Shown here: positions 1 through 64,000 of the stretch, piece by piece | How the letters are laid out: every line of letters starts with the position of its first letter | Position numbering within the stretch: the stretch's first letter is position 1 | Program-made: the position numbers and the translations under genes | Notes under the pieces: model-generated | Databases searched by the model: none | What the model was told of the DNA's origin: nothing | What the model saw: only the letters and a program-made list of their open reading frames with translations | DNA from: Blastocatellia bacterium | GTDB taxonomy: Bacteria > Acidobacteriota > Blastocatellia > HR10 > J050 | Reading direction: 5' to 3' | Length of the DNA stretch: 64,000 bases | Assembly (NCBI GenBank): GCA_026985075.1 | Contig: JALSQX010000053.1 | Location: 92,773 to 156,772, forward strand

Positions 1-135
1 AACGCATATGGGATCTCGCACGAGCGGCTTGCGCGGGCTCGCCGAGAGAGCGGATTGGGCGAGTTCAATGAGTGGGCTGGTGGGGCAAGGTGTGTATCTC
101 TCCCTGGCGATCAATCATCGTGAAATAGACGGACG

Positions 136-1971
136 TTGCCTGTGAGTATCATTCTGGTGATATCTATTTCGATTCGCCTGGTGGCCTTAGTCTGGTCTTT
201 CGTCCTCTGGCGGCGGGTGCGGGACTGGCGAATGGGGTTCCTGTCGTTCATGCTCGGATTGATGGCGCTGCGCCAGACGCTGACGTGGCTGGGAATGACC
301 TCTGCTCAAGAGGGCTGGCGGGTGCATCCGGTGACCGAGCTTCCTGGCCTCGCGGTGAGCATCCTGGCCTGTCTGGCGATTGTGTTTCTGCATCGCATGT
401 TGACCGAACGCCAACGAACCGAAGAGGCGCTGGCCGCCGAGAAAGAACGCCTCGCCGTCACCCTCCGATCCATCGCTGACGGCGTCATCACCACCGATAC
501 GCGAGGGCACATTGTCCTGATGAATCGAGTGGCCGAAGAACTCACCGGTTGGCCTCAGAGTGAAGCGCGCGGCAAGCCGCTGGCGGAGATCATTCATATC
601 CTCGATGAACGAACGCGCCAGCGGCGACCGGATCCAGGAGAAGAGGTGCTCCGATCCGGCCAGGCCAACAGTTCAAGCTCCAGGACGGTCCTCGTCGCTC
701 GCGACGGCCGGGAGCGGCTCATCAGTGAGAGCCGTGCGCCCATTCGCGACAAAGACGGGAGAATTCGAGGCGCCGTGCTCGTCTTCCACGATGTGACGGA
801 AAAGCAAAAACTCGAAGATGAACTCCTCAAGGTAGAGAGGTTGGAGTCTCTAGGGGCATTGGCTGGTGGTCTCGCTCACGATTTCAACAATATTCTCATG
901 GCCATCCTCGGCAATCTCTCGCTGGCCCGGTTATATGCCTCACCTGGAGACCGGATCCACGAGCGGCTGGAAGCGGCTGAAAAAGCGGCGTTACGAGCCA
1001 GAAATCTCACCGAGCGACTGCTCACCTTCGCTCAAGGTGGAGCTCCGATCCGCTCCATGGCCTCGATCACCGCACTCATCAAGGAGTCGGTGGAATTCGC
1101 CCTCACCGGGTCGAACGTGCGATGCGAGTTCTCGCTTCCTGAGAATCTCTGGCCCGTGGAGGTCGACCACGGACAGATCGGCCAGGCGATCCAAAACCTC
1201 ATCATCAATGCCGACCAGGCGATGCCCGACGGCGGCGTCATCCGCGTGAGGGCGGAGAATGCGATCGTGACGGATCAGATGCCCCTCCCACTGGCGCCGG
1301 GGAAATATGTTAAGGTCACCATCGCCGATCAAGGGACGGGCATTCCCCGAGAGCACCTGGGGAAGATCTTCGATCCCTATTTCACCACCAAGCCCGAAGG
1401 CAGCGGCTTGGGATTGACCACGACGTATTCCATCATCAGGCGACATGGCGGACATATTGCCGTCGATTCTCAGGTGGGCCGCGGGACCATCGTCACATTC
1501 TATTTACCCGCTTCAGAGAAAGAATGGCCCGCGAAAAGACCTTCGGAAGAGCTAGGGGAAGGGCGAGGCAAGATCCTGTTCATGGACGACGAGGAAGTGA
1601 TCCGGGATGTAGCTGGCCACATGCTCACCATACTCGGTTATGAGGTCGTCTCGGCCAAGGATGGCGCCGAAGCCGTTCAACTCTATCAGAAAGCTTATGA
1701 GGCGGGAGAGCCGTTCGACGCGGTCATCATGGACTTGACCGTTCCTGGTGGGATGGGCGGCCGAGAGGCGATCAAGAGGCTTCTGGAGGTCGATCCTCAT
1801 GTCAAGGCCATCGTCTCCAGTGGCTACTTTCAGGATCCGGTCATGGCAGAATACCGGAGGTATGGATTCCGAGCTGTGATCACCAAACCATACAGAATCG
1901 AAGATCTCGATCGCATCATACGCCAGGTGCTCAGCGAACGGGTTCGACGAGCCAACGATGATGTAGCCTGA
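136..1971 (+). CDS. Hybrid sensor histidine kinase / response regulator: N-terminal TM segments, PAS, HisKA, HATPase_c and a C-terminal receiver domain
   Basis: PAS-like block (LAVTLRSIADGVITTD). H-box HDFNNILMAILGNLSLA. N/G-box region (IINADQAMPDGGVIRV, DQGTGIP, GSGLGL). C-terminal receiver (KILFMDDEE...DAVIMDLTVPGGMGG...KAIVSSGY). Start ambiguous: TTG at 136, first ATG at 232. Confidence 0.85.
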   Translation: MPVSIILVISISIRLVALVWSFVLWRRVRDWRMGFLSFMLGLMALRQTLTWLGMTSAQEGWRVHPVTELPGLAVSILACLAIVFLHRMLTERQRTEEALAAEKERLAVTLRSIADGVITTDTRGHIVLMNRVAEELTGWPQSEARGKPLAEIIHILDERTRQRRPDPGEEVLRSGQANSSSSRTVLVARDGRERLISESRAPIRDKDGRIRGAVLVFHDVTEKQKLEDELLKVERLESLGALAGGLAHDFNNILMAILGNLSLARLYASPGDRIHERLEAAEKAALRARNLTERLLTFAQGGAPIRSMASITALIKESVEFALTGSNVRCEFSLPENLWPVEVDHGQIGQAIQNLIINADQAMPDGGVIRVRAENAIVTDQMPLPLAPGKYVKVTIADQGTGIPREHLGKIFDPYFTTKPEGSGLGLTTTYSIIRRHGGHIAVDSQVGRGTIVTFYLPASEKEWPAKRPSEELGEGRGKILFMDDEEVIRDVAGHMLTILGYEVVSAKDGAEAVQLYQKAYEAGEPFDAVIMDLTVPGGMGGREAIKRLLEVDPHVKAIVSSGYFQDPVMAEYRRYGFRAVITKPYRIEDLDRIIRQVLSERVRRANDDVA

Positions 1972-2009
1972 CCCTCGATCAAAGCAGAGGATAGAGAATG
2001 TCGCGCCGC

Positions 2010-3488
2010 CTATCGAATGCCAAACAACGATAGAAAGAATTCCGTCCGCTGAGCGAACGTGAGTCGCGGCGGATCGACATTCCAAATATGAATGAGCGCA
2101 TAGAACACCCACACCCCAGCGATGCGTTTGATGCGAAGGCACATCGCCCATGGACCATCCTGCGGCCAGGTCCGACCACGACGCTTCCGCTCACGAAGTA
2201 AAGAGACATAAATGCCCAGGGCGAGCAGCAACGAATAAAAAATCCGCGGACACAACAACGACCACGCTCCAGTCAATCCCGCGGCGGCGAGATGCCCAAT
2301 ATCGCGCAGCACGTGATAATAGATATTACCCGCGAATGCCGCGGCCATCGTCGCCGCGAATAATCGAAGTCCGGGTCGCGTCTTGAAGTACGACGCATAA
2401 GCTGGAAAGAAGAAGAATTCGACCAGGAGCTCTTTGAAGTAGTAATAGAACCGATTCCAGAATTCCACCACCGACTGTGACAACAACGGTTTATACGTAT
2501 TGCGGAAAACATGGAATCCGAGCAACCGCAAACAGCCGATGATGACATGTCCAGTGATGGCCAGCTTCAGCGTTCGCGTGATCAACTCGACGAACACGCT
2601 CGCCCACGCCCATATCGGCGACGGATGGAACGTCGTCTCCCCACCGATTAACGCGCTCAATCGAGGGAGGTCCAGATGATACCCGGAGAGGGCGGGAGGC
2701 ATGCCATCGACCGGGAGGCCATGCACGAATCCGTTGATCATCCACAAAGCCCCTTGCCAGAACCAGGCCAGGATGAGGAGCTTCAGGCCCGCCAATTGAG
2801 CGCGAGCGCGATCGGCCATCGTCGCCGCCATGGTTTGCTGAAGGTAATCGTAGCCCTTTCCATAAGGAACGTGTGTGCCCCCATAGGCGGGCCAAAGATA
2901 AAAGAAGTGTTCTCGAAAGCGACTGTCTGCCGCTCGACGGCGCTGACCAGCCAGGAGCATATATCCGCAGCGCCAGGCGAGAAAAGGAAAACAGGTCGCC
3001 GCCAACCAGACGCCGGTGGCCATGGGATGACCATGGCGGGGGATGGCCAACAGCCCGACAAGGACTATCCAGATGATCGCATGGAGAACGAAGAGAGGAT
3101 GCCGTTGCACCAGGCGCGGAAGCTGCCCGTATGATCGGGCCGCTCGATAACAGGCATAGAGCCCCCCTCCCACCAGGACCATAGCCAGCAGGAGGGCGGG
3201 CCACCCGTCGGACGCCCAGCCAGGATCGAGGCGTTGCCTCTCGGCCACCGCCCGGTAGAACACATACACGCCGCCGAGCGAGAGGATCAGATGTCGGTGC
3301 GCCGGAAAGCCAATGACCAGCGCCAACAGCGGAGAGATGAGCGCGGCGGCGGCCCGATCGTAGAAAAAGAGGAGCAGCGTGGCCGCCGACCAGACAGCGG
3401 CCTGTCCCCAGGGAGTGGAAACAACCGCGACGAGGCGCTCATCCTCATGAAGTTGTCGGCTCAACGTGAGGAGGGCCGTTGGCGTCAT
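2010..3488 (-). CDS. MBOAT-family (DltB/AlgI-like) polytopic membrane O-acyltransferase-like protein with non-canonical signature
   Basis: About 10 predicted TM helices. The segment LLGFHVFRNTYKPLLSQSVVEFWNRFYYYFKELLVEFFFFPAY aligns position-by-position with the MBOAT signature FN.PY.A.S..EFWRRWHISLS.WLRDY.YIPLGG. A downstream GNIYYH matches the invariant-His region. Start ATG overlaps the upstream carrier-protein stop (ATGA). Confidence 0.6.
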   Translation of the reverse strand: MTPTALLTLSRQLHEDERLVAVVSTPWGQAAVWSAATLLLFFYDRAAAALISPLLALVIGFPAHRHLILSLGGVYVFYRAVAERQRLDPGWASDGWPALLLAMVLVGGGLYACYRAARSYGQLPRLVQRHPLFVLHAIIWIVLVGLLAIPRHGHPMATGVWLAATCFPFLAWRCGYMLLAGQRRRAADSRFREHFFYLWPAYGGTHVPYGKGYDYLQQTMAATMADRARAQLAGLKLLILAWFWQGALWMINGFVHGLPVDGMPPALSGYHLDLPRLSALIGGETTFHPSPIWAWASVFVELITRTLKLAITGHVIIGCLRLLGFHVFRNTYKPLLSQSVVEFWNRFYYYFKELLVEFFFFPAYASYFKTRPGLRLFAATMAAAFAGNIYYHVLRDIGHLAAAGLTGAWSLLCPRIFYSLLLALGIYVSLLRERKRRGRTWPQDGPWAMCLRIKRIAGVWVFYALIHIWNVDPPRLTFAQRTEFFLSLFGIR

Positions 3489-3739
3489 CTCGTCTCGCGC
3501 TCGATCAAGTCCAGGATATGGGCAATGGAATTCAGTTGACCGGGATCGATCCCCCGCTCCGAGAAGTCGATACCATACTCCTGCTCGAGGTATCCCACGA
3601 TCTCCAACACAGCCAGAGAATCGATGAGCCCCGATGTGATGAGTCCCTGATGTTCATCGGTAATATCCAGAGGCCGGTCGGGTCTTCGAATCGTTTGCAA
3701 GAACTGGATCAATTTTGCCTTATGCGCGGCTCGATTCAT
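3485..3739 (-). CDS. Acyl/peptidyl carrier protein (DltC/ACP-like, phosphopantetheine attachment site)
   Basis: 84-aa product MNRAAHKAKLIQFLQ...ITSGLIDSLAVLEIVGYLEQEYGIDF with the carrier-protein DSL(A/V) Ser motif. ATG at 3739-3737 overlaps the ligase stop (ATGA). The track ORF's upstream extension to 3901 is not used. Confidence 0.7.
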   Translation of the reverse strand: MNRAAHKAKLIQFLQTIRRPDRPLDITDEHQGLITSGLIDSLAVLEIVGYLEQEYGIDFSERGIDPGQLNSIAHILDLIERETR

Positions 3740-5265
3740 TGTTTTTCGCTGAACAGGTGATGCACGTCGACCGGCTTCAATCGGGCGCACATGTCCGCCA
3801 CCTGGGCGCGATTGATCTTTCCTCGGGAAGTCCGCGGGATGGCCTCCAGCAGATACCAGCGCACGGGCATCTGATGGTCTGCCAGATGTTGCTTCAGCCA
3901 ATAGTAGAGTCGACGAAGAGTCTCGCGGCGAGAGTCACTCAGTACGACCGCCAGACCAACGTTCTGACCGTACAGTGGATCATCATAGCCGAAGCAGCAC
4001 ACGTCGATGGTCGCGGTGAATCGTTCAACAACGGCGTCGATGTCCCCAGGGTAGATCTTCATTCCGCCCTTGTTGATCTCCTCGCGCTCGCGCCCCCTCA
4101 GATAGAGCCAGCCACGATCATCAATGAGGCCAATGTCCCCGGTCATGAACCATCCCTGACTCACCACCTGACGGGTCAGATCATCGCGTTCCCAATAGCC
4201 CCTCATCAGGGCCGGCGTATTGAGCCAAACGTAGCCTGGCTCATTCGGCGCACAGCCGGGCACCGCCCATGGCGGCTCGTCGGTGGATCGCGACTTCAGG
4301 ATCTTCACCAGCGCGCCCCACGGCTCCCCGATGAGCCCATCGGCCGGCGCGAACTCCGGCATCGTCGTCCCAGCTACCCAACTCCCCGTCTCGGTGATCC
4401 CATAAGCATTGAACACATTCCTGGTGCCGGTCCATTCCTGGATTCGCTCCCAGAGGTGAGCTGAAAGAGGAGCTGATCCGCAAAACACGCGCTCCAGCGT
4501 CCCGGCCCGAGGGGGTCTCGCCGTCTTGAGAGCCAGCCGCCAGAGAGCGGGCACTGAGGACATGAACGTGATCTCAAACTCATCCAGCAACGCGCCCAGC
4601 TGCATGACGAGATCGGCGCGGAACGGCGGCAAGATGAACAACTCCTGACCCCAGAGCCAGGGATATAAGCAGTTGCAAATCAATCCGTGACCAAAATGCG
4701 TCGGGAGCAAGCAGAGCGTGCGACGATAGGCCTTCAGGCCGAGATGCTGACGCAGTGTGACCCATCGCGCGCGCAACGAACGATGGGTGTGAACGACGCC
4801 TTTCGGCTGCCCAGTCGTTCCCGAGGTGAACAGGATCAGCGCATCACGATCGAGCGACGGGTGCCGGCCAGAGAGCGAAGAAGCCTCCTCCGCTGGCAAG
4901 GCGGATTCGGTCGCTTCCAACAGCTTCACGCCCAATGCGGCCAGACGGCTGACGAGCGCCTCGTCGATCGCCTCCACGGCCAAGGCAAATTGTGGACGGG
5001 CGGCGCGAGCGAGCGTTTCGATCTCAAAGGGCGTCAGCCGAATATCGATGGGAATGGCGCACCCTCCCAGACTCCACACGGCCAACAAATCGACGAAGAA
5101 CTCCAGTCGATTCCCGTAGAGGAACAATACGCGATCCCCGGCTCGCATTCCCTGATGTCGATACAAGGCCAGACGTCGAAGAAGCTGCCGCTGGATCTCG
5201 GGTGGCTCCCATCGTCGCCCGGTCAATGGTTCGGTGAGGGCGCCAACGTGCATGTCGACGAACAT
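3736..5265 (-). CDS. AMP-dependent synthetase/ligase (adenylation enzyme; DltA / acyl-ACP synthetase-like)
   Basis: Adenylation core motifs LFTSGTTGQPKGVVHTHRSL (A3) and YGITETG, plus a C-terminal SRGKINR (A10-like Lys). 509 aa. Confidence 0.85.
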   Translation of the reverse strand: MFVDMHVGALTEPLTGRRWEPPEIQRQLLRRLALYRHQGMRAGDRVLFLYGNRLEFFVDLLAVWSLGGCAIPIDIRLTPFEIETLARAARPQFALAVEAIDEALVSRLAALGVKLLEATESALPAEEASSLSGRHPSLDRDALILFTSGTTGQPKGVVHTHRSLRARWVTLRQHLGLKAYRRTLCLLPTHFGHGLICNCLYPWLWGQELFILPPFRADLVMQLGALLDEFEITFMSSVPALWRLALKTARPPRAGTLERVFCGSAPLSAHLWERIQEWTGTRNVFNAYGITETGSWVAGTTMPEFAPADGLIGEPWGALVKILKSRSTDEPPWAVPGCAPNEPGYVWLNTPALMRGYWERDDLTRQVVSQGWFMTGDIGLIDDRGWLYLRGREREEINKGGMKIYPGDIDAVVERFTATIDVCCFGYDDPLYGQNVGLAVVLSDSRRETLRRLYYWLKQHLADHQMPVRWYLLEAIPRTSRGKINRAQVADMCARLKPVDVHHLFSEKQ

Positions 5266-5378
5266 CTTCTCCTCCTTTCGCCCGCCCGAATGATGGCCTC
5301 GACGTGGCGGCTGATCATCTTACTCGCTCAGAAGCGCAGACTCAATGGTCCACCCGCCACCTCCCGTGCTGGACGGGC

Positions 5379-7373
5379 TCACGGTCGGCCAGAAACACCC
5401 TGGGCAGAAGATGTGCCAGCGAGACCGCGCTGGTGATAATATCGAATCCACTGCTCCTGCAAGCGGTGAAAGGCCTCCAGTCGCTGACGATACGCCCGAT
5501 CACTCCGAAGACTGAGCCGGGTCCGCTCATCGAACGCCAACCATCTGGGTGAAAAATATTCCCGTTCCGCCACCATGTTCCTCATGAAGCTGCCCTCTTT
5601 GAACAGAAAGCCATCGCTGCCGGTAATATCCCATCCGAGCAGGAACGTGTATCGCCGACTCAGGCGCTCATCCCAAACGGGCAGTCCCTGATGCATGTAG
5701 TCCGTATGGGGTATGCCCAGCAACGCCAGGATGCTGGGCGTGATGTCAATATGTGAGGTCACCTCGTTCACCGAGCGTCTCCGGGAGAAAACGCTGGGAG
5801 CATATATGACGAGGGGGACGTGATATGTTTCGTCGTTCATATACACAGGATCGAAATGCGGACTCTCGATTTGCGATCGAAATCCATGATCGCTGGTCAC
5901 CACGAGAATCGTTCGCTCCCACACCCCGATATCGGCTAATCGGCGGGTGAACGTTTCGAGCAGCCGATCCCTCAAGACAGACAAGTTTTTCACGCGCCCT
6001 TCCCAGCTCCGAGCAGAGAACGGCTTATCCGTCACCCCGGAGACGTCATCGAATCGGAAATGACCCAACGATGGAGCGAGCACCACCAGGAAACGACGAT
6101 GGGCTTTCCAGAGCCGGGCGATCGCCTCGCTCGCCGCTCGATAGAGTCGCTTATCGATCTCGTAGCGGCGGGTGCTGCCGGACATTTGCCACAGAGGATC
6201 TTCCAGAGAGTCCGTCAGAAAGCTACGAAGGTTCCTGATCTGGTCAAACCCCAACTGGCTGATGAGGAACCGCTCCTTATTTCGGTTGCGCACGTCGCCG
6301 AAGAAAAGAGAGACGTATCCCCATCGGGCCAGAATCTGCGGCAAGGCGTCGGCGCGATAGCGCCCGTATCTCCAAGCGATGTTCTGTGACCCCGGCAACG
6401 GATACGTGGAGGTGAGAATGGAAAATAAAGCCCGGATCGAGCGCGGAGAGGTCGTATAGTGGTGTTCGCCCACAATCGCCCTCTCGCTCAGCCGCTTCAA
6501 TCCGGGGAGATAGGCCAAATCGGGCGAAGCATACCGATAGGGAGCCGTCTCCCAAATGACGATGATGACATTCGCTCCGGGAACGACCGACGACCACTTT
6601 CGGCCCTCCGGTCGCTCTGACTCGTCCTGATGATCGAGCACGAGCTGTTCGTACCGCGCCTTCAAGATCTCGGGAGGCGGCAATGGGCCGGACGTCGCCC
6701 GAGGCGCGCTTCGACTCGCTTCGTAGACCAACTGGAGCATCGATTTTTGATTCGCAGCCGTGCGCTCTTGCCACAATGACACGATGGCCGCCAGGAAGAT
6801 GATCCCGAGACTCGCTCCCCGAGCGACTGCGGCGAACCGAGAGCGGAGGAGAGCCCACCGTCGCTCCTCAGAGACGATGAGCAGCAGGAATGAGGAGGAA
6901 AACGCAAACAGCGTTCCCCCCACGAGCTTGGTCACTAACGAAGGGCTCACCGCGCCCCATACCGCATCCGGATAGCCGAAGAGCAGTTCCTGAAGCTGAT
7001 GAATCCGCTGCACCCCGAAATGACTCCCGAACTTCATAACGTCGATGCACTCGGCCAGAGCGAGGACATGGACGCACAACAAAACGCCCATCGCGCCTAA
7101 TAGTTTGAACCGAAAGAAAGCATCGGTTCGCACCAGAAGCCACGATAGCACAGCGATAGACGCGGCGATGAGAAGAACGTCCTCGGAGAAATATCGGAGG
7201 AAACGAATGGGATCACTCCGGCAAAGCGCCACCGCTATCCCCAGCAAAACCCAGAGAGGACGCCCTGGATGAGCGAATAAGCAGATGAATTTCAATCCGA
7301 GCTGAGCTAACGCATAAGGAAAGAACAGGAGCGAAAAGAGGGCCAACCACGGGCTTCGCCAATGTACAGGCAT
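5379..7373 (-). CDS. LtaS/MdoB-like sulfatase-family membrane transferase (phosphoglycerol/polyglycerol-phosphate transferase-like)
   Basis: N-terminal multi-TM domain followed by an alkaline-phosphatase-superfamily sulfatase domain (NVIIVIWETAPYRY..., VVTSDHGFR). ATG at 7373 is preceded by GAGGAG; the track ORF begins at GTG 7385. Confidence 0.75.
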   Translation of the reverse strand: MPVHWRSPWLALFSLLFFPYALAQLGLKFICLFAHPGRPLWVLLGIAVALCRSDPIRFLRYFSEDVLLIAASIAVLSWLLVRTDAFFRFKLLGAMGVLLCVHVLALAECIDVMKFGSHFGVQRIHQLQELLFGYPDAVWGAVSPSLVTKLVGGTLFAFSSSFLLLIVSEERRWALLRSRFAAVARGASLGIIFLAAIVSLWQERTAANQKSMLQLVYEASRSAPRATSGPLPPPEILKARYEQLVLDHQDESERPEGRKWSSVVPGANVIIVIWETAPYRYASPDLAYLPGLKRLSERAIVGEHHYTTSPRSIRALFSILTSTYPLPGSQNIAWRYGRYRADALPQILARWGYVSLFFGDVRNRNKERFLISQLGFDQIRNLRSFLTDSLEDPLWQMSGSTRRYEIDKRLYRAASEAIARLWKAHRRFLVVLAPSLGHFRFDDVSGVTDKPFSARSWEGRVKNLSVLRDRLLETFTRRLADIGVWERTILVVTSDHGFRSQIESPHFDPVYMNDETYHVPLVIYAPSVFSRRRSVNEVTSHIDITPSILALLGIPHTDYMHQGLPVWDERLSRRYTFLLGWDITGSDGFLFKEGSFMRNMVAEREYFSPRWLAFDERTRLSLRSDRAYRQRLEAFHRLQEQWIRYYHQRGLAGTSSAQGVSGRP

Positions 7374-7910
7374 ACATCCAAGCACTCCTCACCGCCAGAG
7401 AAAATCTCCTCGTCGGCGGTCACTCTCGATCCGAGGGGACTGTTTCCTATATCATCCTCATCGAGAAAAATCAAGAGCAAGGCGTCGTTCTTTGAGGAGG
7501 CGCTAAGAGCAGTGCGAGAAGGAACGCCGAGGCAGAGCCGTAAAGAGAGGTTCTTTTGAAGTTTCCCGCCTTTCACAACTCCTGTCCCGTTGATGCCGCA
7601 CCGGCGAGGTCGTCGATGAGTTAGCGAAAGAGTGGGCAGAGTGGTCGTATACCCTTTGGCAACCCCCTCGGAGTTCCGAGAGCGTGATGAAGCAGGTCAC
7701 TTCATAGAGAGGAGAACCCATCTCCGCGGAACGAGAGATACCGCGATGGCCGATGGAATGAACGGGCCACCAGCGGCCAATGCCCCCTCTCCACGAGCAG
7801 AAGACCATCGGCCGACTGGTGGTCGTGTCGCATGCGATCATCCTCGGCCCGTATGGCGGTTCGTCATACGCCATTGGCCGACGGATGGTCGTGGCCCATC
7901 TGGACTGTCG

Positions 7911-8309
7911 TCAGAATGCCCCATCGAGGATGTCCAAGGCTCCTTCGGGCAATGGTTCGACCACTTTCACCTCGATGCTCCCCGTCTGGAAGGGAGAGTT
8001 CGGTTCCAATTCCACGACCAGCCGCCCTCGGCCGTTCTTCATGGTGATCGTGCCCATTTCGACGTCCTGCTCTCCATCGTTGACCACGACCATGAATTGT
8101 GTGCCATCGGGCACATCGACCCGCACGCGCACCCCAAACAGAGGCGTCCCCAAGAGCTGCCCGCGAGCCGCCTGACCGATGGCGTTCATCTGCTGGCCCG
8201 CGTCAGTGGGTACAAGCACGATCTGCTCGATGCTCGTCTTCTGAGCGACAGCGACGACGCTTCCAATAGGCACGACGAGAGCGAGTAAGGCGAACGCGAT
8301 CTTGTTCAT
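7911..8309 (-). CDS. Hypothetical small secreted protein (signal peptide)
   Basis: ATG at 8309 is preceded by AGGAGG. N-terminus MNKIAFALLALVVPIGSVVAVAQ is signal-peptide-like. No family recognised. Confidence 0.5.
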   Translation of the reverse strand: MNKIAFALLALVVPIGSVVAVAQKTSIEQIVLVPTDAGQQMNAIGQAARGQLLGTPLFGVRVRVDVPDGTQFMVVVNDGEQDVEMGTITMKNGRGRLVVELEPNSPFQTGSIEVKVVEPLPEGALDILDGAF

Positions 8310-8703
8310 CTGTCCCTCCTCATCAGAATTTTGGAGAGCCAAGAGCAGCAAGGCCTCGTCATCAACCGCCTCGATCCTCTCACTCCTTCGGGCGGTTATA
8401 TGGAGAACTGCATTGACGCAGCATGCTCTTTGCTCTCGCCCCATTCGTAAGCAAGGCTCGTGCCACTTGACATGAAATCGTCTCGCTGGGCCGTTTGTAG
8501 CGGAACATCAACAGGTTATCGCCGGAAAGGCGATCGTCCTTGAGGCGCGATGTGGCGCGAGACGTTTCTGATCTGAAACAATCGTTCGCTTCACCCTGTG
8601 AAAGAGAGATGTCCTCAAGAGTCCATTCGCCAGGCCACGCGTGAGTTGAGAGCACTGAATGAGGCCATGCGGATCAGTCCTCGAGCGACTCGGTCGTGAA
8701 CAA

Positions 8704-9777
8704 TTATATTCGATATCTCACCTTTCGGCGGGATGACGCCGGTTCCAGATCGAGGTTATGCAGCTTCAATCCGGCGACGGCGGTGAGGGCGAAGTCCGAG
8801 TGCTCGCCTCGCCGGAGTTTGGGATAGGCGGCAGCAGCGATCATCGCCGCATTATCGGTGGTCAGCGGGGGACTGGGGTAATACAGTGGAATGCCCACGC
8901 GTTCGGCAAATGCCCTCGCTTCGCGTCGCAGCTGGCGATTGCAGGCCACCCCCCCAGCCAAGACGAGCGTCTGCGGCTTGGTGGTGGCTACGGCACTGGC
9001 GACCCGGTCGAGGAGTGTGCGAACTACGGCGCGTTGAAAACTGGCGATCAGGTCGAGGACGTCCTGCGGCGGATGCTCGGGATCAACGACCGGCTTGATG
9101 CCCTTCTCCTCCACGTATCGGCGGACGGCCGTCTTCAATCCGCTGAAGCTGAAATCGAGCGTGCCATCGGTCATTCGCGGGATGGTGAAGGAGACGGCTT
9201 CCGGATTCCCTCGAGGTGAGAGGCGGTCGATGACGGGTCCGCCGGGATAGCCCAAGCCCAGCAACTTGGCGACCTTATCGAAGGCCTCTCCGGCCGCATC
9301 ATCGCGCGTATGCCCGAGGCGCTTATACTTCTCTGCCGCGGGCATCCAGTACAATTCCGTATGTCCCCCCGATACGATGAGGGCTAATGCGGGATACGCG
9401 ATCGGCGGGTTCTCGAAGACGACCGAATAGACGTGCCCTTCGAGATGATTAATGCCGACGTAGGGCTTTCCCAGCGCATAGGCGACCGACTTGGCGTAGC
9501 TCAGTCCCACCAGCAACGATCCCACCAATCCTGGGCCATATGTCACGCCGATGCCATCGATCTGGGAGAAGGTGACGCCGGCCGCCTGGAGCGCCTGCTC
9601 GACAACAGGCACGATGTTCTTGATATGCTCGCGCGAAGCCAACTCGGGGACGATCCCCCCATAGGGTCGATGGGTGTCTACCTGGGAAGCAACGATATTG
9701 GAACGGATCACCCGACCTTGTTCGACGACGGCCGCCGCTGTCTCGTCACAGGATGACTCGATGCCCAGAATCAGCAT
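8704..9777 (-). CDS. tsaD: tRNA N6-adenosine threonylcarbamoyltransferase TsaD (Kae1/Gcp family)
   Basis: [19 protein letters not shown]-terminus and HxEGH metal site ([10 protein letters not shown]), with full-length Gcp-like architecture. Confidence 0.9.
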
Positions 9778-10895
9778 CTCTCCTCCTCGCTCTGATCCTC
9801 CCGTTCACGAGGAGCACTCGCTCGGCGAGCGGATGGGAGCTCAGCGCACCCTGAGCCCTCCACCAACGCTCGAAGACTCTCCGTATAGGGAGGACGCGCC
9901 ACGCCCCGTTCGGTGATGATGGCCGTGATGTATCGATGCGGTGTCACATCGAAAGCGGGATTGGCGACCTCCACGTCTTCCGGAGCAATGACTTGATCTC
10001 TGATCCGGATCACTTCGTCACCGGACCGCTCCTCAATGGGGATCTCATCGCCGGAAGCGAGCGACAGGTCGATGGTCGAAGTGGGCGCCGCCACGTAGAA
10101 CGGAATATGGTGTTCCTTGGCCAGCACGGCCAGCGAATACGTCCCAATTTTATTGGCGACGTCTCCGTTGGCCGCGATGCGATCGGCTCCTACGATCACA
10201 CAATCGACTTTCCCCTGGCGCATGAAGTAACCCGCCATGTTATCAGAAATGAGCGTCACCGGGATGCCATCCTTCATCAGTTCCCAGGCGGTCAATCGCG
10301 CTCCTTGCAAGAACGGGCGGGTCTCATCGGCCAACACGCGCACCTTCTTCTGTTGCTCCACTGCCGCGCGAATGACGCCGAGCGCCGTTCCATAGCCAGC
10401 GGTGGCCAGCGTCCCGGCATTGCAGTGCGTCAGCACAGTGGCCGCATCGGGGATCAACTCGGCACCATATCGTCCCATCTGCCGATTGGTTTGAATGTCC
10501 TCTTCATACATCCTCTGGGCCTCTTCGATCATCCGCCGTTTGATCTCATCCAGCGGCAATCCGTCCCGCCTGGCGCGAACAAATGCGCGCTTCATGCGCT
10601 CAATGGCCCAGAACAGATTGACGGCTGTCGGACGGGTGGTCTCCATCACCCGACAAATACGCTCCAGTTCCCGCTCCAACTCCTCCACTGTGCTCACCTG
10701 AGCGTCTCGCACTCCCAGGGCGATTCCCATTGCCGCCGCCACGCCAATGGCTGGCGCCCCTCGGACGACCATATCCTTGATGGCTCGGGCCACCTCCTGG
10801 TAGGTCCGAAAGACGGGATAGACTTCCTCGGTGGGCAGTTTCCGCTGGTCGATCATCCGAATCCCTTCATCGGTCCACTCGATCGTCTTGATCAT
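9771..10895 (-). CDS. mtnA: Methylthioribose-1-phosphate isomerase (eIF-2B alpha/beta/delta-like) MtnA
   Basis: [21 protein letters not shown]...[15 protein letters not shown]...[18 protein letters not shown]. Start chosen at the MIKTIEW Met; the track ORF extends to 10982. The 3' end overlaps the tsaD start by 7 nt. Confidence 0.8.
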
Positions 10896-11225
10896 GTCCA
10901 CTCCCCAACTCCACGGAATGTGAGCGCGCCCGTCGCTCAAGTCATCATGGTACTTAACCCGGACTGGCTTTGGCAATATCACACCGAGAGGCCAGTACGC
11001 CCATCGGACATGGGTCGCTCTATGAGGACGCCACCAAGGAGCCGGGGACCCGCTCCGGATGTTGATCCCCCGAGGGACACGACCCCTGAAAGGGCAAAGC
11101 CTCTCCGGTGCAGAGAATCCCGCCTCACTGTTGAGGGTGGCACCGCCAAGGCTGATCCCGGGCGAGCAGCAAATCAGGCCGCCATTCCAGCCGACCCTCT
11201 GGTGACCTTCTCAGCGTGATGGACG

Positions 11226-11256
11226 TTACAGAAGAATGACGTCCCCTGCGTATAAT
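11226..11256 (+). promoter_or_regulatory. Candidate sigma70-type promoter (TTACAG-N19-TATAAT) for the Crp-family gene
   Basis: Perfect TATAAT at 11251-11256, about 38 nt upstream of ATG 11294. The -35 is weak and the spacer is long. Confidence 0.3.
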
Positions 11257-11293
11257 GAGCAGTGATATCGAATTTGTGAGAGGAGAGAGGACT

Positions 11294-12079
11294 ATGGCGA
11301 GAACATGGCGGGCAACGGCCAAGAAGAGGGTGACCGTTGCGCATGATCATCAGCACATTCAGAATCATCCTGCTTTCCGCAGGCTCGCCCGCCGGGTCAA
11401 CGGCTTCCTGGCGGCCGATTTTCTATCCTCCTTCGATGCCGAGCAGCGTCATCAATTGGAGCGCATCGCCACGTCGATCACCTACTCGCCGGGAGAGATA
11501 TGTCTGGCCCCCCACGAGATGAGAGGGAGATCGTTCATTCTTCGCCGGGGGAAGATCCGGCTCTTTTATTCGTTCCAGAATGGAGATACCCTGAGCATCG
11601 CCGAATTGCGGCCCGGTGCCGTGTTCGGTGAAATGCCGCTCCTCGGTCAACGAGCTTATGGCGCTCAGGCAGAGGCTGTGGAGGAGAGCGTATTATGGAT
11701 CCTGAGCCGGCCGGATCTCGAGCAGCTTTTGCTGAATCATCCTCGTCTCGCCCTTCGGCTCATCCAGCTTCTCGGTCAACAGCTCCTGGAGGCGGAAGGT
11801 CAACTGGAGGAAACGCTGTTTAAGAATATCCGCGCCCGAACGGCCGCGCTCCTGCTGCGGCGGGCGTCGTCAGATCCCCCCGCCGTCACCGGTTTGAGCC
11901 ATCAGGAGATCGCCGACCAACTGGGCGTATATCGGGAGACGATCACCCACGCGCTGAACGAACTGAGACAGATGGGCCTCATCGAGATCGGCCGGAGAAA
12001 ACTTCGCATTGTTGACCCGGAAGGATTGAGGCGCGAAGCCAAGCCCTCGCCTCAGGAATGGGTGGCTCATCTGGTGTAA
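11294..12079 (+). CDS. Crp/Fnr-family transcriptional regulator (cNMP-binding domain plus C-terminal HTH)
   Basis: cNMP-binding fold (FGEMPLLG) and HTH (LSHQEIADQLGVYRETITHALNELRQMGLI). ATG 11294 is preceded by GAGGAGAG. Confidence 0.8.
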   Translation: MARTWRATAKKRVTVAHDHQHIQNHPAFRRLARRVNGFLAADFLSSFDAEQRHQLERIATSITYSPGEICLAPHEMRGRSFILRRGKIRLFYSFQNGDTLSIAELRPGAVFGEMPLLGQRAYGAQAEAVEESVLWILSRPDLEQLLLNHPRLALRLIQLLGQQLLEAEGQLEETLFKNIRARTAALLLRRASSDPPAVTGLSHQEIADQLGVYRETITHALNELRQMGLIEIGRRKLRIVDPEGLRREAKPSPQEWVAHLV

Positions 12080-12092
12080 ACGAGCGACGAGG

Positions 12093-12120
12093 CCGGAGGT
12101 GCGCGAACGCCACCTCCCGG
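12093..12120 (+). terminator. Candidate intrinsic terminator hairpin after the Crp-family gene
   Basis: CCGGAGGTG-cgcgaacgc-CACCTCC(C)GG stem-loop followed by TCTTC. The U-tract is weak. Confidence 0.35.
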
Positions 12121-12168
12121 TCTTCGGGTGAACGCCAGATGCACAATCCTCATCCGGCCTATTCAGGG

Positions 12169-12199
12169 TTGAAGACCTCCCACCTCTTCCCTTTATAAT
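12169..12199 (+). promoter_or_regulatory. Candidate promoter TTGAAG-N19-TATAAT upstream of the cytochrome c gene
   Basis: TATAAT at 12194-12199, about 67 nt upstream of ATG 12267. Confidence 0.3.
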
Positions 12200-12266
12200 C
12201 TAACGCCTTATGAATCGAACGATGCCAAAAAGAGCGATCATCACTCACGTGAGGAGGAAGTCAAGG

Positions 12267-12749
12267 ATGTCCATGTTCAGGTTGGTGAAACTGGTAGCGC
12301 TCTCACTCGTCGTGACACTGGTCATCGGGGCGATGATACTCTCTCATGTCTCGTCAAGCCGATGGCGCGGGGTGGCCGAAGCCAGCGGGCGGACGACAAT
12401 GGTTGCCGCTCACTCCGAACAGGATGGTTGGGATGTCCCCACCGACGTGGCTAAAATGAAAAATCCCATCGAGGCGACGTCCGACTCGATCCAGAAAGGT
12501 AAACAGCTCTACGAAGCCAATTGTGCGTTCTGCCATGGCCAGACGGGGAAAGGCGATGGTCCGGTCGCCTCGAGTCTCCCCGAGAAGCCGGCCGATTTGA
12601 GCAATAAGGAGGTCATGGCTCGCCTCACCGATGGCGAGTTGTTCTGGAGAATCACGAAAGGAAAACGACCCATGCCAAGCTTCGAGAAGACGCTCTCTGA
12701 GAAGGAGCGTTGGCATATCGTCAACTATCTCCGCACGCTCGCCCAATGA
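12267..12749 (+). CDS. Membrane-anchored class I c-type cytochrome
   Basis: Single CxxCH (CAFCHGQTG) with a downstream Met ligand region. N-terminal TM anchor. ATG preceded by GAGGAGG. Confidence 0.75.
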   Translation: MSMFRLVKLVALSLVVTLVIGAMILSHVSSSRWRGVAEASGRTTMVAAHSEQDGWDVPTDVAKMKNPIEATSDSIQKGKQLYEANCAFCHGQTGKGDGPVASSLPEKPADLSNKEVMARLTDGELFWRITKGKRPMPSFEKTLSEKERWHIVNYLRTLAQ

Positions 12750-12913
12750 GCCGAGTGTGTGTCTCAGATTACAGCACTCATGGTTGGCCTCGCCTACCAT
12801 TGAGGCGAATTCAATGCTATGGATTTCTCAACGAGGAAAACGGGCCGCTTGGCGTTGGCCAATGTTGTGAAGTCCATAGATTTCAACACCTTAAATCGAC
12901 ATAGGAGGGTTTG

Positions 12914-13306
12914 ATGATGAAGAGGCATTTCGCGTTAATCACATTACTCGTTTTAACGCTTCCCGTCGTGACCGCGCTGGCCTGGCAGGGTGAAGCCAAG
13001 AAGAAGACGATCATCGGCGAGCTGGTCGACTCCAAGTGTTATCTGGCCATGGGAGCGAGAGGTGAAGGTCACCGCGCCTGCGCCGTCAAATGCGCCAAGA
13101 TGGGCATTCCGGTGGCCATCGCCGACGCCAAAGGGAATACGTACACGATCGCGTTGCCCGCGCCCGCCCTGGCCCAGTATCAAGGTCTGCAGGCTCGGGT
13201 CACGGGGAAGGTTTTTGAAACATCTCGGACGATCATCCCGATGAAGATCGAGGTCAAGAAGGATGGGAGGTGGACGGAGATCGAACTTCCCAAAACGATG
13301 ATGTAG
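12914..13306 (+). CDS. Hypothetical small secreted protein with a Cys/His cluster (C-x11-H-x2-C-x3-C)
   Basis: Signal peptide MMKRHFALITLLVLTLPVVTALA, then DSKCYLAMGARGEGHRACAVKCAKMG. AGGAGGG lies upstream of the ATG. No family recognised. Confidence 0.5.
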   Translation: MMKRHFALITLLVLTLPVVTALAWQGEAKKKTIIGELVDSKCYLAMGARGEGHRACAVKCAKMGIPVAIADAKGNTYTIALPAPALAQYQGLQARVTGKVFETSRTIIPMKIEVKKDGRWTEIELPKTMM

Positions 13307-13318
13307 GGCGTCGCTTCC

Positions 13319-14401
13319 TCACTCCTCCATCAGGGGAGCAAGCCCACGTTCCACCTGATGGAGGATCCTCTCTGATCCCGTCTGCACTGGCTTCGGTTGG
13401 ACGGCGACATCCTTATAAAAGAAGTGCTTCCTGACGTGGCCGAACGGTTTTCCATCCACTTCCACATAGGGATAAATGAAGTAATTGAGAGGCTCACCTG
13501 CTTGAGGAGGATCTAAGATGATGTCCCGCCCAATGGTGAATTGCACGCGATTCTCATCGTGAGCGCCGAAAAAGTATTCTCTCTTTTCCGGATGCTTGTT
13601 CGCTTCGGAGGCATCCACGGGCACCCACCCATATCCTTTGAGGTAGAATTCGGCCCAACAGTGATAACCAGCAATCTCTCCCTGGCCCCGGTCGGGGGGT
13701 AATGGAAAGCCAATGGCGAACTTGGCCGGGATGCCCACCGCTCGGCAGAGTCCGATGAACAGAGCATGGAAATCGGTGCAGTTGCCGCGCTTCACGTCGC
13801 AGGCATAGTAGATATCGCCCCGTCCCCATCCGGTGCCACTTTTATCGTACGTGAGATTATCCACGACATAATCATAGATGGCGCGAACCTTCTCCAGATC
13901 GGCCGTCTTCCCCCGAGTGACGTCTCGGGCTAACGCCCTGATTCGATCATCGACGGGAACGAGTCGATCTGGCTGAAGCCATCGTTTCAAGAGAGGATCG
14001 GTGTCTCCCTCGACACGCACGCGCACCGATGAGAAATCCCGGCGGACATATTCTCGGCGCGTGACCAGGAACTTCATGTCTACGCGGATAGAATCCCGTC
14101 GAGGATTCGCTGCCGAGAGGAAGAGAATGGCATTGCCATACTCGGGATCACGATGCAGGCTCGTTGGATACGGCGCGGCGATGAGCAGGGGAGTGACCTC
14201 CTGGTGCGCATCGCTCGTCGGATAGGGTAACCAGATGGAAACCTTCTTGGCCTCTTTGGGAATATTGGTGACCTCGGCCGTGTAGGTGAATTCGAACGTG
14301 CGCACGGCCGGGCCGCGGGCCATGATGGTCACTCTCCCCGAACTGGCGAAGAGCCCCAATGCCCAAACAGAGACGATGAGCAGCAATCTCCCTTTCACCA
14401 T
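13319..14401 (-). CDS. Transglutaminase-like (Cys-His-Asp) domain protein, secreted
   Basis: Transglutaminase core YYACDVKRGNCTDFHALFIGLCRAVGIPAKFAIGF...GYHCWAEFYL...WVPVDAS. Signal peptide after ATG 14401, which is preceded by AGGAGG. Confidence 0.75.
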   Translation of the reverse strand: MVKGRLLLIVSVWALGLFASSGRVTIMARGPAVRTFEFTYTAEVTNIPKEAKKVSIWLPYPTSDAHQEVTPLLIAAPYPTSLHRDPEYGNAILFLSAANPRRDSIRVDMKFLVTRREYVRRDFSSVRVRVEGDTDPLLKRWLQPDRLVPVDDRIRALARDVTRGKTADLEKVRAIYDYVVDNLTYDKSGTGWGRGDIYYACDVKRGNCTDFHALFIGLCRAVGIPAKFAIGFPLPPDRGQGEIAGYHCWAEFYLKGYGWVPVDASEANKHPEKREYFFGAHDENRVQFTIGRDIILDPPQAGEPLNYFIYPYVEVDGKPFGHVRKHFFYKDVAVQPKPVQTGSERILHQVERGLAPLMEE

Positions 14402-14499
14402 TCTGCCTCCTTCAATCGAAGACGTCGGGCAGCAGGCTGCCGAGTCACCCCCGCCATTCCTGTTCTCCGTGACGGGCCCATGGGCGATCGATCGAGAGC

Positions 14500-15918
14500 T
14501 CAAAAATTGTACTGCACATAAATGTTCAGGCGATGATCCACGCCGCGATCAAGGCCTTTGTAATCGGTCGTCCAGTGAAGATAGTCGATACCCACGATGA
14601 ATGGGCCGCCGGGATAGAATCGATTGACGATGTACCATGCCCGATTCTTGATGCGACCCTGAACCGGGATGTCACGGTCCACGGGATCATCGACCGTGTA
14701 CCCCGGGAAAATCCAGTAGAATCGACTCAGCTTGATCCCCAATTCAGCCCAGCCCCCCCGACTTCTGATCTCCGTTCCCAGGACCGTATTCAGGCCCTGG
14801 CCCACGCCGCCCCGGAAGTCGCTCAGATTGCGCCCGAACCAACCTTCCCCTCGCAGCATCACGCGCTCGTGAAGAGCGAGGATGTAGTCGACATTGAGCG
14901 ACTGACTCCGAAAGCTCTTCCGACCGGCAACGGGCGTCACCATTTCCTCCCATCCATAGTGCCCGGAGACGCCCACGCTCAATCGACTGTTAGCATTCCA
15001 CAACGCATGGGCATAGCCAAGACGCGCCTGGAGATTCGGTTTGCGAGAGGTCTCTCCATCCCGAAAGCCGTCGCCGTCCAGGTCCTTACTATCAATGGCC
15101 CCCGTCAATCCGATCCCTCCGGCGAATGAGAATTGCCCACCACCGATATGGGGCTCGTAACTGAAACGAACCTGGGCTCGCCGATCGCCCAGATTCCCCG
15201 CATTCCACATCAACGTATCATTGTTCACCGTGGGATACAGGGGCGAAATGATGTCCCAGGTTTGCCCGCCGAGCAGGGAGAAGGCTCCCCAGGACACTTT
15301 CACATACGCATGCCGGGTCCGGAATCGCGGGCGCGATTCTCGTCCCCCATTCTGAAAATCGACTTCGAATTTTCCGGTGAGTCTTCCTCCACCGCCGATT
15401 TCTGGCCCCGAATAGTTGATGCCGATGCGCGTCAGCCGCGGATGCATGGTGAAGTTCCCCTTCCTGTTCCCCACGCCGAGACGTGGATCAGCCGAGCGCA
15501 CGCGAAAAATCGTCTGAGCGAAGTCAGGGCGTGCACTATCGGCGATCAGATCCAACCGCAGGAATCCGTAGAACTGGAGTCGGCTTCCCTTCGTGCTCAA
15601 CTCTTTCCACTTGACCGTCCCTCGGCCGGCGCCTTGAGGGGCACTCGTGAGCCCTCCCTTCCCTTGCCCACCGCGGTTCCCGCTCCTTTTCGTTTCACCA
15701 CCCAGCTCCCCTGCCTCTTGAACCGTTCTCGCGGCGAGTTGCTGCTTCAATGCCTGTAGCATCTGGAGGATGGCTCGATTCTGCGCTTCGAGTTCGCGAA
15801 CTCTCTGCCTCAGTGCTTCCAGCTCAGCGTCGCGCCGTTCACCTTGCGCTCGAACTCCCCAGGTCATTCCCAGTACCACTCCCACCAGACAAACAACGCG
15901 CATCCCAATCTTCAGCAT
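14500..15918 (-). CDS. Outer-membrane beta-barrel porin with an N-terminal periplasmic coiled coil (OprO/P- or DcaP-like architecture)
   Basis: Signal peptide, then a heptad-rich segment (ELEALRQRVRELEAQNRAILQMLQALKQQLAA). Alternating amphipathic beta-strands follow, with a C-terminal ...NIYVQYNF (terminal Phe). Start uncertain between 15903, 15918 and 15933. Confidence 0.6.
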   Translation of the reverse strand: MLKIGMRVVCLVGVVLGMTWGVRAQGERRDAELEALRQRVRELEAQNRAILQMLQALKQQLAARTVQEAGELGGETKRSGNRGGQGKGGLTSAPQGAGRGTVKWKELSTKGSRLQFYGFLRLDLIADSARPDFAQTIFRVRSADPRLGVGNRKGNFTMHPRLTRIGINYSGPEIGGGGRLTGKFEVDFQNGGRESRPRFRTRHAYVKVSWGAFSLLGGQTWDIISPLYPTVNNDTLMWNAGNLGDRRAQVRFSYEPHIGGGQFSFAGGIGLTGAIDSKDLDGDGFRDGETSRKPNLQARLGYAHALWNANSRLSVGVSGHYGWEEMVTPVAGRKSFRSQSLNVDYILALHERVMLRGEGWFGRNLSDFRGGVGQGLNTVLGTEIRSRGGWAELGIKLSRFYWIFPGYTVDDPVDRDIPVQGRIKNRAWYIVNRFYPGGPFIVGIDYLHWTTDYKGLDRGVDHRLNIYVQYNF

Positions 15919-16091
15919 CGTTGATATCCCCACACCGTTTTCGAATTACAAAGGAACCTTACCCTACCACGAATTTTTCTATAGGTCAAATTGGTATTTT
16001 CGATGGGTTACTGTCCGAGCCATTCAAAAAAGCAATACGCGGCGGCACACTGACCGAGGACGCCGGGATCGGCACCCCAATGAAGGCCGCT

Positions 16092-16991
16092 TCAGGGATG
16101 AGGCGAGGAGGTCAGGAATTCCAGAAAGGCTTCCGAGAGAGGTGATCGGGTGCGTCTGAGGTTCGTGACGATGAAGAAATGACGTTCCAACCTTTTGATT
16201 TCGCGAATCCGAATGGCTTTCATCAACCCGGCGGCCATCTCCGTCCGAACGGCCAGGTGGGAGAGAATGGAGAGGCCAACGTTCGCCTTGATGGCTTCTT
16301 TGATGGCCGTGGTGCTGCCCAATTGGGCGACGATGTTGAAATCATCCATCTGGTAACCATGCTGGGCCAGCGTTCGCTCGAACACGATGCGCGTCCCGGA
16401 GCCCGGTTCGCGGATGAGTAATGGTTCGCGCTTCAACTGATCGAGGGAGAGGACGCGGATACCGTCCCATCGGGCCGTGCGGGGGGCCACGAGGATGAGA
16501 CGGTCGGTGGCAAATTCTCGAAATCGGAGTGCGCTATTATTGACCTGAGCGCCGACGATGCCGATTTCGATGTCCCCCCTTTCGACCTGGGCGATGACCG
16601 CCTGGGTGTCGCTGATCGTCATGGCCACCCGGATGTGAGGGTACCGCTTGCGAAACCGACCGATCATCGAAGGGAGCAGGTATTCGCCGGGAATGGTGCT
16701 GGTGCTCAGGTGGAGATCGCCTTCCAAGCGGCCGAGGAATCGATGCATGCCCTCGATCGTCCGCCGCTTCATGTCGATAATCTGGTGGCCGTGTTCGTAA
16801 AGCAGCTCCCCGGCCCGCGTTGGCTTGATCTCCCGCCCCAACCGATCGAAGAGGGGAGTGCCGAAGTATTCCTCCAGCGATTTGATGTGACCACTGATGG
16901 TCGGCTGGGTCAGATGCAAGCGTTGGGCGGCCCGAGAGAAGCTCCGCTCCTCATACACGCAGCAGAAGACTTCTAATAATCTCAGATCCAT
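16092..16991 (-). CDS. LysR-family transcriptional regulator
   Basis: N-terminal HTH MDLRLLEVFCCVYEERSFSRAAQRLHLTQPTISGHIKSLEE, plus a LysR substrate-binding domain. Confidence 0.85.
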   Translation of the reverse strand: MDLRLLEVFCCVYEERSFSRAAQRLHLTQPTISGHIKSLEEYFGTPLFDRLGREIKPTRAGELLYEHGHQIIDMKRRTIEGMHRFLGRLEGDLHLSTSTIPGEYLLPSMIGRFRKRYPHIRVAMTISDTQAVIAQVERGDIEIGIVGAQVNNSALRFREFATDRLILVAPRTARWDGIRVLSLDQLKREPLLIREPGSGTRIVFERTLAQHGYQMDDFNIVAQLGSTTAIKEAIKANVGLSILSHLAVRTEMAAGLMKAIRIREIKRLERHFFIVTNLRRTRSPLSEAFLEFLTSSPHP

Positions 16992-17234
16992 AAGGCTCAC
17001 GGCTATTCTACAGAATCCGAGGCGAGAGATGCAAAAAGCCACGACTCGTCATGGAGACGGTGAACGCCGAACGGGACCGAGGGACCTGGATTCTCGCTTC
17101 GCTGGATGGAATTCGAGCGATACGTCGGAGGGGCCAACCCTCTGGTCGATTTCGTGCATCCGATGCCTGTGGGGTCTGAAGAGACCGATGAGGAACTTCA
17201 CTCTTGGCAAAAGAGTGAGTACAATAGGAGGGTC

Positions 17235-18170
17235 ATGAATATGAAGCAACCGATACAGGGAAGTACGCTCAATCAGTCGGCGGAGAAGGCCGGGGCTCAG
17301 GTCCAACTGGCCAAACCCCGAGTGGGGTTCACCAGCACGCGGCTGTTCACGGTGGTCGCCGCTTTATTTGCCCTGCTGCTCGTCTATACGGTTTACCAGC
17401 TCTATCAGAGCAATGCTCACCTGGAAGAGAGCTTGAAGCAGGTTCAGACGCAGTTGGCCGTGATCAACCAGCGACTCGATGATGGTGACGCGCGTCTGGC
17501 CGAGTTGACGGCGCAGTTCCAGGTCACCACCGAACGTCTTGGCTTGACCAAGAGCGAACTCGAGCGGACCAAACAGATGGCCGCGCGGCTCAAGCGGGAA
17601 CAGCAAGAGCGAGTCAAGGAGTTGACCGAGGAACTGAAGCGGAAGGCCGAGGCCGAGCAGGTGGCGGCCTTACAGCGAGAGACGACGAGCAAGCTGAGCG
17701 CCCTCTCCGGCGACGTTTCGGCCACGCGCCAGCAAGTCGCCGTGGTCAACGAGAACGTCTCCAAAACGCGCGAGGAAGTGACCCAATTGAAGCTCAAGCT
17801 GAGCGAATACGGGACGCTCATCGCGCGGAATCGGAAGGAATTGGAATACCTCCGTCGGCGAGGCGAGCGCGATTACTTCGAGTTCGACATTCGCAAGGGC
17901 GCCTTCCATCAAGTCTCCGATCTTCGCCTCAAGCTGAGAAAGACGGACACCAAACGACAACGATGCGATATCGAGTACATCGCCGACGATCGGAGAGTGC
18001 GAAAAAAGAAAGTGAACGTCAATGAACCCATTCAGGTCTTCGTCAAGGGGCTGAAGACACCCTACGAGATCGTCATCAACCGCGTGGAGAAGAATCGCAT
18101 TATCGGGTATGTGAGCGCCCCCAAGGAGCGCGGCACAGCGCCTGGAAAGCCGATCAGCTCCGATCGCTGA
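17235..18170 (+). CDS. Hypothetical single-pass membrane protein with a long coiled coil and a small C-terminal domain
   Basis: ATG 17235 is preceded by AGGAGGG. TM segment LFTVVAALFALLLVYTVY, followed by about 200 aa rich in E/K/R/Q/L heptads. Divergent from the LysR gene. Confidence 0.55.
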   Translation: MNMKQPIQGSTLNQSAEKAGAQVQLAKPRVGFTSTRLFTVVAALFALLLVYTVYQLYQSNAHLEESLKQVQTQLAVINQRLDDGDARLAELTAQFQVTTERLGLTKSELERTKQMAARLKREQQERVKELTEELKRKAEAEQVAALQRETTSKLSALSGDVSATRQQVAVVNENVSKTREEVTQLKLKLSEYGTLIARNRKELEYLRRRGERDYFEFDIRKGAFHQVSDLRLKLRKTDTKRQRCDIEYIADDRRVRKKKVNVNEPIQVFVKGLKTPYEIVINRVEKNRIIGYVSAPKERGTAPGKPISSDR

Positions 18171-18206
18171 CGCCGTCGAGCGCCCCGATCCGGCCCGTCC
18201 TTGAAA

Positions 18207-18239
18207 CCCGGGTCTGAGGTTTGAAGGTTCAGGCCCGGG
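18207..18239 (-). terminator. Candidate terminator hairpin between convergent genes
   Basis: CCCGGGtcTGA-ggtttgaaggt-TCAggCCCGGG imperfect inverted repeat. On the minus strand it is followed by TTTCAA. It lies between the stops at 18170 (+) and 18270 (-). Confidence 0.3.
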
Positions 18240-18269
18240 CCACCCACCGGCGCCGTGGATAGCCCATTT

Positions 18270-19235
18270 TCATTGAGTGGAGAGGGGCCCGCCTTTGAGG
18301 GGTAAGGGGAGGGCATAATAACCTTTGCGAGCGCGCACGGTCAGCCCACGCTTCTTCACGCGAATTTTGAGCCGGTGAAATCGTCCATCGGGCGCGTGCT
18401 TCACTTCATACCCAATGCTGTATTGATTTCGCAACTCCATCTCCAATTGATCGAAGAGTTCGGCGAGCCGCGTATGCTCCTCGTCGAGAAAGAGCGCGCG
18501 TCCACCGGTCGCCGCCGCTAATCGTTTGAGAGCGGCAATCCCCGCCTTAGTTCCCCGAATGCCGATGGGATACACGATGACATCGGTCCGCAAGGCCATA
18601 TCGATGGCCTCAGCGAGAGTCGCTTCGCTGGCCGTGTCATCTCCATCGGTGATGAGCACGAGCACCTTGCGCCCGAAGCTGATCGGTCCAAACTTATAAC
18701 GAGCCGTCTTATACACGGCATCGAAAACGGCGCTATTCCCAGCGACGCTGAGATTCCGAATCTCCCGAGTGAGCGCCACGGCGTCATCGGTGAAGTCGCT
18801 GATCAGGTAGACGTCGGAGTCGAACGCGACAAGAAGCCCTCGATCTTGACCCCGCCGCAAGATGGACCTCAAGAAGTTGATGGCGGCCGCGCGCTCCAAC
18901 TCGAAACGCGCCTGAACGCTGCGACTGCGATCAATGACCAGCGCCAAGGTGAGCGGCAACTGCGTCTCGCGACTGAACTCGGTGATCCGCTGGCGCACAC
19001 CATCGTCCCACACGACAAAATCGGAGGCCTTCAGATCGGAGATGAGTCGGCCTCGCTTATCGGTCACAGTGACGAATGTGTTGACCAGCGTCGTCCCCAG
19101 ATGAACCGCCCGATGCTTCTGAAAGGATTCCCGCGGAACCCCGACGTTGGAACTCAGCCCACCTCCCGGCGCCCCTCCGGTCAGCCACCAGGCGGCATTC
19201 AAGAAAAGAACAAACACCCAGCCTCTCATCATCAT
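18270..19235 (-). CDS. Secreted von Willebrand factor type A (VWA) domain protein
   Basis: Signal peptide MMMRGWVFVLFLNAAWW. VWA MIDAS-like DxSxS (LALVIDRSRS) and VLVLITDGDDT. Confidence 0.8.
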   Translation of the reverse strand: MMMRGWVFVLFLNAAWWLTGGAPGGGLSSNVGVPRESFQKHRAVHLGTTLVNTFVTVTDKRGRLISDLKASDFVVWDDGVRQRITEFSRETQLPLTLALVIDRSRSVQARFELERAAAINFLRSILRRGQDRGLLVAFDSDVYLISDFTDDAVALTREIRNLSVAGNSAVFDAVYKTARYKFGPISFGRKVLVLITDGDDTASEATLAEAIDMALRTDVIVYPIGIRGTKAGIAALKRLAAATGGRALFLDEEHTRLAELFDQLEMELRNQYSIGYEVKHAPDGRFHRLKIRVKKRGLTVRARKGYYALPLPLKGGPLSTQ

Positions 19236-19361
19236 CCTGTACCCGTACGATCTCCCTTATATCCTAGCACGTTCTCTGGCCGATGACTAGCGGGTGACCG
19301 GGGAGCCTCCCGGCCGCTCGCCATAGTCCCGCTCCCACGCCCATGAGGGCTCTGGCCGCCC

Positions 19362-19390
19362 TTAACAGACTCTCGCTCCCCAGCTATAAT
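19362..19390 (+). promoter_or_regulatory. Candidate sigma70-type promoter TTAACA-N17-TATAAT upstream of the ferredoxin gene
   Basis: TTAACA at 19362-19367, a 17-nt spacer, and TATAAT at 19385-19390, about 100 nt upstream of ATG 19495. Confidence 0.3.
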
Positions 19391-19494
19391 AGGCGGCTTG
19401 ACTCGGCCAGGAGCTGATGAAATCCTGTGGCGAGGAGGATGGTGAGCAATTATGGCTCTGGCAAATTTCAGAGGATTCAAAGGAGGTAAAGAGA

Positions 19495-19803
19495 ATGGCC
19501 TACATCATCGCTGAACCGTGCATTGGAACAAAAGATACGGCTTGTGTCGACGTTTGCCCTGTCGATTGCATTCATCCGACCAAGGAGGAATCGCAATTTG
19601 AGGAAGTAGATCAACTTTATATCGATCCGGAGACCTGCATCGACTGCGCCGCCTGCGAACCGGCGTGCCCGGTCGAGGCCATCTTCGCCGAAGATGAGAC
19701 GCCCGAGCAATGGACCAACTACATCGAGAAAAACGCAGATTGGTACGCTCTTCCCCCCGATGAATTTGAAGCCAAATGGGGTGTACCCGGGAAGAAGGAG
19801 TGA
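19495..19803 (+). CDS. fdxA: 7Fe-type ferredoxin ([3Fe-4S][4Fe-4S], FdxA-like)
   Basis: AYIIAEPCIGTKDTACVDVCPVDCIHP...CIDCAACEPACPVEAI. Start ATG is preceded by AGGAGG. The track ORF has a spurious 26-aa N-terminal extension. Confidence 0.85.
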   Translation: MAYIIAEPCIGTKDTACVDVCPVDCIHPTKEESQFEEVDQLYIDPETCIDCAACEPACPVEAIFAEDETPEQWTNYIEKNADWYALPPDEFEAKWGVPGKKE

Positions 19804-19863
19804 ACGGCCCGAGTCGGGTGTTCTCTATGGAGAGACGGTATAATGTCGCTCTGTTCCCCCAGC

Positions 19864-19893
19864 CAGTGGCTCATGATTCCTCATGAGCCACTG
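19864..19893 (+). terminator. Strong hairpin downstream of the ferredoxin gene (perfect 13-bp stem, 4-nt loop)
   Basis: CAGTGGCTCATGA-ttcc-TCATGAGCCACTG, 60 nt after the stop, followed by a C/T-rich tract (CTTCCCGCCTCCTTTCC). Confidence 0.5.
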
Positions 19894-20171
19894 CTTCCCG
19901 CCTCCTTTCCTCTGGCTCACCACCGTGGAATTCTTCCTTCCTGCCCGCTCAGCCCCTTCCGATGACCGGCGCACCTGAGGCATCAGTGCGATGACGCGCC
20001 ATAAGTGATGCTCCACGATGCGATCTCCGTTCATTGCTTGTGGTGGGCATGAGCCAATGAAAGAATCCCGGGAGCGATCATCGCTGATGACGCTGGGGAG
20101 CCCCCACGCCTTTGTGCGAGCGGTGGGGCCTCTGGGGGACGGTGGAAGATCTCCAACCTGAGGAACGAACC

Positions 20172-20771
20172 TCATCGGGCCAGCAGCCCATTGATGACTT
20201 CGGCCATTCTTCTCAGGAAGGCGTCCTTCCCCGCGAATCCGACATGCGGTTCACCGACCAGACGCCCGTCTTGGTCGATGACGACGAGAATAGGAATTGA
20301 CGTTTGATGGAATTGGGCGAAGGCCGATCCATCCACATCACGAAGGACGGGGATGCTCACGCCCAACTCGGCGGCGAACTGGGCGAGTCTCTGATCAGGG
20401 ACATCTTCGCTATCGATGCTGATCCACACCACCTTCACCCGCTTTCCGCGATAGCGATCGGCCAATGCCTGCAAGGCGGGGAGTTCAGCCCGGCAGGGAG
20501 GACACCAGGTGGCGCCGAATGAAGCGATCACGACATGACCGCGCAGATCGGCCAGAGACAATCGTCCGCCGCCCACCACCGGGAGATCCCAGGAAGGGTT
20601 CTCCCGGGCGCTGACTGCGCTCCCCCAACCGAGGCTCATCACCAAACCGACGAGCAGGACTCCCAGCCCGTGGCCGAGGCGATGGATTCTTCTGCGTTCG
20701 CCTCTCCAACCGATCTCTGATTTTGCTTCTCGCGGCGTCCTCTCTTTCTGCTCGAAATCCATTCTCCACAT
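20172..20771 (-). CDS. TlpA/ResA-like thiol-disulfide oxidoreductase (thioredoxin fold, WCPPC)
   Basis: ATWCPPCRAELPALQALADRY, with an N-terminal membrane anchor. Confidence 0.8.
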   Translation of the reverse strand: MWRMDFEQKERTPREAKSEIGWRGERRRIHRLGHGLGVLLVGLVMSLGWGSAVSARENPSWDLPVVGGGRLSLADLRGHVVIASFGATWCPPCRAELPALQALADRYRGKRVKVVWISIDSEDVPDQRLAQFAAELGVSIPVLRDVDGSAFAQFHQTSIPILVVIDQDGRLVGEPHVGFAGKDAFLRRMAEVINGLLAR

Positions 20772-20810
20772 CGCGTTGTCTCTCCATCAATGAGTCATGG
20801 TGATCAGACA

Positions 20811-22010
20811 TCAGGCGGCCCGCCCGATGCGTTTCAATTCCAGGTCAGCATCGAGGTGATATTTGACGCCAGCTCCCTTCTCCGGGAGCTCGAACAATAC
20901 CTGCTCGAAAATGCGCTCCAGAATCGCCCGTAATCCCCGAGCGCCGATCTTCTTCTCGATCGCTTCCCGGGCGATGCGTCGCAACGCCTCTTCGGAGACG
21001 GTCAACTCAGCCCCTTCCATCTCGAAGTAGCGGCGAAACTGCTTGATGAGCGAATTCTTGGGCTTGACCAGGATATCCACCAGCGCCTGCTCATCGAGTG
21101 GATCGAGGTGAACGATGATCGGCAGACGACCGATGAGTTCGGGGATGAGTCCATACTTGAGGAGGTCCTCGGTCATGACGTCGGGCTGTCGCCCTTTCTC
21201 CACGGCTCGGCTGGTGAACCCGATGCTCCCTCGCTTGGACACGCGGTCGCGAATGATTTGATCCAGGCCATCGAAAGCGCCACCGCAGATGAACAAGATG
21301 TTGGTCGTATCGATCTGCTCCTGATTGGCCTGAGGATGCTTTCGGCCACCGAGGGGGGGCAACGTGGCCAGTGTTCCCTCGACGATCTTGAGCAGCGCTT
21401 GTTGTACTCCCTCGCCGGAGACGTCGCGGGTGATGGATGGGCTCTCGCTCCGCCGCGCGATTTTATCGATCTCATCGATGTAAATGATGCCCCGCTCCGC
21501 GCGCTGAATATCCCCATCGGCGGCCACCACCAGCCGCGTGAGGACGTTCTCTACATCTTCTCCCACGTAGCCCGCCTCGGTGAGAGTAGTGGCATCGGCA
21601 ATGGCGAAGGGAACCTGCAGGAATCGAGCCAATGTGCGCGCGATGAGCGTCTTGCCCGTCCCCGTCGGCCCGATCATCAAGATATTGGCCTTTTCCAGTT
21701 CGACCTCCCCCGAGCCTCGATCCATCTCTTCGAGCCGGCGATAATGCTGATAGACGGAGAGGGCCACCCGGCGTTTGGCTTGCTCTTGCCCGATAACATA
21801 CTGGTCCAGGAAGGCCTTGATTTCCGACGGCGTGGGGAGGACGAATTTCTCCGTCCGCTGGCGCACGCGCTCCTTGGCCGCCATACTATCGGCCATGGAA
21901 TTCAGCGCACGAATGCAACGGACACACACTGCGGCATCGGGCCCAATACTCACATAGGCGGCATCGTCGGCCCGTCCGCACAGGAAGCAGTATTGCCGTC
22001 GCTTGACCAT
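20811..22010 (-). CDS. clpX: ATP-dependent Clp protease ATP-binding subunit ClpX
   Basis: N-terminal C4 zinc ribbon (CFLCGR...CVRC). Walker [12 protein letters not shown]. ClpX-specific motifs throughout. Confidence 0.92.
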
Positions 22011-22112
22011 AACGCGTCGATCTCGTTCAACGTCTCCGTTACATATCTAATCAGAATGTGCTGTCGGGGTCAAGTCGGAGAGCCACCTTTCCTCGAGCGG
22101 TGAAAAATTCAG

Positions 22113-22141
22113 TTGAAAAAACGAGATGCAGTCTTTACAAT
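22113..22141 (+). promoter_or_regulatory. Candidate sigma70-type promoter TTGAAA-N17-TACAAT for the OPT transporter gene
   Basis: Lies in the divergent clpX/OPT intergenic region, about 78 nt upstream of ATG 22219. Confidence 0.4.
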
Positions 22142-22218
22142 CGACTTCCCATTCGAGAGCCATGAAGCATTCCCGAGGCGCATAGCCGTCAATCCAATCT
22201 GTTGACGAGGAGAAGACG

Positions 22219-24183
22219 ATGAGCGACACAGAGTTCAAACCCTATGTCCCTCCTGACACGGATCTACAGGAATTCACCTTCAAGGCGCTTCTGGTGGGCG
22301 TCGTCCTGGCCTGCATCTTAGGGGCGGCCAACGCCTATCTGGGTATGAAAGCGGGGCTCACCGTGGCGGCGACGTTCCCGGCTGCCGTCGTCGCTATGGC
22401 TATCCTGCGACCGTTTCGCGGGACAGTGCTGGAAGAGAATATCGCCCGGACGACCGCCTCCGTCGGCGAAGCGTTGGTTGCGGGGGCGATCTTCACCATT
22501 CCCGCGTTCGTCATCTCGGGCGTGTGGGACGAGCTGAAATATTTCGAGAGCACGGCCATCATGCTCATTGGGGGCGTCCTGGGGGTGTTATTCGTGGTCA
22601 TGTTGCGTCGCACGCTGGTGGAAGAGGCGGAGCTGCCGTTTCCCGAGAGCGTGGCCTGCGCTGAAATCGTCAAAGCTGGACAAGGCGGCCAGACGGGCGC
22701 CCAGTATGTGTTCGGCGCCTTCGGCCTGGCCGCGGTCTGGGAACTGTTCAAAAACGCCAACGGATTCCAAGCGATGACCGAGCACATCGGTCGCTTCTTC
22801 GCCTTCGCCCGATCGGAGATCAATCTGGGCATCGCCACCCAATCGCAAGCCACCTCCTACGGGGGAGGTATCTTCCTGGAGTCGCCCTCGGCCAGTCCAG
22901 CCCTCATGGGCGTGGGATACATCATTGGAGCGCGACTGGCGGCCATCGTCTTTGCTGGCGGTTGCATGGGATGGCTGGTGCTCGTTCCCCTCGCTCTGTT
23001 CCTCAATCCCGGCCTGGAGACTATGGTCAATGGAGATGTCGATTGGGTCACTCTGAGCGGAGCCGTCTGGCGAACGCAAGTTCGCCCCCTGGCCGTCGGG
23101 GCGATGATCGTGGCGGCATTCTATACGCTCTACAATCTGCGCGCCTCGCTCATCGAAGGCATTGGGAAAGCCATTCGCGACATGAGAATGGCCAAGGAGG
23201 CTGCCGTCAACACCAATCGACTGGAGCGAGATATCCCCTTCAAAGGTGTGGTGGGAGCAATCCTGGTCATGATCATTCCCCTCACCATCCTCTACTATTA
23301 TTTCAGCCGGAGCATCGAAGGGTCGGTCATTTCAGCGATCATCATGGCCATTGCCGGTTTTCTGTTCGCCGCCGTGGCCGGTTATCTGGTTGGCCTGATC
23401 GGCAGTTCCAACAATCCCATCTCGGGACTCACGCTCTCGACGCTCATCATCGCCGCCCTGCTCATGGTCACCATTGGGCTGACGGGCAATCCGGGCATCG
23501 CCGCTGTGCTCGGTGTCGCCGGCGTGGTGTGTTGTTCGGCGGGCATTGCCGGCGATATGATGCAAGACCTGAAGGTAGGACACATCCTGGGAGGGACGCC
23601 GGCGAAAATGGAGTGGGGAGAAATCATCGGCGTCATCGTGGCGGCGTTCGTGCTCGTCTACCCTCTCTGGGTGCTCGACAAAACGATCGGGATCGGTGGC
23701 GCCGAGTTGCCCGCTCCGCAGGCCGGACTCATGGCGCTCATGGCCAAGGGCATCGTGGGGGGGAAGATGCCCTGGGCGCTGGTGATCATTGGCATGCTCT
23801 TTGCCTTGTTCCTGATCCTGGTCAAAGCTCCGGCCCCCATGCTCATCGCCGTAGGCATGTATTTACCCTTCCACTCCACAGCGGCCATCTTCGCCGGTGG
23901 CGTGATCCGGTGGATTTTCGATGTGATTCTCAGAGCGAGGAAGGTCCCCGATGCCGAACGCGACGCCAAGGTGAATGTGGGCATCCTTCTCTCGTCAGGA
24001 TTAATCGCCGGCGAAGCGCTGACGGCGGTGATTCTGGCTTTCCTCGTGCTCTTCGAGGTGAAGCTCCCCACGATCAGCCAGAATCCGTATGTCGCCTTTC
24101 TCATCTATCCCATTATGCTCATGGTGCTGGTGTGGATTCCTCTGAGGAGTAAAGGAGCTGCCGCCGTCCACATTTCACATTGA
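22219..24183 (+). CDS. OPT-family oligopeptide transporter
   Basis: 654-aa polytopic protein. N-terminus FKALLVGVVLACILGAANAYLGMKAGLTVAATFPAAVVAMAIL is typical of OPT-superfamily transporters. Confidence 0.85.
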   Translation: MSDTEFKPYVPPDTDLQEFTFKALLVGVVLACILGAANAYLGMKAGLTVAATFPAAVVAMAILRPFRGTVLEENIARTTASVGEALVAGAIFTIPAFVISGVWDELKYFESTAIMLIGGVLGVLFVVMLRRTLVEEAELPFPESVACAEIVKAGQGGQTGAQYVFGAFGLAAVWELFKNANGFQAMTEHIGRFFAFARSEINLGIATQSQATSYGGGIFLESPSASPALMGVGYIIGARLAAIVFAGGCMGWLVLVPLALFLNPGLETMVNGDVDWVTLSGAVWRTQVRPLAVGAMIVAAFYTLYNLRASLIEGIGKAIRDMRMAKEAAVNTNRLERDIPFKGVVGAILVMIIPLTILYYYFSRSIEGSVISAIIMAIAGFLFAAVAGYLVGLIGSSNNPISGLTLSTLIIAALLMVTIGLTGNPGIAAVLGVAGVVCCSAGIAGDMMQDLKVGHILGGTPAKMEWGEIIGVIVAAFVLVYPLWVLDKTIGIGGAELPAPQAGLMALMAKGIVGGKMPWALVIIGMLFALFLILVKAPAPMLIAVGMYLPFHSTAAIFAGGVIRWIFDVILRARKVPDAERDAKVNVGILLSSGLIAGEALTAVILAFLVLFEVKLPTISQNPYVAFLIYPIMLMVLVWIPLRSKGAAAVHISH

Positions 24184-24238
24184 GGGCGATGTCATCCCCA
24201 TCCGCCAGAGAGAGTGGCTCCGGCGGGCCGATGGACGT

Positions 24239-24535
24239 GTGATCATTCTCGTTCCCAAATGGGGACCGGGGCGGATAGGGCGCTGGCTGATGGCCCGAAT
24301 GAAAAACCCGAATTATCGGGTGAATCTAGATGAGATCGGGACCTGGATCTGGCTCCGATGCGACGGCCAACACACCGTCGAGCAACTGGCCAAAGGATTG
24401 AAAGACGAATTCGGCGATCGGGTGGAGCCCGTCCATGAGCGGTTGACTCTTTTTCTCCGACAACTGGTTCGGGGCCGATTCATCGTCCTCCGTAAGGCCA
24501 CATCGCCAACCGAGCGTTCCCCCTCAAAAGCGTGA
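24239..24535 (+). CDS. PqqD-family protein (RiPP recognition element-like peptide chaperone)
   Basis: YRVNLDEIGTWIWLRCDGQHTVEQLAKGLKDEFGDRVEPVHERLTLFLRQLVRGRFIV matches the PqqD-family pattern LNetGa.iW..lDG.rtveeI...L.eeY.v...e...Dv..Fl..L...GLi. Lies 55 nt after the OPT stop on the same strand. Confidence 0.55.
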   Translation: MIILVPKWGPGRIGRWLMARMKNPNYRVNLDEIGTWIWLRCDGQHTVEQLAKGLKDEFGDRVEPVHERLTLFLRQLVRGRFIVLRKATSPTERSPSKA

Positions 24536-24945
24536 CGCGCTCGAGTGCGGGGAGAAGAGAATCAGGCTCGCTGGAGTCCGCACCCGAGCGCTCCCGGCTC
24601 CGCTATTGCCGAACGCTCACCCCCCGATGAACGTGCTGGAGCTGCGGCGGCCGTTCTCCTGAGCTGAGAGACCTATACCGGCTCCGAGAGGTCGTCTCTT
24701 CAGGGCTCAGGGGAGTGGCGGGGTGGTTTCCTGGGGCGCGTGCTCCAGGCCCCTCAGGGTGTTTCTTCGGAGGCGGAACGCTCCATCGCTACTCTCGCCC
24801 TCCCGATGGGCGCGCGCTGGTTCCTTTACCTCTGAGACTCCAACCATCTGGCTGGTGCATCTCCGCGGTTGACACGGTGGAAACCTCTGAGAGGGTGTGT
24901 TAAGATAAGTCTATTTCTAAAAAGAACGAGCCTGAGAGCGGAACC

Positions 24946-26772
24946 GTGGATCAACTTCTCCGACTCAAACGCCGATGGTATCGATGGGAACTTAAAGCCA
25001 CCCATCTGCTCGATCGGCTCGGCCTCGCAGAAAACCAGAAGATCTTTGTTCTCACCATCCTCATTGGCTTAACCTGTGGGTTGGCGGCGGTGGCCGTTCG
25101 CTTGGCCATCAATAGCACTGAGCGTCAACTCATCGATCGAGCAGTGGTCTGGCCATCGCACTGGCGGATCTTCTGGATGCTGGTCATCCCGACGTTGGGA
25201 GGGGCACTGGCCGGATTGTTGCTTCAATTCGTCCAGGAGGCCAGCGGGAGCGGAATCCCCCAGGTGAAGGCGGCCTACCACCTCAACTACGGACGCATCC
25301 CCTTCAAGGTGGTGGTGGGCAAATTTGGCCTGGGGACACTGTGCATCGGATCGGGCCTGAGTCTCGGACGAGAAGGTCCCACCGTACAGGTGTGCGCGGG
25401 TCTGGCCTCGCTCATCGGGCGTCTGACGGCCGTCTCGCGGCGGAATCTGATGAACCTCGTGCCCGTGGGGTCCGCGGCCGGATTAGCCGCCGCTTTCAAC
25501 ACGCCGATCGCGGCAGTGACGTTCACGCTGGAGGAGATCATCGGCGACCTGAGTCACAAATCCATTGGAGCGATCATCATCGCCGCCGTCATCGCCTCCG
25601 TCATCGAGCAATCCATCCTCGGTGCCGAGGCCCTGTTCACGGTTCCTCCTTATCATCTCCACCATGCCCGCGAGTTGCTGTTTTACGCCCTGTTGGGCGT
25701 ATTGGCTGCAGGTGTGTCGGTGGCGTTCACCGAAGGATTGCTCCGGCTCAGACAGAGATTTCTGGATTGGGAGATCCCGGTCTGGCTCAAGCCGGGCATC
25801 GGGGGGCTCGCTGTGGGGCTGATTGGGATCGTCGCCCTTTACGGATTCGAGGCTCAAGGCGTCTTCGGCATCGGGTACGACGTACTCTCCCAAGCGCTCC
25901 ACGGTCAACTCGTTTTCAAGGCGGCCTTGGTCCTGGTCGCTGCCAAGCTGGTGGCCACGGTCATTTCTTATGCCTCCGGTGCAGCGGGCGGCATCTTCGC
26001 GCCTTCGCTGTTCATTGGGGGGATGCTCGGCAGCGTGGTCGGCGCCGTGGAAGCCTACGCGATGGGATTGGAGCCCACGCAAACGATGGGGGCCTTCGCA
26101 CTCGTGGGGATGGGAGCCGTCTTCGCCGGGATCGTTCGCGCGCCGATTACGTCGGTGCTCATCATCTTCGAAATGACCAATAATTACACGATCATCTTGC
26201 CGCTGATGATCGCCAACGCCATCAGTTATGCGGCGGCCAGTTGGCTCTCGCCTCAGCCGGTTTACGAAGCACTACTCATGCAGGACCATGTGCATCTCCC
26301 TCACCGCGCCCCTCCCCACCTGTTGAACAAACTGACGGTGGCCTCGGCCATGCATCGAGACGTCTACACGCTCCACAAGTATCTCACCGTAGAGGAAGCC
26401 TATCAGCGCGTCAAAGAGAAGGAGAAAGAACTCGGCTACCACGGCTTCCCTGTGGTCGATGGCCATGGGAAGATGATCGGTTTCATCACCCTCAATGACT
26501 TGCGTCGGGAGTTGGGCCGAGGCAACGGCCATAAGTTGCTCGGCGAGGTGGCCGTCAAGAAAGTCATCCACGCTCATCCCGACCAGACTCTCGATAATGC
26601 CCTGCTCAAACTCGGCCAGCGCGAAATCTCTCAACTCCCCGTGGTGAGCCGGCTGGATGATGGTCACGTCCTGGGCATCATCACTCTTCGAGATATCGCC
26701 CGAGCTCAGGCGCAACTCGCCCGGGAGTACGGACATATAGACCGTTCGCTGGTCAGTTCTCGGGGGGATTAA
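24946..26772 (+). CDS. ClC-family voltage-gated chloride channel with C-terminal CBS-domain pair
   Basis: GSGIPQ, GREGP and GxFxP selectivity motifs. Two CBS domains (TLHKYLTVEEAYQRV...GFPVVD; HAHPDQTLDNALLKLGQREISQLPVV). Confidence 0.9.
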   Translation: MDQLLRLKRRWYRWELKATHLLDRLGLAENQKIFVLTILIGLTCGLAAVAVRLAINSTERQLIDRAVVWPSHWRIFWMLVIPTLGGALAGLLLQFVQEASGSGIPQVKAAYHLNYGRIPFKVVVGKFGLGTLCIGSGLSLGREGPTVQVCAGLASLIGRLTAVSRRNLMNLVPVGSAAGLAAAFNTPIAAVTFTLEEIIGDLSHKSIGAIIIAAVIASVIEQSILGAEALFTVPPYHLHHARELLFYALLGVLAAGVSVAFTEGLLRLRQRFLDWEIPVWLKPGIGGLAVGLIGIVALYGFEAQGVFGIGYDVLSQALHGQLVFKAALVLVAAKLVATVISYASGAAGGIFAPSLFIGGMLGSVVGAVEAYAMGLEPTQTMGAFALVGMGAVFAGIVRAPITSVLIIFEMTNNYTIILPLMIANAISYAAASWLSPQPVYEALLMQDHVHLPHRAPPHLLNKLTVASAMHRDVYTLHKYLTVEEAYQRVKEKEKELGYHGFPVVDGHGKMIGFITLNDLRRELGRGNGHKLLGEVAVKKVIHAHPDQTLDNALLKLGQREISQLPVVSRLDDGHVLGIITLRDIARAQAQLAREYGHIDRSLVSSRGD

Positions 26773-27198
26773 AGTGCGCGTGGCTGAGCGCGCTATCGAA
26801 TGTTGAACTGGAGAGGAGAATCTCGCCGTCGGCGCATCCTTCAACAGAGTCGCTCACCAATAACGCGCTCACCCGAAGCATGGAGGCGACAAAGTGCACG
26901 ATGCCCACTGGCACCACTTATTATCCAAAGGAGAGCATCATCCCCTCGCTCTTTCCCCGCCGATGGGCTCTCTTATCTCGAGGGAATCGCCCATGTGCCG
27001 AAGCGCGCCGCGAAGGATGAAAATGAAGTCGGGCATGCCGCCTGCTGGCACCATCCTATTTTCACCGGAGCGACTCATGGCCCGGCAGGCCATGCTGAAG
27101 AGATGAAAATGGACTCTCGGGAAATGTGGCGCAAGATACCACCATGCTTGCGCCACACTCCTTTCGATCAGCGCGGAACACCCATCGGTTCTCCACCC

Positions 27199-27612
27199 TC
27201 AGTCACCAACGATCTGGAGAATCACCTGACGACGTCGGGAGCGGGTATCGAAATCGCATAAGACGATTTGTTGCCAGGTACCCAAGATGAGTTCCTTATT
27301 GACGAACGGCACGGTCACCGACGGCCCGATCAAGGCGGCGCGAAGATGACTATGAGCGTTGTCATCGATGCGGTTATGCTCATAGCTCGGGTCTTCTGGA
27401 ATCAAGCGTCGAATCACCCGCGAGAGATCGACGACGGCTCCCGATTCATATTCGATGGTCGTAATGCCCGCCGTTGAATGGGGCACAAACACGGTCACGA
27501 CGCCGGAAGAAATCCGACTCGACCGCACGGCCCGCGCCACCTCCTCGGTGATGTTACAAATATCATCCCGACCGCGCGTGCTCAACGAGATACGCTTCGT
27601 CTCAACCGCCAT
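27199..27612 (-). CDS. YjbQ/UPF0047-family protein (secondary thiamine-phosphate synthase-like)
   Basis: Full-length similarity to the YjbQ family (ITEEV...GVVTVFVPHSTAGITTIEYESG...HSHLRAALIGPSVTVPF). Confidence 0.8.
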   Translation of the reverse strand: MAVETKRISLSTRGRDDICNITEEVARAVRSSRISSGVVTVFVPHSTAGITTIEYESGAVVDLSRVIRRLIPEDPSYEHNRIDDNAHSHLRAALIGPSVTVPFVNKELILGTWQQIVLCDFDTRSRRRQVILQIVGD

Positions 27613-27905
27613 ATTGAGCTATGGTAGCTCAGGCAGGAAGAACTTTCAACCTCCCCCTCTGTGCGAGCGGCCGGGCGAATGGACTTCCTCGCCGCGCTAC
27701 TGGATACAATCTGGGGCGGGGCCGGTCTCGGCCACACTCAAGAATTGGCGCCCGGCGCTGAAAAGAGATTTGACGTGAGGTCATTCACCACCAGGATGGC
27801 GCATCGGCGAATTTCCCCTTCCCCTCTTCGCAGCAGACGCGCGCCCCGAGCGAGCACCTCACGAAGGTGAACGTCCTCTGGCAACGGCACTGGCGCGATA
27901 CCGGC

Positions 27906-28311
27906 TCACATCTTCTCCGGCGCATGGTGAGCGCGGGAGAAGTGTTCGTGTACGATTTTCCAGGTGCCTTTTCGATTCACCAGGACATGTGTTCCTCGCC
28001 CCTCAATCCTGTGGCGCCGAGAGCCAGTCTTGAGGGTCACCGTCCAGTAGAAGCTGACAATGGCCGTGTCATCATACAACTGAACGACGGGCTTGGTGAT
28101 TCGGTATTGCACGGCCTCCGCCCGTTTCAGGTAATAGTCGAATGTTCGTCGCAGAGCAGCCCGGCCAGTGAGTCGTTCATGCTGAGTCGAGGAAAAGCAG
28201 ACGATGCCTTTATCGAAGAAGCTCAGCACCGTTTTCAGATCCCGCTCATTGAAGGCCGCGGCCTGCTTCTTTTCGATATCCCAGATCTCTCGTTCCACCT
28301 TGGTCATCATT
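27906..28311 (-). CDS. NTF2-like/SnoaL-like (DUF4440-type) small protein
   Basis: ATG ATG at 28311 is preceded by AGGAGG. NTF2-like pattern ending GTWKIVHEHFS. Confidence 0.55.
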
Positions 28312-28665
28312 CCCCTCCTTGGAAGCCCGGTCATGGTGTCGGGCGATTCATCCTCGTCGCTCGCCCCACGGAGGGCGCGCCGACGCATGATGTGCCATTT
28401 TCGCCTGTCGTGGCCACTGAAAGCCCATGAACGACGCCTCGTGAACAATCCCACCTCAGATCAACGCGAGCTCGCTTCACCCGAGACCCCGTCACTGTCG
28501 CCCCGCTCCCCAGGGGCTGTTGTAGACGTCATCCGCATGAGCGCTCTCTCCGAGAGGTCGTCTCGAGCTGGTGAATCATTTCGAGGAGATCGTGTCCATC
28601 GTCTCCGCCGCTAATCCAGGTTGCCCATCGCGTTGAGAGGCCAGGACTCCCCATGTCGTCCTCTC

Positions 28666-29562
28666 TCAGTCCCGATCCATCCACAATGACTGTGATGGTG
28701 ATTGACTCCAGGGTCCGATCAATCCGAAGGTGTCGCGATAGGCGATCGCCTGGGCACAGAGAATGAACGGAGCGCTGACAAAGAAACCGATCCCACAGGC
28801 GAGCAGACCGATGAATGACAGGATCTCGAAGATGAATCCGCACACCCAGAATGGCAGAGCATTCCGGCCGAACACCGCGCGAATCGCTTCATCGAGTGCG
28901 GCAGCTGTATCTCGCCGTCGCTCCAGGATGAGCGGATAGACGAACATAAACACCGCCCACACCAGAGGCGAGAGAACGAATGAGATGAGTCCGAATAGCG
29001 GGGAGCTCACCGTCACGGCACCCACTGAATACCGCACCGATGATCCCCCTCCCAGGACGCTCATCAGCACAGCATTGACCAGCCAAGCGAATGCGTTGGG
29101 CCAGAACCGATCTAGCCCTTTGAAGAGATCACCGACGCGAGGCCTCTCTCCCCGCATTGATTTGAACACCATATGATAGAATCCGGCCAGCAACGGTCCG
29201 GTCAGCACCGTCAAGGTGACCAATGATAAGAGCAGCATGACCAGGAATGCCATACTGAACGTTCCGGCATCGCGCTTATAAAGCTGCCACCCCTCAGAGA
29301 GCCACCTCCCCATGTCCACTGGCGTTTCTCCGGTCGCCGATGGCGGCGCCATGGGAGCATACGATGTTGGCGATTCCGGCGGCAGATAGGCCGGTCGCGT
29401 CACTCCTCCCGGAGCGTGCTGGGTGGCGCGATCTCTCTCGCTGAGTCGACGGGTGGGAGCTTCCTCCAGCGAGGCGGGCGCTTCCATCATGGGCGATCCA
29501 CAGCGAGTGCAAAAACGCGCCGTATCGGAAACCTCATGTCCACAGTTTGCGCATCTGGCCAT
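28666..29562 (-). CDS. Zinc-ribbon plus proline-rich linker plus DUF975-like polytopic membrane domain protein
   Basis: MARCANCGHEVSDTARFCTRCGSP zinc ribbon, a Pro-rich segment, then about 6 TM helices. ATG 29562 is preceded by GAGGAA. Confidence 0.6.
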   Translation of the reverse strand: MARCANCGHEVSDTARFCTRCGSPMMEAPASLEEAPTRRLSERDRATQHAPGGVTRPAYLPPESPTSYAPMAPPSATGETPVDMGRWLSEGWQLYKRDAGTFSMAFLVMLLLSLVTLTVLTGPLLAGFYHMVFKSMRGERPRVGDLFKGLDRFWPNAFAWLVNAVLMSVLGGGSSVRYSVGAVTVSSPLFGLISFVLSPLVWAVFMFVYPLILERRRDTAAALDEAIRAVFGRNALPFWVCGFIFEILSFIGLLACGIGFFVSAPFILCAQAIAYRDTFGLIGPWSQSPSQSLWMDRD

Positions 29563-29920
29563 CGTTCCTCCACGCTCTTCACCGTATTCTCGATTCTCGT
29601 ATAAATGCATTCTACACTATGATCCATTCACTCCCCAACCGTTATCGGCTGCCTCGACGCGTCGCCGGAAGCAGGGGACTTCAAAGGGGCGCCGGCGCGC
29701 GCCCGAAACATATGTTGGACACAACCGCTCCATCGCCATGCATCCTCAGAGAACAATACGTCTCCTGGTGGGAGATCGTTTCTCCCCATTCCCGATGGCC
29801 ACACCAGGCTGCCGCATCATGAGTCGCTCGCGGGCGATGACCCTCGATTCCAGAATTGGCGCACCGGCATTTGGCGAGGTATCATTCCTTCACCGACAAT
29901 GCCTGTAGGGGGGAGCGTCC

Positions 29921-30637
29921 ATGGTGCGATTCATTCCCGATTTCTCACAGCGCTCTACAGAGCGCGAGATCATGGATGGGGGAGAGTATACCGTCGAGGA
30001 AGCTCAGGGCGCCTATCGGGATTTGAGGCGCATCAATAGATATCTTGGCGGTCGAGCGGCCTTGCTCGGCCACCTCATGTCCCTCATCGCCACCTGTTCG
30101 TCGCGTCCGGTCACCATCTTGGACATCGGAACGGGTTCTGCCGATATTCCTCAAGCTGTGGTGCGAATGGCCCGTAAGAGAGCCATTGCTGTCCGCATCG
30201 TAGCCCTGGATGCCAACCCACTGGCCCTGGAGATGGCCTGCCAGGAAATCACTGCCTTTCCGGAGATCTCGCTGGTGCGCGCCGATGCTTTTCATTTGCC
30301 ATTCCCCGATCAGTCGTTCGATCTGGTCATGACGTCTGAATTCCTCCACCATCTGACCACCGAAGACGCCGTGGTGTTCCTTCATCGTCTCCATGGGATG
30401 GCCCGAGTCGCTTTTGTCATCAACGACCTGCGTCGTCATCCCATCCCCTATTACAGCTTCTGGTTGCTCTCACATCTGTTCACCAGAAATCGTCTCATTC
30501 GAAATGACGGACTGATCTCCATCCGGCGCGGGTTCACTCGGCGCGATGTGGATGAACTCAAGCGACGATCGGGATTGAGCGGGCTCTCCGCCTATTTTCA
30601 TTTTCCTTATCGGATTGTCATCGTAGGCCGACGATAA
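29921..30637 (+). CDS. Class I SAM-dependent methyltransferase
   Basis: Motif I ILDIGTGSADI and motif post-I VALDANP. Confidence 0.75.
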   Translation: MVRFIPDFSQRSTEREIMDGGEYTVEEAQGAYRDLRRINRYLGGRAALLGHLMSLIATCSSRPVTILDIGTGSADIPQAVVRMARKRAIAVRIVALDANPLALEMACQEITAFPEISLVRADAFHLPFPDQSFDLVMTSEFLHHLTTEDAVVFLHRLHGMARVAFVINDLRRHPIPYYSFWLLSHLFTRNRLIRNDGLISIRRGFTRRDVDELKRRSGLSGLSAYFHFPYRIVIVGRR

Positions 30638-30743
30638 CCGGAGGAACGATCGCATAAGACCATCCCCCCGGGCTTTGACAATCGAAGGGTCATTTCCGTA
30701 ATCTTTTCACTTTGACGAATCATCTCAGGGAGGACAGGCGCGT

Positions 30744-30977
30744 ATGCCACTCTATGAATATGAGTGCAAAAACTGTGGCACACGCTTCGAGCAATTGGTC
30801 TTCGACCGCCGGGCCAAGGTGACGTGCAAAGCCTGCGGCGGTCCAAAGGTCGTCCGCGTGGTGTCAACATTCGCCGTCGTCTCCCCCACGGTCGAGGCCT
30901 CCAGTCAGGCAGAGTCGGGACCGTGCGGCGTGTGTGGAGCACCGCAACGAGGGATGTGCGAGACGGCCGAGCAATGA
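30744..30977 (+). CDS. FmdB-family zinc-ribbon protein
   Basis: MPLYEYECKNCGTRFE...CKACGG, the characteristic FmdB CxxC...CxxC N-terminus. Confidence 0.7.
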   Translation: MPLYEYECKNCGTRFEQLVFDRRAKVTCKACGGPKVVRVVSTFAVVSPTVEASSQAESGPCGVCGAPQRGMCETAEQ

Positions 30978-30989
30978 GGAGATGTCCCC

Positions 30990-31997
30990 ATGCCAACGAT
31001 GAAAGCCATTCGCGTGGATGAATGGGGTGGACCGGAGGTCCTCCAGATGACCGACGTCCCCCAACCGAGCCCGGGTCCCGGTGAAGTCCTCATCCAGGTG
31101 GCGGCAGCCAGCGTCAATTACGCCGACACGATGCAGCGACGAGGCACCTACCCCGGTGGACCGGAACCGCCGTTCATTCCCGGTCTGGAAGTCGCCGGCC
31201 ACATCGTCGCCCGGGGCGATGGTGTCCATGACGTCGAAGAGGGTCAACCGGTCATGACGTTCACCGGAGGGCGCGGGTACGCGGAATTCGTCGTCGTTCC
31301 CGCTCACCTGGTCATGCCCTTGCCCGAAGGCTACCGTCTGGAAGAGGCGGCGGCCTTCCCTATCGTGTTCCTGACGGCTTATTTCGCCCTGAAGTCATTC
31401 GGTCGACTCACCGCCGGAGAATCGGTCTTGATTCATGCCGCTGCCGGTGGCGTCGGGACGGCCGCCGTTCAACTGGCCAAGCAGATGGGCGCCCGCGTCT
31501 TCGCCACGGCGAGCTCTGAGGAAAAACTCCAACGCGTTCGAGAGCTGGGCGCCGATGAACTCATCAACTATAAAGAGCAAGATTTCGCCGAGATCGTCCG
31601 CCGCATCACCGGTGGGCGGGGTGTTGATTTGATCCTGGAGATGGTCGGTGGCGAGGTGTTCCAGAAAAGTCTGGACGCTCTGGCGCCATTTGGCCGACTC
31701 GTGACCTATGGTATCGCCGGCGGCCGGCCAGCTCCGGTGACCAACCGACAACTCATCCTCAATAACCTCACTGTGGCTGGCGTCAATCTCAATTTGATCG
31801 CTCGCACGCCTCGACTGGCTACGACCATGCGGGAGCTGCTGGAGTTCATTCGAGGGACTCGGATTCGTCCCATTATCGGTCACACCTTTGAACTCGGCCA
31901 GGCCGCCGAAGCTCATCGCCTCCTGGAGAGCCGAGAGAGCTTCGGTAAGATCATCTTGAAACCCGGTCCTCCGGCATCGGCGACCACTCGTCAGTGA
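30990..31997 (+). CDS. NADPH:quinone oxidoreductase / zinc-type alcohol dehydrogenase-like (MDR superfamily)
   Basis: MKAIRVDEWGGPEVLQMTDVPQP...IHAAAGGVGTAAVQLAK cofactor-binding motif. Confidence 0.85.
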   Translation: MPTMKAIRVDEWGGPEVLQMTDVPQPSPGPGEVLIQVAAASVNYADTMQRRGTYPGGPEPPFIPGLEVAGHIVARGDGVHDVEEGQPVMTFTGGRGYAEFVVVPAHLVMPLPEGYRLEEAAAFPIVFLTAYFALKSFGRLTAGESVLIHAAAGGVGTAAVQLAKQMGARVFATASSEEKLQRVRELGADELINYKEQDFAEIVRRITGGRGVDLILEMVGGEVFQKSLDALAPFGRLVTYGIAGGRPAPVTNRQLILNNLTVAGVNLNLIARTPRLATTMRELLEFIRGTRIRPIIGHTFELGQAAEAHRLLESRESFGKIILKPGPPASATTRQ

Positions 31998-32056
31998 TCG
32001 CCGGGGGCGCCTGGTCGAATGACGTGGTGATCATCGAGTCCCAATCGTCGACGACG

Positions 32057-32785
32057 ATGCACCTGAAAAATAAAGTGGCGCTCATCACCGGCGCGTCGCG
32101 CGGGATTGGCCGGGCGATGGCGCGACGCTTCGCCGATGAAGGGGCTGATCTCATCATCTGCGCCCGTCACCGGGAAGCGCTGCTGGAGGTGGCGCGGGAT
32201 ATTGAGAGCCGAGGAGGGCGCGTCATCGCCCGAGCAGCGGATGTCGGCGACCGCCAGGACGTTCATCGATTGGTGGCAATGGCCCTGGAGACGTTTCATC
32301 GCATCGATGTGCTGGTCAACAATGCCAGTATCCTCGGACCTCGCGTGGAACTGGTGGCATATCCTTACGAGGAGTGGGAACGCGTGCTTCGCATCAACCT
32401 GACGGGGACATTTCTCATCACGCAAGCCGTCGCTCCGCATATGATGGAGCGGAAATGTGGTTCTATCATCAACGTCAGCTCCGGCGTGGGCGTGGAGGGG
32501 CGACCGCGCTGGGGAGCGTACTCGGTATCCAAATTCGGCGTAGAAGCTCTGACGCAGATCTGGTCACAAGAGTTGCGCCCCTATCATGTTCGCGTCAACG
32601 TGGTCAATCCCGGTCGAGTGAGAACGGAGATGCGACGGGCCGCGTATCCGGACGAAGATCCCAACACCTTGCCGCGACCAGAAGAGATCCTCGGCGTGTT
32701 CGTTTACTTGGCGTCTGATGAGAGTCGCGCCATTACCGGTCAGCGATTCCAGGCACAGGAGTTCAAATGGCCGAAGACAGAGTGA
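32057..32785 (+). CDS. Short-chain dehydrogenase/reductase (SDR)
   Basis: TGASRGIGRA Rossmann motif, NNAS, and catalytic YSVSK (YxxxK). Confidence 0.85.
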   Translation: MHLKNKVALITGASRGIGRAMARRFADEGADLIICARHREALLEVARDIESRGGRVIARAADVGDRQDVHRLVAMALETFHRIDVLVNNASILGPRVELVAYPYEEWERVLRINLTGTFLITQAVAPHMMERKCGSIINVSSGVGVEGRPRWGAYSVSKFGVEALTQIWSQELRPYHVRVNVVNPGRVRTEMRRAAYPDEDPNTLPRPEEILGVFVYLASDESRAITGQRFQAQEFKWPKTE

Positions 32786-32867
32786 AGCGGCGAACGGCGT
32801 TGACGCGCCGCCACGACGATGTCCGTACCGATCTTGAGGAGAACATCAACCTGACAAGGAGGGAACT

Positions 32868-33362
32868 ATGAGCCTGATCGAACCCATCTTGATGGAACTT
32901 TCACAAGAAGCGGAGACCACGCGGAAGATGCTGGAACGCGTGCCCCCGGAGCATCTCGGTTGGAAACCCCACGAAAAATCGATGAGCCTGGCCCGCCTGG
33001 CCACGCACATCGCTGAAATCCCCGGATGGGCGCCCATCGTCCTCCAGCAGGACGCTTTCGTCCTGAGCGATGAGTATACGCCAGCGGTGGCTGGCGATGT
33101 GGCCGAGCTGCTGGAAATGTTCGACAAGAACGTGGCCGCCGCCGCCGAAGCGATGAGAGATCAACCCGACGAGCGCCTGCTGGCCACCTGGCAGCTCAAG
33201 CGCGGCGACGAGGTGTTGCTGGAGATGCCGCGCGTGGCGGCCATTCGCGGATTGCTGCTCAATCACATGATCCATCACCGAGGGCAACTCTCCGTCTATC
33301 TGCGGTTGAAGAACGTGCCGCTGCCGCCGGTATATGGACCGACGGCCGACGAGGGGATCTGA
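32868..33362 (+). CDS. DinB/YfiT-like (DinB_2 superfamily) putative metal-dependent hydrolase/transferase
   Basis: Four-helix DinB-like pattern with conserved His (ATHIAEIPGW...MIHHRGQLSVYLRL). Confidence 0.7.
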   Translation: MSLIEPILMELSQEAETTRKMLERVPPEHLGWKPHEKSMSLARLATHIAEIPGWAPIVLQQDAFVLSDEYTPAVAGDVAELLEMFDKNVAAAAEAMRDQPDERLLATWQLKRGDEVLLEMPRVAAIRGLLLNHMIHHRGQLSVYLRLKNVPLPPVYGPTADEGI

Positions 33363-33499
33363 CGCCCGATCCGATGAGCGCGCGTCAGAGGAGAGCCGGA
33401 CAGGGGGCGCCGTCCGTCCAGATCGGCGCTCCCCCTGCTGGAAAAGGCCGCGTTCCTCGTGATAGTATTGAAGCTCTGAGGCAGCGGAGACGCGAGACC

Positions 33500-34366
33500 A
33501 TGGTGATCAAAGTGGGGTTGGGACAGATCAAACCGGTTCTGGGCGATGTCAGACGCAACCTGGAAACGCATCTCAAAGTGATCGAACAAGCGGCGGCCGC
33601 CCATGTCGATTTGCTCGTGTTTCCCGAACTCTCACTGACCGGATATTACCTCCAGGATCTCGTCCCGGAGGTGGCCCTCGATCCGGGAAACTCCGACGTG
33701 CTCCAGCAACTGATCGACCTCAGCCACCGCACCAATGTGGACCTCGTCGTCGGCTTCGTCGAAGTCGCCGCCGATTATCGCTTCTTCAACTCCGCGGCTT
33801 ACTTGAGTCAAGGGCGACTCGTGCACATTCATCGAAAAATTTACCTCCCCACATATGGCATGTTTGATGAGAGTCGCTATCTGGCGGCGGGCGAGGTGCT
33901 GCGGGCGTTCGACACCCGATTCGGCCGCATGGGCATTTTGATCTGCGAGGACCTCTGGCATCCCTCCACTCTCTATCTCATGGCCCACGATGGAGCTCAT
34001 GTCCTCATCGCCGTATCGGCCAGCCCGGGACGCGGTCTGCGGCGTCCTGACCAACTGGGGAGCGCCCACGCTTGGGAATCCATCAACCGCTCGGCGGCGC
34101 AGTCCTACATGCTCTATGTCGTCTATGTCAATCGCGTGGGTTTCGAAGATGGAGCCATGTTTTCCGGTGGCTCGGAACTCGTCGATCCGTTTGGTCGCTG
34201 CCTGGTGAAGGCCAAGACGTTCGATGAAGATCTCTGCTTCGGCGAGATCGATGCTCTGGAAGTGCGCCGCGCGCGCACGCTCTATCCCCTGCTTCGGGAT
34301 GAGCGATTGGATCTGACCTTACGGGAGCTTCAGCGCATTTACGCTCGACGGCATCAGTTGGAGTGA
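33500..34366 (+). CDS. Carbon-nitrogen hydrolase (nitrilase superfamily); putative glutaminase subunit of NAD+ synthetase
   Basis: Catalytic E-K-C triad contexts (VFPELSLTGY; HRKIYLP; ILICEDLWHP). The gene ends 9 nt before nadE. Confidence 0.8.
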   Translation: MVIKVGLGQIKPVLGDVRRNLETHLKVIEQAAAAHVDLLVFPELSLTGYYLQDLVPEVALDPGNSDVLQQLIDLSHRTNVDLVVGFVEVAADYRFFNSAAYLSQGRLVHIHRKIYLPTYGMFDESRYLAAGEVLRAFDTRFGRMGILICEDLWHPSTLYLMAHDGAHVLIAVSASPGRGLRRPDQLGSAHAWESINRSAAQSYMLYVVYVNRVGFEDGAMFSGGSELVDPFGRCLVKAKTFDEDLCFGEIDALEVRRARTLYPLLRDERLDLTLRELQRIYARRHQLE

Positions 34367-34375
34367 GTCCATCTA

Positions 34376-35217
34376 TGATGGTTCAAGATCCGGACACACC
34401 GGTGGAAAAATTCAATCCGGCGTTGGCCACGGAATCCATCACCCGATTCATTCGCGATGAGGTGACCAAAGTTGGATTCACTCGCGGCGTCGTCGGCGTC
34501 TCGGGCGGCATCGACTCGGCGGTGGTCGCCTTTCTGACGGCGCGGGCATTGGGCGCGGAGAATACCTACTGCATTTCGATGCCCTATAAGAAGCACGACC
34601 CTTCAGCACGAGCCGATGCTGAAGCGATTGCCCACGCCTTGGGGGCGCCTTTCCAGACGGTCGATATCGCTCCCATGGTCGATGCCTATTTCGCTCACTT
34701 CCCCGAAGCCGATCACATCCGGCGCGGCAACGTCATGGCGCGTATGCGCATGATCGTGCTCTATGATCTGTCGCGCGTCCATCGAGCTCTGGTCATCGGC
34801 ACCAGCAATAAGACCGAGGCGCTGATCGGTTACACGACCCTCTGGGGTGATATGGCGGCGGCGATGTGGCCGATCGGCGACATTTATAAGACGGAAGTGC
34901 GCATTCTGGCTCGCTTTCTCGGCGTACCCGAACGCATCGTCTCCAAACCGCCCACGGCGGGGCTCTGGGAGGGGCAAACCGACGAAGGCGAACTGGGCCT
35001 GTCCTACGAAGAGATCGATGCTATCCTGGTGGAACTCGTGGATAAGCGCATCCCCAAGGATGTCCTTCCCGAGCGCGGATTCGACCGGGAGAAGGTCGAG
35101 CGCGTCTACGAGATGATGCGCGCTTCTCAATTCAAGCGCCGTATGCCGCTGCTGCCCAAAGTCTCCACCCGCTCGATCAATCACGACTTCAAGTATAAGC
35201 GCGATTGGGGGCGCTGA
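34376..35217 (+). CDS. nadE: NAD+ synthetase (NadE, PP-loop ATP pyrophosphatase)
   Basis: PP-loop GVSGGIDSAV and the NadE-family C-terminal region. An alternative start at 34363 would overlap the upstream gene. Confidence 0.85.
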
Positions 35218-35350
35218 GGGGCGGGCGCGGTGAGATAGACGTGATGAAGCCATAGAGGCACTCATTCGTCGTCGATATGATCATCGGGAGAACTGTCGAG
35301 TGTGAACCAGTGATGATCGTTTATCGCTCTCGTTGAGGAGCTATGTCGCT

Positions 35351-36862
35351 ATGGAGATGGTGAGCATGCGCGAACATCCCTTTCGCTTCGGGCTTCTGCT
35401 GATCGGCGCGATGTGGGGCCTCTCCGGTTTCGTTTGCTCTCGGACCGGCGTCGCCATGACGCCGGGGCAGCAGACATCATCAGCGTCGAGCGAGCGAGGA
35501 AGGTGGATCACCGGCTCGGTCATCGATGTGACGAGCGGTCGGGCGATTGCCGGTGCACGCATTGAGCTCTTCAAGCGCATTGTGGACGTGCGCCCGGATG
35601 GAATAGAACGACTCAGATCGCTCTCGGCATCCATCCCACTCGGCGCGACGTCCACGGACGATGAGGGGCGATTCGTCTTCCGGCTGCCCTTGAGAACTCC
35701 GGCGCGTTTTCTTGCGCTCTCCATTCGCGCCGAAGGGTACTGGAGACGATGGATCGCTTTGATCGGCGCAGACGCCGGTCCTGTTGAGCCCATCGATGTG
35801 GAACTGGTGAGAGTCGATCTCTCTCGGCGGGAACTCGCGCTCTGGGCGCGGCGACAGGAACGATTGAAGCGGCGGCTCTATCAACAGAATCCATCTTTCG
35901 ATCAAGCGGTGGACGTCCGGACCTGGTTCGCGCCGCCACCGACGCCGCCCGTGAAGAGGGATATGCCGCTCGCCCAAGACCATCCGACCTATCCGGTCCC
36001 CGATGACGTGTACGTCGTCGATCTGGCCGGATTCACCGGGTTCATCAATCTGGACGAGTTCATCGCCGGTGTGGTGTCGATCGAGATGGGCGATGGCTTC
36101 CCCTTCGAGGCTCTGAAAGCGCAGGCCGTCGCGGCCAGGAGTTTCGCTCTGGAGCGATTCCATCGCACGGGCGTGGCCAATGGCGGACAGGCGTATACGC
36201 CGCGCATCGGCAGCAAGAGCCTCACGGCCACCATCAATACGAGCAAAGTCGTCATGCTCTATGACGAGGACGTGATCGTGGCTCTGTTCTCCGCCCGGTG
36301 TAACGGAGACTTCACGTTGAACAGCGAACACGGTCTGTCAGGAACATCAACCTGCATCGTGGGTGGTTTGGGAGTCGGTCGATTGCCGTATGCTCGTTCC
36401 CGTCCATGCAGTGGGCACATCAACTGCTCGCAGACCGCCGAGCGGTGCTGCGAGGTCTTCGTCGAAGGGCGACTCCAATACATCCATGGACATGGCGTGG
36501 GACTCTGCCAGCGAGGTGCTCAGGAGTTTGCCGGGCGCGATGGCTGGGATTGGCGAGACATTCTCACCGACTATTATACGGACATCGCCCTGGCCAATGC
36601 GCCCGGGCTCACCATCGGCGTGACCGTCACCACGACGGCGAATCTCAACGTGAGGGAGACGCCGTGCGGTCGTCGCCTGACCACTGTGCCCCGTGGGACG
36701 CGTGGCGTGATCATTAACGGTCCTGAGCGTCCCTTTTGCGATCTGGCCGCCCCCTATTCATTCTTCACCTGGTGGCAGGTGGTTTATGAAAACGGGGCCC
36801 TCGGATGGTCCGTCGAGGATTATCTGCGGAAAACGAGCGTCCCAGACTCCCTGAAAGAGTGA
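35351..36862 (+). CDS. SpoIID/LytB-domain protein with N-terminal carboxypeptidase-regulatory-like and C-terminal SH3b-like domains
   Basis: SpoIID/LytB core FIAGVVSIEMGDGFPFEALKAQAVAARSFAL. N-terminal GSVIDVTSGRAIAGARIEL resembles a CarboxypepD_reg fold. C-terminal NLNVRETPCGRRLTTVPRGTRGVI resembles SH3b. Confidence 0.7.
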   Translation: MEMVSMREHPFRFGLLLIGAMWGLSGFVCSRTGVAMTPGQQTSSASSERGRWITGSVIDVTSGRAIAGARIELFKRIVDVRPDGIERLRSLSASIPLGATSTDDEGRFVFRLPLRTPARFLALSIRAEGYWRRWIALIGADAGPVEPIDVELVRVDLSRRELALWARRQERLKRRLYQQNPSFDQAVDVRTWFAPPPTPPVKRDMPLAQDHPTYPVPDDVYVVDLAGFTGFINLDEFIAGVVSIEMGDGFPFEALKAQAVAARSFALERFHRTGVANGGQAYTPRIGSKSLTATINTSKVVMLYDEDVIVALFSARCNGDFTLNSEHGLSGTSTCIVGGLGVGRLPYARSRPCSGHINCSQTAERCCEVFVEGRLQYIHGHGVGLCQRGAQEFAGRDGWDWRDILTDYYTDIALANAPGLTIGVTVTTTANLNVRETPCGRRLTTVPRGTRGVIINGPERPFCDLAAPYSFFTWWQVVYENGALGWSVEDYLRKTSVPDSLKE

Positions 36863-36930
36863 GCCGACGTGCTCGCCATCCCGAGGGCGATGAGACGCCG
36901 CACCTCCCTACGGGTGAACGGGAATGCGCC

Positions 36931-37467
36931 TCAAAAGATTCGCTTGGTCCTCGTCCAGATCTCATGGAGCCAGTCGGTGAGCGTATGCGATGCGGCCCCC
37001 CACCAGAGTCCGAAAAATGCGGCCACGAGATAGCGGTGATCGGTCGCTCGCCACACTCTCCATATCCGCTTGCCCAACCGGGCGAGATCGGGGTGGACCT
37101 GGATGTGCGGATCGAGCCAGTGATTGAGGAATGAGAGCACGCCGACGAGCAAAATGAGCATGATGACGAAATAGAGCACGCGGATGGCCGTCCCCAAGAT
37201 GATGCCATGAGAGAGGCGCGACCGATGCCGGAAAATGAACTGATAGGGCCACCAGATGAATCGGAATGGGCCCCAACGAGCGTACTGTTTGCTTTCGATG
37301 TCCAGATCGGGACCGAACATGAATCCGGCAAAGAGCATCGCTCCCGTGGTCACGATCGAGAGGTCGAGGCTCCCGGTGATGCCGAGAGCGACGAGGAACG
37401 TAGGAGGCGCCAGAATCAACGTGATCGCGTCGTGTATTCTTGCCGACGGCATAAAAACGCTGGACAA
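36931..37467 (-). CDS. Small polytopic membrane protein, putative metal-dependent hydrolase-like (DUF2227/YdjM-like)
   Basis: 4-5 TM helices with conserved His/Asp positions ([20 protein letters not shown]). Family assignment is tentative. Confidence 0.45.
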
Positions 37468-37529
37468 TTATTCTGCCACACTCATACAGTGAGCGAAAGT
37501 TCCCAGCGTGGTCGATCATCGAGTTTGTC

Positions 37530-38624
37530 ATGAGCCACCGCCGATTCAACATCGATGTCCTCGACGTGCTCCTCGTTTTCGTCCCGGTGAGCCTCATTTT
37601 GCACCTGCTCCACATTGATCCCGTCTGGGTGTTCGTCACTTCGGCATTGGCCATCATCCCACTGGCCGGTCTGATGGGCAGAGCGACCGAACGTCTCGCC
37701 GAACGGGTGGGCGCCGGCTGGGGTGGTGTGCTCAATGCCTCGTTGGGAAACGCCGCTGAACTCATCATCGCCGTGATGGCGCTCCGCGCCGGATTACACG
37801 ATGTGGTGAAAGCGTCCATCACCGGCTCGATCATCGGCAATGTCCTGTTGGTACTGGGCCTCAGCTTCCTCATCGGCGGCTTGCGGTTCCACCGTCAGAC
37901 ATTCAATCGGACGGCGGCGGGCATGGGGGCAACACTATTGGCACTGAGCGCCATTGCTCTGCTCGTGCCAGCCATTTTCCACTTCATCGTGCGGGGGCAT
38001 CCGCAGGCTCACGAACAGGAACTCAGTTTCGAGATCGCCGTGGTGCTGTTCATCACCTATCTGTTGAGCCTGGTCTTCACATTGCGAACCCACAAGCATT
38101 TGTATGGTCAAGCGCTCCCTTCCACCCAGGATGATCCCACTGGCCGGACTGAATGGAGCAACGGGCGATCCCTGATCGTTCTTCTGGTAGCGACCGCTCT
38201 GGTTGTGCTCATGAGCGAGCTCCTCGTCGATGCCGTTCGGCCCGCGGCCGCAGCTCTGGGCATGACCGAAGTATTCATCGGCGTGATTCTGGTGGCCATC
38301 ATCGGGAACGCCGCCGAGCACAGTACGGCTGTGCTCATGGCGGCCAGGAATCACATGGATCTGGCTCTCCACATTGCCGTAGGCTCGAGCATCCAAATCG
38401 CCCTGTTCGTGGCACCCGTCCTGGTGTTCCTGAGCTATTCGTTCGGCCCGCCGATGAATTTGATCTTCACGACGTTCGAGGTCGTGTCGGTGGCCGTCTC
38501 GGTGGGCATCGTCAGTCTGGTGGCCATGGATGGGGAATCCAACTGGATGGAAGGAGTGCAACTGTTGGCCGTCTATGCGATCCTCGCTCTGGCTTTTTAC
38601 TTTCTCCCCTCGCCCCAGGTATAA
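37530..38624 (+). CDS. Ca2+/H+ antiporter (CaCA family, ChaA/Cax)
   Basis: Two alpha-repeats with GNAAE motifs ([13 protein letters not shown]; [13 protein letters not shown]). Confidence 0.85.
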
Positions 38625-38656
38625 TGTGCCTCTGTAATGACCCGGGAAACGCGCTC

Positions 38657-40012
38657 ATGAAAAGGACGGTGATTCTCACCACAACGCTCCTCGCCCTCAC
38701 CTGCACAGCAGTCGGGTTCGTTCAACGCGCGACTTCCGATCTACGCCAACAGACGTTCGAACTCGTTTGGCGCCGGGTCAAAGAGAGACACTACGACCCG
38801 CAGCTCAACGGCGTGGATTGGGATGCCGTTCACGAGAAGTATGCGCCCCTGGTGGCCGCCGCTCGAAGTGATGACGAATTTTACGCTCTTCTGAATCGGA
38901 TGTTGGGCGAGTTACACCAATCTCACTTCGCCGTTATTCCCCCATCGGTCACCATTGACGAAGACGCCGAGGTGAGGGCATCGGGGGAATCACCGTCCGA
39001 CAAGCGCGCTGATCACCGCGCCGGTCGTGACGCCGATGTGGGATTGACCGTCCAATGGGTCGAGGGCCAACCGGTCATCACGCGCCTCGAAGCTCATTCG
39101 CCGGCCGCCCGCGCGGGACTGCGTCCCGGATTCGTCGTCACTCACATTGATGAGAAGCCGGTGAGCGAACTGTGGGAGAAGCTGGCTCTCCGAAAGGTGC
39201 GTCCGGTGGAGAGGCGCTCTCTGCTGATGCGCCTGATCGATCGTCGACTGCGCGGACCGGCTGGTTCGACGGTTCGAATCGGTTATCTCGATGAGCGCGA
39301 CCATCCCCGTACGGTGATCGTGGAGCGGCAGCCCCCCGATGGGCGCCCGGTCAAATTCGGCGAATTGCCCGTCGTTTACACCAAGATGGAGGCGCGTCGG
39401 CTGGTGCACGGCATTGGCTACCTGCGATTCAACATGTTCATGATGCCCCTGCTCGAAGAGATTCAACGGGCCGTGCGATCGTTTCATGATGCGCCGGGGA
39501 TCATCATCGATCTTCGCGGCAATCCCGGTGGCCTGGGTGGCATGGCCACGGCCGTGGCGCGGCTGTTCTACAAGAAACGAACACTGCTGGGCACGATGAA
39601 GTTGCGGCGGGGCGAGATCCGGTTCACCGTATTTCCGGCGCCGGATGCCTATGCGGGTCCCGTAGTCATTCTCACCGATGAGGGGACGGCCAGTACGGCG
39701 GAGATACTCGCCGGGGGAATGCAAGAGACGGGACGGGCCATCGTCGTCGGGCGGCCCTCGTTGGGCGCCGTCCTCCCTTCGGTGATCGAGAAGCTCCCCA
39801 CGGGAGCGCGACTCCAATATGCCATTGCCGATTTCAAAACGCCCGGAGGCCTTCTCCTCGAAGGTCGCGGCGTACAGCCGGACGTCCCGGTCGAGCTCAC
39901 CCGTCGCGATCTCCTCACGCGATCCGATCCCATCCTGGAACGCGCCATATCGGTGATCGTGCACCAACCACCTGCCGGGAAAGTCTCCGCCGCCGGGGAT
40001 CAATCTCATTGA
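38657..40012 (+). CDS. S41-family peptidase (C-terminal processing/tail-specific protease-like) with PDZ domain, secreted
   Basis: Signal peptide MKRTVILTTTLLALTCTA. S41 catalytic region IIDLRGNPGG...VVILTDEGTASTAEILAG. The track ORF has a long spurious N-terminal extension from 38153. Confidence 0.8.
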   Translation: MKRTVILTTTLLALTCTAVGFVQRATSDLRQQTFELVWRRVKERHYDPQLNGVDWDAVHEKYAPLVAAARSDDEFYALLNRMLGELHQSHFAVIPPSVTIDEDAEVRASGESPSDKRADHRAGRDADVGLTVQWVEGQPVITRLEAHSPAARAGLRPGFVVTHIDEKPVSELWEKLALRKVRPVERRSLLMRLIDRRLRGPAGSTVRIGYLDERDHPRTVIVERQPPDGRPVKFGELPVVYTKMEARRLVHGIGYLRFNMFMMPLLEEIQRAVRSFHDAPGIIIDLRGNPGGLGGMATAVARLFYKKRTLLGTMKLRRGEIRFTVFPAPDAYAGPVVILTDEGTASTAEILAGGMQETGRAIVVGRPSLGAVLPSVIEKLPTGARLQYAIADFKTPGGLLLEGRGVQPDVPVELTRRDLLTRSDPILERAISVIVHQPPAGKVSAAGDQSH

Positions 40013-40024
40013 GGAGGAAATGTG

Positions 40025-40831
40025 ATGAACCTCGCACTCTCTCTCGTGATCGCACTCACCGGTCTCGCCTGGTCCCCCCATGGATGGACCCAGGAAGCCC
40101 ACGCTCAGGGGTCGGCGACCAAAAAGATCGAGCTCACTGCCGATCAGGTGCTGGAAAAGTTCGTCGAAGCGACGGGGGGACGCCAAGCGTACGAGAAACT
40201 CACCAGTTTCGTCGCTCGCGGGACGCTGGACATTCCCGCCCAAGGGATTCGAGGGACCATTCAGATTTACGCCAAGGCGCCGAACAAGCTGCTCGTCATC
40301 CAAACCGTCGAGGGGGTAGGCGAACTCAGGCAGGGATACGATGGCCAGGTGGCCTGGAGTCAAGATCCGTTTCAAGGCCTTCGTGAAATGGACGGCGTAG
40401 AGTTGGCCAACTTCAAGCGCGAGGCGACGTTCAACGCCGAACTGAAATGGCGAGAACTCTACGAGAAGGTCGAACTCATCGGCACCGAGAAAGTGGGAGA
40501 TCACCAGACTTATGTCATTCGTCTGACGCCTCATCTTGGTCGCCCGATCACCCAGTACTACGATGCGGAAACGTTCCTGCTGCTGCGCCAGGATTCCGTC
40601 TATGAAGGACCGCAAGGGACGATCCCCGGTCAAGAGTACTTCTCCGATTATCGAGAGGTGAGCGGCGTGAAGGTCCCATTCCGCGTCGTCCAGAAAAGCT
40701 CCCTCGGCGAAGCCGTCATGAGCCTGACCAGCATCAACCCGAACGTCAAGATCGACGACGCCCGGTTCACCAAACCGACGGCAGGTGACCAGAAAGAGAC
40801 GCGTCAGGGAAAGCGGAGCGGGACTGAATAG
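40025..40831 (+). CDS. Hypothetical secreted protein (possible LolA-like fold)
   Basis: Signal peptide MMNLALSLVIALTGLAWS. GAGGAGG lies 7 nt upstream of the ATG. No confident family. Confidence 0.5.
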   Translation: MNLALSLVIALTGLAWSPHGWTQEAHAQGSATKKIELTADQVLEKFVEATGGRQAYEKLTSFVARGTLDIPAQGIRGTIQIYAKAPNKLLVIQTVEGVGELRQGYDGQVAWSQDPFQGLREMDGVELANFKREATFNAELKWRELYEKVELIGTEKVGDHQTYVIRLTPHLGRPITQYYDAETFLLLRQDSVYEGPQGTIPGQEYFSDYREVSGVKVPFRVVQKSSLGEAVMSLTSINPNVKIDDARFTKPTAGDQKETRQGKRSGTE

Positions 40832-40848
40832 CCGAGCGCTCCCTCTCC

Positions 40849-41649
40849 ATGCTCACCGGTGAGATGCATCCACCGATTCACCCTCAGGCGCGCCTCTTCG
40901 ACGGGTGCGCCGACCTCTATCTGCGATATCGCCCTCCATATCCAGAAGCGGCCATCGACACCATTTCGGCCGGGCTCAATTTGACTCCAGATGGGTGGAT
41001 CTGCGATCTCGGGGCGGGGCCGGGCACGTTGAGCTTCCTCCTGGCCGAACGCGGCTACCGCCTGGTGGCCGTGGAACCACTGGCAAGAATGCGCGCCTGT
41101 GGCGCCCGATGGGCTCGGGAGCGCCAACGTCCGGTGATGTTCCTCGGCGGGCAGGCCGAGGCCATTCCCCTCGCCGACGGGTCGGTTCAGGCCGTGGTCT
41201 GCGGACAGGCATTCCACTGGTTCCAGACCGGGCGCGCCCTCGCCGAGATCTGGCGCGTGCTCACACCGACCGGCGGCCTGGCGCTGCTCTGGAACAATCG
41301 CGACTGGCAACACACCCCCTGGCTGGCTCGACTGGAACGCCTGCTGATGAAGTACAACCCTCAATATACGCCCAGTTATCGTGCCCGCGACTGGTCTCAG
41401 ATGTTACGTGAAACCCACCTCTTCACCCGAATCGCGCGGTGCGAATTCTCTCACGAGATGGAGGCCACGTCCGAGCACATACTCGGGCTCATCGCATCGC
41501 TCTCTTACGTCCGCATCCTGCCCGGCGAGCGCCGCCAACAACTCAGGCGGGAAGTGGTGACATTGCTGGATCAGGAGCGCGTCTTGACGCGCCGCTCGAT
41601 GCTCCCGCTGAGATATCGCACAGAGCTTTATCTGGCCTGGAAATGCTGA
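40849..41649 (+). CDS. Class I SAM-dependent methyltransferase
   Basis: ICDLGAGPGTLSFLLAERGYRLVAVEP (motif I and post-I). Methyltransf_11-like. Confidence 0.7.
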   Translation: MLTGEMHPPIHPQARLFDGCADLYLRYRPPYPEAAIDTISAGLNLTPDGWICDLGAGPGTLSFLLAERGYRLVAVEPLARMRACGARWARERQRPVMFLGGQAEAIPLADGSVQAVVCGQAFHWFQTGRALAEIWRVLTPTGGLALLWNNRDWQHTPWLARLERLLMKYNPQYTPSYRARDWSQMLRETHLFTRIARCEFSHEMEATSEHILGLIASLSYVRILPGERRQQLRREVVTLLDQERVLTRRSMLPLRYRTELYLAWKC

Positions 41650-41972
41650 GTGCTGAGGCGTCTCACCCCGCCATACGGACGAACGATCGGTGAAGCCACC
41701 AGTCGCCCGGGAAGTCATGGTCGATGCGCATCGCCTCACTTCTTCTTCACCATTGCTGTCTCCGCTCCCCGGTCGTCCCAGCGGCAAGACCTTCGAACCA
41801 AGATCCATCTCCGGCTCTCTTTCTGCCCGGCACCGAAGATTATCCCCCAGTTGTGGAAATCTCGGAGTGAGTTCACTATAATGAGTCGTTCGGATCGTAC
41901 GAGCTGCTGCATCATCAGCGGCGAACTGGGTGAGAGATCACATGGACACTCTGTCAGAGGGTGGATAAGAAC

Positions 41973-43097
41973 ATGAGTACATTCATCAAAGGTCTCGAAG
42001 GTGTTGTCGTTGCTCAATCCCAACTCAGCTATATCGATGGCCAGGCGGGGCAATTGATTTATCGTGGATACCATATTCATGATCTGGCGGCCCACTCGAG
42101 TTTTGAGGAGGTGGCGTATCTGTTGTGGAACGGGCGGTTGCCTACGAGAGCCGAACTCGATGAGTTGAAACACCAGTTGGCGCTCAACCGTCAACTTCCC
42201 AATGGGCTCCTGACGCTGCTGCGTTCGCTCCCGACGACGGCGCCCCCTATGACGGTGCTGCGCACGGCGGTCTCGGCCGCTGCCATGTTTGATCCGGAAG
42301 CCGAGGATGTCTCGCTGGAGGCGAGCCGGCGAAAGGCTATTCGCCTGGCTGCGCAGATCCCGACGATTGTCGCGACATATGAGCGATTGCGCCGGGGAGA
42401 AGATCCCATTCTTCCTCGCGAAGACCTGGACCAGGCGGCGAATTATCTCTACATGCAGACGGGTCAGGTTCCTGATCCGGAAAATGCTCGAGCGTTGGAT
42501 CAATACTTCATCCTGTTGGCCGATCATGGAATGAATGCCTCCACTTTTGCCGCCCGCGTGACGACGGGCACGCTGGCCGATATACACTCGGCCATCACGT
42601 CGGCTCTCGCCACCCTCAAAGGCCCGCTCCATGGCGGCGCCAACCAGAAGGCGATGGAAATGCTTCAGGAGATTGGCGAACCCGACAACGTGGACGCGTA
42701 CATCAAACGCGCACTGGCCGAGAAGCGTCGGATCATGGGATTCGGACACCGCGTCTATAAGACGGAAGATCCCCGCGCCACCGTTCTCCGCCGCATGTCG
42801 AAAGAGTTGTGCCAGAGAATGGGCGCCACGAAATGGTATGACATCTCGCGTCGCATTGAGGAATTGGTGACTGCCGAGAAGGGGATCTATCCCAACGTCG
42901 ACTTCTACTCGGCCTCGGTGCTCTATGTGCTGGGGATTCCGGTCGATCTCTTCACGCCGATGTTCGCCTGTAGTCGCATCGTCGGCTGGACGGCCCACGT
43001 GCTGGAGCAGTTAGCCGACAACCGCTTGATTCGTCCCCGCGCTGAATATGTGGGTCCCAAGGACCTCAAGTACGTGCCCATTGATGAACGGGCATGA
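41973..43097 (+). CDS. gltA: Citrate synthase (small, about 375-aa type; citrate/2-methylcitrate synthase family)
   Basis: GFGHRVYKTEDPRA active-site His motif and a further conserved His (HGGAN). GTG at 41961 is an alternative start. Confidence 0.9.
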   Translation: MSTFIKGLEGVVVAQSQLSYIDGQAGQLIYRGYHIHDLAAHSSFEEVAYLLWNGRLPTRAELDELKHQLALNRQLPNGLLTLLRSLPTTAPPMTVLRTAVSAAAMFDPEAEDVSLEASRRKAIRLAAQIPTIVATYERLRRGEDPILPREDLDQAANYLYMQTGQVPDPENARALDQYFILLADHGMNASTFAARVTTGTLADIHSAITSALATLKGPLHGGANQKAMEMLQEIGEPDNVDAYIKRALAEKRRIMGFGHRVYKTEDPRATVLRRMSKELCQRMGATKWYDISRRIEELVTAEKGIYPNVDFYSASVLYVLGIPVDLFTPMFACSRIVGWTAHVLEQLADNRLIRPRAEYVGPKDLKYVPIDERA

Positions 43098-43222
43098 ACG
43101 GGCGGCTGGTCCGAGGAATGGAAGGCGAGAGGAGGCGCGCCTCATCACACCGGCTCGATGGACAAGGGGAAATGGCTTCCAGGGCGAGTGCACCGCCACA
43201 GTAGTGCGGTTCATCTTCCCCC

Positions 43223-43711
43223 TCACTTTCTGCTCTCCTCACTGAGCCCTTCGAACTGCCGAATCGCCGCCCGCAGCCCCTCGGGCAACGGGATGGCCCT
43301 GCCCGCCTCATAATCCACCCAGGCGACGACCGAACTCCCGTCGGCGACGAGCACGTCCGTTCCCCGTCGATAGATCTCGTATTCCAGCGTGAAGCTTCGA
43401 TTCCCGATCTCGCTCACCCGCGCGCCAACGTCCAGCCAGGCCGGATAGTGGACCTGCTGCCTGAATCGGCACGTGGCGGTGACCAGCGCCGGACCTTGGC
43501 GATCATGTTCCCGATATTTCCATAACTCGATGGCCTCAAAGTAACTCATGCGCGCCGACTCGCAATAAGTGAAATACGCGGCATTGTTGACGTGCCCGAG
43601 AGCGTCCATATCGCCCCAGCGCACGGCGATAGCGTGCCAGTGCTTGAATTGCTCTCGCATAAGGTCACGTATTGTGATCACCGGGAGATATTCTGTCAAT
43701 CGCGATGACAC
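43223..43711 (-). CDS. Hotdog-fold acyl-CoA thioesterase (4HBT/YbgC-like)
   Basis: GHVNNAAYFTYCESARMSYFE, typical 4HBT active-site region. Confidence 0.75.
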   Translation of the reverse strand: MSSRLTEYLPVITIRDLMREQFKHWHAIAVRWGDMDALGHVNNAAYFTYCESARMSYFEAIELWKYREHDRQGPALVTATCRFRQQVHYPAWLDVGARVSEIGNRSFTLEYEIYRRGTDVLVADGSSVVAWVDYEAGRAIPLPEGLRAAIRQFEGLSEESRK

Positions 43712-43864
43712 GATCTTCGACCAAGAGGCGTGATCGTCACTCTGGATGTCGCGCGATCCTCGGCGGACCGGACTTCGGGCTCATCCTGCGCCCGCTCCCA
43801 GCAGGCGAATCGAATCCCGATGTGTGCGCCCGTTCACCGACATCTTGTTTTTGTGCCGCTAGCC

Positions 43865-43893
43865 TTGCTGTTTACCGATGAATCGTCTATTTT
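43865..43893 (+). promoter_or_regulatory. Weak candidate promoter TTGCTG-N17-TATTTT upstream of aceE
   Basis: Sequence match only. The leader to ATG 44079 would be about 180 nt. Confidence 0.2.
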
Positions 43894-44078
43894 TTCCAAC
43901 CTATGGCAAAGTGAGCCGCTCTGAGGGTTGGCGTCCATGAATGTGTTGAGGGGCATGACACAGCGGCGATGGCAAAGACTATGAGCCAGCTATTCCATAC
44001 GGGGCCACTCCCCCTCCTCGTCCGGCGATGGCTCGAGCGGCTCGCTTTGCGAATCTACATGGAGAAGGATGAAAAACG

Positions 44079-46766
<2,688 letters not shown>

Positions 46767-46777
46767 AGTGAGGACCT

Positions 46778-48133
46778 ATGGCCATCGAATTCACGCTCCC
46801 CGAGCTTGGTGAGCATATTGAGTCGGCGGAAGTGGTTCGGGTGCTGGTGTCGGTGGGGGACCGGGTGGAGAAGGATCAACCCCTGCTGGAAGTGGAGACC
46901 GACAAGGCGAGCATCGAAGTCCCCTCCCCGGCCAATGGTACCGTCACTGCCCTCCACGTCCGCGAAGGAGATACCGTCCGCGTCGGTCAACCCCTCCTCA
47001 CCCTGGAAGAAACGACCGCTGAGGCTGGAGAGAAAGCGGAAGCAGGGGTGGAGACGAAGGAGGCGGCCAAGGTGATGATCCGGGAAGAGCGCCGCGTCGA
47101 CCGGGAGCCGATCGTGGAGCCCACCGAGCCGAGTGCGACGAGCACGCCATCGAGTCGGCGTGCCGCGGTCGTCGAGTTCACTCGCCGCCCACCTCGCCCC
47201 GCGACCCATGCGGAGGCGGCCAGGCGAGTCATCCCGGCGGCGCCGTCAGTGCGCCGGCTGGCCCGCGAGTTGGGCATCGACATCCAGGACGTTCCCGGTT
47301 CCGGGCCCGGCGGTCGCATCTCCGTTCAGGACGTGAAGAATTATGCCCGGCGCCTCCTCGGCGAGCGGAAGGCGGAAACGCCCGCCGCCGCTCTCCCCAC
47401 CGCTCCTCCACTGCCTGATTTCAGTCAGTGGGGTGAGATCGAACGCCGGCCCATGTCCAACGTCCGGCGCATCACGGCGGAGAACATGAGCCGGGCATGG
47501 GCCCTCATCCCCCACGTCACCCAACACGATAAGGCCGACATCACCGAACTGGAGCGCTTGCGCAAACAATTCGCCCCTCGCGCCGAGGCCGCCGGAGGGA
47601 AACTGACTATCACGGCCATCATTCTCAAAGTCGCCGCCGCCGCTCTGAAAGCCTTTCCTCAGTTCAACACCAGTCTGGACGTGGCCAACAACGAGATCAT
47701 CTATAAGAAGTATTATCACATCGGCGTCGCCGTGGATACGGATCGGGGATTGCTCGTCCCGGTCATTCGCGATGTGGATAAGAAGAATCTGATCGAACTG
47801 GCCGTCGAACTCCATCACATGGCCGAGAAGGCGCGGGCGCGAAAGCTCACCGTGGATGAACTGCAAGGCGGCACATTCAGCATCACCAATCTGGGTGGCA
47901 TCGGTGGGACGTCTTTCTCGCCCATCGTCTACTATCCTCAGGTGGCCATTCTGGGCGTCTCCCGCGCTCAGTGGGAGCCGGCGCTCATCGACGGTCAATT
48001 CCAGCCGCGATTGATATTGCCCCTGTCGCTCTCTTATGACCATCGAGTGATTGACGGAGCGGATGCCGCACGCTTTCTCCGATGGATCGCCGAAGCTCTG
48101 GAGCAACCTTTCCGGCTCATCCTGGAAGGATGA
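46778..48133 (+). CDS. aceF: Dihydrolipoamide acetyltransferase (PDH E2)
   Basis: Lipoyl domain (VETDKASIEVPSP). E3-binding domain (PSVRRLARELGIDIQDV). Catalytic domain with DHRVIDG. Confidence 0.9.
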   Translation: MAIEFTLPELGEHIESAEVVRVLVSVGDRVEKDQPLLEVETDKASIEVPSPANGTVTALHVREGDTVRVGQPLLTLEETTAEAGEKAEAGVETKEAAKVMIREERRVDREPIVEPTEPSATSTPSSRRAAVVEFTRRPPRPATHAEAARRVIPAAPSVRRLARELGIDIQDVPGSGPGGRISVQDVKNYARRLLGERKAETPAAALPTAPPLPDFSQWGEIERRPMSNVRRITAENMSRAWALIPHVTQHDKADITELERLRKQFAPRAEAAGGKLTITAIILKVAAAALKAFPQFNTSLDVANNEIIYKKYYHIGVAVDTDRGLLVPVIRDVDKKNLIELAVELHHMAEKARARKLTVDELQGGTFSITNLGGIGGTSFSPIVYYPQVAILGVSRAQWEPALIDGQFQPRLILPLSLSYDHRVIDGADAARFLRWIAEALEQPFRLILEG

Positions 48134-48301
48134 GATCATGGCGGGTGATCGGTGATGAATGGAGACCACGGGGCGAGAAGCGATCAACGAGCCGGTCTCC
48201 CCACATCGGCAGCGTGTTCTCCAGGTTCGCGTTTCGTGCTTTACGTATCCGGACGCACAGGTTACGCTTCATCGTTCACTGATTTCGGACTGAGGAGCTG
48301 A

Positions 48302-49729
48302 ATGATGGCAGAAAACGTCAGATCGACGCAAGTCGCGGTCATCGGTGGTGGTCCTGGTGGCTATCCGGCCGCCTTCCTGGCCGCCGATCTGGGATTGCAG
48401 GTGACGCTCATCGACATGGAGCCGAACCCTGGCGGCGTCTGTTTGTATCGCGGATGCATTCCCTCCAAGGCGCTCCTTCACGTGGCCAAAGTGATCAGCG
48501 AAGCGCGTCACGCCGCTCGCTGGGGAGTGACGTTCGCCGAGCCTCGGATTGATCTGGACCGACTCCGGGAGTGGAAAGAGAGCGTCGTCCAGAAGCTGAC
48601 CGGCGGACTGGGACAGCTCTCCAAGCAGCGTCGCATCACCTATATTCAAGGCCGAGCCACGTTCCTCGATCCTCACACGCTGAGAATCGAGAATCAGTCT
48701 GGCGAAGAGATTCTCAAGTTCGAGCGGGCCATCCTGGCCACCGGATCGCGTCCGGCGACGCTCCCCAATCTCTCCATCGACAGCCCGCGCATCATGAACT
48801 CGACCAGCGCCCTGGATCTGCCCGACATTCCCAAGACCATGCTGATCGTCGGCGGTGGCTACATCGGGCTGGAGCTGGGAACCGTCTATGCGGCGCTGGG
48901 GACGAAGGTCTCCGTAGTGGAAATGATGCCCGGGCTCATACCGGGACTCGATCGGGATCTGGTCTCCATCCTGACCAAGCGACTGGAGACGATCTTCGAG
49001 GCCATCATGCTCAACACTCGCGTGGTGGGCATGAAGGAGGAGAAGAAGGGCATTCGGGTCAAATTGGAAGGCCTTCAGGTGAAACAACCGGAGCAGGTCT
49101 ATGAGCGCGTGCTCATCTGCGTGGGGCGTAAACCGAATTCTCAGGATCTGGGTCTGGAGAACACCAAGGTCGAAATCGATCGACGCGGATTCATTCAAGT
49201 CGATGCTCAACGCCGAACGGCCGAGCCGACGATCTACGCCATCGGCGACGTGGCTGGCGAACCGATGTTGGCTCACAAAGCGACGCACGAAGGCCGCGTG
49301 GCCGCCGAAGCCATCGCCGGGCGACGCGTCGCCTACGAGCCTCGGGCCGTCCCCGCCGTCGTGTTCACCGATCCGGAGATCGCTTACTGCGGTTTGACCG
49401 AAACCGCGGCGCGCGAGCAAAAACGCCCGATTAAGGTCGCCCGATTCCCTTGGGCGGCATCAGGTCGGGCGGTGACGCTGGATCGCACCGATGGATTGAC
49501 CAAGTTGATCATCGATCCGGAGACGGAGCGCGTCCTCGGCGTGGGCATCGTTGGACCGGGCGCCGGCGAGTTGATCTCCGAAGGCGTCCTGGCCGTCGAA
49601 ATGGCGGCGCTCGCTTCCGACGTCGAATTGAGCATTCATCCTCATCCCACGCTCTCGGAAACGATCATGGAAGCGGCGGAAGCGTTCTATGGTCATAGCA
49701 CGCACGTCTATCGCCCGAAGAAAAAATGA
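48302..49729 (+). CDS. lpdA: Dihydrolipoyl dehydrogenase (E3)
   Basis: FAD motif GGGPGGYPAA, redox-active GGVCLYRGCIPSK disulfide, and a C-terminal HPHPTLSE interface motif. Confidence 0.92.
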   Translation: MMAENVRSTQVAVIGGGPGGYPAAFLAADLGLQVTLIDMEPNPGGVCLYRGCIPSKALLHVAKVISEARHAARWGVTFAEPRIDLDRLREWKESVVQKLTGGLGQLSKQRRITYIQGRATFLDPHTLRIENQSGEEILKFERAILATGSRPATLPNLSIDSPRIMNSTSALDLPDIPKTMLIVGGGYIGLELGTVYAALGTKVSVVEMMPGLIPGLDRDLVSILTKRLETIFEAIMLNTRVVGMKEEKKGIRVKLEGLQVKQPEQVYERVLICVGRKPNSQDLGLENTKVEIDRRGFIQVDAQRRTAEPTIYAIGDVAGEPMLAHKATHEGRVAAEAIAGRRVAYEPRAVPAVVFTDPEIAYCGLTETAAREQKRPIKVARFPWAASGRAVTLDRTDGLTKLIIDPETERVLGVGIVGPGAGELISEGVLAVEMAALASDVELSIHPHPTLSETIMEAAEAFYGHSTHVYRPKKK

Positions 49730-49908
49730 GCGGCGAAGGAGATGAATATCGAGCGAAAGCGTGAGGCCTCCTCGGCTCGGACGAACGGGAGGAAAGCGGC
49801 TGATGCCCATCGTCAGCCAGTGATCACCTGGGTGAACCATCGCGGGTCACGATCGATCTCCCGGAGGACGAGGGTGTACGGACTTTCGATGGACGCCCCG
49901 CCGAATGG

Positions 49909-49937
49909 TTGCTCCATGATATGGCGCGAAGTATACT
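49909..49937 (+). promoter_or_regulatory. Candidate promoter TTGCTC-N17-TATACT upstream of the glutamate dehydrogenase gene
   Basis: Sequence match, about 70 nt upstream of ATG 50006. Confidence 0.3.
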
Positions 49938-50005
49938 AACTGGGTGCTCGAGCGTGGCCGAGATCTGGCACGTGGGATATCTCCGACGCGAGCAATGAGG
50001 AACCT

Positions 50006-51421
50006 ATGGGCAAAAGGCATCTCTCGTTTTACGAATCGGTATTAGCCTTTTTTGATCGAGCCGCCGCTCATACGTCCTATGATCGGGGACTGCTCGATCA
50101 AATCAAGTACTGCAATAGCGTGTACCAATTCAAGTTCCCGCTCAAGCACGAGGATGGGACGATCGAAATCATCCAGGCATTCCGGGTGGAGCACAGTCAT
50201 CACAAGCTGCCCGTCAAGGGGGGAATCCGCTACAGCGAGATGGTCAACGAGGATGAGATCAAAGCGTTGGCGGCATTGATGACGTTCAAATGTGCCGTCG
50301 TCGATCTCCCGTTTGGTGGCGCCAAAGGCGGCGTCAAAATCGAACCACGAAAATACACCGTCAATCAACTGGAACGCATCACCCGCCGCTACACCGCCGA
50401 ACTCGCCAAGAAGAACTTCATCGGACCTGGCGTCGACGTGCCCGCTCCGGATTACGGTACGGGACCGCGCGAGATGGCCTGGATTCTGGACACCTATCAG
50501 GCGCTCAATCCGAGTATTGATTCTATCGCCTGCGTCACCGGCAAACCGGTCACCCAGTATGGCGTCCGGGGCCGAACCGAAGCCACCGGACGCGGCGTCT
50601 TCTACGGCATTCGCCACGCCCTCAGTTATGCCGAAGACATGAAAAAGCTGGGGCTCCAGCCGGGCATCGAAGGAAAACGCGTGGTGGTGCAAGGATTGGG
50701 AAACGTCGGATATCATGCGGCGAAATTCCTCCAAGAAGCGGGAGCCCTTCTCGTCGCCGTGGCCGAATATGATGGGGCCATCTATAACCCCGATGGATTG
50801 GATGTGGACGAGGTGCAACAACATCGTCGCGAGACGGGGACGATCCTGAATTTTCCCGGTGCCAGGAATTTCGCCAGGAACACCGACGCCCTGGAATACG
50901 AATGCGATATTCTCATTCCGGCGGCTCTGGAACGGCAAATCACCGAAGAGAACGCTCCTCGCATCCGCGCCAAGATCATCGCCGAGGCCGCCAATGGACC
51001 GACGACCATCGAAGCGGAACAGATGTTGCTCGAGCGCGGCGTGATGATCATTCCCGATCTCTACCTCAATGCCGGAGGCGTCACCGTCTCCTATTTCGAA
51101 TGGTTGAAGAACTTGAGCCACGTGCGTTTCGGTCGGTTGAGCAAGCGATTCGAAGAAGCATCCCGCAGCGCCCTCCTGGAATCGATCGAGCGCATCACCG
51201 GGAAGCATCTCTCGCCGGAGGAGCGGAAACTCATCGTGCGGGGCGCCGACGAAATCGATCTGGTCAATTCCGGCCTGGAAGAAACGATGATCACCGCCTA
51301 CGATGAGATTCGCGAGACGATGCTGCGGACGCCGGGCGTGACCGATCTGCGCACCGCCGCCTTTCTCAACGCCATCAATAAGGTCGCCATTGCCTATCTG
51401 GAACTGGGCATCTTTCCATAA
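50006..51421 (+). CDS. gdhA: Glutamate dehydrogenase (Glu/Leu/Phe/Val dehydrogenase family)
   Basis: Catalytic-Lys region [15 protein letters not shown] and a Rossmann GLGNVG motif. Confidence 0.9.
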
Positions 51422-51500
51422 TGCCGCGGAGAGGGAGACGGAAACGAGCCGAGATGACGACGGAGATTCTCTCTCCCTGCGCCATTGAGGAGGTCATCTG

Positions 51501-53180
51501 ATGCGACTCGGGATACTCATCGGCAGTTTCATCCTGATCACCGCGTGCACAGCGCCCACCGAATACGACATCGTCATCCGTCACGGCACCATTTATGACG
51601 GCAGTGGATCGCCGCCCTTCATCGGCGATGTCGCCATCGACGGAGACCAGATTGTGGCCGTGGGCTCTCTGGAGCGGGCGCGTGGGCGCCTGGAGATCGA
51701 TGCCACCGGCCTGGCCGTGGCGCCCGGTTTCATCAACATGCTCAGTTGGGCCACCGAGTCGCTCATCGAAGATGGTCGCGCGCAGAGCGACATTCGCCAG
51801 GGAGTCACTCTGGAGGTGTTCGGCGAGGGATGGTCGATGGGTCCGCTGAACGAGCGGATGAAAAAAGAGCTCATCGAACAACAAGGCGACATCACATACG
51901 ATGTCCAATGGACGACGCTCGGCGAATATCTGGACTATCTGGTCAGTCGCGGCATCTCCCCCAATGTGGCTTCATTCGTCGGCGCGACCACCGTGCGCAT
52001 TCATGAGATCGGTTACGAGGATCGTCCGCCCACACCGGAGGAACTCGATCGCATGCGCCAACTCGTCCGCCAGGCCATGGAAGAGGGCGCGCTCGGCGTC
52101 GGCTCATCGCTCATCTATGCGCCGGCCTTTTATGCCCGGACCGATGAACTCATCGAACTCTGCAAAGTGGCCGCCGAGTATGGAGGCATGTACATCTCGC
52201 ACATTCGCAGCGAGGGGAATCGCTTGCTGGAAGCGGTCGATGAACTGATCACTATCGCGCGCCAGGCGCATATCCCGGCCGAGATTTACCATCTGAAGGC
52301 GGCGGGGCGATCCAACTGGAATAAACTCGATGCCGTGATCGAGAAGATCGAGGCGGCGCGCGCCGAAGGGCTCCGCATCACCGCCGACATGTACACCTAC
52401 ACGGCGGGGGCGACCGGTCTGGATGCTGCCATGCCGCCATGGGTGCAAGAAGGCGGTCTCAAAGCCTGGATCGAGCGATTGAAAGATCCGGCCATTCGCG
52501 CCCGCGTCAAACGCGAGATGCGCACGCCGACCGATGAATGGGAAAATTTGCTCCTGGCCGCGGGATCGCCGGAGAACGTCTTGCTGGTGAGCTTCAGGAA
52601 CGAAAAGTTGAAGCCGCTGACCGGAAAGACGCTGGCCGAAGTGGCCCGCCTGCGCGGCACGTCGCCGGAGGAAGCGGCTATGGATCTGGTCATCGAGGAT
52701 GAGAGCCGCGTCGGCACGGTCTATTTCATCATGTCCGAAGAGAACATCCGGAAGAAGATTCGACAACCGTGGGTCAGTTTCGGTTCGGACGCCGAAGCCC
52801 CGGCGCCGGAAGGCGTCTTCCTGAAGTCGAACCCGCATCCACGGGCATACGGGAATTTCGCTCGACTGCTCGGCAAGTACGTGCGCGAGGAGAAGATCAT
52901 CCCTCTAGAAGAAGCCATTCGACGGCTGACCTCGCTCCCGGCGGAGAATTTGAAGCTGGATCGGCGCGGGCGATTGAAGCCGGGATATTTCGCCGACATC
53001 GTCGTGTTCGATCCCGACACCATCCAGGACCACGCCACCTACGAGAATCCTCATCAGTATGCCACCGGCGTGGTGCACGTTTTCGTCAACGGCGTTCAGG
53101 TCCTCAAAGACGGCGAGCATACTGGCGCCACGCCGGGACGAGTGATTCGCGGTCCCGGATGGAAGGGGCGTCGTCAGTGA
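51501..53180 (+). CDS. Amidohydrolase-superfamily protein, D-aminoacylase (N-acyl-D-amino-acid deacylase)-like, lipoprotein signal
   Basis: Strong D-aminoacylase-family similarity (GVGSSLIYAPAFYARTDELIELCKVAAEYGGMYISHIRSEG). Lipobox LITAC. The canonical HxH and Cys metal ligands appear to be replaced. Confidence 0.75.
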   Translation: MRLGILIGSFILITACTAPTEYDIVIRHGTIYDGSGSPPFIGDVAIDGDQIVAVGSLERARGRLEIDATGLAVAPGFINMLSWATESLIEDGRAQSDIRQGVTLEVFGEGWSMGPLNERMKKELIEQQGDITYDVQWTTLGEYLDYLVSRGISPNVASFVGATTVRIHEIGYEDRPPTPEELDRMRQLVRQAMEEGALGVGSSLIYAPAFYARTDELIELCKVAAEYGGMYISHIRSEGNRLLEAVDELITIARQAHIPAEIYHLKAAGRSNWNKLDAVIEKIEAARAEGLRITADMYTYTAGATGLDAAMPPWVQEGGLKAWIERLKDPAIRARVKREMRTPTDEWENLLLAAGSPENVLLVSFRNEKLKPLTGKTLAEVARLRGTSPEEAAMDLVIEDESRVGTVYFIMSEENIRKKIRQPWVSFGSDAEAPAPEGVFLKSNPHPRAYGNFARLLGKYVREEKIIPLEEAIRRLTSLPAENLKLDRRGRLKPGYFADIVVFDPDTIQDHATYENPHQYATGVVHVFVNGVQVLKDGEHTGATPGRVIRGPGWKGRRQ

Positions 53181-53272
53181 TGTCCCGAAGCATGGTCCGC
53201 TGATCGGGTGGATGGTTTCGGCGACGACGTTTCATCCGCGGCGGTCTACTGTATGGGCTCGATGGGCATTCC

Positions 53273-54088
53273 ATGAGTGCGGCAGAGATGAACCAACGTG
53301 AGCACCTCGACACATGCTCTGGTTCAGCTCGGGATCTATTTTACTTCCGTATCAAGGGCGTCCTCGCCCGAATATTCAGTCGCCTGCGCTGTGATGTCGA
53401 AGGGCTGGAATATGTGCCTCAGAGCGGCCCGGCTATCCTGGTGATGAACCACACCGGCTGGGAAGAGATTCTCTGCGCCATCCTGATCGTACCCCGTCCG
53501 ATGAGGATTATCGGTATTCGGGAATTGATGTATCTCGATGATCCCGTGGGACGGGCGCGCATTTTTGATTCGGCGTATGGACGGAGCTTCGGCCCCGTTC
53601 GTCGTGGACTCACTGTTCTGCTGGGAAACGCGCTCGGTGGAGTGGTGCGCCGCCGGCTGCGGGAGTTCGGGTTCATTCCGGCGCGCGTATTCACACCGGC
53701 GTGGCCGCCGCTTCTGGGGAGCAACGGATGGCGCGAGACTGTAGCGGCGCTGGCGGCTGGCGAGCTCGTTCTGCTCTTTCCCGAAGGGGGGTACAAGCGA
53801 GATGGGGTGATGCGACCGTTCAAACCCGGTCTGGGGATGCTGGTGCGCTGGCTCAGCCGCCGTCATCTGGATGTTCCTATCGTGCCGATTGCACAACGGA
53901 CGGCGGGATGCGTTTCCTGGACGCTGGGCCATCGATACACGCCGCGACTCGTTTTCGGTCCGCCACTCACATTCACGTTCAATGGGGAGAACCGGCGGAC
54001 ATTCGATGAACGTGTGGCGCGCACGGTTCAGGATCACATCGATGCTCTTCTCCGTCGCGCCTGGCCCGATGCGCCGTCACAGACATAA
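53273..54088 (+). CDS. Lysophospholipid acyltransferase (PlsC/LPLAT)-family protein with HX4E variant motif
   Basis: Motif I NHTGWEE (HX4E rather than HX4D) and motif III FPEGG. Confidence 0.55.
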   Translation: MSAAEMNQREHLDTCSGSARDLFYFRIKGVLARIFSRLRCDVEGLEYVPQSGPAILVMNHTGWEEILCAILIVPRPMRIIGIRELMYLDDPVGRARIFDSAYGRSFGPVRRGLTVLLGNALGGVVRRRLREFGFIPARVFTPAWPPLLGSNGWRETVAALAAGELVLLFPEGGYKRDGVMRPFKPGLGMLVRWLSRRHLDVPIVPIAQRTAGCVSWTLGHRYTPRLVFGPPLTFTFNGENRRTFDERVARTVQDHIDALLRRAWPDAPSQT

Positions 54089-54182
54089 CGTTCGGCCGGA
54101 TTTGATCGAAGAGCTTTGGTTTTGCCCATGATGCGCTTTAGGCGTATATTTGCGTTACTGAGGTCGTGTATGTAATCGTTAG

Positions 54183-55114
54183 ATGGCATTGAAGCTGGTA
54201 GAGGCAGCTTATATGAGGCGTCCCAAATACAAGTGCCAAGATTTTCTAAATGAGCTTGCTGTGGGCCAAGCGTATGGTATTTTTGTTGATGATACTGGCG
54301 CTCCTGGTCTCACTGATGCACCAGCAAACTTCCATCCCAACCGGAAATCTTGGGTTGCCGTTCCACCATGGCACATGCCTGAAGTTCTTAAGCAGCTTCC
54401 TCGTGCACTATAGGAACTAGAAAAGCTGACAGGGGCCGGAGAGCTTCATTTTGCGGACATTTATGCAGGCCGAAGGGAATTCAGGGAAGTTGATCTCCGG
54501 GTTCGACGTGCGCTGTTTGAGTTTATGGCACATATTTTCTCAGTATATCAATTCCCTATCATTGTTCAGACCTTTGATCCGAAAACGTTATCTTATCTTC
54601 ACTCCCGTAGCCAAGGAGAATTGCCGGACCGCCTTCCGCCCTTTGATTTTACCAAGCCAGAAGACGCAGCCTTTTTTTCTTGCTGATCCGATTGAGGTTG
54701 TTTATGGAGCAAACGCCGGAGTATCCTAAAGTAAAAGCGCATGTATTCGTTGACGAAGGTTGGAAAAGCAATGGTGTTGCAATTAAAATCCCAATATTCG
54801 AAGATGTGTTCAATGATGGATTGGTCTGTTTTTGCCGGAGTTCAACTATCTTGCCTATCCAGCTTGCAGATTTTGCTGCATTCGCTCTAAATCGCACTCA
54901 GCTCGTATGTGGGCGCAACAAACGAAGCCCGTTGGATATGCATTTACTTGAGATTTTATCCAAAGTTGCGAATAACTATGTGAATATTGAGAAAAAGATT
55001 GTTTCATTAGTAGAAGAAGGTCCAATGATTACCTTGGTTGGTACGCGTCCCACGGACCTTATTAATCGCCATCTAACGCCCGCTGCAGTCAACCCGCCTC
55101 CGCCAGCGCTCTAG
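54183..55114 (+). pseudogene. Disrupted gene: one reading frame interrupted by an in-frame TAG (54411) and a frameshift at a T7 run (54672-54678); possible DUF3800-like product
   Basis: Frame 0 is open and protein-like from 54183 to 54686 apart from a single amber codon. A +1 T in the T7 tract would fuse it to the frame-2 ORF 54680-55114. Motifs IFVDDTG / VFVDEGW and IQLADFAAFA suggest the DES...QxxD signature of DUF3800. Confidence 0.4.
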
Positions 55115-55216
55115 CGGGCGGCCGAGCTGGTCGTCAGACCGTTGCTCGCAGGCTCTTCTGCGGATAGAATAACATTAGAATAATACCTGTGCTGTGTAAC
55201 AAGAGTGGACAAGGAG

Positions 55217-55444
55217 ATGAAGAGCAAAATGCAAGCTTATCGAGTCGAAACCACAGTTACCCAAGACGGTACTCTCATCATCAAAGGAGTTCCCTTTCGG
55301 GCAGGAACGAAGGTGGAAGTCATCATCCTCAGCCACTTTCGTAAAGCTGCAAAGGAAGTACGCTATCCCTTGCGAGGTAAGCCGATTCGGTATCTGGCGC
55401 CATTCGAGAGTGTTGCCGAGGATGAGTGGGAAGCACTGTCATGA
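55217..55444 (+). CDS. vapB: VapB-like antitoxin (AbrB/SpoVT-like swapped-hairpin candidate)
   Basis: Small acidic C-terminal tail (SVAEDEWEALS). The stop overlaps the vapC start (ATGA). Start uncertain among GTG 55205, ATG 55217 and ATG 55229. Confidence 0.5.
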   Translation: MKSKMQAYRVETTVTQDGTLIIKGVPFRAGTKVEVIILSHFRKAAKEVRYPLRGKPIRYLAPFESVAEDEWEALS

Positions 55445-55833
55445 TCATGCTTGACACACATATTTGGGTTTGGTGGGTGCATGGAGATTCACATCTTACC
55501 CAAACTCAAATGGAAGCAATTGCTGCACACGAGGAGGATGTGATTGGTGTGAGTGCGATTTCATGTTGGGAAATAGCTAAACTAGTCGAGTATGGTCGTC
55601 TGGAATTGCCCTGTCCACTGGAGGAATGGTTTGAACAAGCGTTGAGTTATCCCGGGATGCACTTACTCCCATTAACGCCGGAAATAGCCATTGAGTCAAC
55701 GCGGCTGCCGGGAAAATTTCATCGTGACCCTGTGGATCAAATCATCGTGGCCACGGCCAGGGTGTCCAATTGCCCACTTGTGACTTCGGATCAGAGGATT
55801 TTGAACTACCCGCACGTTGTAACGATAAGGTAA
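55441..55833 (+). CDS. vapC: PIN-domain ribonuclease toxin VapC
   Basis: MIMLDTHIWVW (Asp4 equivalent), CWEIAKL (Glu), and a third acidic residue in VTSDQRIL. Classic 4-nt overlap with the antitoxin. Confidence 0.8.
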   Translation: MIMLDTHIWVWWVHGDSHLTQTQMEAIAAHEEDVIGVSAISCWEIAKLVEYGRLELPCPLEEWFEQALSYPGMHLLPLTPEIAIESTRLPGKFHRDPVDQIIVATARVSNCPLVTSDQRILNYPHVVTIR

Positions 55834-56182
55834 TCTGCCTAACATCGCGTGTAGCAGACTCACTGTGCTCAGTTGCCTGACTCCCCTGCTGGCACGCCAC
55901 TGATGCTCACAGCAGGCGGAGCAGCCCCTACTATGGATTGAGAAACGTGGTTGCCAATCATTGAGCTTCCAGGCTTTAAGCCTAGAAGCTGGTGAATTAT
56001 TCCTGCGGCCGAAAAATCGATGGTTCGATGAAGAAAAACAACCACGCCCGCCTGACTACCGCAATGGGACATGCCATTGGACGGTTAGCCGAGGTTTTGA
56101 ACTCAATTTCTCCTCTTCACTCTCATCAAGCGATTCGAAGACGAACTACGTAGCCGCGTCAGTCATCAATGGGGATTCGCTT

Positions 56183-57463
56183 TCATCGCCATGCGGCCAG
56201 CGCCGTACGAACGCGACGCCGTTCGCCCACCTCCGTCCACGCGATCACTATCTGAGATCCCGATCGTACCATGCGGGGAAAACCGCTGGCGCGCGACGAG
56301 ACCAATCCGACGGCTCGGACCGGTTCGCTTTGCTCCCCATCGGGAGCGACGCGCCGTATGAATAATCCAGCCTCGCCTCTCTCCTCCTCGGCTTCCATCC
56401 AACTCACTAACGCCGATCCATCATCCAGCATCACCGCATCCACTCGACCCAGCGGCGCGCCTCGATCGACCCTCACGGGCGGAGCGAACGTCCGCCCGCC
56501 ATCAGAAGAAAAAGCGACCTCGACGCGCCTCTTCCCATCCGCTGCCGTGAACCAGGCGACGACCACGCGCTCTCCTCGGGCATCAATAGACGGTCCATTC
56601 ACTGGACAGGCGGGGATTCGCCAACCATCACTATGAACCGGTCGCGGCGCGCTCCACGTTCCTCTTTCGTACCGAACGACGAAAATATCTCGCACCTCCT
56701 GCGGCGAGCGATCGCGATATACGATCAACGCTCGATCTTCGGTCAGCCGAACGGCCGACGTCTGGCAACAGTCGCAGACCAGATCATCGACGAGCATCTC
56801 AGGTCCCCACGTCCCATCGAACCTCAACAGCCGCGCGCGCAATGTCATCTCTTGCTTTCCTGCGGCGAACCGACGTCCATCGAGCCAGACGGCGAGCCAC
56901 TCTCCCCGACGCATCGGTAATAGAGAGACGAAGCCATGTTCGGTCGGCGTCCCATCTTCATGAAGCTTCTTCGGTCGAGTCCAGGTTCGACCACCATCGG
57001 TGGAATGACTCACCATGATCCCGTAGGCATAGGGCTGTCCTCCCGTCCGCACGAGCCAATGAGCGATCAACCGACCATCTTCGCCGACGGCGAGAGACGG
57101 AAAATCGGCCCAATTGACGAACCAGTTTTCGCCCTCGGCAATGGTGTGCGGCGCCGACCAGGCGTCCGCTCCAGGCCTATAGGTGGCGAATCGCAGCGCC
57201 TCTCGCCCCTCATCGCCCGATTCGATCCAGCAGATATACACAACGCCATCCGGCCCCGTGGTGAGATTGGGCTCGCCACTTCCTGGCGCTGACCGAAGGT
57301 CGAGCGCACGAAACGATAAAGAGAAGCCGGGATCATCGATCTCCGACACCTGGACGCATCCGGATGAACTCGCCAGGATCATGAAACCGAACATCCCAAT
57401 GCCGATCCAACCGAACAGGTCAACCAGCACAGAGACGCCAGCAAGCGTACATCGTCGTCGCAT
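56183..57463 (-). CDS. BNR/Asp-box repeat (sialidase-like beta-propeller) lipoprotein
   Basis: Asp-box repeats SHSTDGGRTW and AFSSDGGRTF. Lipobox LASSSGC after ATG 57463, which is preceded by GGAGG. Confidence 0.65.
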   Translation of the reverse strand: MRRRCTLAGVSVLVDLFGWIGIGMFGFMILASSSGCVQVSEIDDPGFSLSFRALDLRSAPGSGEPNLTTGPDGVVYICWIESGDEGREALRFATYRPGADAWSAPHTIAEGENWFVNWADFPSLAVGEDGRLIAHWLVRTGGQPYAYGIMVSHSTDGGRTWTRPKKLHEDGTPTEHGFVSLLPMRRGEWLAVWLDGRRFAAGKQEMTLRARLLRFDGTWGPEMLVDDLVCDCCQTSAVRLTEDRALIVYRDRSPQEVRDIFVVRYERGTWSAPRPVHSDGWRIPACPVNGPSIDARGERVVVAWFTAADGKRRVEVAFSSDGGRTFAPPVRVDRGAPLGRVDAVMLDDGSALVSWMEAEEERGEAGLFIRRVAPDGEQSEPVRAVGLVSSRASGFPRMVRSGSQIVIAWTEVGERRRVRTALAAWR

Positions 57464-57480
57464 GCCATCCTCCACATCTC

Positions 57481-58617
57481 TCAACCGGCGGCTCCGCGGC
57501 CCATCACCTTCCGAAATGCCTGCGCGAAAAGCTCCATCTCCTCCATCGTTCCCAAACTCAGTCGACACCAATTGGTGTATGGTGGGAAGGGTCGCCCGAC
57601 GAGCACGCCGTGCTCTTTCATCGCTTGGCGAAATGCCGTCACCTCTCGTCCGAGATGAAAGAAGACGAAATTCGTCTGCGAGGGGATGTACCGGCGACCG
57701 AGTTCGCCGAGAACCCTGTAGAGATACGTTCGGGCTTCGGCATTCTTTCGACGACTGAAGTCCTGAAACGACGCATCCTGATAGCTGGCAATCGCGGCCC
57801 GCAACCCGAGAATGTTTACGCTGTGATTGGTTCGAAACTGGCCGAGACGGGCGATGATGTCCGGACGAGCCAATCCATACCCGACGCGCAATCCGGCCAG
57901 CGCATGAATCTTGGAGAACGTGCGCGAGACGATCACGTTGTATCCTTCCCGAACCAGATCGATCATCGACGCATATTCTCTCGCCTGGACATAATCGTGA
58001 TAGGCCTCATCGACGAGAACGACCGTTCGGCGCGATATGGCCCGGCAGAACTCACGCAGTTGATCTCCAGGGAGAATTCTTCCGGTGGGATTATTGGGGT
58101 TACAGACGAACACCAACCGCACGGCTTGCGTGATGCGCCGATCCATGGCATCGAGATCGATCTGGAAATCAGCGGTGAGCGGGACGCGATGCACGTAAGC
58201 GCCAATCGTGCGGGCATAATGTTCCAACCCCTCATAGGTCGGATAGGCCGTCAATACCTCTCCTCCTTCCAGGCCGTAGGCTACGCCAGCCATGCGAAGG
58301 ATCTCGTGCGAACCAGCGCCCAAGATGACGTGATCCGGTGAGACGCCCTCTTTCTCAGCGATGAGCCTCTTCAATTCCTCATAATGACCGGAGGGATAGC
58401 GACATCCTTCATCGAAAGCGGTGATCATGGCGCACCGCGCGCGGCGAGAAGGACCATATGGGTTCTCGTTACTATGGAGCCGGATGAACGGCTGGTCGCG
58501 CTCGGGCGATGGCGGAGCGATCCATTCGGCGCCGGAGACATCCCGCCGAACCGCCAGGCTGGCCGCGGCCACAGCACTCACTTTCAACCATTGGCGACGA
58601 TTCATCGGGAGTTTCAT
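57481..58617 (-). CDS. Tat-signal-bearing PLP-dependent aminotransferase (HisC-like, class I/II)
   Basis: Twin-arginine motif NRRQWLKVSAVAAASLA. Aminotransferase class I/II similarity, including a candidate PLP-Lys (SRTFSKIHALAG, Lys assigned from sequence only). Confidence 0.8.
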   Translation of the reverse strand: MKLPMNRRQWLKVSAVAAASLAVRRDVSGAEWIAPPSPERDQPFIRLHSNENPYGPSRRARCAMITAFDEGCRYPSGHYEELKRLIAEKEGVSPDHVILGAGSHEILRMAGVAYGLEGGEVLTAYPTYEGLEHYARTIGAYVHRVPLTADFQIDLDAMDRRITQAVRLVFVCNPNNPTGRILPGDQLREFCRAISRRTVVLVDEAYHDYVQAREYASMIDLVREGYNVIVSRTFSKIHALAGLRVGYGLARPDIIARLGQFRTNHSVNILGLRAAIASYQDASFQDFSRRKNAEARTYLYRVLGELGRRYIPSQTNFVFFHLGREVTAFRQAMKEHGVLVGRPFPPYTNWCRLSLGTMEEMELFAQAFRKVMGRGAAG

Positions 58618-58997
58618 CGGGGACCTCCTGAGATGGGCTGTCGGTACGACTGGCTAAGCTACCAAAAACCCGGAGAGAACGCAAGCGGAGAAGACTCGTT
58701 CAGAACGACGACGAGGGGTGGGAGTCCCGGAGAGGGGCGCTCCAAGGCGCCAACTCTCTCCCACGCTGAGGAATGCCGTGAGCCAGGAAGCGAACCCTAT
58801 GGTCTGTAGGGAAATGCATCGCATGCCTCATCGAGACGCCTCATCACTGGAGAGGCATGACGCGCCACGGCCCGCTCCTCCATCTGCAGACCAGAACTCG
58901 GTGGCGACGAGCAGGCTTCATCGACCTCCGCTCTCGGTGCCGATGAGCGCTCTTTGACCGGATTGATCTCCTCTGGAAGTGTGGCATAATAGTGCCT

Positions 58998-59783
58998 ATG
59001 CCGAAACAGATCGCCGTCGGAGATCAAATACTGCTCTACTCCCCGGATCGGAAGACGTTTCTCATCACGGTGGCCGCCGATCGCACGTTCTCGACGCACC
59101 ATGGTCAATTGCTCCATAATGACATGATCGGCAAGCTCTACGGCGAGATCGTTCACAGCTCGACCGGCCAGCCCTATGTGATGCTCGACCCCACGTTGGA
59201 AGATCGCATGATGAAGGTCAAACGCCTGACCCAGATCATCTATCCCAAGGACGCCGGGCTCATCCTGATCAAGACGGGCGTCGGATCGGGGATGCGGGTC
59301 GTCGAATGTGGCGCGGGCTCGGGCGCGTCGACGTTGGCTCTGGCGCACGCCGTGGCTCCCGACGGCCGCGTTTATGTCTACGACCGGGAAGAGCGCTTCC
59401 TGCGAAATGCGCAAGCCAATGTCGAGCGAGCGGGCTACGGAGATCTGGTGGAATTCAAGATCAGAGATGTCGTCGAGGGATTCGATGAACAAGACGTTGA
59501 CGTCGTCCTGTTGGATCTTCCATCGCCCTGGGAAGGCGTGGAGGCGGCCACTCGAGCGCTCCGTGGCGGCGGGCGCCTCGCCTCCATCCTGCCCACCTAT
59601 AACCAGGTCGAGCGCCTGGTCGAGGCACTGGAGGCCGCCGGGTTCGTCATGATCGAAACGTTAGAAGTCCTGCTTCGCCACATTCTCGCCCGACCGGGCA
59701 AGACGCGACCGTTCGAGCGCATGATCGGTCATACGGGATTTTTGATTTTCGGACGAAAAGCCTTATGGCCTTCGCCCGAGTGA
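58998..59783 (+). CDS. trmI: tRNA (adenine58-N1)-methyltransferase TrmI (GCD14 family)
   Basis: GCD14-family N-terminal domain and SAM motif VVECGAGSGASTLALA. Confidence 0.8.
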   Translation: MPKQIAVGDQILLYSPDRKTFLITVAADRTFSTHHGQLLHNDMIGKLYGEIVHSSTGQPYVMLDPTLEDRMMKVKRLTQIIYPKDAGLILIKTGVGSGMRVVECGAGSGASTLALAHAVAPDGRVYVYDREERFLRNAQANVERAGYGDLVEFKIRDVVEGFDEQDVDVVLLDLPSPWEGVEAATRALRGGGRLASILPTYNQVERLVEALEAAGFVMIETLEVLLRHILARPGKTRPFERMIGHTGFLIFGRKALWPSPE

Positions 59784-59808
59784 ATCCCTCCGAGAAGACC
59801 TCGACATA

Positions 59809-59845
59809 CCCATCACATGGACCCGAACCCATGTGGTCTGATGGG
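59809..59845 (+). terminator. Candidate terminator hairpin after trmI
   Basis: CCCATCACATGG-acccgaac-CCATGTG(gtc)TGATGGG, followed by GGCTGATCTTTCG. Confidence 0.35.
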
Positions 59846-60211
59846 GGCTGATCTTTCGCATACTCATTCGCTCACATTATTAAAAACGCCTTGATTGCGG
59901 CTCTGTTCAGGCATTGCACGCCGGCAGCGAGCGCAACTTTATAAACTGGCGTGATCAGAACGGCAGCGCTTTTGACATCATTTGAGGGGACGACGACTCG
60001 GACGAAGAGCTGTCTTTCCGCCATCGAATGCTCGACAAGCATCGCTGGACGCCGTTCGGCAGGGGCGGCGATGACTCGAAAAGCGGGTGACTCAGCGATA
60101 GCCACACGTTGGGCTTACGAGGGGCCCGTATTGAGGAGAGGCCGGGCTCAACAGTGGCTCGTTCTCACCGCCTCAGCAGACAAGCGAGCATACAGATCGC
60201 TCGGGTTGAGG

Positions 60212-60664
60212 CTATCCGTGGGTCCCCGTCCAACGCTGTCCTGGCGGCGAGCCGCCTTCCAGATCTCGTCGAATCGCGTCCAGTAACCCATTGATGAACT
60301 GCGTCGCTTCATATGTCGAATATCGTCGAGCGATCTCGATCGCTTCATCGATGACCACAACCTTGGGCGTCTCGGGCTCGTGAAGCATCTCATACACGGC
60401 AATGCGCAAGATGTTCCGATCCACGGACGCCATGCGCGGCAACCGCCAGTGAATGGCATGCTCGGAAATGATCCGATCGATCTCCTCCAGGTGCTCCAAC
60501 GCTCCGGTGACCAGACGCGTGGCATAGCGCCGCACGCTCTCATCGGCATTCGGTCGCAGATGCTGCCAGTAGGTTTCAAATAACTCGTCGATCGGCTGCC
60601 GGGCGAACTCGTACTGATACAACAACTGCATGGCCGATTCTCGCGCTTTTCGTCTCGAGCCCAT
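60212..60664 (-). CDS. nusB: Transcription antitermination factor NusB
   Basis: ARESAMQLLYQYEF...VDRNILRIAVYEML. Start taken at the downstream ATG (60664) rather than the track's 60745. Confidence 0.85.
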   Translation of the reverse strand: MGSRRKARESAMQLLYQYEFARQPIDELFETYWQHLRPNADESVRRYATRLVTGALEHLEEIDRIISEHAIHWRLPRMASVDRNILRIAVYEMLHEPETPKVVVIDEAIEIARRYSTYEATQFINGLLDAIRRDLEGGSPPGQRWTGTHG

Positions 60665-60762
60665 AGCCTTTAACTCGATGAGCCGGAAACGATGAACGAT
60701 GCCCGATCGAGGCACGCAAAACCTCGATGACCACTCATCGCTCATCGGGTGAGCTCACCCGA

Positions 60763-61545
60763 TCACTTTCCCTGAAAGCGAGCCTTCCTCTTCTCCAAGA
60801 AAGCCCGCATGCCCTCGCGCATATCCTCGGTCGTACAGCACAAGCCGAACAGCGTCGCCTCATACGGCATGGCCTCATCCTGAGGCATCTCCATCCCGTG
60901 ATGGACGGCCTCCATGGCGAAGCGAACGGCCAGCGGCGCATTGGCCATGATCTGCCGGGCGATTCTCTCTGCTGTCGGCATCAGCTCCTCTGGCGACGTG
61001 ACATGATTGACCAGACCGATGCGATGAGCTTCCTCGGCCGAGATCATCTCTCCGGTCAGAATCAATTCCATCGCCCGTCCTTTCCCCACCAGGCGAGGTA
61101 ACCGCTGCGTCCCGCCATATCCGGGGATGATGCCGAGCTTCACCTCGGGCTGTCCCAGCTTGGCGTTCTCCGAAGCGATACGCAGCGTGCAGGCCATCGC
61201 CAATTCGCATCCACCGCCCAAGGCATATCCGTTAATCGCCGCGATGACCGGTTTACCCAATCGCTCGATGAGATTCAAGACGTCCTGTCCATACTGAGAA
61301 CGAGTCTTGCCTTCGACCGGCGTTTGCACCGACAGTTCGTGAATATCGGCACCGGCGACGAAGGCCTTCTCGCCCGCTCCCGTCAAGATGACGACCTTCA
61401 CCTCATCGTCGTCGGCGATGCGGGTGAACACCTGGCGGAGTTCCCTCATCACTCGATCATTCAACGCATTGAGCTTGTCCGGACGATTGATGGTCACGTA
61501 TCCGATGCCTTCGCGCTTCTCAAAGAGCACGTATTCGTCGCTCAT
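60763..61545 (-). CDS. Enoyl-CoA hydratase (crotonase family)
   Basis: Oxyanion-hole segments VILTGAGEKAFVAGADI and AINGYALGGGCELAMA. Confidence 0.85.
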   Translation of the reverse strand: MSDEYVLFEKREGIGYVTINRPDKLNALNDRVMRELRQVFTRIADDDEVKVVILTGAGEKAFVAGADIHELSVQTPVEGKTRSQYGQDVLNLIERLGKPVIAAINGYALGGGCELAMACTLRIASENAKLGQPEVKLGIIPGYGGTQRLPRLVGKGRAMELILTGEMISAEEAHRIGLVNHVTSPEELMPTAERIARQIMANAPLAVRFAMEAVHHGMEMPQDEAMPYEATLFGLCCTTEDMREGMRAFLEKRKARFQGK

Positions 61546-61622
61546 AGGTCCTCCTCCACAACGGTCACCTTGTAATGAGTCCCGGTCTCCCTCCGGGCTC
61601 CCGGTTTCCGCGCGCCCGGCAT

Positions 61623-62513
61623 TTAAACGAGGTTCATCGGTTTCGGGTTCTCGGGATCGCTGTAATCATAAAATCCCTTCCCCGTCTTCCGCCCATAGAG
61701 TCCGGCCAGGACCATCCGCTTCAACAAGGGGGGCGGAGCGAAACGCTTCTCTTTGAACTCATCGAACATGATATTGGCGATGTAGTACGTGGTATCGAGC
61801 CCCACGAAGTCGAGCAAGGTGAACGGACCCATGGGATGACCGCAACCGAGCTTCATGCCGTTATCGATATCCACGATCGATCCCACCCCCTCTTCCAATG
61901 CCCGGATGGCATCGAGCAAATAGGGGACCAGCAGGCGGTTGACGATGAACCCGGTGCGATCGCTCGTCTGCACCGGCACCTTGCCTAACCGACGCGCAAA
62001 GTCGGTCACCGTCTCAAAGACGGCCTCATCGGTCAAGATGGTTCGCACGACCTCGACGAGCTTCATGAGTGGGACGGGATTGAAAAAGTGCAGTCCCACG
62101 AACCGTGGCTGACGCGCCGGCTTGGTGCTGGCCATCATTTCGGTGATGGAGAGCGAGGAGGTATTGCTGGCGAAGATCGTCTCCGGAGAACAGATCTCAT
62201 CGAGCTGGGCATAGGTTTTCAATTTCTCTTGTAAGTTTTCGATGATAGCTTCGATGACAATATCACAGTCGGCGAACGCGTCCAGCTCGGTCGTTCCCCG
62301 CAAGCGCCCCTGGATCTCCTCCTTCTGCTCGGGCGTCAGTTTTCCTTTCTGCACGAATTTGGAGAGCGATTGATCGATGCGCGCCAAGCCTTTTTGCAGG
62401 AGTTCGTCACTGATCTCGCGAACCACCGTCTCGCATCCGGCTGTGGCGGCCACCTGGGCGATGCCCGACCCCATCAGGCCACAACCGACAACGCCTACTT
62501 TCTTGATCTCCAT
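61623..62513 (-). CDS. 3-hydroxyacyl-CoA (3-hydroxybutyryl-CoA) dehydrogenase
   Basis: NAD motif KVGVVGCGLMGSGIAQV and the HFFNPVP signature. ATG 62513 is preceded by GGAGG. Confidence 0.85.
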   Translation of the reverse strand: MEIKKVGVVGCGLMGSGIAQVAATAGCETVVREISDELLQKGLARIDQSLSKFVQKGKLTPEQKEEIQGRLRGTTELDAFADCDIVIEAIIENLQEKLKTYAQLDEICSPETIFASNTSSLSITEMMASTKPARQPRFVGLHFFNPVPLMKLVEVVRTILTDEAVFETVTDFARRLGKVPVQTSDRTGFIVNRLLVPYLLDAIRALEEGVGSIVDIDNGMKLGCGHPMGPFTLLDFVGLDTTYYIANIMFDEFKEKRFAPPPLLKRMVLAGLYGRKTGKGFYDYSDPENPKPMNLV

Positions 62514-62634
62514 AAGAACACCTCCTTCACCATTGAGAAACGTGTGAGGACGACAACCGTCCTCTCCCATGAAGCTGATTTCCGATTCACCGGATCAGCG
62601 CGTTCATCATGAGACAGACGCTCGCTATCTCTGA

Positions 62635-63819
62635 TCACGAAAATGCTTCTACGATCATCGCAATTCCCTGACCGCCCCCAATGCAGGCAGTGGCCAGCCC
62701 ATACGTCTTGCGCCGCCGCCGCAATTCCAGCAGCAGTGTGAGCACCAATCGCGTGCCGGTCGCACCCAATGGATGACCGAGGGCTATGGCTCCTCCATTG
62801 ACATTGGTTCGCTGGCGATCGAGGCCCAATTCTCTCTCCACGGCCAGGTACTGGGCCGCAAACGCCTCGTTGACCTCGATGAGATCCATATCATCGAGGG
62901 TGAGACCGGCTCGCTTCAGCGCCAGGCGCGTGGCCGGCACCGGCCCGATCCCCATGATCTCCGGTTCGACGGCCGCGACGCCCCAAGAGACGATGCGGCC
63001 GAGCGGTTGGGCCCCGCGCCTCTCGGCCACTTTCTCGTGAGCGATGACCAGAGCGGCGCCTCCATCGACGATCCCGGAGGCATTGCCCGCCGTGACCGTC
63101 CCATCTTCGGAGAAGGCGGGCTTCAACCTGGCCAGCGCCTCCAACGTCGTATCAGGCCGCATGTGATCGTCCTCATCGAAAAGCTCCTTCCCCTTCTTCG
63201 TCGTGATTTCCACCGGCACGATCTCTTCGGCGAATCGGCCGGCAACACGAGCGGCGGCAGCCCGCTGCTGGCTGAGCAGAGCGAATTGGTCCTGCTCCTC
63301 GCGACTGATCTCATATCGCCGCGCCAGATTCTCTGCCGTTTGTGCCATATAATAGCCGCAATATTCGTCCTTCAACGCTGCCAGGAGCGCATCTTCCAGG
63401 GGAGCGTTCCCCAATCGCCATCCCCACCGCACGCCGCGAATGACGTGCGGCGCTTGAGACATCGATTCCATCCCTCCAGCGAGCACGACTTCGGCCTCGC
63501 CGAGCATGATCATGTGAGCGCCACTGATGATGGATTGTATGCCCGAGCCACATAATCGATTCACGACGAGCGCCGGTCGGTCGACGGGGATGCCAGCTTG
63601 AAGGCCAACATGACGGGCACTATAGATGGCGTTGCTTGATGCTTGAATGACATTACCCATGACTACGTGGTCGATGTCTTCCGGCGCGACTCCGGCGCGC
63701 TCCATGGCCGCGCGGGCGGCGATGGTACCCAGTTCGATCTCAGTGAACTCGCGAAGCTTGCCGGCATACTCTCCCATCGGCGTTCGCGCTCCGCCCAAGA
63801 AGACGATTCCTGGTGTCAT
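62635..63819 (-). CDS. Acetyl-CoA C-acetyltransferase (thiolase II)
   Basis: Cys-acyl site [11 protein letters not shown]-terminal His/Cys motifs ([17 protein letters not shown]; CIGGGQG). Confidence 0.9.
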
Positions 63820-64000
63820 TGGTGACCCCCTTCGTCATCGAATGAGATAACAAGTTATCGTACTCGCTCGCCTTGAGCAAGCCCGCTCTCAACGTCCGAA
63901 GTCTTCTCGCCCGGGATCGGACCCCGGCCAGGAAGCGCCCACCCGACGTTGCTCGCCGCCAGCCACCACCGAGTGGAGACGCCGGCCGATGAGGACGGGG

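Follow-up and report, generated by a model that had tools for sequence, protein, structure and literature searches.

Gene content and layout of the locus

The window, a stretch of 64,000 nucleotides from a Blastocatellia bacterium, carries four co-oriented open reading frames on its minus strand, all of which were recovered in an ORF check at the positions that a preliminary description of this DNA had assigned to them. The features are as follows:

5379-7385, minus strand: gene for an LtaS-like phosphotransferase, 668 aa from a GTG start
5266-5378, minus strand: intergenic spacer of 113 nt, which holds the ribosome-binding site of the ligase gene
3736-5265, minus strand: gene for an ANL ligase, 509 aa
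3485-3739, minus strand: gene for a stand-alone carrier protein, 84 aa
2010-3488, minus strand: gene for a polytopic membrane protein with a predicted MBOAT fold, 492 aa

ORF coordinates and translations agree with the description on ATGA overlaps at both internal junctions (3736-3739 between ligase and carrier, 3485-3488 between carrier and membrane protein), through which the carrier gene is translationally coupled at both ends. The gap between the LtaS-like gene and the ligase gene is also present, although its true size is 113 nt and not 114 nt. A Shine-Dalgarno sequence (AGGAGG) lies 5-6 nt ahead of the ligase ATG at 5265, and a search of the spacer for promoters and terminators gave nothing convincing, with counts no higher than in shuffled sequence. 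On either side, the window flanks consist of unrelated housekeeping genes (hybrid histidine kinase, TsaD, MtnA).

The earlier proposal that the host is diderm is well supported, as its nearest relatives are Acidobacteria MAGs; this is accompanied by an outer-membrane-type protein encoded at 14500-15933, which has a signal peptide and ends in YVQYNF. The reported absence of DltD holds as well, with no homologue found across the 64-kb window.

Properties of the encoded proteins

The ligase matches Pfam AMP-binding (4e-60) together with AMP-binding_C and is placed by its sequence in the acyl-CoA-synthetase class of the ANL superfamily, not with DltA. In NCBIfam it comes closest to long-chain fatty-acid-CoA ligase, FadD7 and MenE, each under cutoff; the top PDB matches are a fatty-acyl-CoA synthase, an oxalate-CoA ligase, FadD13 and a malonyl-CoA synthetase, with FadD10 also among the matches. 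Compared directly, the malonyl-CoA synthase MatB of S. meliloti (28% identity, 163 bits) scores far above Listeria DltA (23% identity, 77 bits), and no protein of the cassette matches the NCBIfam models of DltA or DltB. The motif PTHFGHGL is kept in 59 orthologues and places a Gly where DltA has the Asp that binds the alpha-amino group. The resemblance to acyl-CoA synthetases and this Gly make loading of D-Ala or Gly unlikely, which speaks against the aminoacylation suggested in the preliminary description. Affinity to acyl-CoA ligases is an outcome that this description had itself listed as counting against its proposal. The ligase is presumed to load a carboxylic acid on the adjacent carrier. 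MatB and oxalate-CoA ligases match it as well as fatty-acid ligases do; such matches are a weak guide to the substrate, the best of them reaching about 28-30% identity and the top NCBIfam entries being fatty-acid ligases.

The carrier passes the Pfam PP-binding cutoff narrowly (21.5 bits against 20.8) and its NCBIfam matches, several ACPs and DltC, are weak and lie far under cutoff, the best being an ornithine-lipid ACP; DltC reaches 16 bits where 68 are required. The phosphopantetheinylatable serine expected for this protein was found: Ser41 aligns with the phosphopantetheine Ser of DltC, its motif GLIDSL resembles the GLLDSM of DltC, and the residues “DS” are at least 95% conserved among 37 homologues.

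The 492-aa membrane protein has no sequence match in Pfam, NCBIfam or PDB, and the same holds for 58 family members at E<=10. Its AF2 model (pLDDT 89.7, pTM 0.89) nevertheless yields ten top Foldseek matches that are all MBOATs, with DltB first and LPCAT3, MBOAT7, DGAT1 and ACAT among the significant ones. This is consistent with hhalign, in which the family aligns with eight canonical DltB/AlgI-type sequences at a probability of 89.5% and an E of 2e-6, and with one family member that matches DltB directly but weakly (E 0.005). The protein is therefore predicted to be a very divergent MBOAT, an assignment made from predicted fold and profile-profile alignment while the HMMs are silent; the earlier label of an MBOAT-like protein agrees with the fold but has no counterpart in Pfam. 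With 1113 clusters of 50% identity at E<=1e-3, the protein founds what, by sequence, is a family new to Pfam and NCBIfam.

Invariant residues common to the family and canonical MBOATs are N330, P334, F343, W344 and R346, with G318 near-invariant. The universal catalytic His of MBOATs aligns with Y348, a position that holds Tyr in 53 of the 58 members, His in two, Phe in two and Leu in one. As the canonical His is missing, catalysis by this protein is a prediction. The C-terminus carries a conserved RTxFFLSLFG where the FxYxxF acyl-shuttle motif would be expected, and neither DltX nor an SGNH partner was found for the cassette. The family has about 43 invariant columns, many of them polar or charged residues within TM regions; the polar and charged set comprises H14, R65, R173, H194, K211, H314, N330, R346, Y350, K352, E353, N388 and S429.

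The LtaS-like protein matches Pfam Sulfatase (3e-29). Public gene calls begin four codons downstream and give 664 aa, and the ATG at 7373 is the likely true start. About five to six N-terminal TM helices precede a catalytic domain of about 460 aa, which TM prediction and the positive-inside distribution put on the periplasmic side. VP1736, LtaP and LtaS are matched in PDB sequences at about 1e-11 to 1e-12, the LtaP and LtaS alignments covering the full domain, and no PDB sequence match to EptA was obtained for this subfamily. The LtaS/EptA-type metal and nucleophile set is kept (E279, Ser316, D411, H442, D499, H500), with Thr in place of Ser316 in most homologues, and the CxPxR formylglycine motif was not found. 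A homologue of 79% identity is named “LTA synthase family protein” by NCBI; the NCBIfam LtaS model, however, gives 25.6 against a cutoff of 970. Nothing points to polymerisation, and the synthesis of an LTA-like polymer, for which this enzyme had been put forward as synthase, is not supported.

Recurrence across diderm phyla

Loci that combine the ligase, the carrier and the MBOAT-like protein number 79 and come from at least 11 diderm phyla; their flanks are unrelated and the order of the genes varies, in line with the earlier expectation that the genes are kept together in relatives. Presence was counted over the 43 loci that are fully flanked. The carrier adjoins the membrane protein in 40 of these, and 32 have an orthologous ligase, the remainder a distant AMP-ligase. 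Orthologous ligases are 51-64% identical and adjoin carrier and membrane protein in most loci; in a close Acidobacteria relative the ligase is 88% identical. Since dozens of unrelated genomes carry this gene set between other neighbours, the arrangement is far beyond chance.

The LtaS-like enzyme follows another pattern. A TM-sulfatase partner is found in 19 of the 43 loci (44%) and missing from 56%; where present, it directly adjoins the cassette (28/34 within 300 nt, median gap 57 nt). The partners keep the catalytic set E/T(S)/D/H/DH but are hugely divergent, with 15-24% identity and 16 sequence clusters, and those of other genomes are nearer to EptC, EptA and MCR-1 than to LtaS. By these comparisons, the enzyme is a facultative partner that is non-orthologous across loci, and its role may therefore be auxiliary or variable. 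The preliminary description was right about an LtaS-like enzyme, here a TM protein of the alkaline-phosphatase superfamily, but not about a fixed part of the module.

A further gene beside the cassette, in about 33% of the fully flanked loci, encodes a PrpB-like lyase that resembles PrpB, petal-death protein, dimethylmalate lyase and oxaloacetate acetylhydrolase and is 58-78% identical across loci. At 18 loci it sits inside the operon; it is missing from the 64-kb window. Such a lyase hints at a small acid. The Gly that stands in for the Asp of DltA and a similarity to MatB, oxalate-CoA ligase and FadD13 that exceeds that to DltA argue for a non-amino acid. A small or dicarboxylic organic acid is more likely to be activated than an amino acid, and a fatty acid may also be the substrate.

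A putative acyl relay and its alternatives

The reading favoured here, at about even confidence, is a Dlt-like, carrier-protein-dependent acyl relay across the membrane in which the MBOAT is rewired and the LtaS-like enzyme would co-act. The cytoplasmic ligase would adenylate a carboxylic acid lacking an alpha-amino group, which would then be thioesterified to the phosphopantetheine arm at Ser41, as family membership and the conserved, translationally coupled gene order suggest. The acyl-carrier would dock at the cytoplasmic face of the MBOAT-fold protein like DltC on DltB, and the acyl group would cross this protein to an acceptor in the membrane or on the periplasmic side, a step suggested by the fold. 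Adjacency and predicted topology suggest that the LtaS-like enzyme, using a metal-activated Ser/Thr nucleophile in the periplasm, would move a phospho-headgroup from a phospholipid to the same target, either making the acceptor hydroxyl or amine or co-decorating an envelope target. Compared with every characterised MBOAT, the acyltransferase would have a rewired chemistry; with neither the canonical-site His nor the Tyr shuttle tail nor an SGNH partner, transfer is probably direct, to a membrane-associated acceptor. The new invariants H14, H194, H314, Y350, K352 and E353 would presumably carry out this chemistry.

In the Dlt system of Firmicutes (DltA ligase, DltC carrier, DltB MBOAT, DltX microprotein and DltD SGNH transferase, with LtaS making the acceptor), the genes for the adenylating ligase, for a small carrier with a phosphopantetheine Ser and for the MBOAT-fold protein likewise lie together, and an LtaS-type enzyme is genomically associated. 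DltB, the closest solved structure to the membrane protein, is the only characterised MBOAT fed an acyl group by a carrier protein (PMC12148441), and to this extent the DltA/DltC/DltB logic recognised earlier is borne out. The claim of a complete LtaS plus Dlt-like module is not: the cassette ligase is of another class and has no amino-binding Asp, the MBOAT has Tyr for the catalytic His and escapes the MBOAT HMMs, DltX, the FxYxxF Tyr motif and a DltD/SGNH protein are missing, the host is diderm, and the LtaS-like partner is facultative.

Polymer O-acetylation by MBOAT-SGNH systems such as PatA/PatB, AlgI/AlgJ/AlgX and WssH (PMC12148441) is also comparable, in that Gram-negative bacteria here use an MBOAT to export a cytoplasmic acyl group to a target in the extracytoplasmic envelope. 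The cassette protein is near AlgI/PatA-type length and has a conserved hydrophobic tail at its extreme C-terminus. PatA/AlgI-type systems, however, use acetyl-CoA instead of a carrier protein, and need the invariant His, an auto-acylated C-terminal Tyr and SGNH hand-over, all three missing here. Eukaryotic MBOATs (PORCN, HHAT, LPCAT3, MBOAT7, DGAT1, ACAT) transfer directly to the final acceptor with neither shuttle nor SGNH partner, and by analogy the missing partners of the cassette suggest the same, although these enzymes use acyl-CoA, keep the catalytic His and have no detectable sequence similarity to the cassette protein.

The best functional analogy, and an analogy only, is the decoration of osmoregulated periplasmic glucans (OPG) in Proteobacteria by the phosphoglycerol, phosphoethanolamine and succinyl transferases OpgB, OpgE and OpgC (PMC3818809). 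There, too, a membrane-anchored LtaS/EptA-type transferase for phospho-headgroups stands beside a polytopic membrane acyltransferase, from which a periplasmic target receives a small dicarboxylic acyl group; OpgC, however, belongs to the AT3 family and not to the MBOATs, the system has no dedicated ligase or carrier, and OPG synthesis genes are not linked to the cassette.

A minor yet appreciable probability is given to membrane-lipid remodelling, in which a fatty-acyl-AMP/ACP ligase would load a long-chain or unusual fatty acid on the dedicated carrier and the MBOAT-fold protein would acylate a membrane lipid directly, as LPCAT, DGAT and ACAT do among the lipid MBOATs of eukaryotes; a conceivable acceptor is a (glyco)lipid to which the LtaS/EptA-like enzyme has added phosphoglycerol or phosphoethanolamine. 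The FadD-type ligase matches, the ornithine-lipid ACP, the structural matches to lipid MBOATs and the missing SGNH partner and Tyr shuttle all fit. Against this, the ligase and ACP matches are far under family cutoffs, MatB and oxalate-CoA ligases score equally, the recurrent lyase yields small acids and not fatty acids, and the neighbourhoods show no recurrent genes of fatty-acid or lipid biosynthesis.

It is improbable that the MBOAT-fold protein is a non-enzymatic scaffold, channel or acyl-carrier receptor with transfer by another protein: the tolerance of position 348 for Y, H, F or L and the loss of the Tyr motif would allow it, but the invariant polar and charged TM residues and the retained MBOAT core (N, P, F, W, R) argue for function, and the neighbourhoods hold no other conserved candidate transferase. 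Also improbable is a teichoic-acid-like glycerophosphate polymer made by the LtaS-like enzyme, to which D-alanine or glycine would be esterified on the pattern of Dlt or of the lipid A glycylation system AlmEFG of Vibrio cholerae. The three-component logic, DltB as nearest structure, the LtaP/LtaS alignments with the NCBI label, and the carrier motif all recall such a pathway, and AlmEFG, likewise Gram-negative, has a dedicated ligase that loads a dedicated carrier for envelope modification. But AlmE is DltA-like and activates glycine, whereas this ligase scores poorly against DltA and has Gly for the amino-binding Asp across orthologues; the NCBIfam models of DltA, DltB, DltC and LtaS are missed, DltD, DltX and an SGNH protein are lacking, and the sulfatase partners, absent at over half the loci, lean towards EptC/EptA/MCR-1 in other genomes. 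AlmG is a member of the lysophospholipid-acyltransferase family (LpxL-like) that acts at the cytoplasmic face, and belongs to a different fold family from MBOATs. Chance neighbours or separate pathways, for example ordinary fatty-acid activation and an unrelated sulfatase, would suit the housekeeping flanks but are effectively refuted by the ATGA overlaps and by a co-location that persists in at least 11 phyla while flanks differ and the genes are reshuffled.

Returning to the carrier-dependent relay, the ligase, carrier and MBOAT-like protein make up an uncharacterised cassette that many bacteria with an outer membrane possess, and its probable role is to carry a non-amino organic acid through the inner membrane to an envelope component.

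Gene layout and setting of the cassette

The four genes lie in series on the minus strand at 2010-7385, as confirmed by their open reading frames and translations.

Genes of the locus, in order of transcription
5379-7385, minus strand: LtaS-like gene, 668 aa from a GTG start (public calls begin at a Met 4 codons downstream, giving 664 aa)
3736-5265, minus strand: ligase gene, 509 aa
3485-3739, minus strand: carrier gene, 84 aa
2010-3488, minus strand: membrane-protein gene, 492 aa, no Pfam or NCBIfam match

Both ATGA overlaps reported in the preliminary description are real, since the start and stop positions read from the translations coincide: the carrier ATG (3739-3737) overlaps the ligase stop (3738-3736) and the membrane-protein ATG (3488-3486) overlaps the carrier stop (3487-3485). 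The spacer between the LtaS-like gene and the ligase is short, as described, with a length of 113 nt instead of 114 nt and an AGGAGG ribosome-binding site at its end. A scan for promoters and terminators gave counts no higher than those in shuffled sequence. Three of the four Pfam assignments that had been expected were obtained, namely Sulfatase for the 668-aa protein (3e-29), AMP-binding (4e-60) with AMP-binding_C for the 509-aa protein, and PP-binding for the 84-aa carrier, narrowly over the cutoff at 21.5 bits; the MBOAT models gave no match.

One flank of the four genes is formed by a convergent hybrid histidine kinase gene, and the other by two small ORFs followed by TsaD and MtnA. The two small ORFs (7503-7874, minus strand, 123 aa, and 7911-8444, minus strand, 177 aa) lie immediately upstream of the cassette, share its strand and are without a Pfam match. 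The diderm setting of the host, which had been suggested from the outset, is sound because the window encodes a signal-peptide protein ending in YVQYNF and the locus has its closest relatives in Acidobacteria MAGs. The protein in question (14500-15933, minus strand, 477 aa) begins with a signal peptide, has a coiled-coil stretch and a beta-rich body, and ends in the YVQYNF beta-signal; it has no Pfam match and resembles a porin-like protein of the outer membrane that is as yet unclassified.

Elsewhere in the window, a low-GC island at 54000-56100 (45-52% GC against about 59-60% in the surroundings) contains a gene pair (55205-55444, 79 aa, and 55426-55833, 135 aa) with a 19-nt overlap, which by eye looks like a VapB/VapC (PIN-domain) toxin-antitoxin module and was probably acquired horizontally. 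A 271-aa ORF on the plus strand (53273-54088), which ends about 90 nt inside the island, has an 'NHTGWEE' (HxxxxD/E-like) motif and, again by eye, resembles a PlsC-type lysophospholipid acyltransferase.

The putative loading module and its possible cargo

The ligase has N- and C-terminal AMP-binding domains with the motifs 'TSGTTGQPKG' (A3) and 'PRTSRGKINR' (A10 Lys) in its translation, and can be classed by its sequence as an ANL enzyme of the acyl-CoA synthetase/acyl-carrier ligase class. Among the NCBIfam models it comes closest to long-chain fatty-acid-CoA ligase, FadD7 and MenE, in each case far under the cutoff; as no equivalog cutoff is reached, no substrate is assigned from family models. 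The best PDB sequences are a fatty-acyl-CoA synthase, an oxalate-CoA ligase, FadD13 and a malonyl-CoA synthetase, and the best matches among annotated plasmid genes are mostly malonyl-CoA synthases. DltA does not figure among the top matches in NCBIfam or the PDB, and the score of the ligase against Listeria DltA is 77 bits (23% identity) versus 163 bits (28% identity) against MatB of S. meliloti.

In adenylation domains, the Asp of the DltA motif 'FSFDLS' binds the alpha-amino group of the substrate. This Asp aligns to a Gly in the 'THFGHG' motif of the ligase, which is conserved in 59 orthologues. Because Gly replaces the amino-binding Asp throughout these orthologues, D-Ala or Gly would be very unlikely as the loaded acid, and the aminoacylation considered in the preliminary description is not supported, on the grounds of this exchange and of the DltA and MatB scores. 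The cassette ligase thus does not match the DltA-type ligase of the Dlt pathway with its amino-binding Asp.

The carrier has its Ser41, in the motif GLIDSL, aligned to the Ser of DltC that bears the phosphopantetheine. The 'DS' is at least 95% conserved, so that the phosphopantetheinylatable Ser anticipated for this protein is indeed present. With 16 bits against a cutoff of 68 for the DltC equivalog the carrier is nevertheless no DltC equivalog, and weak NCBIfam matches to several ACPs leave its family otherwise ill-defined. The best of these is the ACP of the ornithine-lipid OlsHI pathway, which was rejected as an explanation since the match reaches 35 bits where the cutoff is 130, and since the GH3-like enzyme and the alpha/beta hydrolase of that pathway are absent here.

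A 280-aa protein of the PEP-mutase/isocitrate-lyase superfamily is encoded inside or against the operon in 18 of the related loci from other genomes (L009:9370-10206, L095:6372-7214, L051:6823-7641 and 15 others). It is 58-78% identical across loci and phyla; in L051 its gene sits between carrier and membrane protein, and it is absent from this window. Its motif, 'EDQxRPRxCGH', contains the catalytic Cys and is that of the lyase branch; the proteins it matches best are PrpB, petal death protein, 2,3-dimethylmalate lyase and oxaloacetate acetylhydrolase. Phosphonate biosynthesis, considered on account of a match to Pfam PEP_mutase, was dismissed: the signature of PEP mutase is EDKxxxxxNS, which is not there, with the lyase motif in its place, and the best matches speak against it as well. 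Enzymes of the PrpB, petal-death, dimethylmalate-lyase and oxaloacetate-acetylhydrolase type release small carboxylic acids, for example succinate, propionate, acetate and oxalate. This operon lyase, taken together with the similarity of the ligase to MatB and oxalate-CoA ligase, suggests that the cargo may be a small or dicarboxylic acid. A carrier-fed relay for fatty acids or lipids is a plausible though less likely alternative, favoured by the fatty-acyl enzymes among the relatives of the ligase and disfavoured by the lyase and the MatB score.

An MBOAT fold with altered hallmarks

All of the more than 800 homologues of the membrane protein stem from environmental genomes, are named 'hypothetical' and are devoid of Pfam domains, and the family comprises 1113 clusters (50% identity, E <= 1e-3) among 1.84 billion representatives. 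No relative was found in the plasmid collection. Single-sequence searches of Pfam, NCBIfam and the PDB returned nothing, the family-profile search of the PDB found no MBOAT, and the MBOAT HMMs (PF03062/PF13813) matched none of 58 family members even at E <= 10. The AlphaFold2 model, built on the 58 homologues, is confident (pLDDT 89.7, pTM 0.89), and by this predicted three-dimensional fold the protein is an MBOAT, though an aberrant one.

As the HMM and PDB sequence searches had given nothing, the family profile was compared by hhalign with a reference profile of eight canonical MBOAT sequences (three DltB, five of the AlgI/PatA type). This gave a probability of 89.5% with an E-value of 2e-6 over 168 columns, the MBOAT core being matched by residues 172-364 of the window protein. 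Support for MBOAT membership comes solely from the fold and hhalign and not from curated family models; the MBOAT-like call of the preliminary description stands for the predicted fold and the aligned core, and fails for the family HMMs and the catalytic His.

Residue equivalences to canonical MBOATs are those of the hhalign alignment, not of superposed coordinates. On this basis, the invariant residues N330, P334, F343, W344 and R346 are common to the family and the canonical MBOATs, as is the near-invariant G318 (G in 53/58, Ala in the rest). To our knowledge, a catalytic His is universal among characterised MBOATs (His336 in DltB, His315 in PatA), whereas the cassette protein mostly has a Tyr there: Tyr348 stands at the position of the His ('EFWNRF-Y' versus 'EFWNRW-H'), and of the 58 members 53 have Tyr, two have His, two have Phe and one has Leu. 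Judging from this distribution, neither a His nor a hydroxyl would be needed at position 348. Two of the closer relatives, P0003 and P0008 (51-56% identity), have 'FWNRFHYYF' with a His at position 348, the canonical MBOAT His position. Position 348 switches among His, Tyr, Phe and Leu inside one family. Polar residues that are newly invariant in the family are H14, H194, H314, Y350, K352, E353 and N388.

Bacterial MBOAT pathways are characterised by an 'acyl-shuttle' Tyr in an FxYxxF motif, located at the C-terminus of either the MBOAT or DltX, and by an SGNH partner (PMC12148441). The cassette differs from Dlt and from the MBOAT-SGNH relays in that neither the FxYxxF Tyr nor DltX nor an SGNH/DltD partner was found with it. 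The conserved C-terminus of the membrane protein is 'RTxFFLSLFG', which has no Tyr and the Ser of which (S487) is present in 50/58 members (86%). No small ORF ending in F.Y..F, as expected for a DltX-like microprotein, recurs near the cassette in the window and the related loci. A tblastn search with Listeria DltD, a comparison by sequence only, had no match in the window and none in the related loci L001-L085, in agreement with the earlier statement that a DltD homologue is missing, and no SGNH/DltD-type family is among the recurrent neighbours. The lack of His, Tyr shuttle and SGNH partner would favour a rewired active site that transfers the acyl group directly to an acceptor associated with the membrane. 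A non-catalytic MBOAT-fold protein could likewise do without them, but would leave the invariant polar residues of the family to be explained and is improbable.

Conservation, partners and a model of acyl transfer

The scan covered one genome per species and found 202 relatives of the membrane protein, of which 79 loci, on MAG contigs or in enrichment genomes, were kept. They belong to Acidobacteriota, Binatia, several Desulfobacterota lineages, Myxococcota, Magnetococcales and other Alphaproteobacteria, many Beta- and Gammaproteobacteria (Accumulibacter, Propionivibrio, Rhodoferax, Methylophilaceae, Steroidobacteraceae), Nitrospirales, Gemmatimonadota, Verrucomicrobiota, Spirochaetota and Methylomirabilota, all of which are diderm. 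In most loci a carrier and a ligase orthologue (51-64% identical by tblastn) adjoin the membrane protein, in the order ligase-carrier-MBOAT or MBOAT-ligase-carrier, which bears out the synteny looked for; in the close Acidobacteria relative L007 the ligase orthologue is 88% identical. Our own gene calling in the loci was crude and was checked against public calls with Pfam tags in eight contigs, which confirmed the same neighbourhood. Neighbours were counted in the 43 fully flanked loci, each with at least 4 kb on either side of the membrane protein.

Genes beside the membrane protein in the fully flanked loci
Carrier: 40/43
Orthologous ligase: 32/43
TM-sulfatase-family gene: 19/43
PrpB-like lyase: 14/43

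Where the sulfatase-family gene is present it is directly adjacent (28/34 within 300 nt, median gap 57 nt). These partners are 15-24% identical to the LtaS-like protein of the window and fall into 16 sequence clusters, and their joint profile fits VP1736, EptC, EptA and MCR-1 better than LtaS. From the neighbour counts and the divergent, non-constant phosphotransferase it follows that the core consists of carrier, MBOAT-like protein and ligase; the phosphotransferase is a frequent accessory, either fast-diverging or repeatedly recruited. Loci without a sulfatase-like gene have only unrelated genes in its stead (GT4, M20 peptidase, DUF362, GGDEF, transposase).

In the Deltaproteobacteria RIFCSPLOWO2_12_FULL_60_19 (L003/L004/L017), just one AMP-ligase, which is divergent, and just one carrier stand ahead of four tandem MBOAT-like paralogues of 458-465 aa (L003:6607-12281), and one TM-sulfatase gene comes after them. 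Four paralogues behind one ligase and one carrier suggest that one loading module feeds several acceptor specificities. In nine Magnetococcales loci (L012, L019, L021, L023, L024, L038, L049, L057, L065) carrier and MBOAT-like protein are kept and the orthologous ligase is missing; the surrounding large ORFs are without Pfam matches. In four of them (L019, L038, L049, L065) an AMP-binding enzyme with distant similarity (22-26% identity) is encoded about 0.5 kb downstream of the gene for the membrane protein, and the part of the enzyme that aligns begins about 2 kb from the start of that gene; in the other five tblastn found no ligase.

The LtaS-like protein is predicted to have about 5-6 N-terminal TM segments and a 460-aa catalytic domain, which would be periplasmic because a Lys/Arg-rich loop precedes the last TM segment. 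The metal/nucleophile set of LtaS/EptA-type phosphotransferases is kept (E279, Ser316, which is Thr in most homologues, D411, H442, D499, H500), and the formylglycine motif CxPxR was not found. The protein belongs to a small subfamily of its own, and since its best alignments are LtaP, VP1736 and LtaS (about 1e-12; full-domain to LtaP and LtaS), 'LtaS-like' is fair as a family label. A TM anchor and an alkaline-phosphatase-fold domain with Glu, Thr and Asp-His also define EptA, OpgB and BcsG; being common to all, these features cannot separate LtaS from them. The NCBIfam LtaS equivalog model gives 25.6 bits against a cutoff of 970, and the AlphaFold2 model, built with few homologues (3, then 31 mostly partial matches), was set aside for its pLDDT of 51. 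Nothing points to polymerase activity. This, the equivalog score and the presence of the partner in fewer than half of the flanked loci speak against a fixed LtaS polymer module as first suggested, and the original idea of a lipoteichoic-acid polymer with aminoacylation, which has the family label and the Dlt-like gene set in its favour, is now quite unlikely. The Dlt-like logic of ligase, carrier and MBOAT itself is upheld by the alignment of Ser41 with DltC, by the MBOAT fold and by the genes being kept together; chance adjacency of the genes is refuted.

Gene content, translational coupling, the predicted fold, remote homology, residue conservation and synteny are established and form the basis of the following model. 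The ligase would load a non-amino carboxylic acid onto the carrier, the acyl-carrier would dock on the MBOAT-fold protein from the cytoplasmic side, like DltC on DltB, and the acyl group would be handed to an acceptor within the membrane or on its far side. As the recurrent LtaS-like partner has a predicted periplasmic catalytic domain and ligase and carrier are cytoplasmic, a trans-membrane relay is the geometry that would let them work on one target. A possible, still tentative reading is that in diderms of many phyla a His-less MBOAT takes a small (di)carboxylic acyl group from the carrier and transfers it, without Tyr shuttle or SGNH partner, onto phosphoglycerol or phosphoethanolamine from an LtaS/EptA-type transferase. 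The acid would then be made by the operon-encoded PrpB-like lyase in a third of loci, and the rapidly diversifying transferase would install the phosphoglycerol or phosphoethanolamine acceptor group. The best functional analogy is provided by the osmoregulated glucans, in which OpgB, OpgE and OpgC add phosphoglycerol, phosphoethanolamine and succinyl to periplasmic glucans (PMC3818809), with the limit that no acceptor genes are linked to the cassette.

No description of the ligase/carrier/MBOAT-like cassette was found in the literature, and carrier-protein-fed MBOAT transfer is experimentally established only for teichoic-acid D-alanylation (PMC12148441). The cassette is not categorically new because its logic is that of Dlt; what seems unusual is the combination of a carrier-dependent MBOAT in diderms with loss of the catalytic His, the lack of both shuttle and SGNH partner, a putative non-amino cargo and variable LtaS/EptA-type partners. 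The loaded acid is accessible to direct test in a two-protein in vitro loading assay. The membrane protein defines a family annotated in no library, and an MBOAT dispensing with the 'universal' His and the Tyr shuttle would bear on how MBOATs catalyse transfer. The cassette would carry the carrier-fed MBOAT principle into outer-membrane bacteria of at least 11 phyla, including the wastewater organisms Accumulibacter and Propionivibrio, Magnetococcales, Binatia, Acidobacteria and Nitrospirales, and may point to a new chemical decoration of the diderm envelope. If the proposed reading is true, Gram-negative bacteria would possess their own counterpart of teichoic-acid tailoring, in which catalysis is solved differently and the charge logic is probably reversed.

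Follow-up and report, generated by a model that had tools for sequence, protein, structure and literature searches.

A minus-strand open reading frame at positions 2010..3488 of the window, i.e. of the whole 64,000-nucleotide stretch of Blastocatellia DNA analysed here, encodes a 492-residue membrane protein (ATG start). We read this protein, with a probability of about 0.6, as a catalytically competent, divergent MBOAT that forms the membrane part of a Dlt-like three-part acyl-transfer system, in which it would take the role of DltB. Predicted structure and profile-profile comparison together identify it unambiguously as an MBOAT. Within this known superfamily, it belongs to a family that is new and deeply divergent, and the architecture of its operon is new as well.

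The MBOAT signature block of the protein, corresponding to re-entrant loop-2, covers residues 322-362 (2403..2525, minus strand; RNTYKPL...EFWNRFYYYFKELLVEFFFFP). The 41-residue segment LLGFHVFRNTYKPLLSQSVVEFWNRFYYYFKELLVEFFFFP, which the initial annotation had quoted from this reading frame, was found at exactly these residues (nt 2403-2525, minus strand). In S. thermophilus DltB (PDB 6BUG, sequence obtained via a PDB search) the corresponding stretch is KEFWNRW-H289-MSLSFWFRDFVFMR, followed later by GFW-H336-G; the block also reads KEFWNRWH289MSLSFWFRDFVFMR. For the window protein it is VEFWNRF-Y348-YYFKELLVEFFFFP, such that the EFWNR core is identical to that of DltB and Tyr348 (nt 2445-2447, minus strand) falls on His289. 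Further downstream a GNIYYH motif (2313..2330, minus strand; residues 387-392) lies at the periplasmic end of the predicted helix TM6'. Its histidine, His392, follows Tyr348 at a distance of 44 residues, compared to 47 residues between H289 and H336 in DltB.

No Pfam or NCBIfam model covers the 492-residue protein: the Pfam search returned no family at E<=1 and the NCBIfam search only one spurious match. The Pfam MBOAT models (PF03062 MBOAT and PF13813 MBOAT_2) gave 0 matches among 42 family members even at E<=10, and searching the PDB by phmmer and with a family HMM (hmmsearch) yielded nothing related. The MBOAT relationship thus lies beyond the reach of HMM-versus-sequence comparison. In profile-profile alignment with hhalign, a narrow, Streptococcus-only DltB profile provided a probability of just 43% (E 2.5e-4). 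It was therefore replaced by an alignment of 15 diverse bacterial MBOATs (DltB, PatA, AlgI/WssH-like) taken from plasmid records, and the family profile was enlarged to 218 sequences. Against this alignment the enlarged family profile matched over 283 columns with a probability of 98.1% and an E-value of 7.2e-14. The posteriors exceeded 0.99 from His314 to Arg346, including E342-R346 on DltB E283-R287, and amounted to 0.68 for Tyr348 on DltB His289. The residue-for-residue match to the DltB block, which the initial annotation had read from the letters, was reproduced, with EFWNRFYY placed on EFWNRWHM of DltB; the MBOAT relationship and the position of the motif were thus recovered as proposed. 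An AlphaFold2 model obtained from a 42-sequence alignment (mean pLDDT 85.6, pTM 0.85) has the MBOAT fold, i.e. a funnel of tilted TM helices with the conserved 8-TM core, and a Foldseek search with this model ranked DltB first (E 3e-5). The profile match to MBOATs is far beyond chance and the fold backs it independently.

MBOATs have a catalytic pair made up of an invariant His on TM6' and, on re-entrant loop-2, an Asn, Asp or His (PMC12979248). DltB carries His336 and His289, respectively, at these two places (PMC11035591). The residue replaced in the window protein is therefore the variable partner: The exchange of Trp-His for Phe-Tyr noted in the initial annotation holds, but the histidine that is lost is the second, variable catalytic residue and not the invariant one. 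Among 121 close members, position 348 is Tyr in 112 (92%), His in 5 (4%), Phe in 3 and Leu in 1. The aligned loop-2 position is thus mostly Tyr instead of Asn, Asp or His, and this Tyr falls outside the reported repertoire (PMC12979248). The FYYYF run, for which a survey of homologues had been suggested, turned out to be conserved over the same 121 sequences (Y348 92%, Y349 91%, Y350 100%, F351 97%). Invariant in this set are His314, Trp344, Arg346, Tyr350, Lys352, Glu353 and Asn388; over 121-218 sequences N388 is conserved in 218/218 and Y418 in 97%. According to hhalign, Trp344 aligns to DltB Trp285 and Tyr418 to DltB Tyr345 (the latter with a posterior of 0.94), both of which are members of the active-site aromatic cluster of DltB (PMC11035591). 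A distant subgroup of the family retains FWNRYYYYFKELLV as well as GNxxYHF and has lost Asp193-His194. Arg375 is invariant in the family and aligns to DltB Arg317 at a posterior of only 0.20. In DltB, Arg317 forms a salt bridge with DltC.

The invariant MBOAT histidine is located on TM6' (PMC12979248), and two residues of the window protein compete for this position. His392 is His in 116, Gln in 3 and Thr in 2 of the 121 close members; in the enlarged family it is found in 209/218 sequences (96%), while about 4% of the members carry Q, T, S, E or P. The second candidate is Ser410, which is not conserved: hhalign pairs G333-F-W-H336 of DltB with G407-A-W-S410 at a posterior of 0.83 and treats residues 381-394, including GNIYYH, as an insertion. 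Forcing the alternatives by deleting either candidate insertion resulted in scores of 118.5 for the S410 solution and 110.4 for the H392 solution. Given this preference, the invariant His could be absent if judged on sequence alone. In the structural model, loop-2 is followed by the helices 372-395, 397-436 and 446-470, which correspond one-to-one to three helices of DltB. In an AlphaFold2 control model of DltB these span residues 318-336, 341-373 and 383-412, with the His immediately after the first; since the control model was poor (pLDDT 50), only the helix order was taken from it. Of the three TM helices after loop-2, the first (372-395) carries His392, 3 residues before it ends. Ser410 is part of helix 397-436, whose orientation is reversed. 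The residues 396-413 are variable and rich in indels, and GNxYYH is the most conserved part of the region. From the helix topology and the variability of 396-413 we infer that Ser410 is not the equivalent of DltB His336, although hhalign favours it. Conservation and predicted structure make His392 the probable catalytic TM6' histidine, an assignment in which we have fair confidence. The earlier suggestion that the GNIYYH histidine corresponds to the invariant one is thus plausible in view of helix topology and spacing, with the S410 preference of hhalign standing against it.

In characterised bacterial MBOATs the acyl group passes to the invariant Tyr of an FxYxxF motif and then to an SGNH enzyme (PMC12148441). 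The motif sits either in DltX or at the C-terminal end of the MBOAT itself (PMC12148441). A PF[IL]Y[FW]xF C-terminus was present in 11/11 non-Dlt MBOATs that we collected. At the site where other bacterial MBOATs have FxYxxF, directly after the TM8' equivalent, the window protein carries the tail motif FFLSLFG (2019..2039, minus strand; family consensus R-x-x-F-[FL]-[LF]-S-L-F-G), which in the family ends 1-3 residues from the C-terminus. It contains no Tyr; its middle position is Ser in 59% of the members and never conserved as Tyr. The acyl-shuttle Tyr of FxYxxF is absent from the C-termini of the window family. For a DltX-like microprotein with FxYxxF, a single chance-level small ORF was obtained in 83 loci, and no SGNH/GDSL protein was found among the Pfam-labelled neighbours in 5 loci.

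The operon context, which the initial annotation had not taken into view, tells more about the protein than any other line of evidence. The MBOAT-like gene is the last of four minus-strand genes, which are arranged in the order LtaS-like, ANL ligase, carrier, MBOAT-like. The first gene of this apparent operon (5379..7385, minus strand) encodes an LtaS/LtaP/OpgB-like polytopic membrane protein with a periplasmic alkaline-phosphatase-superfamily domain (Sulfatase 3e-29). Its NCBIfam matches to LtaS and YejM are weak, and in the PDB it matches best to VP1736, LTA primase and LtaS. It is followed by the gene of a 509-residue ANL-superfamily adenylate-forming ligase of the acyl-CoA-synthetase type (3736..5265, minus strand; AMP-binding 4e-60, AMP-binding_C), to which we assign the DltA role. 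Both the P-loop TSGTTGQPKG and the catalytic Lys near the C-terminus (GK) are retained in the ligase. In the PDB it matches best to fatty-acyl, oxalate, feruloyl and malonyl-CoA ligases; DltA is not among its 57 PDB matches at E<=1e-20, and no DltA model is among the best 25 of its 106 NCBIfam matches. The A4 region reads LLPTHFGHG, which we take to be of the acyl-CoA-synthetase type. Given these relatives and this A4 region, the cargo is probably a carboxylic acid that lacks an alpha-amino group.

The third gene (3485..3739, minus strand) encodes an 84-residue carrier protein, the candidate for the DltC role, with the phosphopantetheine-site motif LIDSLAVLE (Ser41). The PP-binding model matches with an E-value of 9e-4 and 19.9 bits, just below the cut-off of 20.8; the DSL motif is intact, and the NCBIfam matches are to ACP families. 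The orthologues in four related loci have 84 residues as well, such that the 138-residue version in the ORF list starts too early. At both junctions, i.e. between ligase stop and carrier start and between carrier stop and MBOAT-like start, the genes overlap by ATGA. Ornithine-lipid synthesis, as suggested by a match to the NCBIfam model 'ACP_for_OlsHI' (33 bits compared to a cut-off of 130), was rejected, because OlsH/OlsI are a GH3-like enzyme and an alpha/beta-hydrolase and unrelated to the cassette. A scan for sigma-70 promoters returned 2 sites compared to a shuffle mean of 2.6, i.e. no excess. Terminator-like sites were counted 11 times against a shuffle mean of 5.6 (sd 2.7), all of them inside genes, and are therefore not taken as functional.

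The gene neighbourhood was compared across 83 related loci, locus counts being restricted to those 59 in which each flank extends over 2.5 kb or more. A ligase orthologue together with a carrier on the same strand was found in 44/59 of these loci, in two gene orders. A carrier without ligase was present in 9/59, Magnetococcales loci among them, and neither of the two genes in 6/59. Some of these 6 loci stem from MAGs that have a complete cassette on another contig, such that the respective loci may be second copies. At 52-65% identity, the ligase orthologues are more strongly conserved than the MBOAT-like protein. In 35/84 loci (about 40%) an LtaS-like gene with a TM anchor is found next to the cassette, and about 25 loci contain a PEP-mutase/isocitrate-lyase-superfamily protein, whose nearest relatives are petal death protein, dimethylmalate lyase and methylisocitrate lyase. 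Unbiased clustering of the neighbours in 84 loci provided no further widespread partner. One locus, L085, contains four tandem paralogues of the MBOAT-like gene.

A word-index search found 847 relatives. In an exhaustive profile search over 1.84 billion representatives, 1,105 clusters were obtained at E<=1e-3 and 359 at E<=1e-30 (clusters counted at 50% identity). In GTDB species genomes relatives are encoded in 170 stretches, nearly all of which are MAGs of Gram-negative lineages. The hosts comprise Acidobacteriota, Binatia, Magnetococcales, Accumulibacter, Propionivibrio, Rhodoferax, Methylophilaceae, Nitrospirales, Verrucomicrobiota, Gemmatimonadota, Spirochaetota, Myxococcota and Desulfarculaceae; a relative from an Acidobacteria MAG shares 86% identity with the window protein, which makes an acidobacterial origin of the window probable. 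Precomputed Pfam domains are lacking in all 120 listed homologues, and every source name given among them is 'hypothetical protein'. In the searchable literature we found no description of the family, nor of a system of MBOAT, ligase, carrier and LtaS-like protein in Gram-negative bacteria.

The DltB/DltA/DltC system of teichoic-acid D-alanylation in Gram-positive bacteria (6BUG, 8JEM) likewise combines an MBOAT with an adenylating ligase and a carrier. The window protein differs from DltB by having only about 14% identity, a Tyr in place of His289, a family-specific N-terminal region of about 110 residues and a TM6'-TM7' hairpin that is extended by about 15 residues; PF03062 misses it. In contrast to DltA, the ligase is acyl-CoA-synthetase-like and its cargo is probably not D-alanine. 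Neither DltD (SGNH) nor DltX was found in the loci of the window family examined, and the hosts belong to typically Gram-negative (diderm) phyla, whereas the Dlt hosts are Gram-positive. AlmEFG, which modifies lipid A with glycine in Vibrio cholerae, follows the DltA/DltC logic, with a ligase loading a carrier that feeds a membrane acyltransferase. It resembles the function proposed for the window cassette in that a Gram-negative envelope is modified by a ligase, a small carrier and a membrane acyltransferase. AlmG, a member of the lysophospholipid/lipid A acyltransferase superfamily, is not known to have the MBOAT fold. Eukaryotic MBOATs (HHAT, PORCN, GOAT, LPCAT3, MBOAT7, DGAT1, ACAT) use acyl-CoA donors and, unlike the window family, have no report of a Tyr at the loop-2 position. 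PatA/PatB, AlgI/AlgJ/AlgX and WssH provide the same bacterial MBOAT fold at the Gram-negative inner membrane, and in the PatA/AlgI/WssH type as well as in the window family the extreme C-terminus bears a hydrophobic motif that is conserved. The PatA/AlgI/WssH type uses acetyl-CoA as donor, carries the FxYxxF Tyr on two extra TM helices and needs an SGNH partner (PMC12148441). The window family differs from it by the Tyr-free tail F-[FL]-[LF]-S-L-F-G, the lack of a linked SGNH gene and the presence of a carrier.

For the Dlt-like reading that we favour, the following sequence of steps may be envisaged. The ANL ligase would adenylate a carboxylic acid that is probably no alpha-amino acid, and would bind it as a thioester to the phosphopantetheine arm of the carrier. 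The carrier would dock on the cytoplasmic horizontal helix that follows the FWNR motif, and the arm would enter the cytoplasmic tunnel towards a mid-membrane centre composed of Trp344, Tyr348/Tyr350, Asn388, Tyr391, His392 and Tyr418. There His392 would act as the general base, and the hydroxyl of Tyr348 may take the place of the Asn/Asp/His side chain that polarises the thioester. On the periplasmic face an acceptor would then receive the acyl group; a lipid or glycan with a glycerophosphate-type decoration from the LtaS-like enzyme is a plausible candidate. Since an SGNH partner and an acyl-Tyr shuttle motif were both missing, the transfer would be direct or proceed via a different relay. 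A more elaborate version, which we regard as quite doubtful, is a self-contained transmembrane acyl relay in which Tyr348/Tyr350, in place of a shuttle tyrosine in DltX or at the C-terminus, would themselves carry a covalent acyl-Tyr intermediate and a small organic acid would be passed on to glycerophosphate units with no SGNH enzyme involved. The PEP-mutase/isocitrate-lyase-family enzyme would assist in making or selecting the acid, and the LtaS-like transferase would install the glycerophosphate units. Such a relay would be a Gram-negative counterpart of teichoic-acid esterification and a modification of an envelope polymer or lipid that is chemically undescribed so far.

Other readings of the cassette differ in acceptor, activity or acyl donor. 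In a lipid-acylating variant similar to DGAT1 or LPLAT enzymes, a fatty acyl group from the carrier would esterify a membrane lipid within the bilayer, for example diacylglycerol from the LtaS-like partner or a lysolipid. An extracytoplasmic relay would then not be needed; we hold this variant to be unlikely. Farther from our favoured reading is an ordinary acyl-CoA-dependent MBOAT, i.e. an AlgI/PatA-like O-acetyltransferase too divergent for Pfam, with neighbours that belong to an unrelated pathway. Most bacterial non-Dlt MBOATs indeed use acetyl-CoA (PMC12148441), and the 6/59 full-flank loci without ligase and carrier would fit such an enzyme. However, ligase, carrier and MBOAT occur together in 44/59 full-flank loci of unrelated phyla and in two orders, their genes overlap in the window, and both the C-terminal FxYxxF (11/11 in the AlgI/PatA type) and the SGNH partner are absent, which renders this reading highly improbable.

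The protein may also be a non-catalytic MBOAT fold whose role towards the carrier would be that of a scaffold, a channel or a platform for docking, with the chemistry being carried out by e.g. the LtaS-like enzyme. This would agree with the replacement of the loop-2 catalytic residue by Tyr, with the hhalign placement of the invariant His on an unconserved position and with the about 4% of members that do not have His392; tandem paralogues, such as the four in L085, could include inactive copies. In pseudoenzymes, however, the surroundings of the former active site usually become less conserved, while the top-conserved residues of this protein sit exactly there (W344, N345, R346, Y350, K352, E353, N388, Y390, H392, Y418). 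Furthermore, the occurrence of His at position 348 in some members suggests a functionally constrained hydrogen-bonding position, and the gene is translationally coupled to ligase and carrier in a cassette that is kept in many phyla. We thus consider a non-catalytic role improbable. The initial annotation had left the choice between a divergent MBOAT subfamily with altered funnel chemistry and a non-catalytic scaffold. Of these, the altered funnel chemistry is favoured over the scaffold, because the polar residues around the site are near-invariant and because of the translational coupling to ligase and carrier.

The family keeps the MBOAT fold and a Dlt-style ligase and carrier while it breaks three rules, concerning the catalytic pair, the acyl-Tyr shuttle motif and the SGNH partner. 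In practical terms it falls into an annotation gap, as seen from the 120 listed homologues that all come without a Pfam domain. If the protein is active, the catalytic position on loop-2 tolerates a Tyr and carrier-protein-fed MBOATs are widespread beyond Gram-positive bacteria. An active family would also mean an undescribed acyl modification of the Gram-negative envelope, which is possibly linked to LtaS-like glycerophosphate transfer.

The profile-profile alignment (hhalign) was drawn to aa 407-410 of the divergent MBOAT-fold protein (window about 2259-2270, minus strand), where a semi-conserved G-x-W followed by a variable residue resembles the canonical G-[FL]-W-H-G that carries the DltB His336. 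Within the family profile of 218 sequences the Gly is conserved at 45% and the Trp at 50%. This G-x-W is either a chance likeness or a leftover of the ancestral motif. At the extreme C-terminus a conserved FFLSLFG motif is found (aa 484-490, window 2019-2039, minus strand), for which the family consensus reads R-x-x-F-[FL]-[LF]-S-L-F-G with 1-3 residues between its end and the stop. At this position the acyl-shuttle motif of other bacterial MBOATs (FxYxxF) has a tyrosine, which the FFLSLFG of the MBOAT-like family lacks. The tail may be a degenerate or repurposed acyl-shuttle tail.

The carrier protein appears in the mechanical ORF list as a TTG-started ORF of 138 aa (window 3485-3901, minus strand). 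Its orthologues, together with the ATGA in which its start overlaps the stop of the ligase gene, show that the true gene is the 84-aa version at 3485-3739 (minus strand).

Convergent with the MBOAT-like gene, and directly past its 3' end, lies a gene for a hybrid PAS-HisKA-HATPase-receiver histidine kinase of 611 aa (window 136-1971, plus strand). Since a homologous kinase adjoins the cassette of ligase, carrier and MBOAT-like gene in the related locus L004 and in a handful of others (neighbour clustering gives 5), it may be a dedicated regulator. Elsewhere in the window, the GC content falls to 0.485 at 54000-56000 compared to about 0.59 in the remainder. This stretch, which is probably a small acquired island, holds an ORF of 144 aa without assigned function (54680-55114) and a putative PIN-domain (VapC-like) toxin ORF of 135 aa (55426-55833), its likeness being judged from the sequence by eye. 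The window contains no tRNA genes.

At L085:4721-10395, on a Deltaproteobacteria-type contig (corresponding GTDB locus L013), the MBOAT-like gene occurs as four tandem paralogues of 465, 458, 464 and 464 aa, set between a single ligase and carrier pair on one side and a single LtaS-like gene on the other. In the Magnetococcales loci L009, L015, L017, L019, L020, L034, L045, L053 and L061 the carrier adjoins the MBOAT-like gene, and the conserved ligase orthologue is missing. A distant AMP-binding match (22-26% identity) downstream in L015, L034, L045 and L061 suggests that the activating enzyme was swapped there.

A frequent cassette member is a PEP-mutase/isocitrate-lyase-superfamily protein of 278-285 aa (L001:5372-6214, L002:9373-10209 and ~25 further loci), the gene of which is not present in the window. 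It is nearest to petal death protein, carboxyvinyl-carboxyphosphonate phosphorylmutase, dimethylmalate lyase and methylisocitrate lyase, and may produce or trim the acid for loading.

Follow-up and report, generated by a model that had tools for sequence, protein, structure and literature searches.

What is the short low-GC stretch that lies between two ordinary genes of a Blastocatellia bacterium, and how might it have come to be there? The window analysed here, the whole stretch of 64,000 nucleotides (nt) taken from contig JALSQX010000053.1, had been described in an earlier note as holding a low-GC islet at 54090–56010, inserted between a plsC-like gene and a BNR-protein gene, and the compositional part of that description was confirmed, with 48.2% GC at these coordinates versus 58.9% over the whole 64-kb window. 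Sliding windows of 1921 nt over the 64 kb have a mean of 58.9% (standard deviation 2.0%) and reach their minimum, 47.9% GC, in the window starting at 54101. The islet, delimited to 54091–56111 as set out below, is the sole low-GC stretch in the 64 kb (48% versus 59%, ~5.4 standard deviations under the mean), 500-nt blocks elsewhere all having at least 52% GC. GC3 follows the same pattern, at 0.43–0.53 in the islet ORFs versus 0.63–0.78 in the neighbouring genes.

Two housekeeping genes converge on the islet with their 3' ends:

53273–54088, + strand: left host gene, plsC-like (1-acyl-sn-glycerol-3-phosphate acyltransferase-like; Pfam PF01553, 62 bits)
56183–57571, − strand: right host gene, encoding a BNR/sialidase-like repeat protein (Pfam BNR_2)

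Relatives at the same locus define the extent of the islet and mark it as an insertion. The closest relative compared, L002 (~89% nt identity; dS ~0.29 in the flanks), carries an acyltransferase with 90% amino-acid (aa) identity to that of the window, and homology to it stops at 54090, coinciding with the TAA stop codon of the acyltransferase gene (54086–54088), and picks up again at ~56112–56122, with 56122 as the point of resumption on the side of the convergent BNR gene. The right edge is thereby moved outwards by ~100 nt from that described earlier. In place of the islet, L002 has an unrelated spacer of ~360 nt. Two more distant relatives (L126 and L127) keep the amidohydrolase-acyltransferase-BNR synteny without any spacer, the BNR gene overlapping the acyltransferase 3' end by 9 nt in both; L003 was rejected as a further empty-site reference, its synteny with the window ending at the acyltransferase. 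Related genomes had been named as the check on the insertion claim, and L002, L126 and L127 all lack the islet. Because it is absent from L002 and from the more distant syntenic relatives, these alignments identify it as DNA acquired horizontally and inserted between the BNR gene and the acyltransferase gene, an event that may have occurred after the split from L002, or earlier with later loss in L002.

A classical genomic island would have a tRNA/tmRNA target, an integrase gene and direct repeats at its ends, none of which was found for the islet. In agreement with the earlier note, no tRNA was detected in the window, and the tyrosine-recombinase box II motif was absent from all six frames of the 64 kb, as searched by regular expression and not by profile. 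The window has no tmRNA either; no Rfam family reached its gathering score there, and the islet gave no Rfam match at E up to 10. The flanking direct repeat suggested by the same note, CGGCCG(N4-6)ATCGA, had to be given up. This pattern was drawn up post hoc, and besides its matches at 54093 and 56006 it has one at 16729; these 3 matches, against 0.61 expected, are at chance level, 3 of 100 shuffles reaching 3. It was also rejected as a target-site duplication, as ~100 nt separate its right copy from the homology break further out, and the two spacers differ in length. A general repeat search returned no better flanking repeat for the islet.

The content of the islet, by comparison with metagenomic contigs, points to integrons. 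Its left part consists of the following features:

54178–54184, + strand: GTTAGAT, an integron core site (R'); cassette 1 has its 5' boundary here, and homology to L039–L042 begins here
54213–55065, + strand: DUF3800 (RNase H-like) pseudogene, ancestral coding limits (81% aa and 82.5% nt identity to the intact P0001/L039)
55071–55139, + strand: attC of cassette 1 (covariance model R1, full length, 39.9 bits, E 3.2e-7)

What had been called a decaying gene is this DUF3800 pseudogene, in which four lesions, mapped relative to L039 and L042, leave no intact coding sequence: a 6-nt in-frame deletion (54358/54359) with loss of two conserved residues, a CAG>TAG nonsense mutation (54411–54413), and two frameshifts from 1-nt deletions (54670/54671 and 55047/55048). 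The listed ORF 54680–55114 runs on past the ancestral gene end into the attC. A 100% identical Logan contig (L001) has the same pseudogene sequence. After reconstruction, the protein reaches 21.7 bits with PF12686 (cut-off 21) and belongs to this family by profile and by RNase H-like fold; the window lineage has accumulated 15 nonsynonymous and 29 synonymous substitutions, versus 5 and 24 in L039.

Homology between the window and the DUF3800 cassette of L039 (82.5% nt) has its two limits at the GTTAGAT core and the attC core. The DUF3800 cassettes of L039, L040, L041 and L042 all open with GTTAGATGGCA, and nt homology of the window to them begins at 54178, not before; the cassette start in L042 is the same as in the window. 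In L039 itself, small co-oriented ORFs form an array, and an RYYYAAC...GTTRRRY hairpin follows every one of them. No integron integrase was seen on the reference arrays, as searched by regular expression only, and these are therefore called integron arrays by their attC hallmarks alone. Because homology to the array cassettes starts and ends exactly at integron cores, the comparison identifies the DUF3800 pseudogene as an integron gene cassette, spanning 54178/79 to 55133 with its 3' boundary at 55133/55134.

The covariance model R1 was built from 15 attC sites of other contigs, with the window excluded, and represents one attC subfamily from related metagenomic arrays rather than the general IntegronFinder model; in the alignment of the 15 sites, the R boxes and the L boxes pair, and 6 pairs carry compensatory changes. 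When both strands of the 64 kb were scanned, only 55071–55139 fell below E=5, and in the related arrays the model located 37 sites, 35 of them co-oriented with the query gene. The window site (attC1) is 80–82% identical at the nt level to attC sites found in L039 and in L114, the latter on the 83-kb contig FWPU01001111.1. It has the attributes of an attC in a cassette, being an imperfect palindrome with R'' and R' cores and L''/L' pairing that lies 3' of an ORF in the same orientation, in a segment with core-to-core homology to independent arrays. Its R'' core is ATCTAAC (55071–55077) and its L-box stem is largely kept; the invariant GTT of R' is broken to GTC (GTCAGAC, 55133–55139). With this change, attC1 is recognisable but probably not recombinogenic. 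A strict-core and fold scan detected no intact attC site in the islet, and neither the window nor L002 yielded any attC beyond attC1. The idea that published DUF3800 RNA motifs are attC sites was rejected as unsupported for this attC type, since Rfam yielded nothing at E up to 1 in the attC-rich loci L039, L040, L042, L043, L072 and L114; none of Rfam's DUF3800 RNA motifs occurs in the window or the reference arrays either. Among viral contigs, we found one DUF3800 relative, at a distant 31% identity.

The right part of the islet holds the predicted toxin-antitoxin (TA) pair:

55229–55444, + strand: vapB-like antitoxin gene, 71 aa (homologous partner upstream of the PIN gene in 76/80 related loci)
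55441–55833, + strand: vapC toxin gene, 130 aa, PIN domain (Pfam PIN PF01850, 65 bits, E 1.2e-17, cut-off 23.6)
55837–55860, + strand: 5' remnant of the attC of cassette 2, with R'' GCCTAAC and the start of L'' (homology to the L043 attC)

The vapBC module reported earlier was recovered as a PIN toxin with a 71-aa upstream partner, and it has the properties expected of VapBC, namely conserved acidic active-site residues in the toxin and a small, translationally coupled and co-conserved antitoxin gene upstream, the vapC ATG overlapping the vapB stop codon by 4 nt (ATGA). Of the residues that at least 95% of 78 homologs share, VapC has lost none, D5, E44, D96, D99 and D117 included, and dN/dS versus L043 is 0.04 for vapC and 0.10 for vapB. 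From these sequence features, the vapBC pair looks intact and functional. An alternative in-frame ATG of vapB is located at 55217, and the direct repeat TAGAATAA, a possible −10 element or operator, occurs twice upstream of the gene (55165 and 55176). VapB has no Pfam, NCBIfam or PDB sequence match, none of its 265 homologs has a Pfam domain, and its AlphaFold monomer (pLDDT 56) is of too low confidence for use. A PDB sequence search with VapC, VapB and DUF3800 gave no meaningful match, and PADLOC defence models matched none of the three islet proteins.

The closest vapBC homolog, L043 (VapC 91% aa identity), is bracketed by canonical attC sites (5658–5740 and 6399–6481), and nt homology to it (79%) spans 55221–55860, entering the L043 attC at 6399–6481. 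Because this relative lies between canonical attC sites and the homology runs into one of them, the alignment identifies the vapBC pair as a second integron cassette, starting at 55134. Its own attC is preserved as 24 nt of homology with the 3' half missing, for which the covariance model gives a non-significant 6.2 bits (55837–55860). VapBC homologs in general lie mostly outside arrays, with an attC directly downstream in 5 of the 80 loci. A functional unit of DUF3800 and vapBC was considered and rejected, the contexts of their homologs being independent and the closest relatives (L039–L042 versus L043) being separate cassettes. As an observation in its own right, a stranded solo DUF3800 cassette directly upstream of a PIN TA pair is found here and, independently, in L042, where the pair is Phd/YefM-PIN_3.

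Two segments at the edges of the islet lie outside both cassettes:

54091–54177, unstranded: left segment, 87 nt, 46% GC, matched by no fetched locus
55861–56111, unstranded: right segment, ~250 nt, 52% GC, matched by no locus

The left segment shows no attC-like fold and no significant similarity to the L002 spacer, and contains a promoter-like TTGCCC-17-TATATT (54122–54150); it is either a decayed upstream attC or cassette remnant, or old spacer. Within the right segment are a strong hairpin at ~55962–55990 and a short attC-like GCCTGAC...GTTAGCC at 56050–56090, which scores a non-significant 7.3 bits, and this segment is either a decayed third cassette or attC, or again old spacer. Reading 55835–56095 (261 nt) as one long attC was rejected, as the minimum-free-energy fold leaves R'' unpaired with R'. 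The two segments together compared with the L002 spacer (338 versus 361 nt) gave a z of 2.4, the same as negative controls, and the similarity of the right segment taken by itself was likewise indistinguishable from such controls; extending the L002 homology leftward to the GTTAGCC core was not significant. With 87 nt on the left and ~250 nt on the right unexplained, neither the exact insertion junctions nor the mechanism can be read from the sequence.

Taken together, we consider it likely that the islet is a decayed, integrase-less integron cassette remnant, SALIN/CALIN-like, in an Acidobacterial chromosome. The suggestion of a mobile or defence-island remnant holds in so far as the segment is foreign and carries a decaying gene beside vapBC, but the generic label gives way to a specific one, a pair of integron cassettes. 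Two cassettes were inserted where the two housekeeping genes converge with their 3' ends, and would have arrived through an integron integrase at a non-att site (attC x attG, a 'secondary site') or as part of some larger array. The recombination sites have since degenerated, through the GTC change in R' of attC1 and the loss of the 3' half of attC2, with no foldable site upstream, and the cassettes would no longer be excisable. DUF3800 has gathered its nonsense mutation, two frameshifts and in-frame deletion, and vapBC has kept every conserved residue. As an addiction module, vapBC could penalise loss of the segment, which would explain the persisting dead neighbour and the unpurged low GC. 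The framework of CALIN, SALIN, attG insertion and attC loss by slippage is that of PMC4889954 and 10.1101/2022.09.11.507474. At least two attC sites within 4 kb are required there (PMC4889954), whereas the islet has one significant attC, and it is formally a single-attC element, SALIN-like, plus a second, attC-less cassette. No integrase was found within the 64 kb, as searched by regular expression and not with the intI_Cterm and PF00589 profiles, and a complete integron (intI, attI and Pc) is not present, the array being flanked by the acyltransferase and BNR genes.

A somewhat unlikely alternative is that a larger, once complete chromosomal integron stood here, and that deletion of attI, intI and most of its cassettes left the two seen now. 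Integrase loss is one proposed origin of CALINs (PMC4889954), the unassigned DNA on both sides, including the 56050–56090 element, could be cassette debris, and the different unexplained DNA at the same spot in L002 fits a locus with turnover. Yet the 64 kb contains no intI pseudogene motif, neither the window nor L002 yielded another attC, the distant syntenic relatives lack any spacer here, and convergent housekeeping 3' ends would be an unusual home for an integron platform. That the islet is instead a generic genomic or defence islet, which came by another route (illegitimate recombination, transformation with flanking homology, or a lost transposon) with the attC as incidental cargo, we regard as quite improbable. 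Integrase, tRNA, IS ends and target-site duplication are none of them demonstrable, the junction sequences are not interpretable, and more distant DUF3800 homologs (60–65% identity) do sit in non-integron islands without attC, for example adjoining a large serine recombinase. Against it, homology to independent arrays starts and stops at integron cores for both genes, which is the signature of cassette units, and the content would still be integron cassettes even if the final insertion step differed.

That the low GC is native, the stretch being fast-evolving, AT-rich intergenic or regulatory DNA whose small genes are specific to the lineage, is scarcely credible. Other intergenic regions of the window and L002 are likewise too diverged for blastn, and the L002 spacer also has ~51% GC; however, relatives of the islet genes with 79–91% identity occur in unrelated metagenomic contigs with different neighbours, the segment is missing from syntenic relatives, and islet GC3 is far under the host range. 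On homology and synteny, we take this reading as already refuted.

The integron cassette remnant replaces a vague 'islet' label with a mechanism. It suggests that integron cassettes can land and fossilise at ordinary chromosomal sites in Acidobacteriota, a phylum in which integrons are little studied, and it sets cassette fates side by side, with the TA pair under purifying selection and its neighbour and the recombination sites decaying, as expected. Integron cargo thereby comes to include one DUF3800 subfamily and a 71-aa antitoxin family that lacks annotation. Current views are illustrated rather than overturned, in an ordinary, cleanly documented case of a known kind. A bolder proposal, which we think unlikely, is that the DUF3800 cassette is a compact, integron-spread nucleic-acid-targeting function (defence or addiction) whose repeated pairing with a PIN TA is not coincidence. 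If so, either remnants of this sort would be preserved selectively by TA pairs, or PIN modules would cooperate with DUF3800, and the locus would give Acidobacteria a natural, datable example of the attC x attG 'genome insertion' route, relatives having kept the empty site.

Each part of the islet has counterparts in known systems. DUF3800 (PF12686) has been tied to type VII retrons, a Cas12a2 sub-branch and 11 RNA motifs (PMC7736814, PMC10910872, PMC5737381); the islet copy belongs to the same Pfam family and has the conserved D...E...D/E...QxxD, but it stands alone, without RT or Cas partner, as an inactivated integron cassette. With VapBC type II systems, the module shares the PIN acidic residues and the small upstream antitoxin gene with a 4-nt ATGA overlap, an arrangement kept in 76/80 loci, whereas its toxin lies under the NCBIfam VapC equivalog cut-offs (15 versus 80 bits), and in its antitoxin no DNA-binding domain family (AbrB, RHH, HTH or Phd/YefM) could be recognised by sequence; sequence searches also gave no relative of solved structure.

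Type II TA operons with their own upstream region occur as cassettes in sedentary chromosomal integrons, such as the Vibrio superintegron. TA cassettes of sedentary chromosomal integrons are also mentioned in PMC4889954. The islet resembles them in having a TA operon as a cassette that plausibly stabilises neighbouring DNA against deletion; in those integrons, however, the array is large and active, whereas the islet TA is one of two cassettes in a dead remnant, and its antitoxin belongs to a 71-aa family without a Pfam model. The nearest likeness is to SALINs and small CALINs (Cury et al. 2016, PMC4889954; Neron et al. 2022; Loot et al., 10.1101/2022.09.11.507474), which likewise combine an ORF and attC with RYYYAAC/GTTRRRY cores with no intI nearby, and contain few cassettes, outside any att platform, with attC sites eroding as predicted for 'domesticated' cassettes. 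Compared with these, the islet has one detectable attC with a mutated GTT, a truncated second attC, one pseudogene and no clean attG (GWT) junctions, and its host is an uncultured Acidobacterium.

The low-GC stretch between the plsC-like acyltransferase gene (53273–54088, +) and the BNR gene (56183–57571, −) has 48.2% GC at 54090–56010, compared with 58.9% in the entire 64 kb, and the lowest of all 1,921-nt sliding windows (47.9%; mean 58.9%, s.d. 2.0%) starts at 54101. It is the sole place in the window with 500-nt blocks below 52% GC, and GC at third codon positions is 0.43–0.53 for its ORFs versus 0.63–0.78 for the neighbours. The compositional anomaly of this islet, described in the earlier note, is real and unique within the window. 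In line with the lack of an integrase and a tRNA stated there, classical island marks are missing from the window: ARAGORN found no tRNA or tmRNA, no Rfam family matched, and the tyrosine-recombinase box II was absent from every reading frame in a motif, rather than profile, search.

The proposed flanking direct repeat, CGGCCG(N4–6)ATCGA, did not hold up as a target-site duplication. Besides the copies at 54093 and 56006 there is a third at 16729 (3 seen, 0.61 expected; 3 of 100 shuffles reach this count), the spacers are unequal, the right copy lies ~100 nt inside the homology break, and the pattern was set only after both copies had been seen.

Comparison with relatives bears on the polarity of the event. 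The Logan contig L001 (SRR7968113) is 100% identical across 10.7 kb; the nearest non-identical genome is an Acidobacteria MAG (contig RFHM01000400.1, here L002), with dS of 0.28–0.31 in three flanking genes. L002 aligns at ~89% nucleotide identity on the left (1–6914, window 47169–54090) and on the right (7286–9862, window 56122–58694), and between these blocks this single close relative known with a near-empty site has 371 nt instead of 2.0 kb, with no detectable similarity to the islet and no attC by our covariance model. In two more distant loci, L126 and L127 (amino acid identities: amidohydrolase 79%, acyltransferase 60%, BNR protein 63%), gene order is the same and the convergent acyltransferase and BNR genes overlap by 9 nt. 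Because L002 carries unrelated sequence and these genes overlap in L126 and L127, the islet is derived; the ancestral origin that the earlier note had weighed was not borne out. Either it was inserted after the split from L002, or it was lost or replaced in L002.

Other differences were seen in this block. The BNR protein match between L002 (7355–8739) and the window falls into two segments in different frames, joined at L002 8452, implying a frameshift or differing start region in one of the copies. Intergenic 58695–58920 and 59777–60215 are also unalignable by blastn despite a dS of only ~0.29; the latter (439 nt versus 122 nt in L002, GC dipping to ~51%) is possibly a further small indel or insertion. 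Immediately 5' of their amidohydrolase gene, L126 (3452–4112) and L127 (512–1172) have a BrnT/BrnA toxin-antitoxin pair, another small toxin-antitoxin insertion in the same conserved block.

Features of the islet (window positions)
54358/9: DUF3800 lesion 1, in-frame 6-nt deletion, two conserved residues gone
54411–54413: DUF3800 lesion 2, CAG>TAG
54670/1: DUF3800 lesion 3, 1-nt deletion
55047/8: DUF3800 lesion 4, 1-nt deletion
55071–55139 (+): attC of the first cassette
55229–55444: vapB, 71-aa ORF
55441–55833: vapC, 130 aa, PIN domain, ATGA start/stop overlap with vapB

The decaying gene noted earlier is a DUF3800 pseudogene, whose four lesions were mapped by nucleotide alignment to two intact homologs. 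ORF fragments 54183–54413, 54451–54729 and 54680–55114 are parts of this single gene; the ancestral stop is TAA at 55063–55065, and the 'PPPPAL' tail of the last fragment comes from the reading frame running on into the recombination site that follows. The reconstructed protein shares 81% identity with an intact homolog of 289 aa (P0001) and has more than 200 homologs, many with PF12686/DUF3800, while itself passing the Pfam cut-off narrowly (21.7 versus 21 bits). When locus L042 serves as the outgroup, codon changes on the window lineage number 15 nonsynonymous and 29 synonymous, and those of L039, the locus encoding P0001, number 5 and 24; this suggests relaxed constraint, the count not being significant alone.

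The contexts of the closest homologs supplied the decisive lead to the identity of the islet. In L039, small co-oriented ORFs, including BrnT and ParE-like toxin genes, form a run with an imperfect palindrome of 60–133 nt (RYYYAAC start, GTTRRRY end) in every intergenic gap, several folding into the classical attC hairpin. The match of the L039 DUF3800 cassette to the window (82.5% nucleotide identity) begins exactly at the core GTTAGAT (54178–54184) and reaches the end core of the downstream palindrome, diverging directly past it, and the cassette start GTTAGATGGCA is identical in L042, an independent chromosomal context. We built a covariance model of one attC subfamily from 15 sites in six loci (L039, L043, L072, L114, L115, L119; window left out), whose alignment shows R-box and L-box pairing and six pairs with compensatory changes. 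Searched over both strands of the entire window with filters off, it gave a single significant, full-length match at the attC listed (39.9 bits, E 3.2e-7; next best E>5), and in related loci it found 37 sites, 35 co-oriented with the query gene. In the window site R'' is ATCTAAC and R' is GTCAGAC, the GTT invariant in 15/15 reference sites being mutated in R'.

A regular-expression search revealed no integrase on any reference array. L114 (832–11694) and L115 are long arrays with at least nine attC sites of this subfamily; they include a vapBC homolog cassette, and one of their sites is 82% identical to the window attC. The cognate integrase might lie beyond the examined range of the 83-kb L114 contig, FWPU01001111.1.

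The vapBC module reported earlier is confirmed: the PIN domain of VapC scores 65 bits. Its vapB partner has no match in Pfam, NCBIfam or PDB, and none of the 265 vapB homologs is annotated; of 80 related loci, 76 have such a homolog upstream of the PIN gene. Since VapC retains all residues at least 95% conserved in 78 homologs (including D5, E44, D96, D99 and D117) and dN/dS values to the nearest relative are 0.04 (vapC) and 0.10 (vapB), the pair looks functional beside its dead neighbour. About 50 nt upstream of vapB, two copies of TAGAATAA spaced 11 nt (55165–55183) could serve the cassette's own promoter as a −10 element and/or antitoxin operator.

The closest vapBC relative, L043 (VapC 91% amino acid, 79% nucleotide identity), is a cassette flanked by canonical attC sites (5658–5740 and 6399–6481). 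Its homology covers window 55221–55860, ending 27 nt beyond the stop codon, across GCCTAAC and the initial part of attC; the 3' half of this attC is unrecognisable in the window. An attC directly follows the VapC homolog in 5 of 80 loci (L043, L072, L099, L114, L115), so the family is only partly cassette-borne, but its nearest members are. In L044 (1245–1295), the second-closest relative (89% amino acid), a perfect 51-nt palindrome over the vapC stop codon and GCCTAAC core looks like an inverted duplication in place of attC.

On this evidence we read the islet as a pair of integron gene cassettes left stranded with no integrase. Three origins have been published for elements of this sort: insertion by the integrase at genomic sites other than att (attG, consensus GWT), intI loss from a former integron, and rearrangement; genome-inserted cassettes also readily lose attC sites through slippage (PMC4889954; 10.1101/2022.09.11.507474). 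Insertion at a non-att site is favoured because two housekeeping genes converge on the islet with their 3' ends and no integrase debris is present. Junction chemistry is not readable, as the left 87 nt (54091–54177) and right ~250 nt (55861–56111) match nothing compared; the right segment holds a short element weakly resembling attC (56050–56090) and a strong hairpin. This hairpin, downstream of vapC (55962–55990), is a near-perfect 12 bp, AGCTTCCAGGCTT-TAA-AGCCTAGAAGCT, with no T-run after it. After such an insertion, broken cores would now prevent excision, the intact vapBC would disfavour deletion as an addiction module, and the DUF3800 gene would be a decaying passenger.

Other DUF3800 homologs occupy varied settings. 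L042 (9920–12040; GCA_053488235.1) has a second stranded cassette. Before it stands a 43-nt attC-like ACCTAAC...GTTAGAT, and after it come a collapsed attC, GTCTAAAC-AATA-GTTAGGC, and then a Phd/YefM and PIN_3 toxin-antitoxin pair, all adjoining the housekeeping genes amidase, ZnuA and Fur. In L136 (1–6455; also L137 and L138), a 64%-identical homolog lies in an island beside a large serine recombinase and a MauJ-like gene, with no attC by the covariance model, indicating that mobile elements of at least two kinds carry the family.

Precedents exist for every part of this picture: integrons with toxin-antitoxin cassettes, cassettes lacking an integrase, attC erosion, and DUF3800 genes as RNase H-like accessories in mobile and defence contexts. 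New as instances only are the host phylum, the DUF3800 subfamily and unannotated 71-aa antitoxin family as integron cargo, and the recurrence in L042 of a DUF3800 cassette that is likewise stranded, there with its attC collapsed and next to a different PIN toxin-antitoxin pair. The strict CALIN definition asks for two or more detectable attC sites, and the islet, with one degenerate and one truncated attC, falls outside it. In published terminology it is an element of the SALIN or small-CALIN type (PMC4889954; 10.1101/2022.09.11.507474), of which it is a well-resolved, ordinary case.

Follow-up and report, generated by a model that had tools for sequence, protein, structure and literature searches.

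Introduction

Recombination at integron attC sites uses the bottom strand, and the GTT/AAC triplet is the near-invariant cleavage core of these sites. A single attC without an integrase is termed a SALIN, and two or more attC sites in the absence of an integrase form a CALIN (Cury et al. 2016, PMC4889954; Loot et al. 2023, bioRxiv 10.1101/2022.09.11.507474). Toxin-antitoxin (TA) cassettes of chromosomal integrons have likewise been described (Richard et al. 2024, PMC13108822). DUF3800 proteins are known from other settings: the family was described with an N-terminal acidic 'DE' motif and a C-terminal QxxD motif, the structural templates reported for retron DUF3800 being 3puf_A and 1eke (PMC7736814), and DUF3800 genes have been associated with unexplained ncRNA motifs (PMC5737381). 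Our literature search found no paper linking DUF3800 with integrons.

In this study, we analysed a locus within a 64-kb stretch of acidobacterial DNA (hereafter, the window) that is very probably the decaying remnant of a single-gene integron cassette for a 286-aa DUF3800 protein of the RNase H-like type, pseudogenised and with a mutated attC core. As in SALIN and CALIN elements, a single open reading frame (ORF) bounded by G|TTRRRY is followed by a same-strand attC hairpin with R''/L''/L'/R', no integrase lies within 4 kb, the neighbours are housekeeping genes, the GC content is atypical and a TA module is adjacent; the locus differs from them in that the R' core of its attC is mutated (GTC) and its cassette gene is a pseudogene. 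Only one attC is significant, short of the two or more clustered sites of a CALIN, and the intI and attI of a complete integron do not adjoin the locus. The description that suits it best is a SALIN-type element, or a CALIN of two cassettes that has degraded. Elements of this kind are known, and a specialist will find nothing surprising in a further one; its interest is that of a well-resolved case of what becomes of an integron cassette left in a chromosome with no integrase nearby, both its cargo gene and its attC core decaying and the neighbouring toxin-antitoxin pair remaining intact.

Results

A DUF3800 pseudogene with four coding lesions

The initial annotation of this region described one gene spanning 54183-55114, interrupted by an in-frame amber codon and by a frameshift at a run of seven T, whose repair would give a DUF3800-like protein of about 310 aa, and offered a pseudogene and a slippage-regulated (phase-variable) gene as alternatives. 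Much of that description is borne out. The frame opened by ATG 54183 is interrupted by the TAG and closes at TGA 54684-54686; the run at 54672-54678 consists of exactly seven T and is the sole T run of seven or more in the window; one base added there fuses the first frame with the ORF ending at 55114, reproducing the 310-aa translation; and the motifs IFVDDTG and IQLADFAAFA were both found. The limits of the gene have to be redrawn, as does its length. From a protein alignment combined with DNA alignments with P0001 (locus L001), P0002 (L004) and a copy in Pyrinomonas methylaliphatogenes K22 (L008), the real start is ATG 54213, which has AGAGG ahead of it and opens a protein beginning MRRPKYK, and the real stop is TAA 55063-55065, giving an ancestral length of 286 aa, not about 310 (Table 1). 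The 10 extra N-terminal residues that run from ATG 54183 have no counterpart in 13 of 16 aligned homologues, the remaining three of which carry short, unrelated N-terminal extensions. The triplet at 54183-54185 sits within the core of the cassette boundary, GTTAG[ATG]GC (GTTAGATGG).

Table 1. Coordinates, in window positions, of the features of the decayed cassette and the adjoining VapBC module
Feature	Position	Strand	Details
Low-GC island	54100..56150	.	43-53% G+C in 300-bp windows vs 56-64% around; sole such stretch in the window
GTTAGAT, attC R'-type core (GTTRRRY), cassette 5' boundary	54178..54184	+	Recombination point between G54178 and T54179
Cassette 5' leader	54185..54212	+	Shine-Dalgarno-like AGAGG at 54200-54204; from DNA alignments
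DUF3800-family pseudogene	54213..55065	+	Ancestral CDS of 286 codons plus TAA; 6-bp deletion, nonsense codon, two -1 frameshifts
In-frame 6-bp deletion site	54358..54359	+	Homologues: TGGGTTGC[TGTTAT]CGTTCC
Premature TAG	54411..54413	+	CAG (Gln) in closest homologue P0001, GAG (Glu) in P0002
C2T7 tract, first -1 frameshift	54670..54678	+	Intact P0001 has C3T7 (GCC CTT TTT TTC, with Leu-Phe-Phe codons)
Second -1 frameshift	55048..55051	+	Homologues ACGCG-A/G-CCCC-ACGG; window ACGCG-T-CCC-ACGG
Cassette attC	55067..55143	+	R'' ATCTAAC at 55071-55077; R' GTCAGAC at 55133-55139
Antitoxin-like gene, 75 aa	55217..55444	+	Overlaps the PIN gene by ATGA; first gene of a probable former cassette
Intact VapC (PIN-domain) toxin gene, 130 aa	55441..55833	+	Pfam PIN, 65 bits
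Degenerate attC remnant after VapC	55837..55906	+	R''-type GCCTAAC at 55837-55843, L''-like arm, stem

The TAG and the frameshift at the T7 site are both real lesions, to which two coding and two non-coding lesions that had been overlooked must be added. The 6-bp deletion takes out Val-Ile of core beta-strand 2 (strand E45-52 in the AlphaFold2 model), the lost Val being conserved in 118 of 119 relatives. At the first frameshift the T7 is not the mutated element, because an identical T7 occurs in intact P0001 and it is the C run in front of it that is shorter in the window (C3T7 to C2T7); most parsimoniously, the T7 is the ancestral state and a C has dropped out. All 119 relatives have Leu156 at this point, and the window regains it if the repair is made with C but acquires Phe if it is made with T. 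Restoring one base at the second frameshift yields a C-terminus of ...TRPHGPY before the TAA, as in the homologues, and it is because of this second frameshift that the tail to 55114 is out of frame.

Assignment of the gene to DUF3800 held up, as PF12686 is matched by every one of the 119 intact relatives (best E 6e-9) and is the sole Pfam family that they match, and the QxxD motif is present as QLAD. The fused 310-aa translation itself scores 21.7 bits (E 3.5e-4) against a cutoff of 21, a narrow margin that marks out a divergent DUF3800 subfamily; an NCBIfam search gave no match. None of the three unrepaired fragments reaches the DUF3800 gathering score alone. The locus is filed as a pseudogene of DUF3800 because it has no intact ORF for the whole domain, the reading frame being broken by the 6-bp deletion, the TAG and the two -1 frameshifts. 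The candidate catalytic acidic residues D26, E79, D124 and D183 are still present in the window copy, as are Q219 and D222.

Relaxed constraint on the window lineage

Constraint on the window lineage is relaxed. Nei-Gojobori branch estimates over 280 codons gave a dN of 0.064, a dS of 0.295 and an omega of 0.22 for the window lineage, compared with 0.023, 0.304 and 0.08, respectively, for the intact sister P0001. In the Tajima relative-rate test, 26-34 unique amino-acid changes fell on the window lineage and 10 on the intact sister (p 0.0003-0.012 with P0004 and P0002 as outgroups, 0.012-0.034 with the distant P0019), and two intact sisters were not significantly different from each other. Among 83 family-conserved columns the window copy deviates at 7 (family median 2, maximum 11), one of these deviations being L101R, inside a predicted helix. 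The retention of the invariant acidic residues indicates a fairly young pseudogene; if neutral omega is about 1, some 15% of the branch could postdate inactivation. Of the two alternatives offered by the initial annotation, the pseudogene was the right one, as evidenced by multiple lesions and relaxed constraint: the locus is an ordinary pseudogene and not a switchable gene.

The pseudogene lies in a cassette with a mutated attC core

What the initial annotation missed is that the gene is an integron cassette. The 5' boundary GTTAGAT is intact, identical to that of L001, L004 and L008, and it is the exact complement of the R'' box of the cassette's own attC. The junction GTTAGATGGC(A/G)(T/C)TGAAGC precedes the gene in these three loci also, where it is the end of the upstream attC. 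Nucleotide homology with L001 and L004 overshoots the gene on both sides, from 54175/54176 through 55103, and in both of these loci an attC ends upstream of the gene (GTTAGAT followed by GGC) and the gene's own attC lies downstream (ATCTAAC…GTTAGGC). Within the leader, the window is without 8 bp between 54194 and 54195 that L001, L004 and L008 all carry. In the left flank (54089-54177), neither an attC nor an attI signature was found.

For the 3' boundary we used a covariance model, R1, trained on 8 attC sites that come from other contigs; its structure is 86% paired on these sites, against 25-39% for slid controls, and compensatory changes were seen at 7 pairs. Applied to both strands of the entire window with the filters switched off, R1 returned a sole significant match, the site directly downstream of the pseudogene, at 25.5 bits and E 4.3e-5 with a runner-up at E 0.12 (E-values from a shortened calibration are rough, and the gap to noise is clear). 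By blastn the site is 80% identical to the L001 attC over 66 nt (E 9e-9), and its bottom strand folds at -16.7 kcal/mol. The R' box of the homologues is GTTAGGC, and in the window the core GTT has become GTC at 55135, creating an A·C mispair that the R1 alignment flags. It is because of this mutated R' core that a strict scan (RYYYAAC…GTTRRRY plus stem), which recovered attC sites in L001 (5) and L004 (at least 2), found none in the window. Since the near-invariant GTT is altered, the window attC is probably non-recombinogenic. When attC candidates were folded without constraint, top strands had poor z-scores and bottom strands folded better. For 6 of 7 canonical 59-77-nt sites of L001 and L004, and for the window's, the bottom strand was predicted to be 0.7-9 kcal/mol more stable than the top; the exceptions were the 133-nt L001 site at 1996-2128 and a doubtful match in L014.

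Relatives are recurrently carried on integron cassettes

Intact homologues proved to be numerous. A search with the repaired protein returned 199, almost all of them 265-300 aa long and uninterrupted, the closest being P0001 (289 aa, 81% identity, E 7e-152). Homologous copies occur as cassettes in arrays with 5 attC sites in L001, at least 2 in L004 and at least 9 in L008, and the L001 array is typical in consisting of small genes on one strand, BrnT and ParE-like genes among them. Over 100 further family loci, R1 detected 26 distinct attC sites, all on the strand of the gene and 9 of them within about 60 nt of its stop codon. This clade of the uncharacterised DUF3800 family thus travels repeatedly on integron cassettes of environmental bacteria (Acidobacteriota and metagenomes), a link that is a minor addition to known cassette diversity.

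Two of these loci bear on the fate of the gene. In P. methylaliphatogenes K22 (NZ_CBXV010000006.1), a copy with 76% identity belongs to a large array of at least 9 same-strand attC sites (L008 1300-16100; lowest E 6e-13), and the 20.6-kb locus examined contains no integrase. This copy has a 22-bp deletion that takes out the FVDDTG codons, and its 3' third is missing; its lesions differ from those of the window, and it has decayed independently. The other cassette genes of the K22 array include DinB-family and methyltransferase genes. In L027 (GCA_053488235.1, 9919-10889), the DUF3800 gene, P0004, is intact and adjoins Fur/ZnuABC housekeeping genes. It is flanked by attC remnants, ACCTAAC-28 nt-GTTAGAT upstream and a collapsed GTCTAAA-CAATA-GTTAGGC downstream, and a Phd/PIN_3 pair follows it, the same gene order as in the window.

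A VapBC module behind the cassette

The low-GC island sits between an acyltransferase gene (53273-54088) and a BNR-repeat gene, with amidohydrolase and aminotransferase genes also among its flanking genes. Scanning 20 window ORFs of integrase size or smaller revealed no tyrosine recombinase, and a search for tRNA genes at the locus found none. Within the island, the decayed cassette is followed by an intact VapBC-type pair. Its toxin has more than 5000 homologues and, among the matches listed, nearly all are 130 aa long, with alignments that span 98-100% of the query; in L111 and L113 the VapC relatives are preceded by a conserved partner gene of 71-75 aa. Look-ups by exact sequence returned nothing for VapC or the acyltransferase and succeeded for the amidohydrolase, but a 130-aa VapC of 100% identity, from the contig of the window itself, came up in the homology search, so that the missing records probably reflect indexing or gene calling and not biology. 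The degenerate remnant behind VapC has no recognisable GTT R' box and is not matched by R1, and CTGCC(T/C)AAC-AyCCGC follows VapC in L111, L112 and L113 as well. On the strength of this partial R''/L'' motif, the VapBC module is a probable second former cassette. It resembles the TA cassettes described by Richard et al. (PMC13108822) in that an intact VapBC-type pair is followed by an attC-like R''/L'', here behind a dead cassette, and differs from those of chromosomal integrons in having neither an array nor an integrase. TA genes accompany the DUF3800 cassette elsewhere: BrnT and ParE-like genes in L001, Phd/PIN in L027 and BrnT in L028. A TAGAAT -10-like box upstream of the VapBC pair is common to the window and L113.

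Predicted fold of intact members

The AlphaFold2 model of intact P0001 is confident (pLDDT 92.6, pTM 0.92), and its predicted RNase H-like fold is closest to RNase H2/HII/HIII, with 3puf_A and 1eke as templates, as for retron DUF3800. The top four Foldseek matches of the model are RNase H2-type enzymes, at modest E-values of 6.5e-3 to 4.4e-2. The clade shares with known DUF3800 proteins a score above the gathering cutoff, the QxxD motif, whose Q219 and D222 are invariant in the family, and an acidic motif on the first beta-strand. That N-terminal motif reads F-x-D-D-T/S-G, with D26 invariant and a second residue that is D and not E, so that the clade has DD(T/S)G in place of DE. It further differs in being a stand-alone protein of about 286 aa on integron cassettes, the window copy being a pseudogene, and in having no retron RT, Cas gene or TPR domain as a neighbour in the contigs examined. 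Rfam found no RNA family near the locus, including the DUF3800-I to XI motifs, and PADLOC gave no defence-system match for the DUF3800 protein.

Discussion

The order of events that would best account for these observations begins with horizontal acquisition, by an acidobacterium, of the cassette and the VapBC module behind it, either through integrase-mediated insertion at a secondary genomic site or as what is left of an integron whose other parts have gone. After acquisition the nuclease gene would have ceased to be under selection. Its decay comprises the 6-bp deletion in a core beta-strand, a CAG to TAG change and the loss of one base from each of two short C runs; the leader has lost 8 bp, and the change of the attC core from GTT to GTC should have immobilised the cassette. 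With these lesions in place, a full-length product would be impossible, and no single slippage event could restore one. The adjacent, intact TA module may help the island to persist.

Could the gene be intact in the organism, its stop and frameshifts being errors of sequencing or assembly such as homopolymer miscalls? Each frameshift comes from one base missing in a short homopolymer (C3 to C2 and C4 to C3), the kind of loss typical of some long-read platforms. Assembly error was also one of two outcomes that the initial annotation had named as fatal to its reading, the other being an absence of homologues, which the 199 matches dispose of; the Logan assembly of run SRR7968113 (L029) speaks against such an error, being 100.000% identical to window 51325-59180 with 0 mismatches over 7,856 bp, although L029 may derive from the same reads as the window's genome, in which case a systematic read-level error at two short C runs would be possible. 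As errors, however, a substitution to TAG and deletions of 6 and 8 bp would be atypical, and neither the significant excess of amino-acid substitutions nor the mutated attC core is a product of sequencing error. Moreover, 14 other window genes with Pfam matches, thiolase among them, cover their profiles at near full length (TsaD 2-263/264, IF-2B-like 2-280/280, ECH 1-250/251) and no split genes were noticed, indicating that the window assembly is not generally frameshift-prone. We consider an artefact very unlikely, though it is the chief reservation left. The possibility that gene fission left a fragment that is still expressed and useful, either the 136-aa ORF 54704-55114 or an N-terminal 66-aa peptide, can be judged improbable in somewhat milder terms. 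In L029 the interval 54704-55114 was called as a gene by a gene caller, and by itself this ORF keeps QLAD and reaches 19.4 bits against DUF3800. It is nonetheless missing three invariant acidic residues (D26, E79 and D124, as numbered in P0001) and one half of the RNase H-like sheet. Beyond the frameshift its C-terminal end has no homology and runs into the attC, and no homologue of fragment length occurs among the best 120 of 199 matches.

Two further explanations would keep the gene functional by way of the T7 tract. In the one put forward by the initial annotation, slippage at the tract in replication or transcription switches DUF3800 on and off, as at a contingency locus. As in phase-variable genes, a mononucleotide run coincides with the change of reading frame, no other T run of this length exists in the window, and one base added there mends that junction. 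The run is, however, short, ancestral and unchanged relative to intact P0001, and it is the neighbouring C that causes the frame change; a T8 allele would put Phe at the invariant Leu; relatives have T6 or less, or interrupted runs, at the site; and the two assemblies show the T7 alike. Tract length alone does not toggle an otherwise intact ORF here, given that the TAG, the 6-bp deletion and the second frameshift, three lesions that slippage cannot reverse, would still block a full-length product, and amino-acid change is accelerated on the window lineage. Phase variation is thus extremely unlikely. Even more improbable, to the point of being negligible, is programmed recoding, in which the TAG would be read through or decoded (by pyrrolysine or a suppressor) and ribosomes would shift frame at the T7 to make a functional full-length protein. 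T-rich heptamers can promote ribosomal or transcriptional slippage, and of the three stops TAG is the least used in the window, by 2 of 40 long ORFs. Yet all 119 aligned intact relatives do without recoding at both sites, no conserved recoding signal was observed in them, and the TAG column is variable across the family (Q/E/K/Y/H), with no conserved special residue. Recoding would also have to bypass the second frameshift, at the non-slippery CGTCCCAC, and would leave two core residues deleted, and the K22 copy is broken by different lesions. The locus is accordingly better annotated as a pseudogene inside a degraded integron cassette than as two hypothetical proteins or a phase-variable gene.

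As for what the cassette once encoded, intact members of the clade presumably are nucleases, given their fold and conserved carboxylates; we infer metal-dependent cleavage of nucleic acid through the D/E/D/D residues, with an RNA/DNA hybrid or structured RNA as a possible substrate. We put forward only tentatively, and regard as rather doubtful, the broader suggestion that the clade constitutes an unrecognised, integron-borne, single-gene RNase H-like nuclease module that defends against phages or plasmids or serves as a toxic effector, and whose cost to the host drives recurrent inactivation. Such a role would be consistent with that of other DUF3800 proteins, which serve retrons and CRISPR systems, and two independent decays were seen, in the window and in Pyrinomonas K22, always with TA cassettes. 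If it were true, cost or toxicity in new hosts would be what drives the repeated loss. Intact members such as P0001 and P0002 are candidates for functional tests.

No relative of the strain with an empty site or an intact allele was found, the contig of the sister strain L030 (Logan ERR14788038) ending short of the island. This contig is 98% identical to the window over 57196-64000. At L030 9860-10278, corresponding to window position ~57196 and lying inside the BNR-repeat gene, it switches abruptly to unrelated sequence of lower GC content, which suggests an insertion or rearrangement in the BNR gene of L030. Lastly, between the island and the convergent BNR gene of the window is a near-perfect palindrome (55964-55990; AGCTTCCAGGCTT A AAGCCTAGAAGCT), with 13-nt arms that are 92% complementary and a 1-nt loop, which may be a bidirectional terminator or a feature of the island's end.
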